DNA of 64,000 nt from positions 184,263 through 248,262 of the forward strand of contig CAWAVV010000011.1 of the NCBI GenBank assembly GCA_963785565.1, written 5' to 3'. Below the pieces are notes generated by a model, which worked only from the letters and a program-made list of their open reading frames with translations, was not told where the DNA came from and made no database searches. This DNA is from an uncultured Alphaproteobacteria bacterium (GTDB lineage: Bacteria; Pseudomonadota; Alphaproteobacteria; ATCC43930; CGMCC-115725). How positions within the stretch are numbered: the first letter of the stretch is position 1; the number at the start of each line of letters is the position of its first letter. Positions 1 through 64,000 of the stretch are shown here, one piece after another. The position numbers and the translations under genes are program-made.

Positions 1-105
1 CGGGTGCTGGGCGCGCACCCCCGCCGCGACCACCTCGTCATAGGTCGCGCGCATTCCGGCCAGCTTGAGCTGGCCCATCAGCGCGATGATTTCATGCCGC
101 TCCAC
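1..105 (-). CDS. istB: IS21 helper ATPase IstB, N-terminal part only (cut by the window edge)
   Basis: The frame from GTG 105-103 reads VERHEIIALMGQLKLAGMRATYDEVVAAGVRAQHP, which contains the IstB LKLxGM motif. It overlaps the istA 3' end, as is typical of IS21. The start codon choice is uncertain. Confidence 0.6.
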   Translation of the reverse strand, partial: MERHEIIALMGQLKLAGMRATYDEVVAAGVRAQHP

Positions 106-954
106 GCCAGACTTCCTCGGCCGGCGGCGGGTGGCGCAGCCGGTCATAGCGGGCGCAGTCGGCCGCCGGCTCGATCGCCAGCGTCAGCGCCGCCGGAGTC
201 GCCACCGGCCGAGGCGGGTCGGCATCGCGCTGTCGCGCCAGGATGTTGAGCACGACGTCGCGGCCGAACAGCTTGGCCGACAGCGCCTCGGCACAGGCCG
301 CCTCGACCGCATCGAGCCCGGCCACGGAAAAAGACAGCTTCGACCGCCGTCGTCATATGGTCGTAAATGCCGCGCCGGCACATGCCGCCAGACAGGCGGA
401 ACGCGTGGTCGTGCGCGTCGAACACCATCTCCTGGGTCTCGCGCGGGTAGGCCCGCACCAGAAACATCCGGCTATGGCACAGCCGGATGTGAGCAACCTT
501 GACCGTCGTCGTCACGCCGCCGAGCACCACGACCTCGTGCGACCAGTCGAATTGTTAGGCCTCGCCCGGCGCAAACCACAGCGGGATGAACACCGGACCC
601 TGCTGCGAGCGCGCACGGCGCCAATCCCGCACATGGCGCTGCACACTGTCATAGGCGCCCGCGCCCGGGTAGCCCTCGGCGCGCAGCAACTCGAACAGCC
701 GCCGCGCTGTCAGCCGCTCGCGCGCCGGCCGCCGGCTGTTCGCATGGAGCAATCCGTCAAGCCCGCGCCACAAACGGTCCAAGCCGGGGCTGCGGCTGCA
801 CTCGGCGCTCGTAGCGAAACTAGGTCGACGATTCGCGGATCGCGTTGCGCACCGTTCTCCGTGAGATCCGCAACTCGCGCACGATCTGGCGGATCGGCTT
901 CTTATCAACCCAAAACGCCCGCCTAATCCGGCCGATCGTTTCCACCGTCACCAT
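92..954 (-). pseudogene. istA: IS21 transposase IstA, inactivated
   Basis: The ATG is at 954-952. There is an in-frame TAG at 820-822 (…NAIRESST*FRYERRVQPQPRLG). A frameshift near 765 separates FVARA from LDGLLHAN. The DDE core (…TAVEAVFF) joins almost directly to the C-terminal GLDAVEAAC region near 325-335. A normal IstA is about 400-500 aa, so roughly 250 aa appear to be deleted. Confidence 0.8.
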
Positions 955-1070
955 CCCCGGCCACGCTCCCCTCAACAACCAAGGGGAGCATTCAATGATT
1001 CGCGGGGTGGGTCCCTATTCGATGCTGATCACCCCAATATCCGGGTCACTCTTCCACGCTGAGTTCCAGA

Positions 1071-1324
1071 CTACGGCGCCGCAGGCGCAGAATTGGGACC
1101 CCAGAATCAAAGCCCTGGTGCCGTTCCCACCGGTTTTGGAGAATATGAGCAACCAATTGGCACGCTCGCGCGTCGAGCATGTCTTAGCCGTCCAGAAATT
1201 CCAGCTGGGTCTAATCGTGCGCACCGTCGGCATGGTGCGCGCCCGCGTCAAAATCGGTCTGGCCAATCTCGCCTACAACTTCCGCCGTCAGGCCTGGCTC
1301 GACGGGCAAGCCGCACCGACGTGA
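1071..1324 (+). pseudogene. IS5-family transposase, C-terminal fragment
   Basis: The tail of ORF 845..1324 reads NQLARSRVEHVLAVQKFQLGLIVRTVGMVRARVKIGLANLAYNFRR. This fits the conserved RVEHxF…VR..GL.R…LAYN..R C-terminus of IS5-group transposases. No DDE or N-terminal part precedes it. The IS21 remnant abuts it. Confidence 0.6.
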
Positions 1325-2001
1325 TCCCGGAGCTTGTGCGGAAACGGCGGCGACCCGAGCAAACCAGACCAGCCACGCGACCCGGCCGTCCAAGCGAAGA
1401 AATTCCCGTTCTCACCCCGCACCGTCCTCGCCCGCCGCTCGAGACGCGGCAATTCGGGTGATGCGGCGGCGCCGTTCCCCGTCCACGTTGCCACGCATTG
1501 CGCCATTGCTTGTTCCGCGTGGCCGATGATCTGCGTGTCCGCGAGTGTGCTGAGCGGATGGTCGATCACGACCGGCACCAGATCGGGCATGCCGAGCGCG
1601 TCACGCTGCATGTTTGCCTCATGAAGAAACTCCGTGGTGGCCACCACGGCAGTAGGCCGTCCCAGCGTCTCAAGAGAAATGCCATCATGCGTACAGCACG
1701 ATGTACATGACCCTCAATCGCCGATCGCGGTCAGGACAATATCGTTGTTGGCGGCGATCTCCGCGATCAGCGCGGGATCGGCATATTTCGAGAAGCTCTC
1801 TTTCTTGTAGTAATTGGTCGCGGCCAAGCCGTGTTCATCCTCAAGGAGAGCGGCTGTCGTCCGTAGGAGCCGCCTCGCGTTCCATTTGGTGTTATCGAGG
1901 ATGCCGAGCCGGAGTCCCTGAAGCGTGACTACTCGCGGGGCCAGCGGCACCTGCTCGACATCGATCCTCCCCCGCGGATCGAAGACAGTCTCGTAATCCA
2001 T
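1288..2001 (-). CDS. Candidate UGSC-family (seleno)protein with an in-frame TGA at 1716-1714; the 3' end may be disrupted by the IS5 fragment
   Basis: ORFs 1714..2109 and 1288..1647 share one frame. They are separated only by TGA plus 22 sense codons. Read-through gives …IVLTAIGD-U-GSCTSCCTHDGISLETLGRPTAVVATTEFLHEANMQRDALGMPDLVPVVIDHPL…. The likely start is MDYETVF at 2001, with AAGGAG 8 nt upstream. The last ~60 codons (…NGAAASPELPRLERR…) look like non-native GC-rich read-through into the IS region. Confidence 0.55.
1685..1710 (-). promoter_or_regulatory. SECIS-like hairpin starting 3 nt after the in-frame UGA
   Basis: The mRNA reads UGA GGG UCAUG UACA UCGUGC UGUA CG CAUGA. UCAUG pairs with CAUGA and UACA pairs with UGUA, giving 9 bp with a 2-nt bulge and a 6-nt G/U-containing apical loop. 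I folded this by eye only. Confidence 0.4.
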
Positions 2002-2067
2002 CGTGTTGCTCTCCTTCACAGGTAACAGGTTCCGTCGACGCAGACCGGACCAGAAGGGCCGCTGCCC

Positions 2068-2304
2068 TTGCCCAGTTCTGGTGGACGCGCTCGCTGTCAT
2101 TGGCGCCACCTTCCTCGGTGGTGCCGTTCAACTACCTGTCGCTGGTATGGACAACGATTCCTCGGCTTCGCGGTGCGGGGGGACGTGCCGACCCCGGGCC
2201 TGCTGGTCGGTTCCGCGATCGTTGTCGCCTCGGGCCTTTACATCCTGTGGCGCGAGACCTTACGCCGCCGACGCCCGGCGGTCCCAGCGCCGCAGCGGGC
2301 GTAA
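2068..2304 (+). pseudogene. DMT/EamA-family transporter, 3' fragment with a frameshift
   Basis: Two frames together read …VVPFNYLSLVWTTI | LGFAVRGDVPTPGLLVGSAIVVASGLYILWRE…. This is the typical last two TM helices of EamA transporters. No upstream part of the gene is present. Confidence 0.55.
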
Positions 2305-2456
2305 TCCCGCCTGGCGGGTTGGGGAGGGTCTTGCGGAAAGAGGCGAATAGGCAGCTGAGCGCCGAAAAGGTCGTAGGAAGATCGACGCATTGATGAATTC
2401 GAATCGAGTTCGACCGCTCGATGGTCGTAGACGCTGCGTTGGCACGGAGACGCGGC

Positions 2457-2699
2457 CTAGTGGCGCGCCGGCCCTCGGTCCTCGCCAGCGCGAACACGTC
2501 GCGCGAAGACCACCGCTTCGTCCGACCATCTCGCGAAGACGCTGGCCGCGACCTCCGCGGCCGCCGCAATGGCCTGTTCCAGGTTTCCCGGGACAAGCCG
2601 GGCGCGCAGCTCGAACCGTTCATGGCCAAAGCGAAACACAGCCACGGGCTCGGCGCCGAATTGGACGGATGCGAGTTCAAAAAGCATCTCGTCGGGCAT
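2457..2699 (-). CDS. Hypothetical small protein (80 aa)
   Basis: This is an internal ATG of ORF 2457..3089 (MPDEMLFELASVQFGAEPVAVFRFGHERFELRARLVPG…), preceded by AAGGAG. I recognise no family. Confidence 0.3.
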   Translation of the reverse strand: MPDEMLFELASVQFGAEPVAVFRFGHERFELRARLVPGNLEQAIAAAAEVAASVFARWSDEAVVFARRVRAGEDRGPARH

Positions 2700-2859
2700 G
2701 GGCGGTCTCCTTTCGTGCGCAGCGTTGTGGTTGGGACGATATGGCCGCGTGGCCCGGCTGTCATGCCAGTCAACCGGGCGCAGATGGGTTCCTGCGGCAC
2801 GTTCTTGCAGCCCGCCCGTTCGGGAGCGAGAATGCCCGCAAGTAGGGAGGGATCGAGCG

Positions 2860-5019
2860 ATGAGGATCAAGAACCCATTGTTCTCAGCGATGATGGCCAT
2901 TGGTATCGCGCTGGTTGTGGGTCTCGCTCCGATGTCGCTCAGCGCGCAGCAAAAAACCGACCCGGCGATCCGCATCGGCAACAATGATGTCGGCGGCGTG
3001 GTTAGGAGCGCGACCGGGCCGGAGGCGGGCGTCTGGGTGATTGCCGAAACCACCGGGCTGCCGACTGCGTTCGCCAAAATCGTCGTCACCGACGATCATG
3101 GACGTTATGTCATTCCGGACCTCCCGAAGGCCAATTACGATCTCTGGGTGCGCGGCTACGGGCTCATCGACTCGCCGAGAGTTGTAACAAAGCCAGGGAA
3201 GATCATCGATTTGTCGGCCGTGCCAGCGCCGAATGCGGCGGCCGGCGCGCAATATTATCCGGCGATCTACTGGTATTCGATGCTCACCATCCCGGATCAG
3301 GGCCAGTTTTCCGGCCCGAAGCGCGACGAGAAGATGCCAGAGGATATAACCGCCCGGTGGCAATGGCTAAATACGATAAAGACCACCGGCTGCATCGCCT
3401 GCCACGGGATCGGCACTCTTGGGACGCGAACGATCCCCGCCGCGCTCGGACATTTCGCGTCTTCGGCGGAGGCATGGGCACGGCGCATCCAATCTGGTCA
3501 GGCCGAGACCAATATGGTCAATACGATCAGCCGGCTCGACCCGCAGCTCGCGTTTCAGTATTTCGGCGACTGGACCGACAGAATCGCCAAAGGCGAACTG
3601 CCGTTTGCGACGCCGCCCCGGCCGCAGGGCATCGAGCGCAATGTCGTGTTGACCCTGTGGGACTGGAGCCGCCCCACGGCCTACCTCCACGACCTCACTC
3701 CGACAGACCGGCGCAATCCGACGGTCAATGCCAATGGTAAGCTTTACGGCACGGCCGAGGAGAGCAGCGATAACCTGCCTGTGCTCGATCCAGCGCATAA
3801 TTCGGTTAGCGAGATCCACCATCCGGTGCGCGATCCAAACACGCCGACCACGAAGACGGCGCCCTTGGAGGCCTCACCCTATTGGGGTGCGGAACCGATC
3901 TGGGACAGCGAGAGCGTCACGCACAACCCGATGATGGACGAGAGAGGCCGGGTCTGGTTCACCGCCAGGATCCGCTCCGCAGCAAACCCAGCTTTCTGCA
4001 AGCAGGGATCGAGCCATCCCTCGGCACAGGTTTTTCCGCTGCGGGCATCCGGCCGCCAGCTGTCGATGTATGATCCGGCGACGGGAAAGTTCACGCTCAT
4101 CAACACCTGCTTTCCGACGCACCATCTGAACTTCGCCTACGATGCCAATAATACGCTGTGGACCAGCGCCGGCGGTCCGCAGACGCCCGTCATCGGCTGG
4201 CTCAATAGAAAAATGTTCGAGGAAACCGGGGACGAGCAGAAATCACAGGGGTGGACGCCGTTCATCGTCGACACCGTCGGCAATGGCAAGCGCACCGATT
4301 ATGTCGAGCCCGACCAGCCGGTCGATCCGACCAAGGACAAACGCGTTGTCGTCGGCCTGTACTCGGTCTCGGTGAACCCGGTCGATGGGACGATCTGGGG
4401 CACCTCGCTGGGATACCCCGGTTATGTGGTTCGCGTGAACCCGGGACCTGATCCGACCCACACGGCGCTCACCGAGATCTACGAGCCGCCATTGCCTGGC
4501 TACGGGCCCCGCGGCGGCGACATCGACAGCAAGGGCGTTTTCTGGGCGTCGCTGGCGAGTGGGCATCTGGCGCGCTTCGACCGGAGCAAATGCAAGGTGT
4601 TGAATGGCCCGACTGCGACCGGCAAGCATTGCCCCGAGGGCTGGACCCTCTACCCTTTCGCGGGTCCGCAGTTCAAGAACATCAGTGACTCTGGCAGCGC
4701 CGAATCGAGTTATTACGTCTGGGTCGATCAGCACGACACATTAGGTCTCGGCAAGGACGTGCCAATCGCCACGGGCAACCTCAACAGCGCATTACTCGCT
4801 CTCGTCGACGGTAAGTTCGTGGTCCTCCGGGTCCCCTATGTAAACGACTATTTCACGAAGGGGATGGATGGGCGCATCGACGACCCCAACGCTGGCTGGA
4901 AGGGCAGGGCATTGTGGACGACGTATGCGACCCGGGCGATGTTCCACCTCGAAACCGGCAAAGGCACCTTCCCCAAGGTTGTCCGCTTTCAGCTCCGCCC
5001 CGACCCGCTCGCCGATTAG
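2860..5019 (+). CDS. Secreted protein with a carboxypeptidase-regulatory-like N-domain, one CxxCH haem-c motif and a probable beta-propeller
   Basis: The start MRIKNPLFSAMMAIGIALVVGLAPMSLSAQQ is a signal peptide with GGGAGGGA upstream. Further motifs are GVWVIAETTGLPTAFAKIVVTDDHGRYVIPDLPKANYDLWVRGYG (CarboxypepD_reg-like) and TTGCIACHG (haem-c). The C-terminal part is long and repeat-like. Confidence 0.7.
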   Translation: MRIKNPLFSAMMAIGIALVVGLAPMSLSAQQKTDPAIRIGNNDVGGVVRSATGPEAGVWVIAETTGLPTAFAKIVVTDDHGRYVIPDLPKANYDLWVRGYGLIDSPRVVTKPGKIIDLSAVPAPNAAAGAQYYPAIYWYSMLTIPDQGQFSGPKRDEKMPEDITARWQWLNTIKTTGCIACHGIGTLGTRTIPAALGHFASSAEAWARRIQSGQAETNMVNTISRLDPQLAFQYFGDWTDRIAKGELPFATPPRPQGIERNVVLTLWDWSRPTAYLHDLTPTDRRNPTVNANGKLYGTAEESSDNLPVLDPAHNSVSEIHHPVRDPNTPTTKTAPLEASPYWGAEPIWDSESVTHNPMMDERGRVWFTARIRSAANPAFCKQGSSHPSAQVFPLRASGRQLSMYDPATGKFTLINTCFPTHHLNFAYDANNTLWTSAGGPQTPVIGWLNRKMFEETGDEQKSQGWTPFIVDTVGNGKRTDYVEPDQPVDPTKDKRVVVGLYSVSVNPVDGTIWGTSLGYPGYVVRVNPGPDPTHTALTEIYEPPLPGYGPRGGDIDSKGVFWASLASGHLARFDRSKCKVLNGPTATGKHCPEGWTLYPFAGPQFKNISDSGSAESSYYVWVDQHDTLGLGKDVPIATGNLNSALLALVDGKFVVLRVPYVNDYFTKGMDGRIDDPNAGWKGRALWTTYATRAMFHLETGKGTFPKVVRFQLRPDPLAD

Positions 5020-5066
5020 CGGACCGCACCGCCGAGCGACCCTATCGTCGTCGCCTCCCTAACTGC

Positions 5067-5102
5067 GCCCTCTCCCGCTCAACGTGGCGAGGGCGAATTT
5101 TT
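5067..5102 (+). terminator. Possible rho-independent terminator
   Basis: GCCCTCtcccgctcaacgtggcGAGGGC is followed by gaaTTTTT, about 48 nt after the stop at 5019. The stem is short (6 bp plus 2). Confidence 0.35.
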
Positions 5103-5257
5103 AGGGTCGAAGCGGAAATTTCGCGATCGCCCGCTCCGCGCCGCTTTCCGGCCCATCGCCGTTGCGCGCGGCAATGACAAGGTTGCGCCGATTCTGGCCG
5201 TTCGCGGGGTTGCGATCGAACCGCTGGAGTTGACGCTAACCCGACGGCGGCACCGGG

Positions 5258-5875
5258 TTACGCCGAGAGCACGTCGTCGATCTCCTTCGCCCGCAACGCG
5301 GCCGGCCGCGCGCTGAGCCGCTGACAATACCGTTCGAAAGCCAGCCGCTTCTCGATCACGCCGAACTGCATGCCAAAGCCAATTCCGGAGCCGAGATAGG
5401 TATCGGCGGCCGTGAAACTGTCGCCGACCACATATTCGGCACGCGACACCGCCGCTTCGAGTGTGTCGACGACCGCTTCGAAGCGTCCATAACCGGCCAT
5501 CCTTTCCCTTCGGGCGGCACGACAAAGCCCATGGCCCTGTTAGTCCATGCGGCTTCGAGCGGGCAGGCGCCGAAGAAGAGCCAGCGATAATTGGGGCCGC
5601 GCCGACGATCACCTGGTGGCGGGGTCAGGCGAGCCTCCGGAAACGCGTCGGCGAGATAAGCGCAGATCGCTGCCGCTTCGGTCACCACGGTGTCGCCGTG
5701 TCGTATCGCCGGCACCTTCCCCATGGGAATTGACGGCGAGGTAAGCCGGCGCCTTCATCGTGGTGCCGTATTCGAGCAGCTCCGTTCGATAGGGCTGGCC
5801 GATTTCCTCCAGCATCCAGCGCACGATCCGGCCGCGCGACATCGGATGGGTGTAAAAAACGAGTTCGTCCGCCAT
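5258..5875 (-). pseudogene. Glutathione S-transferase family gene with two frameshifts
   Basis: Three frames must be joined to read the protein. They are MADELVFYTHPMSRGRIVRWMLEEIGQPYRTELLEYGTTMKAPAYLAVN, then (P)MGKVPAIRHGDTVVTEAAAICAYLADAFPEARL…LFFGACPLEAAWTNRAMGFVVPPEGK, then MAGYGRFEAVVDTLEAAVSRAEYVVGDSFTAADTYLGSGIGFGMQFGVIEKR…. The lesions are near 5724 (an apparent extra T in aatTccc) and near 5500. Confidence 0.8.
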
Positions 5876-6114
5876 TTGCGATTTCCCCGCTCAGCGGTTC
5901 CAACGATACCGCTCTTTAACTCCGCTTGCGGGTTCCGCTGAAGCCTCCGGGGCGCGGCTGCTGCCCCAAGGCGGATCTTCGGTGTTTCAACGACAGAGTG
6001 GTGTAAGCATTTGCTGGATTCGGTCAATCGATCCTATAGATCGGCAGATCGGCGAGAATGGTCTTCAAAAGCCGGCCTGGCTTCTTCGCGCAATCTGCGT
6101 AGGGAGGACGCGCG

Positions 6115-7935
6115 ATGAGGCGGCGAGAATTACTAGCGGCTTTGGCAGCGCAGCCGCTTGTGGTGCCCCTGCTCGATCGCCTCGCGGCGGTAGCTGCAAT
6201 TCCTCCTGGCGGAGGGTCGTCTCGGGTCCGTCCGGGCGACCCGGATTGGCCGTCGCCGGCTGAATGGGATGGGTTGCGGCAACGCGTCGGCGGCCGGCTG
6301 ATCGCTGTGCAATCGCCGCTCCAGCCGTGCCGGGAGGCACCCATTGGCGAGGCCTGCCGCACCCTGTTCCGCGAGCTTAAGAATCCCTACTACATCGGCG
6401 ACGAGGTCGGGCTGACCCAAGCGACCGGGTGGGTCGATGCGTGGACCTTGGAGCAAAGCGCCTTTGCGGTGGCCGCCGAGAGCGCCGCGGATGTCGCCGC
6501 TGCCGTCGACTTCGCCCGCGAGCACAATCTGCGCCTTGTCGTCCGAGGCGGCGGGCACAGTTATCTCGGTACTTCTAACTCGCGGGATTCATTGCTGATC
6601 TGGACTCGTCGCATGGCCGGGATTGAGCTGCACGACGCATTCGTCCCGGCGGGCACGAAAGCCGCTCCACTCCCGGCGGTTACGGTGGGGCCTGGGGCCG
6701 TCTGGGGCCATGTCTATAACGCCGTGACCACGAAAGGCGCCCGCCTGGTTCAGGGCGGCGGCTGCCTAACGGTTGGCGTCGCCGGTCTCGTCCTCGGCGG
6801 TGGGTTCGGAAGCTATTCGCGACTTTACGGAACGGCGGCCGCCAGCCTCCTCGAAGTCGAAATCGTTACCGCCGACGGTACGGTGCGGATCGCCAACGCA
6901 GCGACCAATCCCGACCTATTCTGGGCACTGAAAGGTGGCGGCGGAGGGACCTTCGGTGTCGTCACGCGGCTCACCTTGCGAACACACGAGCTGCCGGCGA
7001 CAGCCGGCATTGTGAACGCGACTATCCACGCCCATTCCGACGCCGCGTTCCGCTCTCTGATCGGCCGTTTTGTGGCGTTTAATGCCGAGCGGCTGGCGAC
7101 ATCGCAATGGAGCGACATCGTCACAATAGGTCGCAACAATCGACTCAATATCAGCATGGGATGTCTGGGTCTCGACCAGGCGCAGACCGAAGCCATCTGG
7201 CAACCCCTCTTCGCCTGGGTCGCGGGGGCCGGCGACGACTACAGTTTTATCCAGCCGGTGCGGATCTTTGCCGGGCCGGCTCGGCAGCGCTGGGACCCCG
7301 ACTTTCTCCGTTCGCGCTTTCCCCGTGCGGTCCAGACCGACGACCGCCCGGGCGCGCCGCGCGACAACATCTACTGGACGGCCAATGTCGCCGAGGCCGG
7401 GCACTACATTTTCGGCTACGAATTGGTGTGGCTCCCCGCCGCTTTGCTTGCTGCCGACCGGCAGGATGCGCTTGCCGACGCGCTGTTCGCCACCAGCCGC
7501 ATTTGGCCGATGGAGCTGCATTTCCAGAAGGCCCTCGCGGGCGCCCCGCCCGACGCGATCGCCGCAACGCGCGACACCGCGATCAACCCCGCCGTGCTCG
7601 ATGCCTTTGTGCTCGTGATCATCGGGAGCGAAGGTGCGCCCGCCTACCCTGGTCTCCCCGGCTACTCGCCCGATTTTGCTATCGCCCGGCACGACGCTGC
7701 CGAAGTGGCGAAGGCGATGGCCGAGTTGCGCAAGGTCGTGCCGGAACCGGGCTCCTACCTCGCCGAGACCAGTTATTTCGAGCGCGACTGGCAGAAATCG
7801 TTTTGGGGTTCGAACTATCCGCGCTTGCGGCAAATCAAAGACAAATACGACCCCGACGGGCTTTTCTTCGTGCACCACGGAGTCGGCAGCGAGGACTGGA
7901 GCGCCGATGGGTTTGAGAAGTTGCCTGCCAAGTAG
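6115..7935 (+). CDS. FAD-binding (PCMH-type) oxidoreductase with a BBE-like C-terminus and a probable Tat signal
   Basis: MRRRELLAALAAQP looks like a twin-arginine signal. LRLVVRGGGHSYLG is an FAD_binding_4 motif. The C-terminal YPRLRQIKDKYDPDGLFFVHHGVGSE is BBE-like. Confidence 0.85.
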   Translation: MRRRELLAALAAQPLVVPLLDRLAAVAAIPPGGGSSRVRPGDPDWPSPAEWDGLRQRVGGRLIAVQSPLQPCREAPIGEACRTLFRELKNPYYIGDEVGLTQATGWVDAWTLEQSAFAVAAESAADVAAAVDFAREHNLRLVVRGGGHSYLGTSNSRDSLLIWTRRMAGIELHDAFVPAGTKAAPLPAVTVGPGAVWGHVYNAVTTKGARLVQGGGCLTVGVAGLVLGGGFGSYSRLYGTAAASLLEVEIVTADGTVRIANAATNPDLFWALKGGGGGTFGVVTRLTLRTHELPATAGIVNATIHAHSDAAFRSLIGRFVAFNAERLATSQWSDIVTIGRNNRLNISMGCLGLDQAQTEAIWQPLFAWVAGAGDDYSFIQPVRIFAGPARQRWDPDFLRSRFPRAVQTDDRPGAPRDNIYWTANVAEAGHYIFGYELVWLPAALLAADRQDALADALFATSRIWPMELHFQKALAGAPPDAIAATRDTAINPAVLDAFVLVIIGSEGAPAYPGLPGYSPDFAIARHDAAEVAKAMAELRKVVPEPGSYLAETSYFERDWQKSFWGSNYPRLRQIKDKYDPDGLFFVHHGVGSEDWSADGFEKLPAK

Positions 7936-8086
7936 CGTCACCCAATAGTGGAGGGTGGTGTCGGCTGTCGGCGCAACCTCGCCGTTATCTCGCGTTCCAG
8001 TGACGGTCCCTTCGTCCCTCTACAATTCCGAATGCAGACCTTCAGCATCGTGCGATGCAGATTGGCGGTTTTGTTGAGTTGGGGAT

Positions 8087-8200
8087 CTACGCCCTGACAA
8101 GCCGCCTGAGGGCAAGCTGGATGGAGGCGACAGCAACGAAGGCGCACAGGGTTTCGGCAAGGTTCTCGAAGTCCTTGGCGAGACGCCGGTTGCGTCCGAA
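8087..8200 (-). pseudogene. IS5-family transposase, extreme C-terminal remnant (37 aa)
   Basis: The minus strand reads FGRNRRLAKDFENLAETLCAFVAVASIQLALRRLVRA*. This is the conserved tail of IS5/IS427-type transposases. A TAG lies immediately upstream. Confidence 0.6.
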
Positions 8201-8440
8201 CTAGGTCTCGGCTGGGGCTAGTCTACTGGGATGCGCTCGCATCTTTTGCCACAGGAGCAGGCCGGCACCGCCGGCGGCTACTACCACGAATGCGGGAGCC
8301 CTGGTATCCACCAAGCAGCCGATTAGGATCTCGATCGCGATGGGTAGCAGGAGTGCGATCGCCGGGCTCAGCAGCACGCACGGCACCACAACTCCCCACA
8401 CGGCCCAAGTCGGAAGGCTCTCCATCGAAGAAGGGTCCAA
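8201..8440 (-). CDS. Hypothetical small membrane protein (doubtful)
   Basis: The ORF has two hydrophobic stretches (WAVWGVVVPCVLLSPAIALLLPIAIEILIGCLV, AFVVVAAGGAGLLLW). Its stop abuts the IS5 remnant in the same frame, so it may be an insertion artefact. Confidence 0.2.
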   Translation of the reverse strand: MDPSSMESLPTWAVWGVVVPCVLLSPAIALLLPIAIEILIGCLVDTRAPAFVVVAAGGAGLLLWQKMRAHPSRLAPAET

Positions 8441-8594
8441 GCAGTTGCAACTGGGCTATTCTCGGTCGTGGCGGTTAGGGAAGGGTTGAGCGGTGGCGGG
8501 GCGGCTGCAAGCCGAAATGGGTGCGCCCTGGCCTTTCCATCAAGCAGGCAGTCGGATGGGCAAGCAGGCAGTCGGAAGGAGGCTTTGGGCAACA

Positions 8595-8984
8595 ATGGAC
8601 CATGCTAAGCGCTCGGTGGACTGCTCCGCACGAGATTTTCTCGCCGCCTGGTGGCGCGGAGACGCGGGGCCGGTCCCGTGCGGCGACTGCTCGGCCTGCT
8701 GCTATTACGCGGGCATCCCGGTTGACAAGAAGCGCGATCGGAAACGCTTGCCCCACCTCCTGACGGAGCGGAACCGTGATGGCGAATTGGTGCTCCAACG
8801 GCGTCCAGACGGTGCCTGCGTTCACCTCGGGAAGCAGGGCTGCACCGTCTATGAGCAGCGGCCTGCGGTTTGTCGCAGCTTCGATTGCCGCGCCTTTTCG
8901 GCGATGGGCTTAGTCGAGCACTGCGATCCTGATCATCGGACGCCGGATTGGCAGTTCGCCGCGCCCGAGCAAGCCCGGCCTTAG
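8595..8984 (+). CDS. YkgJ-family (UPF0153) cysteine-cluster protein
   Basis: MDHAKRSV…CGDCSACCYYAGIPV…DGACVHLGKQGCTVYEQRPAVCRSFDC. GGAAGGAGG lies about 12 nt upstream of the ATG at 8595. Confidence 0.7.
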   Translation: MDHAKRSVDCSARDFLAAWWRGDAGPVPCGDCSACCYYAGIPVDKKRDRKRLPHLLTERNRDGELVLQRRPDGACVHLGKQGCTVYEQRPAVCRSFDCRAFSAMGLVEHCDPDHRTPDWQFAAPEQARP

Positions 8985-9181
8985 CCGCCGACACCGGGCG
9001 CGCTCTTTGGCCGCGTACTTCGTGGATGCGACTACGCCGCAGACGACGCCGCCAAGCAGGAAATCCTTGTCTCGGTCTATGTGCTGACCAACGGGTTCGT
9101 CAAGGCGGCTTTCGCGGCCACGACTAAGGACGATGGCCGCAAAACGGGCGGGGCTAGAGGAGCTTGATCCGTCGGAAATAC

Positions 9182-9809
9182 TCATGCCGCCGCGTGCGGG
9201 ATAACGGTTCCAGGTGAACGATGCTTTTGGCTACGCTCCCAGAGCTTGAAGCCGAGCAATAGGCCACCAATGGCCAAGGCCACCGGGAGTCCATCGCCGA
9301 TCGGGGGAGCTGGTACGGCGTTGACAACGCCGGTGTTGAAATTGGTGTTGCCGGGGGCACAGATAGGCTGGTTCATTCCCCCGCAAGGACCGCCCGCATC
9401 TGCAACGAAAACGTTACCCAAATTATTCGGGGCGGTCAGGTCAGCAATTGTCGCATTGGCAACGGTGAAGACGAGCGGGGTGCTGATTGTATCGGACAAC
9501 CCATTGCCGCACGTGGTGCCTGTCGCATTGAATTTGAAGGCTTGAAAGTCTCCCGCCCCCGTCCTCGCGAACGTACACGGGCTGTTCAGGGCTACGTCGA
9601 AATCGACGCTCGTCCCACCTTGAGTCAGCGACAGTGCCAAAGGTTGTTCCCGGGAGACCACACCCGCCGGTACATTCGTCGCTGGTGAAATCAAAGACCG
9701 TGGGCTGAGTTGGAATTGCCAGAGCAGGTATCGCCGCCCACAGGCTGGCGGCGATCAGCGCCGCGACGCCGGCGAAGATTGGAAGGGATTTGAATTTGAA
9801 CATCCGCAT
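9182..9809 (-). pseudogene. Secreted protein with a C-terminal sorting-signal-like anchor; frameshifted between the signal peptide and the body
   Basis: The N-terminal frame reads M(R)MFKFKSLPIFAGVAALIAASLWAAIPALA…FDFTSDECTGGCG. The body is in another frame: …LSLTQGGTSVDFDVALNSPCTF…VVNAVPAPPIGDGLPVALAIGGLLLGFKLWERSQKHR. The frame change lies somewhere in about 9600-9690. Confidence 0.6.
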
Positions 9810-10035
9810 GCCACGATTGGCTACGAACGAGGCTGGTTGCGCCCGAATTTCGTTGCGGTGTGCCTCGATGAGACCGAAGATCGCGCTCAACAGCCCCGGA
9901 ATCCGGGGAATGTCGGCTAAGATGGCTCCCCAGTTGTCGTCTCGTGTCTCTCCTGGGCCTCCAGGCGTGAGGACCGGGCGCCAACGAGACCAGGCCAAAA
10001 CGATGGCGGCTACGCCTCACAGAGGAGACGGAAAC

Positions 10036-10686
10036 ATGGCGCAAAAAGGTCGCGGGATTTTCATGGTGTACGTTGATATCGACGCCCGGCACGTGCAGGA
10101 ATTCAACGAGTGGTATAACAAGGAACATCTACCGGAATTGCTGTCGGTGCCCGGCATTCTCTCAGCGGCTCGCTACGAGGCGGTCAAGGGTGGCCCGCAA
10201 TACCTGGCATGCTATGAACTGGAAAGCGTGGCGGTGATGCAGACGCCGGCGTTTAAAAACCGGCCGCGGACGCCGTGGGGACAGAAAGTCTCGCCGTCCG
10301 TGATCGGGAAGAATTTGACACGCATTGTCGGGGAACAGATTTACCCGGAGGGCATGGAAATGCCGGAGCGTGGCATGGCGCCGGTGTTGCAGATTGGCCG
10401 CATGTCCGTCCCCGCCGAGGTCGATGCGGAGTGGAACGCCTGGTACAGTGGGGAATATGTGCCAGGCTACCGCAAGGTGCCGGGAGTGATCTACGCCCGC
10501 CGCTATCGGGTTCTCGAGGGTACCAGCGGCTACAGCACGGTCTACGAATTTGCCAGTACGGCCGTGCCCGAAAGCCCGGAGTGGAAGGAGCAACAGCAAC
10601 ATTCCTCGCCCAATTCGCCGCGCATGCGGCAGGCCATGACGCATGCACCGGGTTCTGCCGGGGTGTACGTACGGGTGAACCCCTGA
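10036..10686 (+). CDS. Hypothetical protein with two tandem EthD/dimeric alpha-beta-barrel-like domains
   Basis: The start MAQKGRGIFMVYVD has GAGGAGA upstream. Both halves carry the same motif: EFNEWYNKEHLPELLSVPGILSAARYE and EWNAWYSGEYVPGYRKVPGVIYARRYR. Confidence 0.6.
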   Translation: MAQKGRGIFMVYVDIDARHVQEFNEWYNKEHLPELLSVPGILSAARYEAVKGGPQYLACYELESVAVMQTPAFKNRPRTPWGQKVSPSVIGKNLTRIVGEQIYPEGMEMPERGMAPVLQIGRMSVPAEVDAEWNAWYSGEYVPGYRKVPGVIYARRYRVLEGTSGYSTVYEFASTAVPESPEWKEQQQHSSPNSPRMRQAMTHAPGSAGVYVRVNP

Positions 10687-10726
10687 AGTCCAGGGTGCGC
10701 TAGCAGGCTGCTGAAAAACCCGAGTG

Positions 10727-10849
10727 TCATTCCGGGACGGCCTGTCAGGGCCGGGCCCGGAACCCATACACACAGGCCAAGCCATTGATTTCTCTTGTCC
10801 GTGTTCTTGGGTTCCAGGCTCGCGGGCGATGCCCGCGCCCCGGAATGAC
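10727..10849. repeat. REP/MITE-like palindromic element
   Basis: The terminal inverted repeat is GTCATTCCGGG (10727-10737) and CCCGGAATGAC (10839-10849). This class of element is common in alphaproteobacterial intergenic regions. Confidence 0.6.
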
Positions 10850-11107
10850 GAGGTTCATGCATTTTTCCTGTGCCAGCTGTCTTGGAGCCGCGTGCGCATT
10901 CGCCAGAAAGGTACGGTTTCACGCGGCGAGCAAACGGTGCGGCAAAGCGCACCCAGGGCCGTCAAGTCTCATATAGCGTGTTTCGCCGGCGAGCTGACCG
11001 CGGTGTGGGTTCCCGCCGGCCCCAAGCGCGCCCGGCAATACGCTGAACAGCGGTACGGCACATTTGCAGATCAAGCTTGAACCGTACCGCTAGCCTCCTG
11101 CCGGCTC

Positions 11108-11341
11108 TTACGACCACCAACCAACGATGTTGCTGACGCTGGAAACCGCGCTAACCGCCGTAGCCCGGATCGGATACATACCCGTTGGCAAGCTGAGCAC
11201 AACCGCGTCGCCGCCAGGCGTCGTGATCGTCAGCGATCCGCCGGCGTTGACGAACGACAACCATTGGGTCGCAGTCGGGAAGGTTCCGTTCGATGCCCCC
11301 AGCGCAAAGGCACGATTTGGTGCACTCGAAGGTGAAGCCAT
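11108..11341 (-). CDS. Small protein (77 aa), possibly related to phage/GTA spike-base proteins
   Basis: GAGGAAA lies 5 nt upstream. The pattern FVNAGGSLTITTPGGDAVVLSLPTGMYPIRATAVSAVSSVSNIVGWW resembles, from memory, the yvG.aG.l.v…G..vtf..v.aG.ilPir..rV.atgTtA..IvaL pattern. The gene lies in a locally lower-G+C patch. Confidence 0.35.
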   Translation of the reverse strand: MASPSSAPNRAFALGASNGTFPTATQWLSFVNAGGSLTITTPGGDAVVLSLPTGMYPIRATAVSAVSSVSNIVGWWS

Positions 11342-11523
11342 TCTATTTCCTCAAGCAATGACACCAGGGGTCGCCGCGTTAACGGCAGGCTCTCTCGTGT
11401 TCTGCGATATTGCCAGTATGTTCTGAGCATGGTGGCAATTTTGTAGCGACTGTATCGTCAGCATCGCCGTGTGGGGGGCGATCGGCGATACACTGGGAAC
11501 CGTCGCGACGATCACCCTTGGGC

Positions 11524-11814
11524 TCAATCGAAGGTGGTGCTTCCTTCGCGGATCATCCGGCCGACGGCCGACAAAAGATTGGCACGTTCGCCGGGGTCAT
11601 TCACCGGCAATCGTCGCCACTCCCTGCCATCCCGAAAATCTGCAAAGAGACCGGTGCGGTCCTCATGAAAATGCAGAAAGGCCCTGCCTCTGACATAAAA
11701 TATCCCGGGCCGCTTCTCGACGAGGTCGGTCCGGGCCCTGAGGTTCATCAGCAAATCGTTTAGCGCGTCCAATGCGCGTGCGCCAGCGTGTTTCATCGCC
11801 CGTTCCGCAATCAA
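11524..11814 (-). CDS. Hypothetical protein (96 aa)
   Basis: The ORF reads …LVEKRPGIFYVRGRAFLHFHEDRTGLFADFRDGREWRRLPV…. I cannot make a firm family assignment. Confidence 0.4.
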   Translation of the reverse strand: MIAERAMKHAGARALDALNDLLMNLRARTDLVEKRPGIFYVRGRAFLHFHEDRTGLFADFRDGREWRRLPVNDPGERANLLSAVGRMIREGSTTFD

Positions 11815-11886
11815 TCAGCGGCCTCGATCCGAGCGCGCCCAAACTTGTAGTGTAGCACTGATCGGCAGCGGCAAGTGAGGCCCGAG

Positions 11887-13071
11887 ATGAGTGTGGAAGG
11901 CGGCTATAGCGGCCTGCGTGTGCTGGATTTGGGTCAGGGGGTGGCCGCACCCTATTGCGCGATGCTGCTCGCAATGCACGGGGCTGAGGTCGTTAAGCTC
12001 GAACCGGTCGCTGGCGACTGGTCGCGCGGGCTCGGAACGCAATATGGCGACCACACCACGATGTCGGCGCATTACAATCGCGGCAAGCGCAGCCTTGCGC
12101 TCGACCTCAGATCCCCGGCGGCGCGGGAAATCGCGTTGGCGCTTGCAGACCGCGCCGTCATCGTTATCGAGGGGTTTCGGCCGGGTGTGGCGGATCGGCT
12201 CGGCCTCGCCTACGACGCGCTCGCCGCGCGAAATCAGCGCCTCTTATACCTGTCCGTCAGCGGCTTCGGCCCAGACGGCCTTTATGCGCAGTTGCCGTGC
12301 ACCGACTCGGTGGCGCAGGCCTTTTCCGGGCTGATGTCGGTCAATCTCGGCAACGATGGCGCGCCGCACCGGGTCGGGGCGATCATCGTCGACACGTTGA
12401 CCGGGCTCTACGCGGCGCAGGCGCTCGGCGTCGCGCTCTATGCGCGCGAGCGCAGCGGTCGCGGCCGGCGGATCGAGGTCAGTCTGACGCAATGCGCAGC
12501 GGCGATCCTTGGCCACAAGCTCGCCGAGCACATCCCCGAAGACGGGGTCCCTAGGGCATTGAACGTTCCGACCGGCGCCTATCACCCGCAGGACGGGTGG
12601 ATCCTGATCGCCCTCGTCAGGGAGCAGCAGCTCGCCCGTCTCGTAGGCGCGCTCGGCCGCCCCAATCTAGCCACCGATCCGCGCTTCGCCGATTTCGCCA
12701 TGCGCGCCCGTCACGCCGGGGCACTCAGCGAGATCATCGTTGCTACCTTCCCGACCGACACGACCGCCGGCAGGCTCGCGCGGCTGCGCGCCGCCGATAT
12801 CCTCGCCGACCGGGTCAACGGCTTTGACGACTGGCTCGCCGACCCGCACGTCGTGGCCACCGGCGGGGCGATTGCCGTCGACCAATCCGGCATGGGACGG
12901 TTCCGGACCCCGCGAACCCCAGGTATTTCGGCGGAGGCCGATGCCGGGTTGGCGCCGGCGCCTGGGATCGGCGAGCACGGGCGGGCAATCCTCGCCGAAC
13001 TCGGCATCGAGCCTGCCGCCGTCGAGCGACTTGCCGCCGAAGGCGTGCTGCGCGTGCCGGAAGCGTCATGA
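11887..13071 (+). CDS. CaiB/BaiF family (class III) CoA-transferase
   Basis: MSVEGGYSGLRVLDLGQGVAAPYCAMLLAMHGAEVVKLEP…IEGFRPGVADRLGL. The ATG at 11887 is 6 nt after GTGAGG. Confidence 0.85.
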   Translation: MSVEGGYSGLRVLDLGQGVAAPYCAMLLAMHGAEVVKLEPVAGDWSRGLGTQYGDHTTMSAHYNRGKRSLALDLRSPAAREIALALADRAVIVIEGFRPGVADRLGLAYDALAARNQRLLYLSVSGFGPDGLYAQLPCTDSVAQAFSGLMSVNLGNDGAPHRVGAIIVDTLTGLYAAQALGVALYARERSGRGRRIEVSLTQCAAAILGHKLAEHIPEDGVPRALNVPTGAYHPQDGWILIALVREQQLARLVGALGRPNLATDPRFADFAMRARHAGALSEIIVATFPTDTTAGRLARLRAADILADRVNGFDDWLADPHVVATGGAIAVDQSGMGRFRTPRTPGISAEADAGLAPAPGIGEHGRAILAELGIEPAAVERLAAEGVLRVPEAS

Positions 13072-13565
13072 GCGAGGGGTTCGATCGTCGCCGGCACCGC
13101 CTCGGCGAAAATCGCTGGTTCGAGGACCTCACGATCGGCGAGCGGTTCGCAATCCCAAGCCGCACCATGACCGAGGCGCATTTCTCTGCGTTTCAGACGG
13201 TCTCGGCTGATAATCACCCGATCCATTACGATGTCGAATATTGCCGCGAGCGCGGCCACCCGGCGCCGCTTGCACATGGCTTTCAAATTCTCTGCTTCAC
13301 CGCCGCCGGCGCCGGCGACTTTGCCCATGCCATAGGCGGCGCGCTTTTGGGCTTTATCGAGCAATCCGCGAAATTTCTGAAGCCGGTCTATGCCGGCGAC
13401 ACGCTCTACCCGGTGCTGGAGATCGCGGCGCTGACCCCGCAGCAAACCACCGGGATCGTCTCGGTCGCGGTGACCGTGCACAACCAGAAGGGCGAGCTGG
13501 TGCTGACCGGCGAGCAAAAATACCTGCTGCGCAAGCGAAACCCGGATCTCAACCCCGCTCGATGA
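13068..13565 (+). CDS. MaoC-like (hotdog) dehydratase
   Basis: An ATGA overlap links it to the CoA-transferase. [31 protein letters not shown] is a MaoC motif. Confidence 0.8.
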
Positions 13566-14586
13566 TTGCGGCGAGCAGATCGGCGGCGCGGCGGCATTGC
13601 TCGCGGCTCACGTCGAGATGGGTGACGGCGCGCACCGTGCGCGCGGCAAAGGCCGAAACCAGCACCCCCAGCTCCTGCGCGCGCGCCACGATTGTCGCCG
13701 CGTCAGGCGCGCTTTTTGCCATATGGAAGATCACGATATTGCTCTGCACGGTGGCGAGATCGAGTTCGACGCCGCGTAAACCATCGAGCCGTTCCGCTAG
13801 GAGTCGCGCATTCGCGTGGTCCTCGGCGAGCCGGTCGATATTGTGGTCTAGCGCCCACAGCCCGGCGGCGGCGAGAATTCCCGCCTGCCGCATGGCCCCG
13901 CCGAACATGCGCCGCGCACGGTGGGCGCGGGCGATCTCTGCCCGCCTTCCGGCAAGCACGCTGCCGACCGGGCAGCCGAGCCCCTTCGAGAGGGCCACCG
14001 AGATCAGATCGAACGGCTCCGCCAGCTCGGCCAGATCCCGGCCCGACGCCGCGGCGGCATTGAACAGCCGCGCACCGTCGAGATAGCTTGCCATCCCCAG
14101 TTCGCGCGCGGTCGCGCAAACCGGGACTGCATCCTGCTGGGGAAAAACCACCCCGCCGCCGCGATTATGGGTGTTCTCGACCGCGACCAACGTCGTCGGC
14201 GGAAAGACAACATGTCCCGGCGGCTTATAGGCGGCGCGCAGGTCGGCCGCGGTAAAGAGGCCGCCGCTGCCGACCGGAGCGAACTGCACGCCCGAATTGG
14301 CCGCGCCGGCGCCCGATTCGTGCCAGACGATATGCGCCCCGTGCCCCAGCACGACCTCGTCGCCAGGCCGGGTCAGCAGTTTGAGACCGATCTGGTTCGC
14401 CATCGTCCCGCTTGGCACGAACAGCGCTGCTTCCTTGCCGAGCAGTTCGGCAATGCGCTCCTGCAATCGGTTGACCGACGGGTCCTCGCCATACTGGTCG
14501 TCGCCGACCGGTGCGGTCGCCATCGCCCGCCGCATATCGGCAGACGGAAGGGTTACCGTATCCGAACGAAGATCGATGCGGGTCAT
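13549..14586 (-). CDS. ltaE: Low-specificity L-threonine aldolase
   Basis: [65 protein letters not shown]. Confidence 0.8.
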
Positions 14587-15479
14587 CGAGTACCTCCCGC
14601 CGTCAAGTCCATAAGCTCGAGTGCCGCGCGTCCGAGGAGACTATACGGATTGCCGAGGGTTTCGGGTAATTCGAAATGGTTGTAGTGCTCGCCAACCAGG
14701 AGCCGCACCTGCTTGCCGGCGGCTTCGACCGCCGCCGCGAATTCCCGGTTCTGGCGCTGAAATTCGGGGGTCTCGCAGGTGCCGTAGGCGACGATCACCG
14801 GGGCCAGCAATCGGTCGAGATGACGAATTGGACTGAGCTCGGCGACCGTCACGTCGTCGAACGCGACGTAGCGGCTGCGTGCGGAAAGCCGCACCGGCTC
14901 GAGGTCGTACATGCCGCTGATGCAGATCCCGCCTTTGATGATGTTTGCCGGCAGACCGAATTGATGCTGCCAGTCGGTTGTTAGCGCGACCGCGGCGAGA
15001 TGTCCGCCCGAGGATTGGCCGCCGACATAAAGCCGATTCGGGTCACCGCCGATGCGAGCGATGTTTTCGTAGACCCAGGCGACGGCGCGGCGGACCTGAT
15101 CGGCGAGCACCATCAAGCTGCCGCCGACATCCTGCACCCAGGCGAAGTCGGGCACGATGTAATGCGCCCCGGCGGCGAGGAACATTTCGGCCGGCACCGT
15201 GAAATCCCTCGAGCGTCCGCCGCGCCAGGCGCCGCCATGGATAAAGACAAAGACCGGCGCCGCGGTGCGCCCGGTGCGGTAGATATCGAGCCACTCGATC
15301 TCGGCCGAACCATAGGCGATGCGCTCGGGCTCGCCGATGCGCCCTCGCGCCATCCCGCTGTCGCCGATGCGGCGTTCGATCAGCTGCTCGCGATTCGGCG
15401 CATAGGCGGCCTGGTCATAGGCGGCGTCGAGTGCTGCCTGGTCGTAGTTGAGGAACACCGGCGGGCCTTTTTCGAGCAT
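14583..15479 (-). CDS. Alpha/beta hydrolase (esterase/arylformamidase-like)
   Basis: It has the HGG motif [10 protein letters not shown] and the nucleophile elbow [10 protein letters not shown]. It overlaps ltaE by 4 nt. Confidence 0.75.
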
Positions 15480-15538
15480 CGGTCCCCCGCTATTTGTGCT
15501 GTTCGCCGCGATCCGCTGCGGGAAGAGGAGAGTGAGAA

Positions 15539-16177
15539 ATGAAGCTCTACACCTATTACCGCTCGCAAGCGAGTTTTCGCGTGCGCATCGCGTTGAATTT
15601 AAAGGGGATCGCGCGAGAGGATATCTTCCTGCATCTTGAGCGGGGAGATCAGTTCACGGCCAAATACCGCGCACTCAATCCGCAGATGATGGTGCCGACC
15701 CTGATCGACAACGGGGTCGAGCTGTTCCAGTCGCTGGCCATTCTCGAATATCTGGACGAAAAGTACCCGCAGCCGCCATTGCTGCCGGCCGAGCCGGAGG
15801 CGCGCGCCTGGGTGCGCGGGCTAGCCCTGATCAATGTCGCCGATTCGCACCCGCTGATCGTGCCGCGGGTCCGCCACTATCTCACCGATGTGCTGAAACT
15901 CAGCGACGCGCAGCGGCTCGGATGGATCCAGCATTGGCTGGGCCTGGGCCTCGAGGCGATCGAAGCGCGGCTCGCCCGGCACTCCGAGAGCGGCGATTTC
16001 TGCCACGGCGAGCGGCCGTCGATCGCCGATATCTGCCTGGTGACCCAGGTAACCCCGGCCAAGACTTTCGACTGCCCGCTCGACTCCTATCCGCGGATAA
16101 TGCGAATTTACGACACCTGCATGGCGATACCCGCTTTTTCCGACGCTCATCCGACAAGGCAGCCCGATGCCGAATGA
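15539..16177 (+). CDS. maiA: Maleylacetoacetate isomerase (zeta-class GST)
   Basis: MKLYTYYRSQASFRVRIALNLKGI…YRALNPQMMVPTLIDNG…QSLAILEYLDEKYP. Confidence 0.85.
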   Translation: MKLYTYYRSQASFRVRIALNLKGIAREDIFLHLERGDQFTAKYRALNPQMMVPTLIDNGVELFQSLAILEYLDEKYPQPPLLPAEPEARAWVRGLALINVADSHPLIVPRVRHYLTDVLKLSDAQRLGWIQHWLGLGLEAIEARLARHSESGDFCHGERPSIADICLVTQVTPAKTFDCPLDSYPRIMRIYDTCMAIPAFSDAHPTRQPDAE

Positions 16178-16274
16178 GGCCGGCCCGCTACCGCTTGCGC
16201 GCGAAGGCTGGACACGGCATTAACGATTTGGCACAGTTGCTGCCGAAACTTTTGTTTTCACACGGCGCACTCAA

Positions 16275-16595
16275 ATGAAGTTTTGGGTCTTGACCGCCGC
16301 GACCCTCATCATCAGCGCCGCTTCGGCGGTGAGTCCCGTCGGCGCTGCATCCTGCGGCTCAAAAAGGCACGGCAATTGCCTTAAACTCCCCGCGACCGTC
16401 AATTTCAGCTCGGTTCCGGACATCTCCAAACAGATCGTCGCCGAAGAGCCGGCCGCGGTGAAGCCGAATACCCGCACGGTGGAAGCGCCGCCGATAACCA
16501 CCTACACGGGTCCGACGGCCGGGTACAGCTCGATGGCCCGGGTGCCGACGGTCGGCTACTACTGGTCGCTGGAACCTCAGGCCGATACCCATTGA
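16275..16595 (+). CDS. Hypothetical secreted protein
   Basis: The signal peptide is MKFWVLTAATLIISAASAVSPVGA. I recognise no family. Confidence 0.45.
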   Translation: MKFWVLTAATLIISAASAVSPVGAASCGSKRHGNCLKLPATVNFSSVPDISKQIVAEEPAAVKPNTRTVEAPPITTYTGPTAGYSSMARVPTVGYYWSLEPQADTH

Positions 16596-16676
16596 CCCTT
16601 ATCCGGCCGCAAGATTAGACGCCGACGCACGACTTGGGGCCCGGGATCGCGCGCCGAGACGGGCCGGAGCGCGGCG

Positions 16677-17321
16677 ATGACCATCCTGGCGATGGCGCCC
16701 TCACCTCGCCGCCCGGCCGAACGCCGGGCCGATCTCTTCATCCTGGTCTGCAGCCTGCTCCTCGGCACGGCCGGCGCGATCGCTCTTATGATCGCAGCAT
16801 TTGCTCGGCGCGACACCCGGCTCCTCATCGGCGTCGCCATCTATGCCGCGGGGCTGTTGGCGATGCTCGGGAGTTCGCTCGCCTACCACGCTGCTGCCGG
16901 ATCGCCGCGCCGTGGGCTGCTGCGCCGTTTCGACCACGCCGCGATCTTCGCGATGATCGCCGGCACCGTCACACCGTTTGCGCTCAGGCGCGGCGACGCG
17001 GTCTGGGGATCCGCCGCGACTGCGGCAGTCTGGGCTGCCGCAGCGATCGGGATCGTCATCAAGCTGCGCTTGCCGACCGACGCCAGGCAATCGGCAATCC
17101 CTTATCTGATCCTCGGCTGGGTCAGCGCTGCCGCGCTCCTGCCGTCGGTCTCGCCCGCTACCGGACTGCAGCTCGCCGCCGGCGGCGTCCTATATACAGT
17201 CGGGGTCACATTCTATCTTTGGCGTCGACTGCCGTTTCACAGCGCGATCTGGCACGCCTTTGTCCTGGCCGGGGCAGCCTGCCATTACTTAGCGATAGCA
17301 GACGGCGTCGTTAAGGCATGA
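16677..17321 (+). CDS. Hemolysin III / PAQR family membrane protein
   Basis: It is a multi-TM protein with SSLAYHAA…RRFDHAAIFAMIAGTVTPF…HAFVLAGAACHY. Confidence 0.8.
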   Translation: MTILAMAPSPRRPAERRADLFILVCSLLLGTAGAIALMIAAFARRDTRLLIGVAIYAAGLLAMLGSSLAYHAAAGSPRRGLLRRFDHAAIFAMIAGTVTPFALRRGDAVWGSAATAAVWAAAAIGIVIKLRLPTDARQSAIPYLILGWVSAAALLPSVSPATGLQLAAGGVLYTVGVTFYLWRRLPFHSAIWHAFVLAGAACHYLAIADGVVKA

Positions 17322-17350
17322 GACCGATGCTTGCAGCCGACCGCGACCGA

Positions 17351-18202
17351 TCAGTCGAACGCAAGCAGCAGCGGCGCCGCCCGCGCGCGGATTCCGTCGG
17401 GCAATGGCGCCGGCCGCCGCGCATCGAGGTCGAGCTGAACCCCGAACTGGCCGAGCCGCGCGAACTCCGCGCCACTACGCGGATCGGACATGCGATGGAG
17501 AAAGCGGATCGAAGAGCTGCCGAGATGGGCGATCCCGGTCTCGACCAGATACGGCTCCCCCAGCCTCGGCGCCTCGATGATCCGCAGGGCGAGCTCAAAA
17601 GTCGAGAAGCCGCGGCGCTGCGTTTTTATATACTCGGTGGTCATACCAATCGCCGCAGCGGTCTGCAGCAACGCATCGGTAAACCGGTGAACAAAGGCGG
17701 CGAGGGAGAAACGCCCGAACTCGTCGAGATCGGCCGGCTTGACCCGGCCGCGCGCGCTTGGAACGGCGCCGGCCATCTTCCGCGGTTCGGGGCGCGCCTC
17801 CGTCGCCGGCCCTTCCCAAGTCGCCAGCCGACGCTTGATCACATCGCGCCGTTCGGCCGTCAGCAGAGCGGGCGGCGCGTCCCACACCTCCTCGATCCAT
17901 GTCACTCGGTCGCCGTTCGCCGAATTGACGATGCGGTGCCCGAGTCGCAAGGCCTTGTCGAGCCCGATCGCAGCGCTCTCGACATGAAAGCTGTCGCCGG
18001 CCCGCAGCTCGCGAGTAAAGCGGAGGTCGAACCGGCGAGCAAAACCGCCGCTGCGTAGACCGTCGGCGACGCCGACGGTTTCGGCAATGCTCGCGGCGGC
18101 CTGGTCAATTCGATCGAAATAACAGGCAACCGTAAAATGTTCGGTGACATCGCACTCCCAAGGGGCCACGGTGCCGCGATAGGTCTCGGTCCACTCTGTC
18201 AT
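17351..18202 (-). CDS. Acyl-CoA thioesterase, tandem hotdog domains
   Basis: YRGTVAPWECDVTEHFTVACYFDRIDQAA and a second repeat are present. Total length is 283 aa. Confidence 0.7.
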   Translation of the reverse strand: MTEWTETYRGTVAPWECDVTEHFTVACYFDRIDQAAASIAETVGVADGLRSGGFARRFDLRFTRELRAGDSFHVESAAIGLDKALRLGHRIVNSANGDRVTWIEEVWDAPPALLTAERRDVIKRRLATWEGPATEARPEPRKMAGAVPSARGRVKPADLDEFGRFSLAAFVHRFTDALLQTAAAIGMTTEYIKTQRRGFSTFELALRIIEAPRLGEPYLVETGIAHLGSSSIRFLHRMSDPRSGAEFARLGQFGVQLDLDARRPAPLPDGIRARAAPLLLAFD

Positions 18203-18236
18203 TTAGGCTCCGATATTTTAGCCGTGCCGTCCGTAC

Positions 18237-18599
18237 TTACGAGATCCGCCAGTTTCCGTCGGGCAGCAGGCAGCTATTCAGCATGTAGTGCTCGGGTGAG
18301 GTCGACATCTTTCGCGTCGCCAACGTGTATCCGATGGATTCGCAAGGCCGGCCATTCGCGCTGTACTTCTTGATCAGCTTTATGCTTCCGTAATTGCCCG
18401 ATTCGGAATTGCTCCATGAAGCGGTCGTGCCGACGGCTTTGCCGTGGACCTGCTCGTCGACAACGCGGTGAATGATGGCGAGGTCGTTTTTGGTCAGCTC
18501 GATGTTCGATTCGAGACCGAGTCCCAAAAACTGCGCCTCGGCCGGCAGCCACGCAATCAGCGCGACCATCAAAACCATCACCTTCAACGAATTCGGCAT
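18237..18599 (-). CDS. Small periplasmic/outer-membrane surface-antigen-like protein
   Basis: The start is MPNSLKVMVLMVALIAWLPAEAQ (signal peptide). …SWSNSESGNYGSIKLIKKYSANGRPCESIGY resembles 17-kDa surface-antigen family proteins. Confidence 0.55.
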   Translation of the reverse strand: MPNSLKVMVLMVALIAWLPAEAQFLGLGLESNIELTKNDLAIIHRVVDEQVHGKAVGTTASWSNSESGNYGSIKLIKKYSANGRPCESIGYTLATRKMSTSPEHYMLNSCLLPDGNWRIS

Positions 18600-18781
18600 T
18601 CCTGTTCTCCACCGCGACCAAGCTGGATTTTCAGCAGAAAGCTGCCGTCGCGCGTTGATCAAGGTCAACAAAAAACCCAAAAGCCAAGACATCGACCTGC
18701 TCGAAAGGCGGCTGGCATGGCTATTTGCCGCAACCCGGATATTTATGGCGAACCTCTCGCCACCCGTAGACGGCAGGGCTG

Positions 18782-19618
18782 ATGGAGCTGGGTATAGTGT
18801 TTGGACACAATAGCGGCGCCGGCAGGCGGGCCTACCGCAACACGGTCGGGCGCGTGGCGGCCGCGGCTGTGCTCGGCTTTCTGCTCGGCTGCGGCACTGG
18901 CTGTGCCGGTCGGTCGGGCGGCCCGCCGAGCGCGACCGATACCGACACGGTCAACGACCCCGGTGAGCCGGTCAATCGAGCGATCTTCAAGGCCAATCTC
19001 GCCGCCGATCATGCGGTCATGCGCCCGGTAGCGCAGGCCTATGTCGACCACGTGCCACAAGCTGTTCGCCAAGGCGTCGGCAACGTCGTGCAGAACCTCA
19101 AGGAGCCAGCGATTGCGGTCAACGACCTGCTGCAGGGACATATTGCGCAGGCATGGCAATCGATGCGGCGGCTGGCGGTCAACACTACCGTCGGCGCCGG
19201 CGGCATCGTCGATGTCGCAAAGAAGTGGGGGCTGGCGCCGCATAGCGCCGATTTCGGCCAGACGCTCGCCGTCTGGGGGGTCGGCGAGGGGCCCTTTATC
19301 GAATTGCCGCTGCTCGGCCCGTCAAATCCGCGCGATGCGCTGGGTACCGCGGTCGACCTGGCGCTGAACCCGCTGACCTTCGTCGGCGGGGCCCCCGCAA
19401 CCTATGCGAGCGTCGCCGCTACGGGCGCCAATGTGGTCGACAGCCGCGCGCAACACCTCAAGGATCTCGACGAATTGGAGCGCAACTCGCTCGATTATTA
19501 TGCCGAGCTGCGCAGCGTCTACCGGCAGCACCGGGACGCCGAGATCGCCGCGGCAAAAGCGCCGCAAAAGCCCCAACAGGGTCGCGTCGACATCACCTTC
19601 CCCGATGCCAAGCCGTGA
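18782..19618 (+). CDS. mlaA: MlaA/VacJ family lipoprotein
   Basis: The lipobox region is LGFLLGCGTGC. DPGEPVNRAIFKANLAADHAVMRPVAQAYVDHVPQAVRQGVGNVVQNLKEP is MlaA-like. Confidence 0.85.
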   Translation: MELGIVFGHNSGAGRRAYRNTVGRVAAAAVLGFLLGCGTGCAGRSGGPPSATDTDTVNDPGEPVNRAIFKANLAADHAVMRPVAQAYVDHVPQAVRQGVGNVVQNLKEPAIAVNDLLQGHIAQAWQSMRRLAVNTTVGAGGIVDVAKKWGLAPHSADFGQTLAVWGVGEGPFIELPLLGPSNPRDALGTAVDLALNPLTFVGGAPATYASVAATGANVVDSRAQHLKDLDELERNSLDYYAELRSVYRQHRDAEIAAAKAPQKPQQGRVDITFPDAKP

Positions 19619-19664
19619 CCCTCCTCGGCTGGCGCGTGCCGGAGACGGCGAAGCTTCGGCGCAA

Positions 19665-21134
19665 TTATCGCGGCAGGAGGCTGGTTCCCATCAGGAACTC
19701 GTCGATAGCGCGGGCGCATTGTCGGCCTTCGCGGATCGCCCAGACGACGAGCGATTGACCGCGGCGCATGTCCCCGGCGGCAAACAGCTTGGGGACGGAG
19801 GTGCGGTAGTCGACGGTATCCGCGCCGACGTTGCCGCGCGGGTCGAGGGCGACGCCGGATTGCTCGACCATCCCTTGCTTGTGCGGCCCCAGGAACCCCA
19901 TCGCCAACAGGACAAGGTCAGCCTTCAGCAAGAAGGCGCTGTCGGGGATTTCCTGCATCACGAAGCGGCCGTCCGGGCTTTTGACCCACTCGACGCGCAC
20001 GCATTCGAGGGCGGTGACTCGGCCGTCCGAGGTCCCTGAGCCTGATCCGGGGATCGCCCGCTTGGTCAATACCGACCAGTCGCGCTCGCAACCCTCCTCC
20101 TGCGAGGACGAGGTACGCAATTTCAATGGCCAATCGGGCCAAGTCAGCGCCTTGTTCTCGCGTTCGGGCGGCTTCGGCAGAATTTCGAGCTGGGTGATCG
20201 ATGCCGCCCCGTGGCGGACAGAGGTGCCGATGCAATCCGATCCGGTGTCGCCGCCACCGATCACGACAACGTGCTTGCCGGCCGCCGTGATGGTTCCGTT
20301 GGGCGCGGCGCGCTGTTCGCTGTCGCCGGCATTGCGTTTGTTCTGCTGCGGCAGGAAGTCCATCGCGAAATGTATGCCGTCGAGCGCGCGTCCCGGCACT
20401 TCGAGATCGCGCGGCGCCTCGGCGCCGCCCGTCATTGCGACGGCGTCGAATTCCTCGGCCAGCGAGGCCATCGCCAGATCGACCCCGATTTCGACCTCGG
20501 TACGGAAGGCAACCCCCTCGGCCTGCATTTGCTCGACACGCCGGTCGATCAGCGACTTGTCCATCTTGAAATCGGGGATGCCGTAGCGCAGCAGGCCGCC
20601 GATCCGATCGCTCTTTTCGAACAGCGTGACGCTATGCCCCGCCCGCGCCAGTTGCTGAGCGCAGGCGAGCCCCGCCGGACCCGAGCCGATCACGGCAATC
20701 CGCTTGCCGGTCCGCCGCGGCGGAAGCACCGGCTCGATCCAGCCCTCCTGCCAGCCACGGTCGACGATCGCGCATTCGATGGTTTTGATCGTGACCGGGT
20801 TGTCATCGATGTTGAGGGTGCAGGATGCTTCGCAGGGCGCCGGGCAGACGCGGCCGGTGAATTCCGGAAAGTTATTCGTCGAATGCAGCGTCTTCAGCGC
20901 CGCCCGCCACTGGTCGCGATAGACCAAATTGTTCCAGTCGGGGATCAGATTGTTGACCGGGCAGCCGTCATGACAGAACGGGATGCCGCAATCCATGCAG
21001 CGCCCCGCCTGCTTGCGCGTCTCCGGTTCCGGCAATGGCTTGACGAACTCGTTCCAGCTGCGCCGACGAATATCCGGTTTTTCGTAGGGCCGGTCGCGGC
21101 GGTCGATTTCGAGAAAGCCGGTCGGCCTAGCCAT
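19665..21134 (-). CDS. gltD: Glutamate synthase (NADPH) small subunit
   Basis: [30 protein letters not shown]…[10 protein letters not shown]…[22 protein letters not shown]. Confidence 0.95.
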
Positions 21135-21164
21135 GGGACGACGGGATCTGGACCAAAATCAATG

Positions 21165-25830
<4,666 letters not shown>

Positions 25831-26156
25831 CGCGTATGCTCTTCACCTAGCGTTGTTTCACGAATTGCATCAGCGCTTCCGCGAGCGGAGGCGCAGAACT
25901 GATAATAGGCATGTCCCGCCGCGCAAATCGAGGCTTAATCTCGTCGAGCGGGCAAACCGGACCGCTGATCTTCTTACGCCGCAGCGCAGCCCTTTCGGCA
26001 AGCGGGGCGAAGGCGGTAGCGGATGCGATCCCGCGCCCGAGGTTGAGCTTCCCGTTGCCGCCTCTCGGTCGCGGCACATTGAAGGCGTGTGAGAACTGTC
26101 AAGATTTCACTATTGGAGGTCGTTACTGGCCGATTAATCGACAGAAGGAGAACATC

Positions 26157-26474
26157 ATGATCAAGAGCTGTCTCTTGGTTCGCGCCGAAATGGCGGACAA
26201 CGCCGATCGGGACCGGTTCGATCACTGGTATGCGACAGATCACCTGCCACTCGCGGTCAAAACCTTTGGGGCGCGGCGGGCCTGGCGGTGCTGGAGCCAC
26301 ACCGATCCGGCGGTCCATTATGCTTTTTATGAATTCGACGATACGAAGCAGGCGGAAACTGCGACCGCACCCGACAAGATTAAGCTGCTAATCGCCGATT
26401 TCGATCGCGTTTGGGGCGCCCGGGTTTCTCGCCGCCGCGAAATCCTCGAAATCGTCCAGGAAACGTCTGGATGA
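26157..26474 (+). CDS. Hypothetical EthD/alpha-beta-barrel-like protein (105 aa)
   Basis: AAGGAG precedes the ATG at 26157. MIKSCLLVRAEMADNADRDRFDHWYATDHLPLAVKTFG shares the F..WY..(E/D)HLP motif with 10036..10686. Confidence 0.55.
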   Translation: MIKSCLLVRAEMADNADRDRFDHWYATDHLPLAVKTFGARRAWRCWSHTDPAVHYAFYEFDDTKQAETATAPDKIKLLIADFDRVWGARVSRRREILEIVQETSG

Positions 26475-26540
26475 CCTCTGCGCGCTATTTTACGCTAGAA
26501 TTCCCGTGATCCTAAGGGCGAGCTTTTGAGAGGAGCGGGC

Positions 26541-28223
26541 ATGTCGGCGGCGGCCTTTATCGAAGCGCGTGACTTTATGCTCGCTCATCGCGAGGAATAC
26601 GAACGCGCCTATCGCGATTTCCGCTGGCCGGTGCTCGATCGGTTTAATTGGGCGCTCGATTATTTCGACCCGATGGCGCAGCGCAACGATCGCCCGGGTC
26701 TGTGGATCGTCGATGAAGGCGGGGGCGAAACCAAACTGTCCTTCGCCGAACTCGCCGAACGGTCGAGCCGGGTCGCCAATCATCTGCGGGCGCTCGGCGT
26801 GCGGCGCGGCGACCGCCTCTTGATGATGCTCGGCAATGTCGCGCCGTTATGGGAATGCATGCTGGCGGCGATGAAATTGGGCGCCGTGATCATCCCGGCG
26901 ACAACCTTGTTGAACCGCGACGACCTGCTCGACCGCTTTGCTCGCGGCCGGGTCCGCCATGTCGTCGTGGGGGCCGACAACGCCTCCAAATTCGCCGACC
27001 TCGCTGGCGACTACACGAGGATCGCCGTCGGCGGGGCAGCCGCCGGCTGGCATAGCTGGGAGGCGGGTTACGACGCGCCGCCGGCGTTCGTACCGGACGG
27101 CGAGACCAGAGCGAGCGACCCGCTGTTGCTCTACTTCACCTCCGGCACGACGGCCAAGCCGAAGCTGGTCTTGCACAGCCACCAAAGCTATCCAGCCGGG
27201 CTGTTGACGGCAATGTATTGGCTCGGCGTACAGGCGGGCGATGTCCATCTCAACATCTCTTCAGCGGGCTGGGCCAAACACGCCTGGAGCTGCTTTTTCG
27301 CGCCGTGGAACGCGGTGGCAACGGTATTCATGCTGAACCAGCCCCGTTTCAGCGCTAAGGGCCTGCTCAATGCGATTTCGCGCTGCGGGGTGACGACGTT
27401 TTGCGCCCCGCCGACAGTCTGGCGCATGCTGATCCAGGAGGACCTGGCGGCGTGGAAGGTCAGCCTCAGGGAGGTCGTCGGCGCCGGAGAACCGCTCAAT
27501 CCCGAAATCATCGAGCGGGTCAGGGCGGCGTGGGGCCTGACCATCCGCGACGGCTACGGCCAGACCGAAACGACATTGCAGATCGGCAACTTTCCGGGAC
27601 AGCCCGTAAAGCCGGGAGCAATGGGACGGCCGGCGCCCGGCTATCGCGTCAAGCTGCTCGACACCGACGGCGCGGAGCAGCAGGAAGCGGAAATTTGCCT
27701 CGCGCTCGACCCGGCGCCGCTCGGTCTGATGCAGGGCTATCAGGGCGATGACGGGGCCATTCTGCCGCTGACCGGCGAGGCCTATCGCACCGGCGACATC
27801 GCGATGCGCGACGCTGACGGCTATTTCACCTACGTCGGCCGGGCCGACGACGTGTTCAAAGCCTCGGATTACCGGATCAGCCCGTTCGAGCTCGAAAGCG
27901 TCCTGATCGAGCACCCGGCGATCGCCGAAGCCGCGGTGGTGCCGTCCCCCGATCCGCTGCGCCTCGCAATCCCGAAAGCGTTCATCTCACTGGCGGGGAA
28001 CCATCCGCCCGACCGAGACACAGCACTGTCGATCTTCCGCCACCTGCGCGCCCATCTAGCGCCTTACAAGCGCGTTCGTCGCCTCGAATTCGCGGATCTG
28101 CCGAAAACCATCTCCGGGAAGATTCGCCGGGTCGAGCTGCGCACCGCCGAAGCCGCCCGCGGGGGTGAAAACCGCCGCGCCGAGGTCGAATTCTGGGAAG
28201 AAGATTTCCCGGAGCTGAGGTGA
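26541..28223 (+). CDS. AMP-forming acyl-CoA synthetase (medium-chain/aromatic type)
   Basis: LYFTSGTTAKPKLV (AMP-binding motif), YGQTET, YRTGD and SGKIRR are all present. Confidence 0.85.
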   Translation: MSAAAFIEARDFMLAHREEYERAYRDFRWPVLDRFNWALDYFDPMAQRNDRPGLWIVDEGGGETKLSFAELAERSSRVANHLRALGVRRGDRLLMMLGNVAPLWECMLAAMKLGAVIIPATTLLNRDDLLDRFARGRVRHVVVGADNASKFADLAGDYTRIAVGGAAAGWHSWEAGYDAPPAFVPDGETRASDPLLLYFTSGTTAKPKLVLHSHQSYPAGLLTAMYWLGVQAGDVHLNISSAGWAKHAWSCFFAPWNAVATVFMLNQPRFSAKGLLNAISRCGVTTFCAPPTVWRMLIQEDLAAWKVSLREVVGAGEPLNPEIIERVRAAWGLTIRDGYGQTETTLQIGNFPGQPVKPGAMGRPAPGYRVKLLDTDGAEQQEAEICLALDPAPLGLMQGYQGDDGAILPLTGEAYRTGDIAMRDADGYFTYVGRADDVFKASDYRISPFELESVLIEHPAIAEAAVVPSPDPLRLAIPKAFISLAGNHPPDRDTALSIFRHLRAHLAPYKRVRRLEFADLPKTISGKIRRVELRTAEAARGGENRRAEVEFWEEDFPELR

Positions 28224-28341
28224 CAACGCCGGGTAGAGGGGGCCACGTAACCTCCGTTTCAGTGCTTTCGTTGGGCGGCCCCTCGCCACGCCTCTGCGCG
28301 GGTGGGGTGATTGCGGATTTTTGAGCCGAGCGGAGGCGGCT

Positions 28342-28992
28342 TTACGTCACCAGCATGAGCAGGCGCAGGCGCGGCGCGGCGGTGGATCGCGATGACCCAA
28401 TGCGGCTGACGATGATGGCGTCGAGGCCGAGGGCGCGGCCATAACGATGCACGGCAAAGTTCAGCATCAGCACCAGCAGAAAGAAATAGGTCCACGGCCA
28501 TTCGCCGGGCGCCCAGTACAGCCCGAGCCACAGATTGAGGATCTGCAATGCCCCGATCACACCCCACAACCGGACAAACAGCCCGAGGATCAAGGATACT
28601 CCGGTCAGGACTTCGGCAGCATAGACTATCGGCGCGAACAAATAAAAGTGGGGCAATACGATATTGTTGACGAAATCGGACTGCAACGGGACCGCGGCAT
28701 ACTTGCCCATCACCCCCATCCAATAGGCGAGCCCGGTCGCGCCGAACGGCTTATCCGGATGGTCTGTGTAATAAGGCGGCAGCTTCCATAGGCTCTGCTG
28801 CCACCACAACGCGCCGATGAAAAAGCGAGCGGCCCAGCCGAATAAATTCGTCGCGGTGCGCTGGGCGGGGATCGTGCGCCAGACGTAAGCGGCGATGATG
28901 ACGCTGCCGATGATCAGCAGCCAAAAAACGACCGTCGTCCAGCCGGGCTGGGTCAGGAAACTGACGACATCGGAGATCGGGTTGGGTCTCAT
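28342..28992 (-). CDS. DoxX/DoxD-like polytopic membrane protein (last gene of the operon)
   Basis: The internal start MRPNPISDVVSFLTQPGWTTVVFWLLIIG has its ATG overlapping the stop of the upstream GT2 gene. There are several TM segments. Confidence 0.6.
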   Translation of the reverse strand: MRPNPISDVVSFLTQPGWTTVVFWLLIIGSVIIAAYVWRTIPAQRTATNLFGWAARFFIGALWWQQSLWKLPPYYTDHPDKPFGATGLAYWMGVMGKYAAVPLQSDFVNNIVLPHFYLFAPIVYAAEVLTGVSLILGLFVRLWGVIGALQILNLWLGLYWAPGEWPWTYFFLLVLMLNFAVHRYGRALGLDAIIVSRIGSSRSTAAPRLRLLMLVT

Positions 28993-29690
28993 CACCGCCG
29001 TCCTTCGCAGGCAATCCGGGTCAGCGTAGCGCCGATCCGAAGACTCGCCCTGATCGTTCCCGACAGGCTGCCGGAAACCTTCGACACGCCACCAGCGCGG
29101 CGGCGATGATCTACCGGGATTTCGAGGATGCGCAAACCCGTGCGGGCCGCCCGCATCTGCATTTCCAGATTCCAGCCATATGTCATCTCGCGCATGCCCA
29201 GCCGCACCAATGCTTCGCGGCGGATCGCGCGAAACGGGCCCATGTCGGTGTAGGCGACGCCATAAAGCAGGCGCAGCGCAAAGCCGATGGCATACCCGGC
29301 GATGATCTGATGTGCGCTCATGCTGCCCCGTTCGCGGCGGCCGCGGGTGCGCGAGCCGATGACGAAATCGTACCCGCCCGCGAGCATCGGTGCGAGCAAT
29401 GCCGGGATCACTTCCGGCCGATCGCTGCCGTCGCCGTCGAGAAACACCAGGATGTCGCAGTCGTCCGCGGCCTCGGCGCCGGCGCGGCACGCCCGGCCGT
29501 AGCCGCGGCGGCTCTCGGTGACGATCCGAGCCCCACCAGCACGGGCCCGCTCGACCGTGCGATCAGCGCTGCCGCTGTCGGCGACGATGAGCTGATCGAC
29601 GACATCGCGGGGGACCGCTGCGAGAACCCCGCCGATCGCCTCCTCTTCGTTGAGGGTCGGGATGATCAGCGCGACTCGCGGCCGCGCCAT
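28992..29690 (-). CDS. Family-2 glycosyltransferase (polyprenyl-phosphate sugar transferase-like)
   Basis: VALIIPTLNEEEAI…LIVADSGSADRT…ILVFLDGDGSD…FRAIRREAL is the classic GT2 DxD architecture. Confidence 0.8.
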   Translation of the reverse strand: MARPRVALIIPTLNEEEAIGGVLAAVPRDVVDQLIVADSGSADRTVERARAGGARIVTESRRGYGRACRAGAEAADDCDILVFLDGDGSDRPEVIPALLAPMLAGGYDFVIGSRTRGRRERGSMSAHQIIAGYAIGFALRLLYGVAYTDMGPFRAIRREALVRLGMREMTYGWNLEMQMRAARTGLRILEIPVDHRRRAGGVSKVSGSLSGTIRASLRIGATLTRIACEGRR

Positions 29691-29691
29691 G

Positions 29692-30761
29692 TCACAAGCT
29701 CCAGCGCAGTCCGCAACCGGCGCAGGCAGGCGAGGGCTTGTCGCTCAACAACGCGCTGCGGAATGCCTGGTAGCGCTCGCCGTTCCAGATCTCGCGAAGG
29801 CTTTGCTGGGTCGCGTCACCGAGCGTGAAGCCGTCATAGCCACGCATCGAAAACGGGGCGATGCAGCAAGGAATCGCGCGGCCATGGGCGGTGAAATACA
29901 TCAATGTCCAGGGCCGCCGGCACAGGGACCAGGGTTGCCGGTTTTCCGCCTGCTTCAGGCTGGAGGAAGGATCGGTGGCGCCCGAGGCGTTGAAACTGAT
30001 CCCGAGCTGCCGCGCCAATGCTTCGGCCTGGCGAACCAGCCGGCCCTCCTCGCCATCGTCACCTTCGAACAGGGCCGACTGCGCGCGCGCCAATCCTTGC
30101 CCTTCGGCAAAATAAACGAGCCGTTGGAGATAAACCTCGGGAATGCCGAGGTCGTGGGCCAAGCGTGACGAAATCGTCCAGCTGATCGATCGTCTCTTTG
30201 AGGCCGGTCAGCCACAGCGACAGCGCGTGGCTGAGCCGCGCCGATCTCCTGTTGCAATGCGCGGAAGGCGCGGATGTTGCGCACGATCCGGGCAAACATA
30301 TCCCGCCCGCGCACCAGTTCGAACGCCTTGGGCTCGGCGGCATCGAGCGACAGGCGCAATTCGTCGAGCCCGGCCTCGATCAGCTCGCGCCCCTTGCGCT
30401 GGGTCAACAGGGTGCCGTTGGTGTTGAACAAGACATAGGTGCCGCGATCCTTCAGATAGCGGACCATGCGCGGCAGCGCGGGCACCATCATCGGTTCGCC
30501 GACCCCGTGCAGAACGACGCGGGCGATCTTCGGGAACTGGTCGACGATTTTGGTGAATAAATCCCAGCTCATGTCGCCGGGCGGCTCCAGCGCTTCGAAG
30601 GTGCGCGGGCAGGTCGTGCACAACAGATTGCAGCGGTTGGTGGTTTCGAGATAGAGGCAGACCGGCTCGATTTCGGCGATCGGGCCGCGCTCGTCGGCGA
30701 TATGGTCGAAATAGCGTCTGCGGATCGGGGGCGGGCGTGGTGCTAAAAGGGTGTCGGACAT
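29692..30761 (-). pseudogene. Radical SAM / SPASM-domain enzyme with two single-nucleotide frameshifts
   Basis: Frame 1 reads MSDTLL…LYLETTNRCNLLCTTCPR (CxxxCxxC)…RAFRALQQEIGAAQP. Frame 2 reads ALSLWLTGLKETIDQLDDFVTL. Frame 3 reads AHDLGIPEVYLQRLVYF…CRRPWTLMYFTAHGRAIPCCIAPF…ACAGCGL (SPASM cysteines). The lesions are near 30225 and near 30160 (an apparent extra G in cttGgcc). Confidence 0.8.
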
Positions 30762-30763
30762 GC

Positions 30764-32080
30764 TCAACAACTCCGGGCTGTGGCTTGCCGACGACGCCAG
30801 ATATCGACCATCGCCAGGACGGTAAACGGCACGTAAATCGCCGCTTCTATCGGCAGCCGGTAACCTTCTCGCGCGAGGGGCGACCCGACTTGAACGAGGT
30901 AGAGCAAAAGGGTCGCGTTGGTCAACCACAGCAGCGATAAATAGGGGGCGAAACAGACAAAGATAATCAGCCAAGCAAAATACCAAGGATAGTGGGGCGA
31001 CAGCAGAAACATGAATGTGCTCGCCAATAACGCGGCGCCGGCGAGAAGGTCGGCGCGAGGATCGTGGGCAAAGGCTATGGCGGCGGCGAGCGCAGTGAGA
31101 ATTGTCGCGGCGCCGGCGATATAAAAGAGCGTCGGCAGCCCAGTGAATGGCGGGAAGGTCTGCAACGCATTCCATAAAAAGAAGCCCGTACCGTTCGCCG
31201 TAAAGCCTTCCTCTCTGGCATATCCCGGCAAGAAGCCCAAGACCTCCCAGCCGGCGCCGATAAAGGGCAGATAGCCGAGGATCAACGCAGCCACAAAGGC
31301 GATCGGCATCCGCGGCCACTCCCAACGACGGTACACAGCCGGCAGCAGTATCGCCGGGTAGAGTTTTACCAGGGTGGCGCCGGCGAGCGCGAGCCCGGCG
31401 AACCATGCCCGGTCTTGTCGCCGGGCCCACAAGGCCAGCACGACAAAGGCGATCAGAGCGGCGTCGATATGGCCGCTGCCGGCAAATTCCCAGATCGGCA
31501 GCGGGTGCCAAGCGTAAACGAGGATGTGCCCAGACGGCAGGCCGGCGGCCTTCAGCAACCGCAACAGAGCGGCGATGGTAATGGCTTCGAAGAAGACCAT
31601 CGCCGCTTTCATCGCGACCAGCGACTGGCTGATCCGGGTAACGACGAAGAAAATCGCCTCCGCCACCGGGGGATAGATCGTCGGCGCGTAAGTGCTGCGG
31701 TTGATGCGCGGGAAGATCTGCGAGTCGCGCAACCGGTCAAGGTGCGGGTCGACCGGGATGTACCGATAGGGGTTGATGCCGGCACCCTCAACCCGCCCAT
31801 CCCAGACATAGCGATAGATGTCATTCGAAAGATAGGGTGGCGCACAAAGGACTAGCAGGCGCGACAGCGCGGCCACCGCAAGGATCACCACCAGCGCCCG
31901 CCAGGACGTCCGCCGATTCCAGACGAGCCCGACCGACAGCAGATAGACGGCGGCTTGTACCAAAGCGACCATGACAAAGCCGTCGATGTCGTCGCGCTTT
32001 TGCTGATAAAGGCCGACCGCGGTGAGGCCGAGAAGTGCTGCCGCGCAAGCCAGCAACGATAGCAGGCGGCACCCGGTCAC
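30764..32080 (-). CDS. Polytopic membrane glycosyltransferase-like protein (GT-C fold, DUF2029/GT87-like)
   Basis: 438 aa with more than 10 TM segments. The loop motif is PPYLSNDIYRYVWDGRVEGAGINPYRYIP. The GTG start overlaps the upstream stop (GTGA). Confidence 0.6.
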   Translation of the reverse strand: MTGCRLLSLLACAAALLGLTAVGLYQQKRDDIDGFVMVALVQAAVYLLSVGLVWNRRTSWRALVVILAVAALSRLLVLCAPPYLSNDIYRYVWDGRVEGAGINPYRYIPVDPHLDRLRDSQIFPRINRSTYAPTIYPPVAEAIFFVVTRISQSLVAMKAAMVFFEAITIAALLRLLKAAGLPSGHILVYAWHPLPIWEFAGSGHIDAALIAFVVLALWARRQDRAWFAGLALAGATLVKLYPAILLPAVYRRWEWPRMPIAFVAALILGYLPFIGAGWEVLGFLPGYAREEGFTANGTGFFLWNALQTFPPFTGLPTLFYIAGAATILTALAAAIAFAHDPRADLLAGAALLASTFMFLLSPHYPWYFAWLIIFVCFAPYLSLLWLTNATLLLYLVQVGSPLAREGYRLPIEAAIYVPFTVLAMVDIWRRRQATARSC

Positions 32081-32872
32081 AGTCGCCGACCGCCGATCCC
32101 GGCTATCGGCGAGCCAAGACCAATCCGCCGGTCCCCGCCAGTGCCGAGCAGGTGCCGCAGAAATCGGGCGGTATGCGGCGCCTCGAACCGCGTTCGCTGA
32201 TTTTCTTCGATGGGACTGCCGAGCAGCTCTTCAGTCAGACGGCGCAGCGACGCCAAATCGTCGACGTCGTACCACATCGGCAGGACCGCAGTGTCGAGGC
32301 CGATTTCGTGAGCCCGTTCGAGGGTTTGCGCCAAGACTTGTTCGGTGCTCCAGGCGATATCCTCGAACAGACGGGCATGCGGGCTTTTCAGGCCGATGCA
32401 ATAGTAGCCGCCATCCTCGGCCGGGCCGAGCACGACCCGATCTCCCGGCGCCAGCAATGTCTGAGCAGCCTCGATCAAGACCGAGGTCGGCAAGGTCGGG
32501 CTGTCCGAGTTGACAAGACAGACCGACCCGTAACCGGCGGCGAGCAAATCTTCGGCCGCATCGGCGAGACTGTAGCCGAGGCCGACCCGCCGCGACGGCA
32601 ACAGCCGGATCGCGCTCCGGCAGCAAAGCGCGAAACACCGGCTCGGATTCTGGTGGCGAATATGCAACATGGCCGTGGATCGGGGCCGATTGCGCCGCAG
32701 CCATGATGTTGTCGGCGGTGTCGCGGATAAAACAACTGCTCAAAGCCGCCGCCTCCGTCTCCGATAAGGGCGGAGCCAGCCGCGTCTTGGCGTCGCCGAT
32801 CCGTGGCGCCTTGGCCATCATAGCCACGGCGCAGAATTTGCCGAGATCGGTTCTCGGCAGGCCTTCGCTCAT
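32077..32872 (-). pseudogene. DUF2064-like (TIGR04282-type) nucleotidyl/glycosyl-transferase with one frameshift
   Basis: The N-terminal frame reads MSEGLPRTDLGKFCAVAMMAKAPRIGDAKTRLAPPLSETEAAALSSCFIRDT…FRALLPER. The C-terminal frame reads IRLLPSRRVGLGYSLADAAEDLLAAGYGSVCLVNSDSPTLP…GPAEDGGYYCIGL. The shift is near 32610. Confidence 0.7.
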
Positions 32873-33690
32873 CGCGGCGGGCCGGCAATGCTGCGCCAAG
32901 CCCGCGCCGCGGCGGCGATCACCGCCAAGGAAGCCTTGGCCCCGTCGGCTTCGCCCTTTTCGAAATCGCCTGCGACCACGGCCATCCGGTTCGTCACATG
33001 CGCGAAGCACAGAACCGGCTTCCCGCGCGCCCGGGCGAAAGCGTAGAGCGCCGCCGCTTCCATCTCGACAGCCAGGATATTTTGGGCACGGCACCTTTCG
33101 ATCGCGCCGGAGGTCTCGCGAAATGGCGCATCAGTCGTCCACGAGGCGCCGCGGTAGACCGGTTCGGCCAGGTCCGAAAGGACGCCGAAAGCGCTGCCGG
33201 CCAGCGCGGCGTCCACCTCGGCAAATTCTGCCGGCGGCAAGTAATGGTAGCTCGTACCTTCATCGCGAAGGGCGCGATCGATCAGCACGAAATAGGGGGT
33301 TGGCCCGCGGGCGACGATCTGACCGGCCGAGGTCATGCTGATCAGCAGGCAGCAGCCGGAGACGAAGAGCTGTTCCGCGAGCAGCACCGCAAACGGGGCG
33401 CCGACCGCACAGCCGATAATGCCGAAACGCTCGGGGCCGTAGTCGAACTCGTAGAGATCGGTGTGGTAGCACGCCCAGCCTGGGGAACGCCGCGCCTCCC
33501 CGGCTCGGCGCAGCCCGCGCAGAATGTCACCGTCGGGGTCGAGGATGCAGATTTCAGGGACATCCGCGGCCGCCAGCCCCTTCTGGCGCCGCGCCTCGCG
33601 CAACAGGTTGGCCGGCTCGAAGACCGATGCCGCCGCAAAATCCTTGCCCGCCAGTATCGGCGGCACGGACGCGCGGCCGGCGTCGTTCAT
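32869..33690 (-). CDS. PNP_UDP_1-family nucleoside phosphorylase/nucleosidase-like protein (first gene of the operon)
   Basis: The internal start MNDAGRASVPPILAGK is at 33690. …GIIGCAVGAPFAVLLAEQL…LISMTSAGQI…ILAVEMEAAALYAFARARG is phosphorylase-like. An ATGA overlap links it to the next gene. Confidence 0.7.
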   Translation of the reverse strand: MNDAGRASVPPILAGKDFAAASVFEPANLLREARRQKGLAAADVPEICILDPDGDILRGLRRAGEARRSPGWACYHTDLYEFDYGPERFGIIGCAVGAPFAVLLAEQLFVSGCCLLISMTSAGQIVARGPTPYFVLIDRALRDEGTSYHYLPPAEFAEVDAALAGSAFGVLSDLAEPVYRGASWTTDAPFRETSGAIERCRAQNILAVEMEAAALYAFARARGKPVLCFAHVTNRMAVVAGDFEKGEADGAKASLAVIAAAARAWRSIAGPPR

Positions 33691-33838
33691 GTTTCCCTTG
33701 CTGGCCACAGTATCGGGACCGGTCAAGACCGCAGGATTTGCAGGGGCGATGGGCGAGGGTCCACGGACGCGCATGGTCGCAGAAATAGCGGGTATAACCT
33801 TAGCCACAGAGTTCAATTTCCTGTGAGAGGAAACCGCC

Positions 33839-35233
33839 ATGTCGCTGAGCCGCGAGTTCGCCGCGTTCGTCGCCAACCTCAAATACCAGGACCTGCCGCC
33901 CGCGGTGATCGACCGGGCCAAGGGCGTCACCTTGGAGGCATTGTCCTCGGCGCTCGTCGCGCACGACATGCCGGCCAGCAAACAGGCGCTGGGGCTGATG
34001 CAGGCGGAGGAAGCGGGCGGCGGCGGGGTTGCGAGCGTGCTGTGCAACGGCGCAAAACTCACCAAGGCCGGGGCCGCGTTTGTCAACACCGAGACGATCT
34101 TCGCCGGCGGCAAGTGGGACACTTTCCGCATGCTGACCCACCCCGGCACGGCGATCCTGCCGGCGGCTCTGGTGGCGGCGGAGGTGACCGGCGCTTCGGG
34201 CGAGGCGTTTCTGACCGCGGTCGCCGCCGGTTACGAGGTCATGGAGCGAATGGCCGCCGAGTTCATCCCGACGGTGATGTCGCGCGGCTTTCACGCCGGT
34301 CCGGTATTCGGCATCTTCGGCGCCGCGATCGCCGCTGCCAAGCTTGGCGGTCTCGACGAGAACCAGATCAACGGCGCGATCGCCCAATGCGTCAATCTCG
34401 CCGCCGGCAATCTCGAAGGCGCGCGCAGCGGGGGCCGCTCATTGCGCGAGGGCGGCGCGGTGCGCAATGCGCTGCTGGCGGTCGCATTGGCCAAGCACGG
34501 GACGCCGGGCGGCGAGACCACATTGGAAGGCGAGGCCGGCTTTTACCATGCCTATGCCGGCAACAATCGCGGCGAGCTGCGCTACAGCTTTACCGGCGAC
34601 AACCGCGCCGACATGGCCAAGATTACCCAAGGCCTCGGCCGCGACTGGATCTTTCTCGAAACCCTGTACCGGATCTATTCGACCGCCGGCTACAACATCG
34701 CCCATATCGACGTGACCGCGAAACTGTGCGAGGAGCACGACATCCGTCACCAGGACATCGACCATATCGAGGCCTTGGTCAACTGGCTGGAGACCGAATA
34801 TCCGAGCCCGGCCTTTCCGAGCCGCGGCATCGACAACCCGCCGCAAATCGGCAGCACCCAGTATTTCACCGCCTATGGCGCCGTCGCGCGCGGCTATCCG
34901 CTGTTGCGCGGCGACCGGCCGGCCCCCGGCGAGAGCGACCCGCCGGCGGTGCTCGAGCTGATGCACCGCGTAGCTCTGATCCCGACGGTGCGCCGCACCC
35001 TGTTCGGCCCGCGCATCACCGTGTTCTTGAAGGACGGCCCCAGTTTCACCAAAGAAGGCACCGGCCGCGAATTCATCTGGGACTTCGAGGAAGAAGCCCG
35101 GCGCATCCGCCCGGTCGCCCCCGGCCTTGCCATCTCCGAAGCGCAATTCGCGGAATTGATCGACACCTGCCGCCACCTCGACCGCGCCGAGCACGCCGCG
35201 CAAAAGCTGATCGCGTTGACCATCCCCGCCTGA
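33839..35233 (+). CDS. MmgE/PrpD family protein
   Basis: MSLSREFAAFVANLKYQDLPPAVIDRAKGVTLEALSSAL…. Length is 464 aa. Confidence 0.85.
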   Translation: MSLSREFAAFVANLKYQDLPPAVIDRAKGVTLEALSSALVAHDMPASKQALGLMQAEEAGGGGVASVLCNGAKLTKAGAAFVNTETIFAGGKWDTFRMLTHPGTAILPAALVAAEVTGASGEAFLTAVAAGYEVMERMAAEFIPTVMSRGFHAGPVFGIFGAAIAAAKLGGLDENQINGAIAQCVNLAAGNLEGARSGGRSLREGGAVRNALLAVALAKHGTPGGETTLEGEAGFYHAYAGNNRGELRYSFTGDNRADMAKITQGLGRDWIFLETLYRIYSTAGYNIAHIDVTAKLCEEHDIRHQDIDHIEALVNWLETEYPSPAFPSRGIDNPPQIGSTQYFTAYGAVARGYPLLRGDRPAPGESDPPAVLELMHRVALIPTVRRTLFGPRITVFLKDGPSFTKEGTGREFIWDFEEEARRIRPVAPGLAISEAQFAELIDTCRHLDRAEHAAQKLIALTIPA

Positions 35234-35251
35234 CGCCCTTACTCGCCGCGG

Positions 35252-36307
35252 TCACGGCTTGCGGAACGGGCTGACGATCGGCCGAGCTTCCGCATCGCCG
35301 CGGGCGAGCGGCGCCAGCCCGTAGAAATCCTCGATCGTCCGCAGGACGGAAAAATGGTCGATCCGGTCCTCGTATCGGCCCGGCGCGACCCCCTGCCCCG
35401 CCATCACCGTCGGTATCAGGTTGATGTAGCGCTTGGCGACGCGCGCGCCCGTGGCGTCGGTGACCGGGGTATAATCGTCCTCGTCTTCATCCCAGGTGAT
35501 GATCAGCAGGCTGTTGTGCGTCATCGCCCAGTGGCGGTAGGGCTCGATGTGGGCGCGCAGCCAGGCGTCCATCGCGAGACCGTAATTGGTCCCGGATGGA
35601 GCGGCCGATGATCCGTGCGCATCGTTGATCTGATTGGGTACGACGAAGGCGACCGTCGGCAACCGGGCAAAACCCGCTTCGTCGGCGGGAAAGGCGGTAA
35701 ACGGCAGATTTACCGTGGAGGGCAGCTGGTTGCGGCCGATGGCGGCGTCGCTCGCCGCCTGCCAATTGACCCATGGATTGTGCTTGCGCTGATAGTCGAT
35801 GCCGCTTCCCGCTGGGCCGGTGTGCGAGATGCCGGTGAAGCCGGGATAAGGGAGATCCTCGGCATATCCGGCAAAGCTGTGGCCGGCGCGGATCAGCGCC
35901 GCCCCGAGATTGGGCGTGTCGAGAGGAGTGTCGGCCGGCGGGTCGTCGGTGCCGACCTGGGTATGACCGCCGACGATCGGGTTGGAGCCGTCGGGATTGC
36001 GTTTTGCCTGCGACCCGGTGCCTTGCGCGTCGCCCGAGAACAGCGCCAGGTAATTGGGCTGCGAGGGGTGGTCGATGGCGTGCGAATTGGTGAAGTTCGC
36101 GTTGTCGCGCATCAGACCGGTCAAATAGGTCAGTTCCGGGACGAGATTGCGCGGCGAGAGATTTTCTTCGATGACGATGACCACATGGTCCGGCGTCCAT
36201 ACCGCGGCCACAGCCGGCCATGCGGCGAACAGGACGAGCGCGCCCAACCCGCCGGCGATGGCGCGCCATGCTTGCCGGCAAAGTTCCATCCGGCTACAAC
36301 CCTTCAT
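35252..36307 (-). CDS. Secreted phosphoesterase-family protein (acid phosphatase/phospholipase-C-like)
   Basis: A signal peptide is followed by HVVIVIEENLSPRNL…NANFTNSHAIDHPSQPNYLALFSGDAQG…INDAHG. An alternative start (MELCRQ) is at 36289. Confidence 0.8.
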   Translation of the reverse strand: MKGCSRMELCRQAWRAIAGGLGALVLFAAWPAVAAVWTPDHVVIVIEENLSPRNLVPELTYLTGLMRDNANFTNSHAIDHPSQPNYLALFSGDAQGTGSQAKRNPDGSNPIVGGHTQVGTDDPPADTPLDTPNLGAALIRAGHSFAGYAEDLPYPGFTGISHTGPAGSGIDYQRKHNPWVNWQAASDAAIGRNQLPSTVNLPFTAFPADEAGFARLPTVAFVVPNQINDAHGSSAAPSGTNYGLAMDAWLRAHIEPYRHWAMTHNSLLIITWDEDEDDYTPVTDATGARVAKRYINLIPTVMAGQGVAPGRYEDRIDHFSVLRTIEDFYGLAPLARGDAEARPIVSPFRKP

Positions 36308-36610
36308 TGAGAAGCGAAAAAAGCTGGCTGCTTCTGCAGCAAATCAGCAGCGCGAAATCGTGCTCTGGTTGTAACCCCGCCTGACACAGCCGTCCCACCA
36401 GATTGCCCAAATCTCGGCAACGGCCACCCGCCCGCTTTGCGGCTTTTGCTGTTATTATGCAGCGAAATATCAGCTGTCCTTCGCTTCGTCCCGGATACAA
36501 CCTTGCCGCCTATTATCCGGCCGCATCGATGGCAAAAGCATATGATGAGGATCATGGCAATTTTGACAGTCGCCGGTTCTGCTGAGAGGCAGCATTATCG
36601 CCCCTTCGCG
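35994..36610. repeat. Segmental duplication, copy A (phosphoesterase 5' part plus its upstream region)
   Basis: It aligns by eye with 37346-37758 plus 38577-38815 at high identity. Example: ggtaattgggctgcgaggggtggtcgatggcgtgcgaattggtgaagttcgc is present in both. Confidence 0.85.
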
Positions 36611-36680
36611 CATCTTTACTTGATAATCCGGTCGTTGCCACTTACTAACCCACCAAAATACACGAGGGAGGATCAAGGTC

Positions 36681-37064
36681 ATGAGCGGTGTGACGGACCA
36701 ACGAGAGGTGGCTGCCTGGTGCGGCGCCGTCCGATTTATCGCTACTAGTCAACCGAAAGGCGTGTATTGGTGTCATTGTGAAAGCTGCCGTAAGCATAGC
36801 GGCGCACCCGCATCGGTTTTTGTCGCGTTCGAACGAACGGCATATAGGGTCACGCGGGGCGAGATAACGAAATTCAATTCGACGCCGGGGCGAACCCGGC
36901 GCGGGTTCTGTGGCCGGTGCGGATCAACACTGACCTGCGAAAGCGCGAGCTTGCCGACTGAAACACATTTCGATATCGGCGCGTTTGATCGCGCGGCCGA
37001 GCTTAAGCCCACACGGCACGTATTTCGTGACGAACACCTGCCGTGGTTCCACATAGCGGCGTGA
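36681..37064 (+). CDS. GFA-family (glutathione-dependent formaldehyde-activating / CENP-V-like) protein
   Basis: CGAVRF…WCHCESCRKHSGAP…GFCGRCGSTL are zinc-binding cysteines. GGGAGGA lies upstream. Confidence 0.8.
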   Translation: MSGVTDQREVAAWCGAVRFIATSQPKGVYWCHCESCRKHSGAPASVFVAFERTAYRVTRGEITKFNSTPGRTRRGFCGRCGSTLTCESASLPTETHFDIGAFDRAAELKPTRHVFRDEHLPWFHIAA

Positions 37065-37344
37065 GCGCGCGATCTGCAAACAGGTCGCGGGCTCGCAATT
37101 CCGACGCCGGGAATTTGCTATTTAGATTTGCGAGCCAGGTGTAGGGCGGAACAGCGCAGCGCTATTCCGCCTCCACCAGTCCCGCCCGGGGCCCTTGCCC
37201 GGACTGTCGTAGCGTCGACGAGTGAGCAGCAAATGCGAAGGGCTCGCGGGTGAAAGGTCAACGCCGCGGCGATAAAGATCGTCGAAGAAGACACGGCGCC
37301 GGTAAACAAGGCGGAAGGCGCTGCGCTGTTGAGCCTACAGTGGC

Positions 37345-37691
37345 TGGATTGCGTTTTGACTCCGACCCGGTGCCTTGCGTATCGTCGGAGAACAGCGCCA
37401 GGTAATTGGGCTGCGAGGGGTGGTCGATGGCGTGCGAATTGGTGAAGTTCGCATTGTCGCGCATCAGACCGGTCAAATAGGTCAGTTCCGGGACGAGATT
37501 GCGCGGCGAGAGATTTTCTTCGATGACGATGACCACATGATCCGGCGTCCATACCGCGGCAGTCGCAGGCATGCGGCGACTAGGACGAGCGCGCCCAACC
37601 CGGCGGCGATGGCGCATGCTTGGCGGCAAAGTTCCACCTGTTCCCGAAACGGTGCCCAATGGGTCGATGAGGCATCCGCGCAACCTTTCAT
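37345..37691 (-). pseudogene. Truncated, frameshifted duplicate of the phosphoesterase gene (N-terminal ~110 aa only)
   Basis: AAVWTPDHVVIVIEENLSPRNLVPELTYLTGLMRDNANFTNSHAIDHPSQPNYLALFSDDTQGTGS nearly matches 35252..36307. The signal-peptide part (MKGC…ELCRQACAIAAGLGALVLVAA) is in another frame and has an extra ~36 nt. Confidence 0.85.
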
Positions 37692-38815
37692 TGAGGAGAT
37701 GAAAACAGCTGGCTGCTCCTGCAGCAAATCAGCAGCAAAAGACCTGTTTTGGTTGCAGTCTGCGCCAAACCCTAGCCGCTACACCCACCACAGCGTGCTC
37801 ATCCGCCACAATGTTCCGACGCCCCATTGCTTACGATAATTGCAACCATCCTGTTCTGCGCCTCTGCCTTTTCATCGGCAGTGGATGTAAATGGTAGGTG
37901 CTCACCGGTCCAGTGCAATTGCACCCGGTTCTCCGGCACCTTGTTGGCATAGACAAGAGCCTCGAATACCGCTTCGGCGCGTCGTTGGGATAGGTGCGCA
38001 TTAAAATCCGCAGAGCCAACCGAATCCGTCTTGCCAACGATCGTGGCGACGAAGATTGGGGTGCTTTGCAGCAATGCGGCCACGTCGCGTATGTGGTTTC
38101 GGTCTTCGGGCGTCAACGCGTGACTGCTCGTGGAAAAATAAACAAAATGGGTCGTACACGTCGGTGGCGGATTCTGCGTCTGCTGTGCTGTCGCAGCATG
38201 AGCTGCAAAAAGGCCCATAACCGCCGCAGCTGCAAGGCTCTTCGTTACTATGCTTCTTGACATTGGCTCCCCCCTTTTCGGATTTGACCGGGATGGCCCA
38301 TATAGCCGTCGATCCCCAGCCTTCTTGTCTAACCGTAGCCTTCGCCCAAGGCTCTTTCCAGCGATTTTGTTGGCGAGCGCCCCGCCGACGCCTTTACTTG
38401 GTGCAGCGATGGACGGAGTGTCGCGCCTTCTGGTCCGTGACGCTGGATTTCGACACACCTCTCCCACCGGAAGACGAGCAGGTCAGCCGAGCGGGCATCC
38501 TCGACATCGGGCCGGCGTCGATCGACGGCATCCCGGCTTTCGCGCACCAGGCCAGGAAATCCCGCATTGGTTGCAGCCCCCGCCTGATCCGCAGCCGTCC
38601 GACCGGATGCCCAAATCCCGGCAATGGCCACCCGCCCGCTTCGCTGCTTTTGCTGTTATTTGCAGCGAAATATCAGCGATCGTTGGTTTCGTCCCGGTCA
38701 ACCCTGCCGCCCATTACCTGGTCAGACCGAGGCAAAGGCATATCATGCGATCATGGCAATTTTGTCGTCGCCAGTTATGCCGGCAAGGCGCATTAGCGCC
38801 CATTCGGCCGTTGAG
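37346..38815. repeat. Segmental duplication, copy B, interrupted by an 818-bp insertion (37759-38576)
   Basis: The left part (37346-37758) and right part (38577-38815) are contiguous in copy A. TTGGTTGCAG occurs at 37749-37758 and again at 38567-38576. Confidence 0.8.
37799..38263 (-). CDS. OmpA-like (peptidoglycan-binding C-terminal domain) secreted protein
   Basis: The start MSRSIVTKSLAAAAVMGLFAAHAATAQ has GGGGGAG upstream. …VATIVGKTDSVGSADFNAHLSQRRAEAVFEALV…NRMVAIIV is an OmpA_C-like motif. Confidence 0.7.
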   Translation of the reverse strand: MSRSIVTKSLAAAAVMGLFAAHAATAQQTQNPPPTCTTHFVYFSTSSHALTPEDRNHIRDVAALLQSTPIFVATIVGKTDSVGSADFNAHLSQRRAEAVFEALVYANKVPENRVQLHWTGEHLPFTSTADEKAEAQNRMVAIIVSNGASEHCGG

Positions 38816-38839
38816 CGAAAAAATCTGCACCGTCAGCGC

Positions 38840-39781
38840 TCATCCGCGCTCGACATAGCGTGACGCCGGAGACGCGGCGAATTTAGCCTCGATCATTGCT
38901 ATAAATGCTGGTGCAATTTTTTTCCCAAGACTGCCTAGCCCTTCGACAGAGCTCCGTAAGGAGTCGTCCAGTACTATCCACTCCCCTTGCCAGTGCTCGT
39001 TAAAGCACATCTTCTCTGTTTGTAGGAATGGGAGCGCCCGCAGGATCATCCAAGCAATTTCGGTAAATCGGTTCATGTATATTGCAAATCCATCGTCGTC
39101 CATCCGCGGACCGACTGCGAATTCCTTTTTGTCTTGTATCCATGCGTATAGCTCACGCATGGTGCTCAGTCGAGCACCATGCACCTGCATATTGAATACC
39201 CTGTTCCAGCGCTTTAAAGCCTCGATATGCTCGGCGTCAAGCCCTGAGTTTTTGCCAATCATCCGCTCGAAAATGAGCCTTTCTTCATCCTGACGGTGAT
39301 ACAAGACAGCTTTGTGGTCTTTTTCACCCCATGAGGCCGAGGCTGGTGGCTCCTTGAGGCCATAGAGGGCGGGAAAGGACGAAATACCCTCCACTACGGC
39401 GCCGAGGAAAATTGCCTGATCCTTGAGGTTACGCTGTAACGCGTATCCGTCGAGAGGATAACCATTCACTGACAAAACCTCGGCGGCCCGCATACCTCGG
39501 AAATGAGTGACAAATTCTACAAGACATGGACCATAATACGAATGTCCCGGCCAGCCGGTCTTGTAGTGGCCGGCAGCTGCTGAGCGAAGCGTCACAGCGA
39601 AAAAATCCATAAAACTATCGGCAAGGACGCGGTGGCCGTGGAACTTATCTACGAAGTAGGCTCCACAAATTTGCTCTTGCTTCATTGTGGAAGGTAATAT
39701 ACGTCCACCCACCACGCCGTTATAGGTAAAATGGTCTTCGAGGTTTCTCTGCCATTGCGCAACGTTCGTGCCCATTATCAT
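38840..39781 (-). CDS. Hypothetical protein (313 aa), orphan, in the low-G+C islet
   Basis: This is a long ORF in AT-richer DNA and looks predicted-helical. I recognise no family confidently. A vague DUF5677-like impression is not supported. Confidence 0.5.
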   Translation of the reverse strand: MIMGTNVAQWQRNLEDHFTYNGVVGGRILPSTMKQEQICGAYFVDKFHGHRVLADSFMDFFAVTLRSAAAGHYKTGWPGHSYYGPCLVEFVTHFRGMRAAEVLSVNGYPLDGYALQRNLKDQAIFLGAVVEGISSFPALYGLKEPPASASWGEKDHKAVLYHRQDEERLIFERMIGKNSGLDAEHIEALKRWNRVFNMQVHGARLSTMRELYAWIQDKKEFAVGPRMDDDGFAIYMNRFTEIAWMILRALPFLQTEKMCFNEHWQGEWIVLDDSLRSSVEGLGSLGKKIAPAFIAMIEAKFAASPASRYVERG

Positions 39782-40076
39782 TCTTTCGTCAAAAATCCCC
39801 GACGGTACAATAACTACTGAATTAAATTACGATCGGCTCGATCTCTTTGGGCGTCATCGGCCGGCGATCGCAGAGTTGCGTCGTGCGTTTCGAGGTATGG
39901 TTTGCAATGGCAGCGGCTTTTCAAGGGTGCAACGGTTGATGAGATAGGTTATGATCCCGTTCGTTCAAGCCCAACAACAAGCAGCGGGGACGGCGTCGGG
40001 TTATGAACCTCCACGCAATTCGATCGCGTCGTGCGCAGTATGTGGCCACCCTCGGGGCTCGATCGCGAGCTACTTG

Positions 40077-40199
40077 CCGCATTCCACGCGCGGAATCTTC
40101 ATCACCAGAGCGATCAAGAACGGCGCCCGGCTCGAGATTAGCGGAAAGCCGCTGGATACCACAATTTGGAGAAGGCCGCAGCTTTTTGCGGCCTATTAG
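40077..40199 (+). pseudogene. Tyrosine recombinase (phage-type integrase), C-terminal remnant
   Basis: PHSTRGIFITRAIKNGARLEISGKPLDTTIWRRPQLFAAY* resembles the integrase tail H..R.tfiT.al.nGa.LE.vq..aGH.d..TTklYdrR…FFATY, but with internal loss. No upstream catalytic region is present. Confidence 0.45.
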
Positions 40200-40216
40200 T
40201 GAGGTTAGACCTTGCC

Positions 40217-40657
40217 GTGATTGACTGGAACGCGGTTCTTCCCAGGGAATGGTCGAGGATCCTTCCTTGGATCGGGGTTTCCGCAGCTGCTCTGATAGGG
40301 GCAGGCTGGGCGTTATTTTCATTCGGCTACTCGCGCGGGAAGGATGTCGCACAAGATCAGTTGGCCTATTACGAAAACACCACTGCGGCCAAGTTGCCAG
40401 AAGTCGGGGCGAATTTGCTGAAGATTTCTAACGATTTGCGTGATGGATTGCGCGTATATGAAGAAAATAAGACTCTTCGTACCAAAGTGAGATCATATCA
40501 AGATCAGATAGCCGAGGCCACAAAACATAGCGCCACGCTAGATGTTATAATCACTGATCTTCGTAAAAAAACAGCAGAGGATACGATGAAGCAGGGAGAA
40601 CTACGGGACCAAATACATGCGTTAACTGGAGATCTCACGAACGTTTTATCTGAGTAA
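40217..40657 (+). CDS. Membrane-anchored coiled-coil protein, hypothetical
   Basis: A TM segment (ILPWIGVSAAALIGAGWALFSF) is followed by heptad-like sequence (…RVYEENKTLRTKVRSYQDQIAEATKHSATLDVIITDLRKK…). I prefer the GTG start at 40217 because the 40166 extension overlaps the integrase remnant. Confidence 0.45.
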   Translation: MIDWNAVLPREWSRILPWIGVSAAALIGAGWALFSFGYSRGKDVAQDQLAYYENTTAAKLPEVGANLLKISNDLRDGLRVYEENKTLRTKVRSYQDQIAEATKHSATLDVIITDLRKKTAEDTMKQGELRDQIHALTGDLTNVLSE

Positions 40658-40672
40658 ATCGACAGCTGAAAT

Positions 40673-40702
40673 GCTTATAAATGGCATAAGCGTAGGATTT
40701 TT
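40673..40702 (+). terminator. Possible rho-independent terminator
   Basis: GCTTATaaatggcATAAGC is followed by gtaggaTTTTT, 16 nt after the stop at 40657. The stem is weak (6 bp, AT-rich). Confidence 0.35.
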
Positions 40703-40998
40703 GGCGATTATGGATCAGATAGGGTCATAATTATTTTTGACAATAGGGAATACCAAGATGGTCCAGGATATAGATTTATTATCAGTGATGATAACAGAAA
40801 ATGCTTACTCACCATATTGTCGTTTGACTCTCCATCATTTGCAGAGAAGGTGAAGTTTCAATTTTCTTGTGCTCCGAAATAAAAACTAACGTCTGTCCGG
40901 ACGGCTCGCCTCGGACCCAAAAGGCTGTGATGACCGAGAGGACGCAGCCCGGTCGGGGACGGCACTGCCGCTGCCGAGCTGATCGCCAACGGGCTGGT

Positions 40999-41420
40999 TC
41001 ATGAAGAACCTGCCCTCGCCGCACGGTGGGCATCGACAATGCGGAGGAGATGATTTGCCAACATAATGATCTCGGCCGCCTCATCGGGATCATCCAAGGC
41101 GACGTGCCGGTGGGATTGAGGGTTTTTGTAGGAGCCGATTGCGCGCCAGCAAAAAGTTCCATCCTCGCGACCTGCTCCCCACCCTCGGCGTTGGCGTCGG
41201 TTAAAGGCCCAGCATTTGGCGACGGTGAGAACGCTGCTCGCATCAACTTCACCCCCAACAGGCTGTCTGACATCTCCCCTGCTTCACGTACTGCCACCTC
41301 GACCGCTTTCATTGCCTCGAAAACTGCCGTGTCGTATTTCCCTTGATGATAGAGCGACCACACATCCTCACGGATGCTCGCATGCAGTGTTTCTTTGGGG
41401 ATGCGCCGGGCGGAAAACAT
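40999..41420 (-). pseudogene. TIGR02391-like (Hypoth_ymh) family protein, frameshifted
   Basis: Frame 1 reads [48 protein letters not shown]…[14 protein letters not shown]. Frame 2 reads [47 protein letters not shown]. The shift is near 41140 and looks like a missing nucleotide. Confidence 0.6.
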
Positions 41421-41428
41421 TTCGCGCG

Positions 41429-41770
41429 TCAGGTTCGGCTGCTATCTCCTTTGCCCGGCGGCTCCATCCGGATCGCGTTTGGCGATTGCCACGAGGGATG
41501 CTCGATCAGGAGCCCCGCTCCTTCCAACCAAGCCCATGCTTCCCGGATTGCCTGTGCAGCTCGGTCACCGTCCTTTATCGGGTACTGGCTAGGTAGGACG
41601 GGGCCACTGTCGATGACGGCCGCACGTGGTACAAAACTATGTGCGGTCAGAGGGTCATGCTGCAGTGGCGGCCAGGTAGCTAAAGCAGGCAGCATCCGCA
41701 GGCCCAGCTCGTCCGGTTCCAGGGCGCAAAGAACGTCAGCCTCGGGTATCAGCTCGATCAGTGAAACCAT
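41429..41770 (-). CDS. Hypothetical protein (113 aa), upstream partner of the TIGR02391-like gene
   Basis: The ORF reads MVSLIELIPEADVLCALEPDELGLRMLPALATWPP…AIREAWAWLEGAGLLIEHPSW. I cannot assign a family. Confidence 0.4.
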   Translation of the reverse strand: MVSLIELIPEADVLCALEPDELGLRMLPALATWPPLQHDPLTAHSFVPRAAVIDSGPVLPSQYPIKDGDRAAQAIREAWAWLEGAGLLIEHPSWQSPNAIRMEPPGKGDSSRT

Positions 41771-41928
41771 AGGACGATTTTACCGCAGATTAAATATCAG
41801 ATAAAGGACATTATTCACACATGATCTCCACCGAAACGCGAGCTGTGTCGCTGAGGTCCGCCGCGGGCGCTGGCGGCGGGGGAAGGGTCGGTCTAGAGTC
41901 CGCCTCCGGCGTTAGGAGGAGGGGTCGC

Positions 41929-43648
41929 ATGTATGATCTGGTGATCCGCGGGGCGACGGTGGTCGACGGGCTCGGGCATGAGCCGCGGCGGGCCGATGTC
42001 GCGGTCGAGAACGGGCGGATCGCCGGGATCGGCGAGGTCGGCCGCACCGCCGAGCGGGTCGTCGACGCCGGCGGGCTGACCCTGATGCCGGGCATCATCG
42101 ACATCCACACCCATTACGACGCGCAGGTGACCTGGGACCCGACCTTGTCGCCGTCGCCCTCGCTCGGCGTCACCACCGCGGTCATGGGGAATTGCGGCTT
42201 TGGCATCGTCCCGAGCCCGCCCGATCTGCGCGATCTGATCATGCGCAACCTCGCGGTCGTCGAGGGCATGGACATCGAAGCATTGCGCGCCGGCATCAAT
42301 TGGGAATTCGAGAGCTTTGCCGAATATCTGGCTGCGGTCCGGCGGCGCGCGCCTTATGCCAACCTCGCGGTGTTTGTCGGCCATTCGGCGGTGCGCACCG
42401 CGGTCATGGGCGAGGACGCCTCGGTCCGCAAACAGCCGACCTCCGGCCGAACTCGGCGAGATGAAGCGGCTGGTGGCCGAGGCGATGAGCCAGGGGGCGG
42501 TCGGGCTCGGCGCCTCCTATTCGCTGAACCATTCCGGCTGGGGCGGCGTGCCGATGCCGTCGACGATCAGCGAATTGGGCGAATTCGACGCGCTGGTCGG
42601 CGCGATGGGCGCGCGGGGCAAGGGCGTGGTCGAGATCTCCTCCGGGCAGCATAGCGTCGCCGAGATGGAGGAGATCGCCGGGCGCCACGGAAGACGCATC
42701 TTCATGGGCACGGCATTGGCGCTCTACAACGAGCAATACCCGCGCCGCGCGATCGAGATGTTCGACGCCTGCTCGGCCGCACAGGCGCGCGGCAACGGCG
42801 TGCACATCCAGCTGACCTGCCAGCCATTGTCGTTCGATTTCACCCTGGCGAGCGCCTATCCCTTTTACAGCCACGAAGCCTTCGAGCCGATCAAGGCGTT
42901 CTCGCCCGAGCAGCTCAAGGCGGTGTTCCGCGATCCCGGCTTCCGCGAGCGGTTCCGGCAGAATTTGGCGCAGCCGCGGCCGGGAACGGTGTTCCAGGGC
43001 AATTGGAACCGGGTCGTCGTCGCGGCGCCGGTAATGCGCAAGAATGCCGGGCTCGCCAACCGCAACATCGCCGACATCGCCCGCGAGCGAGGCGGCGACC
43101 CGCTCGACGTGATGCTCGATCTCGGCCTCGAAGAGGATCTGCAGACCGCGTTTCTCGGCCTGTTCTTCAATGCCGTCGACGAGGGTGTGGCCGAATTGCT
43201 GAAGCATCCGGCCGGGGTCGTGGCGTTGTCCGATGCCGGCGCGCATCTGATGTATCTGTGCGACGCCGGGTTCGGGCTTTACCTGCTCGGGCATTGGGTG
43301 CGCGAGCGCGGGCTGTTCGACCTGCCCGAGGGCGTGCGCCGGCTGACCAGCCATCAGGCCGGGCTTTACGGCATTCCCGATCGCGGCCGGATCGAGACCG
43401 GCGCCTTTGCCGACCTGTTGCTGTTCGACCCGGACAATGTCGGGGTGTCGCCGGCGCGCCGCATCAACGATTTGCCGGGCGGCGGCCCGCGCACGATCCG
43501 CGACCCGAAGGGGGTCCACGGCGTCTTTGTCAACGGCATCGAGGTGTTCGACGGCAAAGACTATCGCCCGATCGCCAAGGGGCCGGGGCAGGTGCTCGAC
43601 CGCTTTCTGCCGAGCGGGCCGGGTCTGGTCCGCAGCGCGGCAGAGTAA
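41929..43648 (+). pseudogene. N-acyl-D-amino-acid deacylase (D-aminoacylase) family amidohydrolase with one frameshift
   Basis: Frame 1 reads MYDLVIRGATVVDGLGHEPRRADVAVENGRIAGIG…MPGIIDIHTHYD…MGEDASVRKQPT. Frame 2 reads PAELGEMKRLVAEAMSQGAVGLG…LSDAGAHL…. There is an apparent extra T at about 42441 (gaccTccgg). Confidence 0.85.
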
Positions 43649-43712
43649 CGCGACTTTTCGGAGATGTTTCCGTAGGGCGCGGCGCAATCAGCGCCGTTTC
43701 CGCCAAGTTGGT

Positions 43713-43801
43713 GTCATGGTGAGCGAGGCGAAGCAATCTCAGGCCACGGCGCTGGTCGGGTCGGGATTGCTTCGTCGCGCGCGGGCGCTCCTCGCAATGA
43801 C
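43713..43801. repeat. REP/MITE-like palindromic element, family A
   Basis: GTCATGGTGAGCGAGGCGAAGCAATCT…GATTGCTTCGTCGC…CTCGCAATGAC has the same architecture and many identical positions as 54440-54527. Confidence 0.6.
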
Positions 43802-43853
43802 AGTGCCCCTGTTTGAAAGAAACCTAGACAGATGGTTCCCGGTTTTTCTTCCT

Positions 43854-43949
43854 CGTCGCCCCCGCGGAAGCGGGGGTCCAGGTGCCGTTGGTACGGTGTT
43901 AGCTGCCCCCTGTTCAAGCCAGGGGCAGGCTCTGGGTGCCCGCTTTCGC
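43854..43949. repeat. REP/MITE-like palindromic element, family B
   Basis: CGTCGCCCCCGCGGAAGCGGGGGTCCAGG…CTGGGTGCCCGCTTTCGCGGGCATGACG is the same family as 52128-52209. Confidence 0.6.
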
Positions 43950-43997
43950 GGGCATGACGAAAAAGGAGGGCGGGAACCAAGCGTCAAATTCGTACCA

Positions 43998-45050
43998 CTA
44001 GGCGCGGCGCTGGCGCTCGACCTGCATGTTGGCGAGAAACGGCACCAGCGGGTGGCCGCCCATCGCAACGATCGCGCGCGTGTCCAATGCGACGAGCGCC
44101 TCGCGCTGCGGCGGGGGCAGGCGGAAGCGATCGGCGTAGGCGCCGGGATCGGCGAGGAAGGCGGCGCGGCTGGCCTCGTCATGGGCGAGGCCTTGGAGCG
44201 CCACGGTCAGCTCGACGAGGTCGGGCCTGATCGACGGGTAATGCGGATCGGGCGGAGTTTCCGGCGGGCTGAACCAGCCGAGCGAGGCGTAATTGTGATG
44301 CCAGCTCGGCTCCAGCGAGACGATGTCGGGTTTGCGCTCGCCGAGTGCGCCGGCGGCGCAGGCCCAGCAGCGCAATTCGACATTGCCCGAGGCGTCGAGC
44401 TCGGCCGCATCATAGCCGATCAATGATTTTAGGTGGCCGGCGGCGAGCCGGTCGAGCGCCTTTCTGTCCCAGGCGAGATCGGGCTCGGCATAGCGCTCGG
44501 TGCCCGGGTAATGCGACATGCCGCCGCTCGCCAGCACCGCCGTCTTCAGCCCCATCGCCGTGACAATCCGCGCCAAGGCCTGGCCAAAGGCATAGCAGCG
44601 CTCCATCGTCGGCTGCGGCGGCAGATAGGCGTTGACGTAGATCGGCAGGACCGGGTCGCTGACATCGAGATGGGTCAGCGGGATGCCGAGCGCGTAGTCG
44701 ATCTTGGCGACGCTGGTGAAGGCCGGGTCGAAACCCTGGGCATACATCCGGCGCACGATCTCGAAGCCGATCTCGCCCGGCACCCGCCAATCGAACTGAT
44801 GGCCGGCGAAGGAGCCCTTGGCTTCGCCGCCGACATGGATCGTGAAGGGCGGGGCGGCGGTATGAAAGAACTGCTCGGCATGGTCGTTGGCGAAGATGAC
44901 CCACAGATCGGGGCGCAATGCCCGGAGCTTGGCGCCGATCTCGGCAGCTGCCTGTTTGACCCGCGCGACCGTGCCGCGGTCCTCGGTTTCGGGCATCGTA
45001 AAGAATTGCGGGGCATGGGGCAGCATCGCCCCGCCAATCACGCTTGACAT
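43998..45050 (-). CDS. Class III extradiol ring-cleavage dioxygenase (LigB-like, with a LigA-like C-terminal extension)
   Basis: MLPHAPQF…VIFANDHAEQF…ASGGMSHYPG are LigB motifs. The C-terminal …LADPGAYADRFRLPPPQREALVALD is LigA-like. Confidence 0.8.
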   Translation of the reverse strand: MSSVIGGAMLPHAPQFFTMPETEDRGTVARVKQAAAEIGAKLRALRPDLWVIFANDHAEQFFHTAAPPFTIHVGGEAKGSFAGHQFDWRVPGEIGFEIVRRMYAQGFDPAFTSVAKIDYALGIPLTHLDVSDPVLPIYVNAYLPPQPTMERCYAFGQALARIVTAMGLKTAVLASGGMSHYPGTERYAEPDLAWDRKALDRLAAGHLKSLIGYDAAELDASGNVELRCWACAAGALGERKPDIVSLEPSWHHNYASLGWFSPPETPPDPHYPSIRPDLVELTVALQGLAHDEASRAAFLADPGAYADRFRLPPPQREALVALDTRAIVAMGGHPLVPFLANMQVERQRRA

Positions 45051-45527
45051 CGCCGCCCTTTCTCCGGATCGATCGCCGATCGATAATATCGCCGCTCATG
45101 CCAGTCTCGCGAGCGCCAAAATGCCGCCCGAGGAAACGCCCCAGATGCCGCCAGCCGACGACGATCCGCCGAGCGATCGGGTCAGCGCCGACCTCCCCGC
45201 AGGCTCAGCCGCCGATGCTGCGCCGGGTGCGCCGCCGAGCGTCGCAAGCGAGTCCGAAGGGCGAAGCGAAGCCTCGCCCGGTGACCCGCTGCGCCGTCGC
45301 CGGCGGCGCCGGCGGCGACGCCCGCCCCTTGACGCCGGCCCCGCGGCGGGCAAAGACCCTGCCGCGATATCGGCCGATCAGGCGCCGTCGGGCGCGAATG
45401 CCGCCGTCGTCGATCCGGGGGTCGGCGACGGCGGCGCCGAGGCAGGCCCGACGCCGGGTGCGGGGGCACTATACGGCCGGCGATCGCCCGCACCGCCGGC
45501 GGCGTCGCCGGCGCCGGCCGCCGCCTG

Positions 45528-46448
45528 TTGGTTTGGGATCCGCGCTGCCGCCGGCCGATCGCGGTGCGGCGACGCAGAACGCCACAGGTGACGGCTCTCA
45601 GCTGGACAGCGCCGCGAGCGGCGAACCCGGCGCGGCCGCGGCCGCGCCCGAGGCCGCTCGTGGTGCGACAGGTTATCTCCGGCTGCCGGTGCGCCGGCGG
45701 CGGCGGCTTCCGCGCCCGCCGGGCCTGCAACGCGGAGCGGCGGAAGTGGCGCCGCCGAACGGCGATACGCCCGCGGGCGACACCGCGGTCAGCGCGCCGC
45801 GCGCGGAAGGCGAGTTCCCGCCCCGCCGGCGGCGGCGACGCCCACCCCCGCGTATCGGCGAAGCCGTGCCGGCCGGCCAAGACCAATCAGCCGACAGTGC
45901 GCGGCGGGATACCCCTCGACCGCCGCACGGCCGGGGACCCAACCGCCGTCCCGGAGAGGAAAGACTCGCGCGACGGTCAACCTCAGCGATTTGGGGAGCA
46001 GCAACATCGCGAGCGAGGCCGCGGACCGCGTGATGGTGACAGCAGCGGCCCACGCGGCCGCGAACGCGGCGAGCGGGGCGCGCGCGGACGAGGTCCGGGC
46101 GGCCCGAGAGATGGGCAGCGCGGGCGGGGGCGCGATGCGCCGGCAAGACGCGTCGAGCAGAAGCTCTATACGTTGGAGTTGATGGTCGATCGCGGTTTTG
46201 AGGATGTCGCGGACGAGGCCGAGGATAGCGGGACGCGGCGGGTTCACTGGACGATCGTCAAGCGATCGGTCGCCGACCAGAAGAGCGGCAAGGCGATGTC
46301 GAGTACATATGTGTTGCAGCGTGAAAGCGCCGAGACCGAGTTTCCCAATCTCGGGGCCGCCCGCGCTGCCGCCAACAAGACCATCGTCCACCCTGAAAAG
46401 CTGACGATGTCGAAGGCGGAACACGTCGCGGCCAAAAACAGCAAGTGA
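45528..46448 (+). CDS. Arg/Gly/Pro-rich low-complexity protein with a small conserved-looking C-terminal domain; 5' boundary unresolved
   Basis: The C-terminus KLYTLELMVDRGFEDVADEAEDSGTRRVHWTIVKRSVADQKSGKAMSSTYVLQRESAETEFPNLGAARAAANKTIVHPEKLTMSKAEHVAAK looks globular. Upstream is RGG/RGR-rich. All three frames are open between about 45100 and 45900. Confidence 0.45.
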   Translation: MVWDPRCRRPIAVRRRRTPQVTALSWTAPRAANPARPRPRPRPLVVRQVISGCRCAGGGGFRARRACNAERRKWRRRTAIRPRATPRSARRARKASSRPAGGGDAHPRVSAKPCRPAKTNQPTVRGGIPLDRRTAGDPTAVPERKDSRDGQPQRFGEQQHRERGRGPRDGDSSGPRGRERGERGARGRGPGGPRDGQRGRGRDAPARRVEQKLYTLELMVDRGFEDVADEAEDSGTRRVHWTIVKRSVADQKSGKAMSSTYVLQRESAETEFPNLGAARAAANKTIVHPEKLTMSKAEHVAAKNSK

Positions 46449-46473
46449 GCCGGGCGGCCCGCCGCCTGCGCCG

Positions 46474-46875
46474 CTATTCGGCGGCGTTGCGCTCCCGCAT
46501 CTTCTCGTAGCGCCCCTGCGGCACGATCTCGGCGACGGTGCCGTCGGGCGAGCGGTATTTGATCGGGATCTCGCCGGGCTTGGACAGGATCGTCCCGCCA
46601 TTTGCGACGACCTTCTCGGCGAAGCCCTCGTGGTCCTCGACCTCGATGCCGAAATGGTGGATCGCCGGGCCGGGGCCGACCATCTTCGCCTCGGCATCGT
46701 CCTCGCTGTCATAGACCATCAATGCCAGATCGATATAGCCGTCGGTCATGTGCCGCGAGATGTGCCCGCGCGAACGCCCGGTCCCGACCTGGCGAAAACC
46801 GTAGACGTTCTCGTAGAACCGGGTCGCTTTTTCGAGATCGGTCACCTTCAGCGCGACGTGGTTGATCCGTGCCAT
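46474..46875 (-). CDS. VOC (glyoxalase/bleomycin-resistance/dioxygenase) family protein
   Basis: The internal start is MARINHVALKVTDLEKATRFYENVYGF…HHFGIEVED. Confidence 0.8.
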   Translation of the reverse strand: MARINHVALKVTDLEKATRFYENVYGFRQVGTGRSRGHISRHMTDGYIDLALMVYDSEDDAEAKMVGPGPAIHHFGIEVEDHEGFAEKVVANGGTILSKPGEIPIKYRSPDGTVAEIVPQGRYEKMRERNAAE

Positions 46876-46885
46876 TGCGTCATTC

Positions 46886-48148
46886 CTATTCATTGCCGCC
46901 GTCATAGGGCGCGACCACCGTCCCCGTCCGGTATTGCGAGGGTTCGAGGATCGTCTCGGTTTTGGTGTCCTTGAACTGGTCGAGGCTGTTGCTTTTGATA
47001 TTTTGCCACTGCACTTCGAGCACCCTGGACTTCGACCATTCACCGTCTTTGCCGAAGGTGATGTCGCCGACGATGGTCTTGAACGGATGACTGCGGATGT
47101 AGTCGGCGACCTTATCCTGGTCGAGGCTGTTGGCGCCGCTGATCGCGTCGCCCAGCACCTGCAGATCGGCATAAGCAAACGGCGGCAGGTACCAGCCCAC
47201 CGGGTCGACCCCGGCCTTGCCTGCCTTGGACTGGTATTCTTTTAAGAAATCGAGGATGCCGGGGAACTGCATCGTCGGCGCCGGTATCCAGAAATCGTAA
47301 TCGATGATGTTGTTGAGCTTGGGTCCGAACTGTTTTTTGATCGGTGTAAATTGCAGTCCGACCATGCCGCCGCCGAAGAAACGGGTCTTGAGCCCCAATT
47401 CGGTCGCGGCGCGCAGCATGCCGACCGAACCCGGGGGGTAGGAGGCGACATACACCATGTCGGGGTTGGTCGCCTGAATGGCATGGACGATCGGGGTGAA
47501 ATCGGCCGTGCCCGGCGGATAGGTCTTATCGTAGACGAGCTGGAGCCCGTTTTGCTTGACGATGTCGCGGATGCCCTCCGAGGCGTGTCTCGGGAATTCG
47601 GAATCCTCGGCGAGCAGAGCCAAGGTCTTCGGTTTCGGGTTGGCTGCCAGCGCAACGTCGAAGAACGGCTGGGCATTGGCATGCTTGGGATCGGGTCCCA
47701 TCGGGAGCATCGAGAAATATTTCGGATAGTGGAACTCGCTGTTGACCGCGAGCCCGAACAGGCCAAGGAACACTTTGTCATGCGCAATCGCGATCGGCAT
47801 TGCCGGGGCGATCTGGTTGGTGCCATAACCCGAAATAATGAAGTCGACTTTGTCGACGTCGAGCATCTTGGTGTAGATGCCCGGCACCGTCGCCGGGTTC
47901 GACTGGTCGTCGTAGTAGATCAGCTTGACCGGCCGGCCCAGCAGACCGCCCTTGGCGTTGATCTGATCCTGCCAGATCTGCATCGCCAGCAAGGCCGATT
48001 TGCCGCCGCCGGCGAGCCCTCCGGTCAGCGCCATGCCGAGGCCGATCGTGATCGGCTCCGCCGCCTGTACCGCACCCGATACCAATACGCACGCCGTCAA
48101 CCCCGCGGCCGCGACCCCGAGCGCATATCGAATTCTCTGCCGAAACAT
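46886..48148 (-). CDS. ABC transporter substrate-binding protein (branched-chain amino-acid/LivK-like)
   Basis: MFRQRIRYALGVAAAGLTACVLVSGAVQA is a signal peptide. It is followed by EPITIGLGMALTGGLAGGGKSALLAMQIWQDQINAKGGLLGRPVKLIYYDDQSNP. Confidence 0.85.
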   Translation of the reverse strand: MFRQRIRYALGVAAAGLTACVLVSGAVQAAEPITIGLGMALTGGLAGGGKSALLAMQIWQDQINAKGGLLGRPVKLIYYDDQSNPATVPGIYTKMLDVDKVDFIISGYGTNQIAPAMPIAIAHDKVFLGLFGLAVNSEFHYPKYFSMLPMGPDPKHANAQPFFDVALAANPKPKTLALLAEDSEFPRHASEGIRDIVKQNGLQLVYDKTYPPGTADFTPIVHAIQATNPDMVYVASYPPGSVGMLRAATELGLKTRFFGGGMVGLQFTPIKKQFGPKLNNIIDYDFWIPAPTMQFPGILDFLKEYQSKAGKAGVDPVGWYLPPFAYADLQVLGDAISGANSLDQDKVADYIRSHPFKTIVGDITFGKDGEWSKSRVLEVQWQNIKSNSLDQFKDTKTETILEPSQYRTGTVVAPYDGGNE

Positions 48149-48180
48149 CTGCTTCTTTCCCTGTTTGCCTGTTCCCCCGC

Positions 48181-49221
48181 TTAGCCGCTCGCGCCGACAA
48201 AGCGATAGACGCCATCGGGACCGAGCACGCGGTCGAGCGCGCCCTGAACCATCAGATAATGCAGGTGGGCGAGAGACTCGCCAAGCGCAAACGCCGTCTG
48301 GTGCCGGTCGAGCGGACGGCGGAACAAGAGCGGCAGCAGATCCACCGCGCTTTGCGGGGCGACGCACGCGCTCAGGATCTCCTTGCACCGCGCCTGGTGG
48401 TGCGCGGCGAGCGCGTCGATGCGCGGATGCAAACCGAAAAAAGGCAAATTGTGCGACGGCAGCACCAGGACCTCAGGCGGAACCGCTGCCCGCAGCTTTG
48501 CGAGCGAGGCGAGATAGCGCGCCAGCGGGTCGCCGTCAGGTTCGTGCGCCTGGACTGAGACGTTGGGCGAGATCTTGGGCAATACCTGGTCACCCGAGAT
48601 CAGCACGCCCGCTTCGGCGCAAAAGAGACAGGCCAGTTCGGGGGCGTGGCCCTCGCCGACGATGACCCGCCATTCGCGCCCGCCGATCGCCACGCTCATC
48701 CCATCGGCGAGCCGTTCGAACGAGGGCGGCACCGAGGGCACGCCGCGGCGATATCCCTTTCCGTGCTCGCCAAAGAGCTCGCTCGACGCGGCATCGAGCC
48801 CGGCGCGGCGGGCAAATTCGCGGCGCGAGGACACGAAGTCGTCGCTTTCGCGGCTCATTACTCGGGCATGAAGCCACTCCTTTTCGGTGGTCCACAATTG
48901 CACCCGCCAGCGCTCGCACAGCCAGCCAGCGAGCCCGATATGGTCGGGATGGTAATGGGTGACGATGACTCTGGCGACTGGCCGCCCGCCAAGCCGCTCG
49001 GCAAAAATCCGCTCCCACAGCGCCCTGCTCTCTGGCATCGCGTAGCCGGTATCGACGATCGTCCAGGCGTCGCCGTCCGCGATCAGCCACAGATTGATGT
49101 GATCGAGCGCAAAGGGCAGCGGCATCCGCAACCACAGCACTCCGGGCGCGATCGTCACGGTCTCGCCCGGCGCGGGCGGCTCGGCAACCGGAAAGCGCAG
49201 CGGGGCGAAACTTCCATCCAT
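48181..49221 (-). CDS. MBL-fold metallo-hydrolase
   Basis: INLWLIADGDAWTIVDTG…VIVTHYHPDHIGLAGWL contains the HxHxDH motif. Confidence 0.8.
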   Translation of the reverse strand: MDGSFAPLRFPVAEPPAPGETVTIAPGVLWLRMPLPFALDHINLWLIADGDAWTIVDTGYAMPESRALWERIFAERLGGRPVARVIVTHYHPDHIGLAGWLCERWRVQLWTTEKEWLHARVMSRESDDFVSSRREFARRAGLDAASSELFGEHGKGYRRGVPSVPPSFERLADGMSVAIGGREWRVIVGEGHAPELACLFCAEAGVLISGDQVLPKISPNVSVQAHEPDGDPLARYLASLAKLRAAVPPEVLVLPSHNLPFFGLHPRIDALAAHHQARCKEILSACVAPQSAVDLLPLLFRRPLDRHQTAFALGESLAHLHYLMVQGALDRVLGPDGVYRFVGASG

Positions 49222-49375
49222 GATCGGTTTTCTTCCCGGGTCGCGAATTGACGCCTAGGGTAAGACCGTGCATTAGTCCCGAGCAAGCGATGAGCCCGCC
49301 GGTCAGCATTGCTGCGCCGGCGGGCGCTTTGCACTTGAGCGAGGAAGACTTGCACTTCGGGCGAGGATTAGGGCG

Positions 49376-50956
49376 ATGCGTGACTTCAATATTCCCGGAC
49401 GCTCGGCGGCAATGGCGGCGAACGGGATGGCGGCGACCTCGTCCCCGATGGCGACATTGACGGCGCTCGACGTGCTGCGCGCGGGCGGCAACGCCGCAGA
49501 CGCAGCGATTGCCGCGGTCGCCGTGCAATGCGTCGTCGAACCGGAAAGCACCGGGATCGGCGGGGATTGTTTTGTTCTTTATTCGCGCGGCGGCGCGCTT
49601 CCGGTCGCGCTCAACGGCTCGGGACGGGCGCCGGCCAAAGCCAAGGTCGAATGGTATGTCGAGCACCGCATTCACGAAATCGAGGTTCCCACCCCGCATG
49701 CCGTGACCATCCCTGGCGCTGTCGACGCCTGGTGCACCTTCAACCGCGAGTACGGTACCCGGCCGCTCGCCGAATTGCTGGAGCCGGCGGCGCGGGCGGC
49801 CGAAGCGGGTTATGTCGTGACCCCGCGGGTCGCGGCCGACTGGCGGCGCAACCAGGCCAAGCTGCGCGACCCGGTGACCGCCGCGCTGTTCCTGCCCGGC
49901 GGCAAGCCACCCGGGGCCGGCGATCGGATGGCGAACCCGCCGCTCGCCGCCACGTTGCGCCGGATCGGCCGCGAGGGTCGCGAGGCCTTTTACGACGGCG
50001 CCGTTATGCGCGACATCGTCACTCGCCTCAAATCGCTCGGTGGGTTGCACGAGGAGGAGGATTTCGCGGCGCAGCGTTCAAACTGGGTCGAGCCGATTAC
50101 TGCCCCCTATCGCGGCTACGATGTCTACGAGTGCCCACCGAATGGGCAGGGCCTGGCCGCGCTGATGATCCTGCGCACGCTCGAAGGCTATGCGCTCGGC
50201 GGCGACGAATTCAGCGAGGCCGACCGTCTGCATCTGCTCGCCGAGGCGAACAAGGCGGCCTATTGGGTGCGCGACAATTTCATCGGCGACCCCGATCATG
50301 TCACGGTCGACGTGGCGGAGTATCTGTCGGAGTCCAGGGCGGAGAAGACTCGCCGCACGATCCGGCTCGATCGTGCACTGCCAGGGCCGCATTGGGCCGA
50401 AATCGAGCAGAAGGACACGGTCTATCTCTGCGTCGTCGACCGCGACGGCAATGCCTGCTCGTTCATCAACTCGCTGTTCTCGGGCTTCGGCAGCGGGATC
50501 GTGGCGCCCGAAAGCGGCGTGTTGCTGCATAACCGCGGCACCGGGTTCCGCACCATCCCCGGCCATCCCAATGCGATCGCGCCGCGCAAGCGCCCGTTGC
50601 ACACGATCATTCCCGGAATGCTGGTCAAGGACGGCCGCGCGGTGATGCCGTTTGGCGTGATGGGTGGGCACTATCAGTCGGTCGGCCATGCGCATTTCCT
50701 GCACCGCATGCTCGACCGCGGCCTGGACCCGCAGCAAGCCGCCGAGCAGCCGCGCATCCTCGCACTCAACGGCGTCTTACAGGTCGAGCGTGCGGTTCCC
50801 GAGCCGATTGTCGCCGACCTCGCGCGCCGCGGCCACGAAATCGCGGTACAGGAGGTCCCGCTCGGCGGTTGCCAGGCGATCTGGATCGACCATCGGCGCG
50901 GCGTCCTGATCGGCGGGTCGGAGCCTCGCAAGGACGGCCTCGCGCTCGGCTATTGA
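49376..50956 (+). CDS. ggt: Gamma-glutamyltransferase family protein
   Basis: [49 protein letters not shown]…[13 protein letters not shown]…PGMLVKDG. Confidence 0.85.
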
Positions 50957-51777
50957 CGCACGGGATCGCCGAAATCGGCTTTGCCCGCCGCGACGGGGTC
51001 ACCCGCCTCGCTCATCTTTATCAGGCCGACCCGCTGCGCGTGCTGTTCCCGGCCCCGGAAGCAGATGATCCGATCCAGGCGGCGCTGGTCACAACTTCGG
51101 GCGGGCTGGTCGCCGGCGACCATATCGACATCACTGTTCGCGTCGATGCCGAGGCGAGCGCGCATGTCACGGCCTCGGCGGCTGAAAAGATCTACCGCTC
51201 GACCGGCATGACAACCGTGGTGCGCCAAGCGCTGACGGTGGGCGACGGCGGCGCACTCGAATTCCTGCCGCCCGAGACGATCGTGTTCGACCGCGCGCGT
51301 CTCGAGCGCGAGAGTACGATCGAGCTTGCGCGGGATGCTGTGTTCCTTGGCGGCAACATCGTGGTTTTTGGCCGCCGCGCCCGCGGCGAGCGCTTCACCC
51401 GCGGATTTCTGCGCGATGTGTGGGAGGTGCAGTGCGAAGGCTGCCTCGTTTGGGGCGATGCGCTGCATCTCGACGGGGATATCGCCGCGATCGTCGCCGA
51501 TCCCGCCTGCTTCGACGGCGCAGCGGGTTTCGCCACCTTGATCCTGGCGCCCGCTCGTCGCGATCCACAGAGATTTGTCGACGGCGCTCGCGCGGTCCAG
51601 GCTGCCGTGCCACAGGGGGTCAGGGCCGGTGTTACCGCAGTCGGCGGCCTCGTTGTGGCCCGCTGGCTGGCCGCCGACGCGGCCCTGCTGCGCCGCGCCT
51701 ATGCCGATCTCGCTTGCCATTTGCGTTGCGAGGCGATGGGATTGCCCCGGCGCCTGCCGCGGATTTGGCACGTATGA
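50953..51777 (+). CDS. ureD: Urease accessory protein UreD
   Basis: …[19 protein letters not shown]…[10 protein letters not shown]…[10 protein letters not shown]…. The start is uncertain. The TTG at 50953 overlaps the ggt stop. The ORF is open from 50869. Confidence 0.8.
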
Positions 51778-51796
51778 TGCTGGGTTATCTGATGCG

Positions 51797-52099
51797 ATGA
51801 ACCTGACCCCGCACGAAAAGGACAAGCTGCTGATATCGGTGGCGGCGATGGTCGCCGAGCGCAGGCTGAGGCGCGGCGTCAAGCTCAACTACCCCGAGGC
51901 GGTGGCGCTGATTACCGATTATGTGCTGGAAGGCGCCCGCGACGGCAGGAGTGTGGCTGAGCTGATGCGCGACGGCGCGACCGTGATCGGCCGCGAGCAG
52001 GTCATGGAGGGGGTAGCCGAGATGATCGCCGAAATCCAGGTCGAAGCGACCTTTCCCGACGGCACCAAGCTCGTCACCGTCCACGAGCCGATCCGTTGA
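51797..52099 (+). CDS. ureA: Urease subunit gamma
   Basis: [57 protein letters not shown]. Length is 100 aa. Confidence 0.95.
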
Positions 52100-52127
52100 G
52101 TTGGACATTGATCCAAGCGCTTTTTGT

Positions 52128-52209
52128 CGTCACCCCCGACAAAGCCGGGGCCCAGGGATACCGCCAAGACACCCGCTGTCCCTGGGTTCCCGCTTTCGCG
52201 GGAACGACG
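52128..52209. repeat. REP/MITE-like element, family B, in the ureA-ureB spacer
   Basis: CGTCACCCCCGACAAAGCCGGGGCCCAGG…CCTGGGTTCCCGCTTTCGCGGGAACGACG (compare 43854-43949). Confidence 0.6.
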
Positions 52210-52217
52210 AGGTCGTG

Positions 52218-52523
52218 ATGATCCCGGGCGAGTTGCTCCCTGCGGCGGGCGACATCGAAATCAATGCTGGGCGGCCGACCGTGACCTTGACCGTCGCCAA
52301 CACCGGCGACCGCCCGATCCAGGTGGGCTCGCATTATCATTTCTACGAAACGAACTCCGCCCTTTCCTTCGACCGCGAGCAGGCGCGCGGCTATCGGCTC
52401 GACATCCCGGCAGGGACCGCGACACGCTTCGAGCCAGGGCAGAGTCGCGAGGTCAGGCTGGTTGCTTACGTCGGAGCGCGCCGCGTCGTCGGGTTCAACG
52501 GCAAGATCAACGGCTCGTTGTGA
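52218..52523 (+). CDS. ureB: Urease subunit beta
   Basis: [46 protein letters not shown]. Confidence 0.95.
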
Positions 52524-52560
52524 ATATGCTCGATCTTTCCCAGCACCCGCCTGTCAAGTT

Positions 52561-52688
52561 CCTCTCCCCCCGCCGGCCGGGGGGAGAGGGTGAGGGGGGC
52601 CAGGGGGCTGACCGGCGTCGCCCACCTCACCCTCCCATCGCTGCGCGACGGGCCCCTCCCTCTCCCCCCTAAAGGGCGGAGAGGGGTG
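52561..52688. repeat. GC-rich palindromic repeat (family C) in the ureB-ureC spacer
   Basis: There is a hairpin CCTCTCCCCCCgccggccGGGGGGAGAGG and a second arm …CCCTCCCTCTCCCCCCtaaagggcGGAGAGGGG. Confidence 0.5.
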
Positions 52689-52704
52689 AATTTGGACTAG
52701 AGCG

Positions 52705-54414
<1,710 letters not shown>

Positions 54415-54439
54415 GCCGATGGGCGTCGCTTTCGCTTTC

Positions 54440-54527
54440 GTCATTACGCGCGCAGCAAAGCAATCTCGCGCCAATGGAGCTTGGCCAGACCAGATTGCTT
54501 CGTCGCCCGCGGCTTCCTCGCAATGAC
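54440..54527. repeat. REP/MITE-like element, family A, in the ureC-ureE spacer
   Basis: GTCATTACGCGCGCAGCAAAGCAATCT…GATTGCTTCGTCGCCCGCGGCTTCCTCGCAATGAC (compare 43713-43801). Confidence 0.6.
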
Positions 54528-54540
54528 CGCAGAGCGACGC

Positions 54541-55011
54541 ATGCGCCGGGCGATCGCGGTCCATCCCCGCGGGCACTGGCCAGAGGGCGAAGCGGTCGAC
54601 GCCGTAACGCTCGCCTATCTTGATCGGCATCGGCGGCGTATTCGCCTCGTCGCCGGTTCAGGCGTGACCTTTCTGCTCGACCTTGCGCGCGCGCAGCATC
54701 TTGGCGATGGCGATGGGCTCGAACTCGACGGCGGCGGCTATGTCCGGGTGCGCGCGGCGCCGGAGCCGGTGTTGGAGATCGAGGCCGAGGATCGTGCCGG
54801 TTTGTTGCGGATCGCCTGGCATCTCGGCAACCGCCATCTGCCATTGCAGGTCGCGGGCGACCGGCTGCGCATCCGCGCCGACCATGTCATCGCCGAGATG
54901 GTCGCCGGTCTCGGCGGAAAACTAACCCGGCTCGACGCGCCGTTCGACCCGGAAACCGGCGCCTATGCCGGCCCCCAGCATCACCAGCACGATGACCACC
55001 ATCACGACTGA
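54541..55011 (+). CDS. ureE: Urease accessory protein UreE (His-rich tail)
   Basis: The internal start is MRRAIAV. …LLRIAWHLGNRHLPLQV… is followed by the C-terminal [13 protein letters not shown]. Confidence 0.85.
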   Translation: MRRAIAVHPRGHWPEGEAVDAVTLAYLDRHRRRIRLVAGSGVTFLLDLARAQHLGDGDGLELDGGGYVRVRAAPEPVLEIEAEDRAGLLRIAWHLGNRHLPLQVAGDRLRIRADHVIAEMVAGLGGKLTRLDAPFDPETGAYAGPQHHQHDDHHHD

Positions 55012-55692
55012 CGCCGTCCTTGCCGATGCCGGGCTCTATCGTATGCTCGCCTGGCTGTCGCCGGGCTTCCCGATCGGCGCCTTCAGTTATTCGCACGGCC
55101 TCGAAGCTGCTGCCGAAGCCGGCCAGGTGCGCGACCGCGCGTCCTTGCAGGGCTGGATTGCCGCGGTCGTCGCACTGGGCGGCGGGCGGGTCGATGCCGA
55201 CATCCTGCGTGATGCGCATCATGCGGCTGCAGCGAACGACATCGAGTTGCTGTCCGTCGCGAACCGCCGCGGGTTGGCCTATCGCGCTACCGCCGAGCTG
55301 GCGCTCGAAACCAGCGCCCAGGGCGAGGCGTTTCTGGCGACATGCCGGGCCGCCTGGCCGGAGCCGTTTATCGACCAGTGGGCGGCGGCGCGCGAAGAAG
55401 CGTGCCATCCCGCGGCCGTTGGCGCGGCAATGGCGCGCGCCGGAATCCCCGTCGCCAGCGCGTTAACAGGATATTTGCAGGCGATGTCGGCAAATTTGAC
55501 ATCCGCGGGTCTGCGGCTCGGCATTGTCGGTCAAACCGATGGCCAGCGGATTCTGGCCGCACTCGAGCCGGTCGTTGTGGAAGCGGCCGCGGCGGCGATC
55601 GCGCGTGATCGGACCGAGTTTGGCGCGGCGACCTTCGCCGTCGATCTCGCCTCGATGGCTCACGAAACCCAATATACGAGGCTGTTCCGCTC

Positions 55693-55696
<4 letters not shown>
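54992..55696 (+). CDS. ureF: Urease accessory protein UreF
   Basis: [30 protein letters not shown]…. An alternative start is at 54965. Confidence 0.85.
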
Positions 55697-56316
<620 letters not shown>

Positions 56317-56332
56317 CCGCGCGGATCAGCTG

Positions 56333-57547
56333 ATGCCGATTCCTTCCTGCCTCGCTGCTGCCGGGGCCAGCTCGCAGGGCCGGGTGGATCGGGGCAACGC
56401 CGCGGCGCCGCTGGCGATCTACATCCATTGGCCGTTTTGCCGGTCGAAATGCCCTTATTGCGACTTCAATAGCCATGTCCGCGACGGCATCGACGCGGCT
56501 CGCTGGACGCGGGCCCTGCTGGCCGATCTCGACCATCAGGCGGCGCTGTTGCCGGGGCGCGCGGTCGGCTCGGTCTTTTTCGGCGGCGGCACGCCTTCAC
56601 TGATGCCTCCCGAAACGGTCGCGTCATTGCTCGAAAGGGTGCAGCGGCATTGGGCGGTTACGGCCGATGTCGAAATCACCCTCGAAGCCAACCCGAATTC
56701 CACCGAAGCCGCGCGTTTCCGCGCCTTTGCTGCTGCCGGAGTCAACCGACTGTCGCTCGGCGTCCAGGCGCTCGACCCGGCGGCGTTGCGCTTTCTCGGC
56801 CGAGCGCATGACCGCGCCGAGGCGATCGCCGCGATCGAGCATGCAAGCGACAATTTCGCCCGGTTCTCGTTCGATCTGATTTATGCCCGGCCCGGCCAGA
56901 GCATTGCCGCCTGGCGGCGCGAACTCGACGAGGGGCTGGGCCTCGCCGGCGACCATCTCTCGCTCTATCAGCTGACGATCGAACCCGGCACCGCCTTTGC
57001 CACCTTGGCGCGACGCGGCGATCTGGTCCCGCCCGACGACGACGACGCCGCTGCGCTGTTCGAGACGACCCAGGACCGCCTCGCCGCCGTCGGGCTTCCC
57101 GCCTACGAAATCTCGAACCACGCCCGCCCCGGCGCCGAGTGCCGCCACAATCTCGTCTATTGGCGTTATCAGGATTATGTCGGCATCGGCCCAGGCGCGC
57201 ATGGCCGGCTGACCCGAGAGGGCGTCAAATATGCGACCCGCCAGCGCCGCGCGCCCGAGGCCTGGCTCGCCGCGGTCGAAGCCACCGGCGGCGGTCTCGA
57301 AGAAACCGCCGCGATCGGCCGCGACACAGCGATCGAGGAAATGCTGATGATGGGGCTCCGGCTGACCGAAGGGGTCGCGCGCCCGCGGCTCGAGCAAGCC
57401 GCCGGACAGATCGCCGAGGCCGTGTTCGCCGACACTCTTCCCCCGCTGATCGAAGGCGGCTTCCTGACCCTCGACCGCGACCGCCTCGCTGCTACCCCTG
57501 CCGGCCGCCAACGCCTCAACGCCGTGCTCGCGTCCCTCCTCGGCTGA
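56333..57547 (+). CDS. hemW: Radical SAM haem chaperone HemW (HemN-like, oxygen-independent coproporphyrinogen oxidase family)
   Basis: [23 protein letters not shown]…[10 protein letters not shown]. The start is uncertain. An alternative GTG at 56300 overlaps the ureG end. Confidence 0.8.
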
Positions 57548-57687
57548 GCGCCCCGGCGACATCGGCCTCGACGCGGGTATCGCCCCCGCCACCTGCGCCC
57601 TGTCTTCCGCCAGGCCCCGGTCCATCAAATCACTTGCAGATCTCGATCGCCGCGAGACAATCGATTGGTTGGACGAGGATCGGGAGA

Positions 57688-59319
57688 GTGGCCGAAGCAT
57701 ACGCCTACATCATCGTCGGGGCCGGATCGGCGGGCTGCACCTTGGCCAATCGGCTGAGCGAGGACGCGGACGCGCGCGTGCTGGTGCTCGAGGCGGGCGG
57801 CTGGGACCGCGACCCGTGGATCCACATCCCGCTCGGCTGGGGCCGGATGTTGCAGCGCCGCCGCCACGACTGGATGTATTTCGCCGAGCCCGAGGCGACG
57901 ATGGACGGCCGTCGCGTCGAGTGCGCCCGCGGAAAGGTGATCGGCGGCTCGTCTTCGATCAACGCCATGGTCTATGTGCGCGGCCATCGCGGCGACTACC
58001 AGCGATGGGCGGCGGACGGGCTCGACGCCTGGTCTTACGCCCATGTGCTGCCCTATTTCCGCCGTCAGGAAAGCTGGGAGGGCGGCGCCGGCCCCTATCG
58101 CGGCGGCGACGGGCCGCTGACGGTGCGGCAGTCGCGCTATTCCGACCCGCTGGTCGACGCCTACATCGCGGCGGGCGCCGCGGCCGGGCACAGCTTGACC
58201 GAGGATTACAACGGCGCGCAGCAGGAGGGCTTCGGCCGCTCGCAGATGACGATCCGCGACGGGCGGCGCTGCAGCGCCGCGGTCGCCTATCTGCGTCCGG
58301 CGCTGACCCGGCCCAATCTCGAAATCGTCGTGGGCGCGCTGGCGACACGTATCCTGTTCGAGGGTAGCCGGGCGGTCGGCGTCGAATATCTGAAATCGGG
58401 CCAGCGCATTGCCGCCTATGCCGAGCGCGAGGTGATCCTTGCCGGCGGCGTCATCAATTCGCCGCAGTTGTTGATGCTGTCGGGCATCGGCGACCCTGAA
58501 GCGCTCGCCGCGCACGACATCCCGGTCAAAGTGCCCCTGCCCGGCGTCGGGCAAAATCTGCAAGACCACATCTCGGCGCCGGTAAGCTATGCCCGTAAAG
58601 AGCCCGGCCCTTTGCACGCCAGGATGCGCGCCGACCGCATTGCCCTGGAATTGGCCAACACCTATTTCCGCGGCGCCGGCATCGCCAGCGATTTGCCGGG
58701 CGGGCTGATGGCTTTTCTAAAGACGGCGCCCGAGGCCGCTTTGCCCGACTTACAGCTGCTGTTCAACGCCGCGCCGCTGGCGGCCTCGCCGTATTTCCCG
58801 CCCTTCGCGCCGGCCTACGCCGACAGCTTCGCCTGCCGCGCGGTCTTGTTGCGTCCCGAGAGCCGCGGGCAGGTCGCGCTCGCCTCTTCCGACCCGAAGG
58901 TCCCGGTGCGTATCCATCAGAATTTCCTAGCCACCGACAAGGACTGGGCGACCTTGCGCGCCGGGATTCGTCTCGTTCGCGACATCGGTCGGGCGGCGCC
59001 CCTGGTCCCGTTCGCCGCGGGGGAGATCGCCCCCGGCCCCGATTGCCGTTCCGACCCCGAGCTCGACGCTTACATCCGCGCCCGCGCGATCACGGTTCAC
59101 CATCCGCTCGGCACCTGCAAGATGGGCCGACCGGCCGACCCCACCGCCGTCGTCGATCCCGAACTCAGGGTCCTGGGTGTGGACGCGCTGCGCGTCGTCG
59201 ACGCCTCGGTGATGCCGGACCTAGTCGGCGGCAACATCAACGCGGCTGTGATCATGATCGCCGAAAAAGCCGCCGACCTGATCCGCGGCCACCCTCCGCT
59301 CGCCCCGGTCAACGTCTAA
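57688..59319 (+). CDS. GMC-family (choline-dehydrogenase-like) FAD oxidoreductase
   Basis: (V)[25 protein letters not shown]…[18 protein letters not shown]…HPLGTCKMG. The GTG at 57688 is preceded by GAGGA. The long upstream ORF extension is Arg/Pro-rich junk. Confidence 0.85.
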
Positions 59320-59474
59320 GGGTTGACAAGCTTCAGCCTCGAGAAATCTGCGGCCGGCCTAGGCGCACCGGTTTTTCACCACGCCGCTCCCGGATTTTGA
59401 GCGCTCTTGTTATTCTGGTCCCTTCGGATCGAAGCTGCCGATCGAGCCACGGTCATAGCCACGCGGAGGGAAGA

Positions 59475-59876
59475 ATGCTCACCATCCTCGATCTCAATGC
59501 CGAGTTCGCCAAGCTGAAGACGTTGCGCGGACGCACTCCGGAAACGCCGGCGGCCGAGCGCGAGGGCGCCTTCGCGCGGTTGGCGCCGTACCGCGACAGC
59601 GCCATCAACGTCGCCAAATTTTCCGGCGAAGGCCCATGGGAGCGCCACATCAACGGCGACGAGATCGTGCAGGTCGTCGACGGCGCCACGACTTTTCACA
59701 TCATGTTCGAGGACGGGCCGCAATCCTACGCACTCAAGGCCGGGATGGTGGTCGTCGTCCCGCAAGGGAAGTGGCATCGCTTCGAGGCGCCGGACGGGGT
59801 GAGCTTGATGACCACCACACCTCAACCGACCGAACACCTCACCTTCGCGATCGACGATCCGCGAACCCTCGACTGA
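59475..59876 (+). CDS. Cupin-domain protein
   Basis: The start MLTILDLN has GGAGGGAAG upstream. …ERHINGDEIVQVVDGATTF…VVVVPQGKWHRFE is cupin-like. Confidence 0.7.
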   Translation: MLTILDLNAEFAKLKTLRGRTPETPAAEREGAFARLAPYRDSAINVAKFSGEGPWERHINGDEIVQVVDGATTFHIMFEDGPQSYALKAGMVVVVPQGKWHRFEAPDGVSLMTTTPQPTEHLTFAIDDPRTLD

Positions 59877-59928
59877 TATCGGGGGTTATTTGAGCCTTGC
59901 CGAGACCGCCACCACGCCGGCCCACTCC

Positions 59929-60903
59929 CTACGACGCGAAAATCTCGCCGAGGCGCCGGATCGAGCTCAGCACTTGTTGCTGCGGCAGTCCCGGCCACTG
60001 GCAGCGCATGATGAAGTGATCGACGCCGAGAAGTTCGCGATAACGCGCGATCTCCTCCTTTACCGACACCGTGTCGCCGATGATGAACCGGTCGCGCGCG
60101 AAATCCTCGAAGTCGGGCGAGGTGCGGTCCTGCAGTCCCCAGGCGGCGTAGGCGTTGTATTTGTATTCGAGCGGGCCGCGGCATTCCTCGTGCGCGGTGG
60201 CGTGGCGCGCGCCGACATAGCATTCCAGGGTAATCGGAAATTCCATCGGGGTTCGGCCGTATTCCTTCAATGCCGCGCGATAGGTCTGCATCAGCGGCGC
60301 CACCGTGCCGAGCCCGCCGCTGTTGACGATCAGCCAAGCGTCGCCGATCCGCGCCGCGCGCCTGACCGATACTTCGGCCTGCCCGGCGATGTAGACCGGC
60401 GGCCCACCCGGGCGCACCGGCTTCACGCCGATGCCAGCGTCGTTGACCGTGTAGAACCGGCCCTTATGGCTCACCCGATCCTCGGTCCACAGCCGACGCA
60501 TCAAGGCGATGCTCTCGTTGAACCGCGGCGCCCGCTCCTTGAGGGCGAGGCCGAACGCGTCGAACTCCGGCTGGCGGTAGCCCAGGCCGATGCCGAGGAT
60601 GTAGTTGCCGCCGGTCAGCACGTCCAAGGTGGCCGCTTCCTCGGCAACATGCATCGGGTTGAGCGGCGGCAGGATCAGGATGTTCGGCCCGATCGTCATG
60701 CCCTGCGCGTGGGCCGCGACGTAGCCCATGACCGGCGTGATCTGCAGCATCTGCAGCGGATGGGTCAGCCAGTGATGCGGGAACCACAGGGACGCGAACC
60801 CCGCGTCATGCGCCGCGCGCACTTGCGCCACCATCTCCGGGACCCGCTCGACCAGGTTGAAGCCCTCCGGGAACTGGGTGTTGATGAACAGACCGACTTT
60901 CAT
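59929..60903 (-). CDS. LLM-class (luciferase-like) flavin-dependent oxidoreductase
   Basis: MKVGLFINTQFPEGF…AGFASLWFPHHW…. Length is 324 aa. Confidence 0.8.
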   Translation of the reverse strand: MKVGLFINTQFPEGFNLVERVPEMVAQVRAAHDAGFASLWFPHHWLTHPLQMLQITPVMGYVAAHAQGMTIGPNILILPPLNPMHVAEEAATLDVLTGGNYILGIGLGYRQPEFDAFGLALKERAPRFNESIALMRRLWTEDRVSHKGRFYTVNDAGIGVKPVRPGGPPVYIAGQAEVSVRRAARIGDAWLIVNSGGLGTVAPLMQTYRAALKEYGRTPMEFPITLECYVGARHATAHEECRGPLEYKYNAYAAWGLQDRTSPDFEDFARDRFIIGDTVSVKEEIARYRELLGVDHFIMRCQWPGLPQQQVLSSIRRLGEIFAS

Positions 60904-61408
60904 GACGGCTTTTCCTCCCGCTCGCGGCGCCGCGCGCCGCGGCCGCCGAACGACGCAGCTGCGGATCTACTCGCCGCGATCCGCCAGGGTAAAGCTTTCG
61001 TCGATGCAGTCCAATGGATGCCGTTCGGTGATCGGCTCTCCGACGTTGATCTGAGAGACCGCCTGCTCTGCAAAGCTCGACAAGCCTAGCCGGGCTCCTC
61101 TCGGAGGAGCGGGTCCAGGTTGCTTGGCGACTTTTCCCTGTCAGACTTTTTTACAGGAGATCCTCTGCACCCGGCCGTCACCGGCTCGGTTTCGATCCGC
61201 TTCTCGCGTTCCACGACCCACTCCGAGCACATATAACCCACTAATATATTTACGAGTTTTGTCATTGATAGAAACCGAGCCGGGGTTGTTGCGCCTGGTG
61301 CGGGCCGCTTTTGGCGCGTCGGATATTTTTACAACTTTAAAGAGATCAATAGATACGTTAACCTATGGTAATTACGAATATGTTTCATATTCAATTGCAT
61401 AGAGTCCT

Positions 61409-61423
61409 TGGCATATCGCTTGC
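61409..61423 (+). promoter_or_regulatory. Sigma-54 (RpoN) -24/-12 promoter candidate
   Basis: TGGCATatcgcTTGC compares with the consensus TGGCAC-N5-TTGC(A/T) and has exact GG/GC spacing. It lies in an AT-rich intergenic region about 90 nt upstream of the PEP-CTERM gene ATG. Confidence 0.55.
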
Positions 61424-61511
61424 GACGCAAAGTCGAGGCCGCTTTGTCGGTCGTTGGTCGATGGTCTCACGGAGCAGTTGAGGCTTGTCGCGTAATTTTG
61501 AGGAGTTGTCC

Positions 61512-62363
61512 ATGTCGTTGTGTAAATCCGCCCTAACGGGCGTGTCTGCCATCGCCCTCTCACTGGGCTTGGCGTGTGCGGCACAGGCGGGAGTGCTGCC
61601 GGTTACCAACCTCGGGTTCAATATGTTGACCAACCCGTTAACCCAGCAGAAGGACTTTTTCACCACCGTACAGCCGACTAACTGGAGCATTGGTACGGCC
61701 CCCGGTTCCAACCTGATCTATGTCGGTCAGCAAGGCTCCGAGAGCTTTGAAAATCAATCGCATGGCAATATTTACGGTGTTTATAGCAACCCCGGATTCC
61801 ACGATACTGTTCCGGCCGGCACCAACTTCTACCAGGCGGACGGCAATCCGGCATTCGAGAGCACGATCTTTCAGACCGTTACGGGGCTGACCGCGGGCAC
61901 GACATACACCCTGCAGTTCCAGCAGGCAGCCGGTCAGCAGGGCTTCCCCAACGGCTTTAGCGGCCCCACCACGGAGCAGTGGAGGGTGTTTCTTGGCGTG
62001 GGCGGGATCGGCACCAACTGCTCGTCAAACCCATGCACCGTCACAGGTACCGCGAATAATCAGGAGGAAGATTCGCCGACTATGGCCGACGGGTCGATGA
62101 TGAACGTTGATTGGAATAGCGTCAACCTGAGCTTTACGCCAACTGCCGCCGACCTGGCCGGGGGCAGCAGCGCGGTATTGACGTTCCTGGCTTGGGGCGA
62201 CAACGGCAGCACCACCAATCTTCCGCCGACGGTGTTCCTGGAAGGCGTAAACACGACGCCGACGGTGCCGGAGCCGGCGACCCTGTCAGTTCTTGGCGTC
62301 GGCCTTCTGGGCCTCGGCGCACTTAGTCTGCGGCGCCACGCCAAAGCCAACGCCGCGGCCTGA
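61512..62363 (+). CDS. PEP-CTERM sorting-domain secreted protein
   Basis: The start MSLCKSALTGVSAIALSLGLACAAQA is a signal peptide with GAGGAG upstream. The C-terminus is TPTVPEPATLSVLGVGLLGLGALSLRRH. Confidence 0.85.
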   Translation: MSLCKSALTGVSAIALSLGLACAAQAGVLPVTNLGFNMLTNPLTQQKDFFTTVQPTNWSIGTAPGSNLIYVGQQGSESFENQSHGNIYGVYSNPGFHDTVPAGTNFYQADGNPAFESTIFQTVTGLTAGTTYTLQFQQAAGQQGFPNGFSGPTTEQWRVFLGVGGIGTNCSSNPCTVTGTANNQEEDSPTMADGSMMNVDWNSVNLSFTPTAADLAGGSSAVLTFLAWGDNGSTTNLPPTVFLEGVNTTPTVPEPATLSVLGVGLLGLGALSLRRHAKANAAA

Positions 62364-62456
62364 TCACTCGATCGGTTGACGCGCCTGGACGGGACCCCGT
62401 CTCGCCCAGGCGCGAATACTGCGCCCATCTGAGAACTGGCAAATCGGGATACGGTC

Positions 62457-63320
62457 GTGCCTGCATTTTTGGACCAACAGCATCTTCACGCGTTCCTGCT
62501 CAGCACGATCAGGCTTGCGGTGTGGCTGCTGCTGCTCGCCGTGGTCTTCCTACCGCTCGAACGCCTGTTCGCGCTGCGCCGACGGAAAATCGTCAGCAAG
62601 AGCCTCGCCAGCGATATCGGCTTTTATTTTATCAGCGGCCTGGTGCCCGCGCTGCTGCTGACGCCGCCGCTCGCTCTGGTGGCTCTCGGCGCTCACGCCG
62701 TTGTGCCGTGGCGCATTCAGGCGGCGGTCGCGGGCTGGCCGATCTGGGCGCGCGCGCTGGGAGCCCTGGTGGTGGGCGAGATCGGCTTCTATTGGGGCCA
62801 TCGGTGGACGCACGAAATTCCGTTTCTCTGGCGTTTCCATTCGATCCACCACAACCCGGCTGAGGTGTATTTCCTGATCAGCGCCCGCGCTCACCCGATC
62901 GACAATGTGTTCACTCGGCTATGCGGTCTGATCCCGGTCTTCATTCTCGGGCTGGCCACCCCGCTGACCCCCGCGGGCGGCATGGTATCCGCGGTGCTCG
63001 TGCTGGTCCTGACCATGTGGGGATTCCTGATCCATGCCAATGTGCGCTGGCGGCTGGGTCCGCTGGAGTGGGTGATCTCGACCCCCGCCTTCCACCACTG
63101 GCACCACACGCTGGCCGAGCCGCGGGACCGCAACTTCGCGTCGATGCTGCCGATCATGGATTGGATCTTCGGCACCCACTACCTGCCCCGCAAGCAATGG
63201 CCGTCGGCCTACGGCATCAATGAGAGATTGCCGAGTTCGCTGGCCGGACAACTGGTGTATCCATTACGCTTGGAGTCGCCGCAGGTCAGCTCGCCGGAAC
63301 CCGTTGCCGCGGACCGGTAA
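62457..63320 (+). CDS. Fatty-acid hydroxylase / sterol-desaturase family membrane protein
   Basis: The histidine boxes are HRWTHE, HSIHH and HHWHH. There are several TM segments. Confidence 0.8.
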   Translation: MPAFLDQQHLHAFLLSTIRLAVWLLLLAVVFLPLERLFALRRRKIVSKSLASDIGFYFISGLVPALLLTPPLALVALGAHAVVPWRIQAAVAGWPIWARALGALVVGEIGFYWGHRWTHEIPFLWRFHSIHHNPAEVYFLISARAHPIDNVFTRLCGLIPVFILGLATPLTPAGGMVSAVLVLVLTMWGFLIHANVRWRLGPLEWVISTPAFHHWHHTLAEPRDRNFASMLPIMDWIFGTHYLPRKQWPSAYGINERLPSSLAGQLVYPLRLESPQVSSPEPVAADR

Positions 63321-63421
63321 CGGCCGCCGGGATCGGACCAACAAAGAACGGCCCGGCGCGGGTCTTGTGCCGTCCCGGCGGATCGGAGAAACTCGCCGCC
63401 TCGCGCCACAGGGAGGCATCG

Positions 63422-64000
63422 ATGCGCAGGGTCGGAAAGAATTCATTTACCGAAATCTATTTCGCCGGCTGCAACCCGAGCTTTATCGAGACCAGCGACG
63501 GCTATGTGATGATCAACTCGCCGCAGCAGCCGATCGACGCGGTGCGCTGGCGCGAGCGCATGGAGGACAAGGCCCCGATCCGCTATCTGATCAACACCGA
63601 GCCGCATGGCGACCACATCTCGGGCAACGCCTATTTCACCAACACGAAGATCGTCGGCCAGGTCCAGCTCCAGGAATGCTTTGAGCGATATCTCTATGCG
63701 TTCGGCTCGCTCGACGAGAAGCGCGAGCGCTTCAAAGAAACCGATCCCGACAGTGTGTGGCTGGTCGGCCACCCGGACTACCCGGCCGCCAATCCGCCGA
63801 CCGTGACCTTTACCGACACGATGACCCTCAACCTCGGCAACCACACCTTCAACATCATCCACATGCCGGGCCATACCGCGCCACAGACCTCGGTCCATGT
63901 GCCGGAAGAGGGGGTGGTCTTTACCGGCGACAACGTCTTTTACAAATGCCGCAGCTGGCTGCAGGAGTGCGACCCGTGGGAGTGGCTGGCCGCGCTCAAA
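63422..64000 (+). CDS. MBL-fold metallo-hydrolase, 5' part (runs off the right edge)
   Basis: This is my own translation from ATG 63422, with GGGAGG upstream: MRRVGKNSFTEIYFAGCNPSFIETSDGYVMINSPQQ…YLINTEPHGDHISGNAYF…FNIIHMPGHTAPQTSVHVPEEGVVFTGDNVF. It is open to the window end and is not in the ORF track because it has no stop. Confidence 0.7.
   Translation, partial: MRRVGKNSFTEIYFAGCNPSFIETSDGYVMINSPQQPIDAVRWRERMEDKAPIRYLINTEPHGDHISGNAYFTNTKIVGQVQLQECFERYLYAFGSLDEKRERFKETDPDSVWLVGHPDYPAANPPTVTFTDTMTLNLGNHTFNIIHMPGHTAPQTSVHVPEEGVVFTGDNVFYKCRSWLQECDPWEWLAALK

Follow-up and report, generated by a model that had tools for sequence, protein, structure and literature searches.

A probable selenocysteine-type UGSC gene orphaned among insertion-sequence debris in an alphaproteobacterial genome

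Two short minus-strand open reading frames (1714..2109 and 1288..1647) in the 64,000-nt stretch of alphaproteobacterial DNA analysed here (the window) can be read together as a genuine selenocysteine (Sec)-type UGSC gene that probably survives only as an orphaned fragment, recently stranded outside the partner–UGSC module to which it would normally belong. Its identity and its recoding signal are the firmest parts of this reading: we consider it almost certain that this is an authentic Sec-type member of a known family. Whether the copy still works is a much closer call, and we slightly favour a stranded, non-working relic over an active chimeric selenoprotein. Feature coordinates are collected in Table 1.

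Table 1. Features at the UGSC locus and at the second UGSC remnant (window coordinates)
Feature	Position	Strand	Details
Decayed IS21-family element (istA)	1..1160	-	matches to annotated istA; continues beyond the left window edge
IS5-family 3' fragment	1163..1464	+	blastn matches to annotated IS5 family transposases
IS5 transposase C-terminus	1163-1324	+	stop 1322-1324
IS5 right-end inverted-repeat equivalent, GCGGCAATTCGGGTGATGC	1446-1464	+	alignment with 11 related copies
UGSC present frame	1288..2001	-	ATG 2001, Sec-TGA 1716-1714, stop TGA 1290-1288; sequence and translation
Non-native tail	1288..1461	-	residues ~181-237 and stop; antisense of IS5 right end and last transposase codons
UGSC native part	2001 to ~1462	-	residues 1 to ~180
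Possible extended SECIS lower stem, including the UGA	1662..1724	-	MFE structure; weaker, partly conserved
SECIS core hairpin, UCGUGC-UGUAC-GCAUGA	1685..1701	-	6 bp, 5-nt loop, G at loop position 2
Sec codon of the U-G-S-C motif, in-frame TGA	1714..1716	-	same column is TGA in 82/82 sequences, window included
Shine-Dalgarno-like AAGGAG	2011..2016	-	9 nt 5' of ATG 2001
Partner-gene remnant, last 16 codons (GSGPSGPVCVDGTCYL) and stop	2016..2066	-	nucleotide homology to relatives ends at ~2068
DMT-family transporter C-terminal fragment	2072..2300	+	broken over three frames, without 5' part
Second UGSC remnant, 31 nt (…IAVWGGDRR)	11461..11491	+	former stop TAG now TAC

Results

A single reading frame assigned to the UGSC family

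A preliminary description of this DNA had proposed that the two ORFs form one gene, interrupted by a UGA read as Sec. Both do lie in one frame, separated only by the TGA at 1716-1714 and 22 sense codons, and translation through that TGA reproduced the reported ...LTAIGD-U-GSCTSCCTHDG... in a frame of 237 sense codons, Sec counted. The AAGGAG reported ahead of the N-terminus was found as well; it shares bases with the stop codon that ends the partner-gene remnant, and relatives have purine-rich sites at the equivalent position. The read-through protein scored above the curated cut-offs of both NCBIfam NF041046, “UGSC family (seleno)protein” (143.3 bits vs 125, covering profile positions 2-147 of 147), and Pfam PF24696 (188.5 bits vs 25, profile positions 1-171 of 172 on residues 5-174), the family named in the preliminary description. 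A single family HMM runs unbroken across both ORFs.

Relative to the family, the domain of the window copy is whole, the conserved family residues are kept, and U-G-S-C falls at the family Sec/Cys column. Homologues had been proposed as a check on this column, and TGA was found there in the best 80 genome loci (80/80) and in the closest metagenome protein (L001), i.e. in 81 of the 81 closest relatives, with Cys appearing farther out; this TGA signal is far above chance level. Cys-type homologues (e.g. P0002, P0010, P0018, P0022, P0058 and P0071) have the same domain at 53-61% identity, are 180-199 aa long, and are preceded directly upstream by the same ~370-aa partner gene, but they carry TGC or TGT in place of TGA, and lack the 17-mer hairpin described below, the synonymous sites of that stretch being variable. 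They also have [IV]-R at the position of the Sec-type T-H, a difference that the RNA appears to impose.

The “UGSC-containing protein” is that of Zhang & Gladyshev (PLoS Genet 2008; PMC2398784), and reviews of 2022 and 2026 list UGSC among predicted prokaryotic selenoproteins, its function being unknown. The gene adds little beyond annotation in these respects, given that published work and NCBI annotation rules already cover the family, its Sec/Cys dimorphism, and the general SECIS model.

A strongly conserved SECIS-type hairpin downstream of the UGA

The constrained element is a 17-nt hairpin starting 12 nt after the UGA, to which the window sequence adds two pairs (A1702-U1684 and C1703-G1683), for a total of 8 bp (1703-1683). 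Across 82 sequences, the synonymous sites at +17, +20, +23, +26, and +29 are invariant, while those at +5, +8, +11, and +14 vary, and the corresponding codons (TCG TGC TGT ACG CAT) have an entropy of ~0 bits, compared with a median of 0.95 bits over 89 conserved columns. This includes non-preferred codons that are frozen within the core, namely TGT (82/82) and CAT (81/82). The six core pairs form in 100% of alignment cells, with changes from G-U to A-U or G-C as the sole variants, and over 76 distinct sequences the 1701-1685 hairpin has a mean pair probability of 0.98. The 76-nt region folds with a z of -2.56 against shuffles.

We compared this element to the bSECIS consensus model (bSECISearch), using the four criteria summarised in PMC13188914 (Fig. 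2A): an apical loop of 3-9 nt on an upper stem of 4-16 bp, a G within the first two loop positions that is usually followed by G or U, the UGA-to-loop spacing, and a folding energy <= -7.5 kcal/mol. The hairpin agrees with the model on each, having a 5-nt loop (UGUAC) on a stem of 6 conserved bp (8 bp in the window), a G as the second loop nucleotide with U after it in all 82 sequences, a spacing of 18 nt (offsets +3 to +20), and a folding energy of -11.2 kcal/mol when the 23-mer of the window is folded (consensus 23-mer, -12.6; bare 17-mer, only -5.9). Its conservation is extreme, with five frozen synonymous sites, and invariant pairs offer no compensatory changes; the one varying pair of the core showed no excess of such changes over shuffles. 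Since the core is invariant, it is supported by conservation and thermodynamics rather than by covariation. For the possible extended lower stem, 86% of cells are paired, vs 32-49% in slid controls, and one of its pairs is found as GC (22) and CG (21), but also unpaired (32).

The preliminary description had already placed a SECIS-type hairpin here, drawn as UCAUG-UACA/UGUA-(CG)-CAUGA at 1710-1685. Its location and 3' arm stand, but its register does not: TCGTGC at 1701-1696 forms the 5' arm, not TCATGTACA at 1710-1702. Although the earlier structure can be drawn, it is neither the conserved nor the favoured one: its mean pair probability is 0.002, one of its pairs is broken in 66 of the 76 sequences, its 5' arm sits on freely varying synonymous sites, and both its loop (UCGUGC) and its 12-nt spacing disagree with the bSECIS model. 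An RNAalifold structure pairing the UGA with TCG (-8.8 kcal/mol, 82-sequence alignment) was likewise set aside as weak and not the main element, because its per-sequence partition-function probability is 0.005, vs 0.98 for the 1701-1685 hairpin.

Rfam searches of 1200-2200 at permissive thresholds returned chance-level matches alone and no SECIS family, and the only match at gathering score in the whole window was a urease-gene sRNA family. Compared to the E. coli fdhF and fdnG elements, the window hairpin is unrelated in sequence, with no bulged U evident. In E. coli fdhF, a 17-nt upper stem-loop located 11 nt after the UGA reportedly suffices; the constrained core here is also 17 nt long and starts 12 nt after the UGA.

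Taken together, we propose that the UGA at 1716-1714 would be decoded as selenocysteine in the lineage of this gene, with UCGUGC-UGUAC-GCAUGA, 12 nt 3' of the UGA, as the probable signal. If it acts as bacterial SECIS elements are known to, the hairpin would bring SelB-GTP-Sec-tRNA(Sec) to the UGA-paused ribosome, and the predicted product would carry its U-G-S-C redox motif where a beta-strand ends, just ahead of the next helix. ORF and tRNA scans agreed with the earlier statement that the window holds no Sec-incorporation genes: no tRNA gene was found in the window, and no SelA, SelB, or SelD among its 30 largest ORFs. Across 60 related loci, tRNA scans identified no tRNA-Sec within 10 kb of UGSC. 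A filter applied to the window for further in-frame TGA read-through candidates yielded two antisense artefacts only, and is insensitive, since it missed UGSC itself.

Loss of the partner gene and probable fusion to an IS5 fragment

A partner gene lies next to UGSC in 66 of the best 80 Sec-type loci and in 6 of 6 Cys-type loci. This association is an empirical feature from the present analysis, outside the curated family definition, and differs from the situation in the window, where the copy has no adjacent partner gene and is set in IS debris. The partner protein has a C-terminal C-x-D-G-x-C motif and is without Pfam, NCBIfam, or PDB relative; PDB sequence searches gave no meaningful matches for either the UGSC profile or the partner protein. 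At the window locus the rest of the ~370-aa partner gene is absent, a loss that the preliminary description had missed. On the 5' side this gene is reduced to 16 codons, with a broken DMT transporter gene adjoining. The UGSC fragment as a whole is ~605 bp long (~1462-2068), with the DMT fragment as its other edge.

On the 3' side, the right end of IS5 adjoins the gene ~7 codons past the last conserved Trp, which implies that residues ~181-237 are antisense IS5 and that the native stop has been lost. Without this stop, the frame would cross 57 codons of antisense IS5 to reach a chance TGA; it runs on as ...SPELPRLERRAR past the IS5 junction, and includes the peptides SPELPRLERR... and GENGNFFAWTAGSR. 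The earlier impression that the last ~60 codons are non-native and run into IS5 was accurate (~57 codons are antisense to the IS5 right end), and this tail was found in no homologue. Homologues end 2-17 residues after W173, compared with 64 residues for the window frame, which thus exceeds the family length of ~180-199 aa while retaining a complete conserved domain. A 3' truncation had also been suspected, and the native stop and variable C-terminal tip, here replaced by the 57-residue IS5-derived tail, may indeed be missing; the damage was overstated, since the whole conserved domain is kept.

We located the IS5 end by alignment to 11 related copies, which end ...GGTAATTCGAGGTGTCC ~135-150 nt past the transposase stop, the window equivalent lying 140 nt past it. 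This placement is good to ~+/-4 nt, the terminal 3 nt being different, and was set by copies whose transposase ends are 67-79% identical; the left repeat is missing. A candidate end at 1427, suggested by an IS5 repeat, gave way to 1460-1464 in this alignment. Relatives of this IS5 occur in soil metagenomes and on plasmids of Alphaproteobacteria; protein identity to them reaches 79% in the transposase C-terminus, and the right-end repeat likewise lies ~140 nt past the stop, but the repeat tip deviates (GATGC vs GTGTCC).

Surrounding debris and a second UGSC remnant

The last ~300 bp of the IS5 element remain, its 5' part and left end being cut off by the IS21 element, whose boundary lies somewhere within 954-1163. 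The latter is itself decayed, with a frameshift near 771 and a deletion of IstA residues 208-434 near 325: a tblastn search with an intact 521-aa IstA aligned aa 1-61 at 954-772 (frame -1), aa 61-207 at 770-330 (frame -2), and aa 435-517 at 319-53 (frame -3). On the other side, the stitched DMT peptide is 49-62% identical to annotated DMT family transporters (tblastn). The istA, DMT, and GST flanking genes are all broken.

A further UGSC trace, missed in the preliminary description, is the 31-nt remnant located directly ahead of a block syntenic with relatives. Two of these (L016 and L026) match window positions 11461-21138 at 91-92% nucleotide identity, and in both the match begins in their own UGSC gene, within its final ~10 codons. 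A second, syntenic ancestral UGSC gene of the same genome would then have been deleted down to 31 nt. The surviving copy is only 72% identical to L016 at the nucleotide level (dS 1.41), vs 92% for the adjacent block, and judging from these sequence comparisons it is not the syntenic orthologue of the L016 UGSC. We also considered that an inversion had split a single gene, placing its 3' end at 11461, and rejected this because both pieces have the ...QC-x-A-x-W-x-G region and differ from each other in sequence and in how far they diverge from L016.

Discussion

Relic or active chimeric selenoprotein

The choice between a stranded relic and a functional gene depends on how the state of the gene is weighed against that of its surroundings. 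Broken flanking genes, two unique changes at near-invariant residues (V121A and R161H), and the lack of any promoter-like site closer than ~740 nt upstream point to a relic; against this, neighbouring pseudogenes carry frameshifts and UGSC has none. The copy might instead still be active, a reading that we find credible, if clearly short of even odds, and according to which it would encode a 237-residue chimeric selenoprotein with Sec at the UGA, an IS5-derived tail, and a stop at 1290-1288. Transcription may then come from a promoter in 2020-2800 or from read-through, and the partner protein may be encoded elsewhere in the genome. In favour of an active gene, no damage is seen in the 180-codon frame, the RBS, or the SECIS core, and flanking pseudogenes have ~1 disruptive lesion per ~300 nt, compared with 0 in the 540-nt UGSC part (rough Poisson P ~0.15). 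The dN/dS relative to the nearest relatives is 0.15, the value seen among intact orthologues, although such a long-branch estimate is blind to recent relaxation. Natural tail length after W173 also varies, from 2 to 17 residues, so that an appended tail may be tolerated. Against an active copy stand the loss of both partner gene and native stop, and the substitutions, promoter distance, and decayed genes and IS debris noted above.

Assembly and pseudogene alternatives

Homology breaks off abruptly at four points within 2.1 kb, and the first 6 kb contain several frameshifted genes, which could hint that the IS21/IS5/UGSC/DMT junctions and the remnant at 11461 come from mis-assembly or a chimeric contig. 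Yet the junctions fall at recognisable IS ends and gene truncations, in line with real IS-driven rearrangement, and long intact ORFs extend over the other ~50 kb; we consider such an artefact very improbable. Even harder to sustain is an ordinary pseudogene, i.e. a Cys-type gene with a TGC/TGT-to-TGA change or two unrelated in-frame ORFs with a chance hairpin: one substitution does suffice to turn TGY into TGA, and pseudogenes abound in this region, but TGA stands at the same column in all 81 nearest relatives, the window shares with them a constrained 17-mer and a T-H that Cys-type genes lack, and the family HMM is unbroken across both ORFs.

Fold, module, and annotation

A thioredoxin-like fold was supposed for the UGSC-containing protein in 2008 (PMC2398784). 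In contrast, an AlphaFold model of a Cys homologue has a flavodoxin-like look, with weak PDB matches (TM 0.41-0.49), which suggests a flavodoxin-like rather than thioredoxin-like architecture. A more ambitious joint proposal, namely that the copy is translated with its 57-residue IS5 tail and that UGSC is a flavodoxin-fold redox protein forming an obligate pair with the ~370-aa partner, seems doubtful to us. If UGSC and its partner do form such a pair, this genome, in which one UGSC copy is deleted and the remaining one lacks its partner, would represent a natural loss-of-function case for that two-gene module. For an uncharacterised family, by-products of the analysis include a SECIS pinned to a 17-nt core through frozen synonymous sites, the T-H vs [IV]-R distinction, the near-universal upstream partner, and the flavodoxin-like prediction.

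In annotation terms, both ORFs should be merged into a single gene for a UGSC family (seleno)protein, its Sec codon being 1716-1714, and this gene flagged as having a C-terminus altered by IS5 insertion and as missing its usual partner gene. A gene caller has also obscured this codon elsewhere: in L001, the Sec-column TGA was rendered as ‘W’.

A TGA at the selenocysteine position of a UGSC-family gene

The UGSC locus belongs to a selenoprotein family already known and defined by HMMs, and its SECIS element fits the published bacterial model; what is particular to it is its local genome history, namely an IS5 fusion, the loss of its partner gene, and the deletion of a syntenic copy. The preliminary description had joined two same-frame ORFs, 1714..2109 and 1288..1647, into one candidate selenoprotein gene; between them lie the TGA and 22 sense codons. 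These ORFs recur in a mechanical ORF list, translation reproduces the read-through product ...LTAIGD-U-GSCTSCCTHDG..., and the AAGGAG described upstream of the start is present. With the stop replaced by Cys, the read-through protein matched both NCBIfam NF041046 “UGSC family (seleno)protein”, the family named in that description (143.3 bits, equivalog cut-off 125), and Pfam PF24696 “UGSC” (188.5 bits, residues 5-174 to profile positions 1-171 of 172). A large protein collection contained 682 relatives, the best 120 of which are nearly all 172-205 aa long and cover just ~72-75% of the 237-residue query, a first hint that its last ~55 residues are foreign. The family, for which a rule exists in NCBI's annotation pipeline, is functionally uncharacterised according to reviews from 2022 and 2026, the latter citing NF041046.

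The homologues bear out the reading of the TGA as a Sec column: Cys occupies it in 18 of 19 full-length matches aligned, and the closest match (P0001) has “W” there, at a position where its contig shows TGA. When loci were scanned using one genome per species, TGA stood at this column in all of the best 80 (mostly Stellaceae and unclassified alphaproteobacterial MAGs, 63-79% protein identity), which rules out a private nonsense mutation.

Coordinates of the UGSC gene and associated features
Feature	Position	Strand	Basis or remark
IS21-family istA	53-954	minus	decayed, frameshift near 771; element continues beyond left window edge
IS5-family transposase C-terminus	1163-1324	plus	sequence homology; stop at 1324
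IS5 right-end equivalent GCGGCAATTCGGGTGATGC	1446-1464		alignment with related copies; 140 nt past stop at 1324
UGSC frame	ATG 2001; single in-frame TGA 1716-1714; terminal TGA 1290-1288	minus	sequence, translation
Antisense-IS5 tail SPELPRLERRAR...SSQA	residues ~181-237 of UGSC frame		
SECIS core hairpin UCGUGC-UGUAC-GCAUGA	1701-1685	minus	6-bp stem, 5-nt loop; frozen synonymous sites
Shine-Dalgarno-like AAGGAG	2016-2011	minus	sequence; before ATG 2001
Partner-gene remnant GSGPSGPVCVDGTCYL*	2066-2016	minus	last 16 codons; rest of gene absent
DMT-family transporter fragment	~2072-2300	plus	C-terminal, without 5' part, three frames; adjoins UGSC fragment at ~2069-2071
UGSC remnant GCATCGCCGTGTGGGGGGCGATCGGCGATAC (...IAVWGGDRR)	11461-11491	plus	31 nt; former TAG stop now TAC
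Partner-gene examples in related loci	L002-L081, L164-L169; e.g. L008 8731-9882		directly upstream of UGSC

A predicted SECIS hairpin delimited by frozen synonymous sites

Folding of 76 nt around the TGA gave -28.9 kcal/mol, more stable than shuffled controls (z = -2.56). Synonymous sites were compared in an alignment of 82 sequences that spans positions -12 to +62 relative to the TGA. Third codon positions +5, +8, +11, and +14 vary freely, +17, +20, +23, +26, and +29 show little or no variation, and +32 is variable again. Over the whole gene, median codon entropy is 0.95 bits (89 codon columns whose amino acid is conserved); just nine columns lie at or below 0.2 bits, five of which are the consecutive codons TCG TGC TGT ACG CAT. 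The frozen stretch includes the non-preferred TGT (82/82) and CAT (81/82), unlike the remaining Cys and His codons of the gene, which mostly end in C. This nucleotide-level constraint sets the limits of the 17-mer core hairpin, whose six pairs form in all aligned sequences, the sole variants being G-U to A-U or G-C, and whose mean pair probability is 0.98 when each of the 76 distinct sequences is folded by partition function. Two further pairs lengthen the stem in the window (1703-1683). The published bacterial model (PMC13188914) calls for a loop of 3-9 nt with G in its first two positions followed by G or U, a stem of 4-16 bp, a UGA-to-loop distance of 16-37 nt, and an energy of at most -7.5 kcal/mol. 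The hairpin agrees with all four criteria of this model (loop 5 nt, beginning U-G-U; stem 6-8 bp; UGA-to-loop 18 nt), and the 23-mer containing it folds at -11.2 kcal/mol.

The hairpin of the preliminary description (1710-1685, UCAUG-UACA...UGUA-CG-CAUGA) keeps its 3' arm and loses its 5' arm, which sits on freely varying sites. That register has one pair broken in 66/76 sequences and a pair probability of 0.002, and departs from both the loop-G and the spacing criteria; two alternative 5' arms are possible because the peptide repeats Ser-Cys (G-SC-T-SC-C). A longer lower stem including the UGA is possible, with 86% of cells paired vs 32-49% in slid controls, one pair split GC:22/CG:21, and many exceptions.

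Six Cys-type genes, which carry a Cys codon at the motif column, served as a control. Over the same stretch they read TCN TGC TGC RTS CGS GAY with variable synonymous sites, lack the hairpin, and have [IV]-R in place of the T-H of Sec-type genes, so that T-H seems to follow merely from the constraint on the RNA. The core never varies among the 82 sequences and so offers no compensatory changes, and the predicted structure draws its support from conservation, thermodynamics, and agreement with the bacterial model. By the established mechanism, SelB would be expected to bind it.

Predicted fold

An AlphaFold2 model of a Cys homologue, P0003 (mean pLDDT 86.8, pTM 0.83), is a five-stranded alpha/beta sandwich with the U/C-G-S-C motif between strand 93-99 and helix 106-117. 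Its PDB matches are weak (TM 0.41-0.49) and comprise flavodoxins, FMN-dependent azoreductases, and lumazine synthase. The model thus indicates a flavodoxin-like fold class, whereas a thioredoxin-like fold was suggested for the UGSC protein in 2008 (Zhang & Gladyshev, PLoS Genet, PMC2398784). By analogy, U-x-x-C placed just before a helix may have a redox role.

Local history of the surviving copy

Beyond W173, the last conserved Trp, homologues continue for 2-17 residues and the frame in the window for 64, and the codons earlier judged non-native are indeed antisense IS5. The suspected 3' truncation holds in part: the native stop was lost, along with no more than a short tip that varies naturally, but the conserved domain is complete. 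From 80 related metagenomic IS5 copies, those examined in detail end in ...GGTAATTCGAGGTGTCC, ~135-150 nt past the transposase stop. Aligned to these ends, the right-end equivalent would place the junction with the UGSC gene at about 1460-1464, near codon 180-181. The IS5 is itself cut by an IS21-family element (about 1-1160), whose istA also lacks IstA residues 208-434 through an internal deletion near 325.

Directly upstream of UGSC, a conserved ~370-aa partner gene is found in 66/80 loci of the Sec type and 6/6 of the Cys type; its product ends ...FIPGWGHM..PV....C[VI]DGTCYL* in Sec-type loci and has no relative in Pfam, NCBIfam, or PDB. Partner and UGSC look like an uncharacterised two-gene module. 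Two long-read MAGs (L006, ~9450-9500, and L165) show a frameshifted partner gene, probably through assembly indel errors rather than pseudogenization, which calls for caution with frame-based arguments from such MAGs. The genes right after UGSC in L006 (10540-11450, minus strand; GGGCTSGHGVCG motif) are ones we take to resemble YeeE/YedE-type halves, a family linked to selenium or sulfur transport. In nucleotide sequence the window matches relatives between about 1475 and about 2068; given these limits, the partner loss, and the DMT fragment, the UGSC gene lies on a fragment of ~605 bp with IS debris on one side and a pseudogene on the other. The first 6 kb contain a further pseudogene, a glutathione S-transferase gene (5258-5875, minus strand), broken over three reading frames with its GST_N and GST_C matches in different ORFs.

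Window positions 11461-21138 (~9.7 kb) are 91-92% identical in nucleotides to two MAG loci, L016 and L026, both with an intact Sec-type UGSC gene at the position matching 11461, and the match starts within the last ten codons of that gene. The short piece remaining there is a remnant of the lineage's syntenic, ancestral UGSC gene. The surviving copy (2001-1462) shares 72% nucleotide identity with the L016 gene (dS 1.41) and is closest to L004 (80.6% protein identity). Splitting of one gene by inversion is ruled out, as both pieces contain the ...QC-x-A-x-W-x-G region and therefore derive from two different UGSC genes.

Whether the surviving copy is active is finely balanced. Counted for activity are its intact 180-codon frame, RBS, and SECIS core, a dN/dS of 0.15 against its nearest relatives (0.09-0.22 among intact orthologues), and the lack of frameshifts or deletions, which are many in the neighbouring istA, DMT, and GST genes. 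Counted against it are the missing partner gene and native stop, the distance of at least ~740 nt to any promoter-like site upstream, and two substitutions unique to the window (V121A and R161H) at positions conserved in 79/80 relatives; the operon promoter presumably went with the partner gene. We lean slightly towards a copy recently stranded and no longer working normally. As first noted, Sec-incorporation genes are not visible in the 64-kb window, with no tRNA gene found and no SelA, SelB, or SelD among its 30 largest ORFs; it carries chromosomal housekeeping genes, e.g. gltBD, urease genes, and hemN.

Other features in the window

An 816-aa ORF (2569-5019, plus strand) probably has its start near 2860 (MRIKNPLF..., an N-terminus resembling a signal peptide), contains a CIACH motif (CxxCH haem-c-type), and has no match in Pfam or NCBIfam. 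A ~124-nt palindromic element at 10726-10849 (terminal inverted repeats GTCATTCCGGG...CCCGGAATGAC, highly stable fold at -74 kcal/mol) has further copies in L066 (10941-11063), L042 (1028-1150), and L014 (~4483-4535); with 72-79% identity between unrelated positions in several genomes, it looks like a REP/MITE-type repeat. Finally, an Rfam 5_ureB_sRNA match (100 bits; 52857-53146, minus strand) within the urease alpha-subunit gene is most likely explained by conservation of the urease coding region and not by an sRNA.

Follow-up and report, generated by a model that had tools for sequence, protein, structure and literature searches.

The six genes described here, all on the minus strand at positions 28342-33690 of the 64-kb window (the whole stretch of DNA that was analysed), include a core of four that is co-inherited in a fixed order over several phyla: those for a DUF2064 protein, a GT87 glycosyltransferase, a radical SAM enzyme (rSAM) and a GT2 transferase. 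Taken as a whole, and on the strength of sequence, we tentatively read them as a widespread, uncharacterised cassette for lipid-carrier-dependent envelope glycosylation, with the frameshifts in this copy being assembly errors. The first-pass annotation knew of no characterised pathway for such a set of genes, and we agree: none was found in the literature, and no curated NCBIfam equivalog is passed by a cassette protein except the hypothetical TIGR04282.

Operon organization

The genes are packed tightly (Table 1), with an ATGA overlap at 32869-32872 between genes 1 and 2, a GTGA overlap at 32077-32080 between genes 2 and 3, a 2-nt gap between genes 3 and 4 (stop ending at 30764, ATG at 30761), a 1-nt gap (29692/29690) between genes 4 and 5, and a 1-nt overlap at 28992 (TGATG) between genes 5 and 6. 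This six-gene layout and every junction position had been given in the earlier annotation, and re-checking of the sequence reproduced them exactly. Profile searches (Pfam and NCBIfam) likewise upheld its assignments to PNP_UDP_1, DUF2064, GT-C (GT87), radical SAM and GT2.

The ATG of gene 1 is preceded by an AAGGGA ribosome-binding site. No sigma-70-like match was found in the gap between gene 1 and the divergent PrpD-family gene, and the region has no more promoter- or terminator-like sites than shuffled sequence would give. The earlier remark that no precursor-peptide ORF is evident also stands, with no intergenic gap longer than 2 nt and no credible small ORF in the 148-nt leader.

Table 1. 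Features of the operon and its flank (coordinates are those of the window)
Feature	Coordinates	Strand	Description	Basis or remark
Gene 1	32869..33690	-	PNP_UDP_1-family nucleoside phosphorylase/nucleosidase, 273 aa, accessory	Pfam PF01048, 88.8 bits
Gene 2	32077..32872	-	DUF2064/TIGR04282-family GT-A-fold protein, CofC-like, core, one 1-nt insertion	Profiles
Gene 3	30764..32080	-	GT87-family GT-C polytopic membrane glycosyltransferase, 438 aa, core	Pfam PF09594
Gene 4	29692..30761	-	Radical SAM, twitch-like C-terminal domain, ~354 aa repaired, core, two 1-nt insertions	Pfam
Gene 5	28992..29690	-	Short GT2, no TM segment, 232 aa, polyprenyl-phosphate sugar synthase type, core	Profiles
Gene 6	28342..28992	-	DoxX/DoxD-like small membrane protein, 216 aa, 4-5 hydrophobic segments, accessory	Pfam
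Divergent intergenic region, gene 1 vs PrpD-family gene	33691..33838	.	148 nt	Presumed promoter region
Frameshift site 1, gene 2 (DUF2064)	32609..32613	-	1-nt insertion	Versus relatives L004-L007
Frameshift site 2, gene 4 (rSAM)	30220..30224	-	1-nt insertion	Versus relatives L004-L007
Frameshift site 3, gene 4 (rSAM)	30161..30165	-	1-nt insertion	Versus relatives L004-L007

Frameshifts

Three single-nucleotide frameshifts are indeed present, but two genes are hit, DUF2064 once and rSAM twice, and not three as was first reported. Removal of one base at site 1 restores a 264-aa DUF2064 protein, and intact orthologues of this length occur in relatives. The three lesions are most likely consensus errors of long-read (Nanopore) metagenome assembly. 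Sister genomes L005 and L006 each have three private 1-nt indels in the operon, different from these, with further ones in the phosphoesterase next to it; PrpD of L007 carries one as well, and a GST gene at 5261-5890 of the same window is broken twice. The sister MAGs labelled MFD are Nanopore-only assemblies that were polished once with Medaka (PMC12313526). Besides the indels, no premature stops or other lesions were seen, and the repaired genes show dN/dS values of 0.13 (rSAM) and 0.33 (DUF2064), similar to those of intact neighbours, which indicates purifying selection. The alternative, real frameshifts and hence recent decay of the operon into a cluster of pseudogenes in the source strain, can point to a 2.5-kb stretch of the operon that holds three of the five frameshifts detected in 64 kb, at sites that are not homopolymers. 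Set against the private indels of the sisters, the mode of assembly, the broken GST gene and the constraint on the repaired genes, it is a doubtful explanation, and the earlier suggestion that the system may be decaying is not borne out.

Conservation of the cassette

Presence was counted in 80 related loci, and gene order was scored in the 64 of these with enough contig. The order DUF2064-GT87-rSAM-GT2 is colinear in 56 of the 64, and all six genes occur together in 18 loci. The conserved core is limited to these four genes; the PNP-family gene (33/80) and the DoxX gene (45/80) are facultative. The hosts include Alphaproteobacteria (among them Stellaceae), Steroidobacteraceae, Acidobacteriota, Verrucomicrobiota (Verrucomicrobiia), Thiohalocapsa and delta/Myxococcota MAGs, and the cassette is also carried on plasmids of the cultured species Methylobacterium aquaticum and M. 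radiotolerans.

Natural fusions join members of the core: DUF2064::rSAM proteins of ~545 aa (more than 50 clusters), GT2::rSAM proteins of 561-562 aa, and a GT87::GT2 protein of 651 aa in Miltoncostaea. More distant loci combine the same four functions in another gene order, one of them with a DUF2079 membrane protein, presumably GT-C-like, in the usual place of GT87. A Burkholderia plasmid operon consists of an MTA phosphorylase, a TIGR04283 GT2, a TIGR04282 DUF2064 protein and an FAD oxidoreductase, a composition that follows the logic of the cassette but has another enzyme for tailoring. No recognisable flippase gene was found in the cassette.

DUF2064 protein (gene 2)

The gene 2 product matches DUF2064 in Pfam (89.5 bits), aligns to the full length of the CofC model (E 1.8e-7) and has a PDB match to 3CGX (E 6e-17); its conserved motifs are KAPxxGxxKTRL, DSPTxP and DGGYY. 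From the CofC-like GT-A fold we regard it as a putative nucleotidyltransferase. No literature on DUF2064 was found.

The repaired protein also exceeds the TIGR04282 cut-off (156.2 versus 134 bits). NCBI names this model "arsenosugar biosynthesis glycosyltransferase", a name carried in RefSeq by the M. aquaticum orthologue, so that the locus could be taken for an arsenosugar (organoarsenical) biosynthesis cluster. We give this reading almost no weight, since TIGR04282 is classed only as a "hypothetical equivalog", ArsS (TIGR04167) is not among the best 25 of the 45 NCBIfam hits of the rSAM, the GT2 falls far below TIGR04283 (48.5 versus 182 bits), the GT-C transferase does not belong to the arsenosugar set, and there is no arsM or ars resistance gene among the annotated ORFs of the window.

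Glycosyltransferases (genes 5 and 3)

The short GT2 (Glycos_transf_2, 76 bits in Pfam) most closely resembles the AglJ, Dol-P-hexose, DPMS and ArnC enzymes. Its best NCBIfam scores, against AglJ (114 versus a cut-off of 325 bits), Dol-P-hexose transferase (66 versus 375), PpgS (46 versus 370) and ArnC (28 versus 529), pass none of the curated equivalog cut-offs and denote resemblance at the family level. The DXD motif is conserved as FxDGDGxD, and the predicted GT-A domain can be aligned over its whole length to solved structures, residues 5-208 to DPMS (5mlz) and 5-206 to ArnC (9hwj/9bhc).

Gene 3 scores 43.9 bits against PF09594 (GT87; cut-off 25), an orthologue also matches PF26314 (MptA_B_family), and the Methylobacterium orthologue is named "glycosyltransferase 87 family protein" in RefSeq. 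As expected of GT87, the protein is predicted to be polytopic, with about 11-12 hydrophobic segments, and to carry a conserved acidic motif in its first extracytoplasmic loop: the invariant residues S85-x-D87 and R90-Y91-x-W93-D94-G95 follow the third hydrophobic segment. An HPLxxWE motif is invariant as well. No match to solved structures was obtained, even with a profile. So far as is known, characterised GT87 members use polyprenyl-P-mannose donors; for gene 3, the neighbouring GT2 of DPM type and the natural GT87::GT2 fusion are indirect hints at a polyprenyl-phosphate sugar donor.

Radical SAM enzyme (gene 4)

Gene 4 matches both Radical_SAM and SPASM in Pfam and is 70-100% identical across phyla. 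The radical SAM motif CX3CX2C (C43/C47/C50) is invariant. Only five cysteines are conserved in the C-terminal part, in the arrangement C279-x17-C297(C298)-x46-C345-x2-C348, each of them in at least 99% of 80 sequences. The SPASM-type label given earlier is therefore right as to the Pfam match but not as to the 7-Cys motif, the spacing being that of a single auxiliary cluster, as in BtrN. Assignment to the full SPASM maturase class was rejected because the five cysteines make neither a 7- nor an 8-Cys motif and there is no peptide gene. The protein has the predicted features of a twitch-type (BtrN-like) enzyme with one auxiliary cluster. BtrN is also its best PDB sequence match through the radical SAM core (i-Evalue 6e-5). 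The C-terminal segment, with the auxiliary-cluster cysteines, aligns to BtrN at 9.5 bits (i-Evalue about 5), a score without significance by itself; this weak alignment places C279 and C297 on two BtrN cysteines that we take to be the cluster ligands C169 and C188.

A predicted model of moderate confidence (pLDDT 66) gave fold matches to DesII, SuiB, SkfB, MoaA, PqqE, BlsE and anSME, a list in which enzymes acting on sugars stand beside peptide maturases. The presence of SuiB, SkfB and anSME in this list would suit a protein or metallocofactor maturase, acting for example on the MsrP/YedY-like molybdoenzyme whose gene neighbours the cassette in some genomes, or a RiPP maturase whose product the transferases would then glycosylate. 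So would the best NCBIfam similarities, "tungsten cofactor oxidoreductase radical SAM maturase" (147 bits) and "putative metalloenzyme maturase" (126 bits), and the cytochrome b and Mo-oxidoreductase pair that immediately precedes the cassette in Methylobacterium and at about 9 of the 80 loci. Yet both scores are far under their cut-offs (380 and 400 bits), most loci are without such an oxidoreductase, a precursor ORF has neither been found nor has space, and one auxiliary cluster alone is predicted. The fusions of rSAM to DUF2064 or GT2 in other lineages tie the enzyme instead to sugar-handling proteins, and we hold a maturase role to be very unlikely.

Accessory genes (genes 1 and 6)

The best solved relatives of gene 1 are DeoD PNP, uridine phosphorylase and Sulfolobus MTA phosphorylase. 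It has Ser where Arg87 of E. coli PNP aligns (we assume the numbering and role of this residue). The gene lies directly upstream of DUF2064 in 27 loci. Its subfamily is also found away from the cassette, beside GST and methyltransferase genes; given this, and its presence in fewer than half of the loci, the PNP-family gene may be a housekeeping one.

In an adenosylation route, the idea raised in the first-pass annotation, the rSAM would transfer the 5'-deoxyadenosyl moiety of SAM onto a substrate in the manner of ArsS, HpnH and MqnE, the PNP would strip off adenine, and the resulting 5-substituted ribose would pass through DUF2064 activation to GT2 and GT87. This would agree with the adjacency of radical SAM and PNP_UDP_1 genes in the 33 loci, with the match of DUF2064 to TIGR04282, a model named for a system that centres on the adenosylating ArsS, and with the parallel between the triads {rSAM, DUF2064, GT2} and {ArsS, TIGR04282, TIGR04283}. 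Nevertheless, such a route seems unlikely. Most loci have no PNP gene, its subfamily is not confined to the cassette, the rSAM is related to ArsS, HpnH and MqnE at the superfamily level only (their models are absent from its best 25 of 45 NCBIfam hits), and its predicted auxiliary-cluster cysteines are invariant. To our knowledge, the adenosylating radical SAM enzymes described so far are without a twitch/SPASM auxiliary cluster.

Gene 6 just passes the Pfam threshold for DoxD (23.2 versus 22.7 bits) but fails that for DoxX (21.0 versus 23.6), a weak resemblance to these families; the TQO DoxD model gives 20 bits (cut-off 300). The DoxX gene directly follows GT2 in 30 loci. In 14 other loci it adjoins a second radical SAM gene.

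Proposed pathway

An envelope glycolipid or polyprenyl-linked glycoconjugate, as was proposed at the outset, is the reading that best fits a polyprenyl-phosphate-synthase-like GT2, a GT-C protein of family GT87 and their natural fusion. In the glycosylation pathway that we favour, each step is assigned by family resemblance. DUF2064, with its CofC/MobA-like GT-A fold, would activate a sugar phosphate as a nucleotide. The rSAM would then oxidise, epimerise or deoxygenate the sugar as a tailoring step, at the nucleotide- or lipid-linked stage, using one auxiliary cluster as does the carbohydrate-/cyclitol-modifying BtrN. The GT2 (DPM1/AglJ/ArnC type) would then load the sugar onto polyprenyl phosphate at the cytoplasmic face, and, after flipping, GT87 would pass it at the periplasmic face to an envelope acceptor (LPS, glycolipid or glycan). 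Against this reading stand the missing membrane helices and sub-cut-off scores of the GT2, the want of a solved-structure match for GT87, the patchy occurrence of the PNP-family gene, the lack of a recognisable flippase gene and the mixed fold neighbours of the rSAM model.

The sugar would probably be a nucleoside-derived pentose. More speculatively, it might be a pentose-1-phosphate from 5'-methylthioadenosine, 5'-deoxyadenosine or adenosine, freed by the PNP-family enzyme or a housekeeping equivalent; this would be the logic proposed for the mycobacterial methylthioxylose (MTX) cap, with the rSAM replacing the epimerase. Cleavage of a nucleoside to provide a sugar moiety is plausible as a general principle, and the Burkholderia operons, which combine MTA phosphorylase, DUF2064 and GT2, lend it support. 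DoxX might be an accessory membrane partner, serving as electron sink, anchor or link to a neighbouring sulfur-related module.

Comparison with known systems

The hopanoid (HpnH/HpnG/HpnI) and futalosine (MqnB/MqnE) systems, with which the operon was first compared, also pair a radical SAM enzyme with PNP_UDP_1, and the hopanoid set has a GT2 too. Membership was rejected: Hpn and Mqn models are absent among the hits for genes 1 and 5 (E <= 0.01) and from the best 25 of 45 for gene 4, and the hits listed for these three genes are all far under the respective cut-offs. The rSAM is of a different subfamily, in keeping with the earlier statement that it is not HpnH-like, and there are no cyclase or menaquinone genes near the cassette. 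What survives of the comparison is the nucleoside-cleavage logic.

BtrN shares with gene 4 the CX3CX2C motif, the single-cluster spacing C-x17/18-C ... C-x2-C and the lack of a peptide substrate, but sequence similarity is modest and the gene 4 protein is ~100 residues longer. SpeY, HygY and AprD4 are further twitch radical SAM enzymes that act on small molecules.

In the ArnC/ArnD/ArnT, GtrA/GtrB/GtrC, Ppm1/PimE and DprE1-E2 plus Emb/Aft systems, as proposed here, a GT2 loads polyprenyl phosphate and a GT-C protein transfers the sugar outside, and tailoring may take place while the sugar is on the lipid. The cassette differs in having no recognisable counterpart of the flippases GtrA or ArnE/F, in an extra DUF2064 step and in tailoring that would be radical chemistry.

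The closest analogues are the predicted "arsenosugar" DUF2064/GT2 cassette and mycobacterial methylthioxylose capping (MtxS/MtxT). The former (ArsS TIGR04167, TIGR04282 and TIGR04283) likewise brings together a TIGR04282-passing DUF2064 protein, a GT2 and a radical SAM enzyme, and its Burkholderia versions add an MTA phosphorylase. Our cassette, in contrast, lacks ArsS and arsenic genes (the latter among the annotated ORFs of the window), has an AglJ/DPM-like GT2 in place of TIGR04283, and adds a GT-C protein.

For methylthioxylose, the model of Angala et al. (2017) reportedly runs from a PNP-family MTA phosphorylase to a nucleotide-sugar and then to epimerisation, the same order of steps as proposed for the cassette; the two were compared by statements of function. 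In the M. tuberculosis cluster (Rv0535-Rv0541c) the putative counterparts of the GT2, the GT-C protein and the presumed nucleotidyltransferase would be MtxS, MtxT and Rv0540. MtxS (Rv0539) forms decaprenyl-P-MTX and MtxT (Rv0541c) moves MTX to LAM of M. tuberculosis, so that, as would hold here, a short GT2 makes an unusual polyprenyl-phosphate pentose and a membrane transferase delivers it to an envelope glycan (PMC8780516, PMC12088412). The cassette departs from this scheme in its tailoring enzyme, a predicted twitch radical SAM protein where MTX has an NAD-dependent epimerase, in a PNP of the DeoD/UP-like subfamily, in the addition of DoxX, and in its hosts, which are mostly Gram-negative soil bacteria.

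Operon layout and gene families

The six ORFs encode, in order, PNP, DUF2064, GT87, a radical SAM enzyme (rSAM), GT2 and DoxX, and every start and stop junction claimed in the first-pass annotation was found. A clear ribosome-binding site of the GGAG/AAGGA type precedes four of the six starts, the DUF2064 and GT87 genes being those that do not have one. A promoter and terminator scan of the operon region gave no excess over shuffles, and a repeat scan of the operon gave chance-level matches only.

Operon features and a further broken gene in the window
Feature	Position or type	Strand	Basis
Operon, six ORFs	28342-33690	Minus	
ATGA junction	32869-32872	Minus	
GTGA junction	32077-32080	Minus	
Remaining operon junctions	2-nt gap; 1-nt gap; 1-nt TGATG overlap at 28992	Minus	
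Glutathione S-transferase-like gene, two frameshifts	5261-5890	Minus	Reading of translation

Pfam and NCBIfam searches agreed with the family calls (PNP_UDP_1, DUF2064, GT87, Radical_SAM plus SPASM, Glycos_transf_2), and gene 6 encodes a borderline DoxD/DoxX protein. The DUF2064 protein scores 156 bits against TIGR04282 (cut-off 134), and CofC is matched at full length (NCBIfam). The 90% cluster of GT87 proteins (P0018, P0025 and P0030 with P0016) also holds 264-aa DUF2064 proteins, hinting at a DUF2064-GT87 ORF, fused or mis-called, that runs across the 4-nt overlap on some contig.

Frameshifts

Frameshifts had been reported in three of the genes. All three are present, and they fall in two genes, since the DUF2064 gene changes frame once (near 32610) and the radical SAM gene twice (near 30224 and 30165). 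A relative with 92% DNA identity and the same flanks carries six intact genes (273, 264, 437, 354, 232 and 214 aa), and alignment with four relatives reveals that every break in the window's operon results from a 1-nt insertion found in none of them. In this alignment two comparison loci from other genomes, L005 and L006, each have three private indels of their own in the operon; both carry further ones in the phosphoesterase that flanks it, and in L007 a single one falls in PrpD. Judging by record titles, the MFD-labelled sister genomes are Microflora Danica MAGs, which are Nanopore-only assemblies given one round of Medaka polishing (PMC12313526); the sequencing platform of the window was deduced from these nearest relatives.

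The glutathione S-transferase (GST)-like gene is broken twice, its sensible protein running through frame 0, then 1, then 0, and frameshifts are thus not confined to the operon. Screening the remainder of the window for frameshifts turned up no other truly broken gene; four candidate same-strand ORF pairs were rejected as broken genes, being separate genes. The repaired operon genes have no other lesion and are under purifying selection (dN/dS 0.13 for the radical SAM gene and 0.33 for DUF2064; intact neighbours, 0.10-0.19). The earlier proposal that the system may be decaying is set aside because the sister MAGs have private indels of their own, the GST gene is broken too and the repaired genes are under purifying selection. 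Taken with the intact relative and the Nanopore MAGs, these observations indicate that the frameshifts are very probably assembly errors. The cassette copy in the window is ordinary and probably intact. Selenocysteine read-through was rejected, as the breaks are frame changes with no in-frame TGA and the relatives read straight through.

At 30720-30750 (minus strand), 2-nt and 1-nt insertions 27 nt apart keep the frame and rewrite radical SAM residues ~4-13 relative to all four relatives; the pair reflects true variation at the N terminus or else two more errors in the sequence.

Conservation, distribution and fusions

A scan for the radical SAM enzyme, with one genome per species, gave 195 relatives, of which the best 80 loci were examined. 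The core genes are inherited together: among these best 80 of 195, the contig is long enough at 64 loci, 56 of which keep DUF2064-GT87-rSAM-GT2 colinear; PNP is found in 33 of 80 (directly upstream in 27), DoxX in 45 of 80 (directly downstream in 30), and the complete six-gene set is colinear in 18, so the proposed set does recur elsewhere. Stellaceae and other Alphaproteobacteria make up most hosts of the 80 loci; Steroidobacteraceae, Acidobacteriota, Verrucomicrobiia, Thiohalocapsa, Burkholderiales and delta/Myxococcota MAGs are further hosts, with radical SAM identities of 70-77%. The enzyme is unusually conserved, sharing 70-90% identity between phyla, and most of its carriers are uncultured soil bacteria. 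The cassette also lies on plasmids of cultured Methylobacterium strains, which makes the question of its function directly testable; in Methylobacterium aquaticum MA-22A its genes are Maq22A_RS31880-31895. A word-indexed search put the family at 7,993 homologues (~8,000 clusters at 90% identity), and an exhaustive search with E <= 1e-30 found 480 representative proteins. Cassette membership was rejected for the PrpD, phosphoesterase and AMP-binding genes, since they flank it only in the closest relatives.

Core proteins also occur as fusions. Among representatives 37-48% identical, DUF2064::rSAM (DUF2064 N-terminal, ~545 aa) is found in >50 clusters and GT2::rSAM (GT2 N-terminal) is 561-562 aa long. 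The order in a Myxococcota MAG is GT87, GT2 (484 aa), GT2 (224 aa), DUF2064::rSAM. In a second metagenome the genes close to GT2::rSAM include one for a DUF2079 membrane protein and one for DUF2064. A plasmid of Miltoncostaea oceani encodes a 651-aa "GT2" that is actually GT87::GT2, with 32% and 48% identity to the GT87 and GT2 of the window; it adjoins DUF2064 and a radical SAM gene that shares 44% identity with its counterpart in the window. Such independent fusions argue for a single pathway in which all four core proteins act.

At two distant fusion-type loci, L084 (11485-15697) and L086 (9759-12029), cytochrome c / CarboxypepD_reg-domain proteins adjoin the cassette, as possible acceptors or mere neighbours; L084 has a Rieske/cytochrome b set there too.

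Radical SAM enzyme

The enzyme has invariant C43/C47/C50 and a C-terminal set comprising C279, C297/C298 and C345/C348. Its description as SPASM-type holds for the Pfam match and not for the cysteines, which predict one auxiliary cluster where SPASM has two. Among solved structures BtrN matches best by sequence; the C-terminal segment aligns weakly to it, with C279 and C297 on two BtrN cysteines that are presumably cluster ligands. Neighbours by sequence and fold include DesII, BlsE and MoaA, and also peptide maturases. The AlphaFold model is mediocre (pLDDT 66, C-terminal domain weak), and its Foldseek neighbours, being both sugar enzymes and peptide maturases, do not discriminate between substrates. 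As noted at first pass, there is no precursor-peptide ORF; the operon leaves no space for a peptide gene.

Transferases, DUF2064 and PNP

GT2 can be aligned along its entire length with archaeal DPMS and with ArnC, and its best models (AglJ, Dol-P-hexose transferases) all score below cut-off. In GT87 the third hydrophobic segment is followed by a loop with an invariant acidic motif; neither its single sequence nor a 28-sequence profile matched any solved structure. The CofC-like DUF2064 protein conserves KAPxxGxxKTRL, a motif typical of nucleotidyltransferases.

PNP resembles DeoD, uridine phosphorylase and MTA phosphorylases. It has Ser at the residue aligned to Arg87 of E. coli PNP, which we take to bind phosphate, and could therefore be either a phosphorylase or a hydrolase. 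Members of this subfamily (73-77% identical) occur without the cassette at L094 (7001-7822) and L096 (5568-6500), where they are oriented divergently to genes for a GST_N_2-type GST and for a methyltransferase. PNP may have a general role and have been recruited into the operon.

Genes beside the cassette and elsewhere in the window

DoxX lies instead beside a second radical SAM gene in 14 loci. At L025, L032, L059, L078 and L081 its homologues adjoin another radical SAM/SPASM gene (cluster 45), not GT2, so the DoxX-radical SAM pairing recurs in several arrangements. Often beside the cassette (L034, L037, L058, L061, L062, L065, L066, L071, L079; L091 4078-13277) is a three-gene module of the M. 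tuberculosis Rv1679/Rv1680/Rv1681 families, for which we know of no function. It encodes a FadE16-like ACAD, an SBP-like protein and a radical SAM protein whose N-terminal extension appears TusA-like. In Miltoncostaea this module and the cassette are interleaved in one array with DoxX. A cytochrome b and molybdopterin-oxidoreductase pair resembling MsrQ/MsrP (YedZ/YedY) abuts the cassette at L088 (5026-6967), L089 (5070-6969), L043, L044, L046, L056, L060, L064, L072, L080 and L083. In Methylobacterium a small secreted protein lies between this pair and the cassette, all seemingly within one operon, and the gene after GT2 encodes a PLP aminotransferase.

Elsewhere in the window, a lower-GC island (~36300-42000; 58% vs 64-67%) resembles an insertion in which the flank was duplicated. 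The 5′ end of the phosphoesterase gene (35252-36307) recurs as a truncated duplicate at 37258-37683 (minus), and the segment MPKSRQ.PPARFAAFAV recurs near 36403 and 38600. A full-length Rfam 5_ureB_sRNA match (52857-53146, minus; 100 bits) is antisense inside an unannotated 574-aa ORF (52690-54411, plus), which may be a urease subunit gene, going by the Rfam family name; the match is likely driven by coding sequence.

Proposed function and significance

We infer every chemical step of the following scheme. DUF2064 would form an activated sugar, possibly fed by PNP; the radical SAM enzyme would tailor it by radical chemistry; GT2 would move it onto polyprenyl phosphate; and GT87 would perform the periplasmic transfer. 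A joint reading that we consider rather unlikely is that a SAM-derived nucleoside by-product becomes a 5-thio- or 5-deoxy-pentofuranose, radical-SAM-tailored and envelope-displayed, as a radical-chemistry counterpart of the mycobacterial methylthioxylose (MTX) cap. The source would be 5′-methylthioadenosine, or 5′-deoxyadenosine released by radical SAM enzymes; the tailoring enzyme would be a radical SAM epimerase or oxidoreductase; and display would be on the envelope of diverse, non-actinobacterial Gram-negative soil bacteria. MsrPQ-like reductases, DoxX and the Rv1679-Rv1681-type sulfur-related modules would service the thio-sugar redox state.

Interest in the cassette rests on its abundance, its cultured Methylobacterium hosts and two core families, DUF2064/TIGR04282 and the present radical SAM subfamily, for which experiments have established no function. 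If a reaction were assigned, thousands of genes would gain an annotation and the real role of the "arsenosugar" DUF2064/GT2 pair would become clearer; Gram-negative bacteria could also prove to have a new envelope sugar and a new reaction of radical SAM enzymes on carbohydrates.

Comparison with known systems

The first-pass annotation knew of no characterised pathway with this gene set, and the cassette remains uncharacterised; a literature search that included DUF2064, TIGR04282 and arsenosugar glycosyltransferases found nothing useful. The likeness drawn to hopanoid side-chain synthesis and the futalosine route fails, as membership, on the defining NCBIfam models among the matches listed (all for PNP and GT2, the best 25 of 45 for the radical SAM enzyme), and membership of the arsenosugar system was rejected on the same basis. 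Plasmids of Burkholderia glumae and B. thailandensis carry an operon of an MTA phosphorylase, a TIGR04283 GT2, a TIGR04282 DUF2064 protein and an FAD oxidoreductase, a scheme like that of the cassette which differs by its other redox enzyme and the absence of a GT-C.

The MTX pathway was compared with the cassette by described function. In the model reportedly put forward by Angala et al. in 2017, MTA passes via MTR-1-phosphate to a nucleotide-sugar, which undergoes C-3 epimerisation and yields a lipid-linked donor. MtxS (Rv0539) of M. tuberculosis forms decaprenyl-P-methylthioxylose, and MtxT (Rv0541c) transfers methylthioxylose to lipoarabinomannan (PMC8780516, PMC12088412); no mention of Rv0540 was found in the literature text searched. 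The cassette is conserved and is classed as a variant form of lipid-carrier glycosylation systems.
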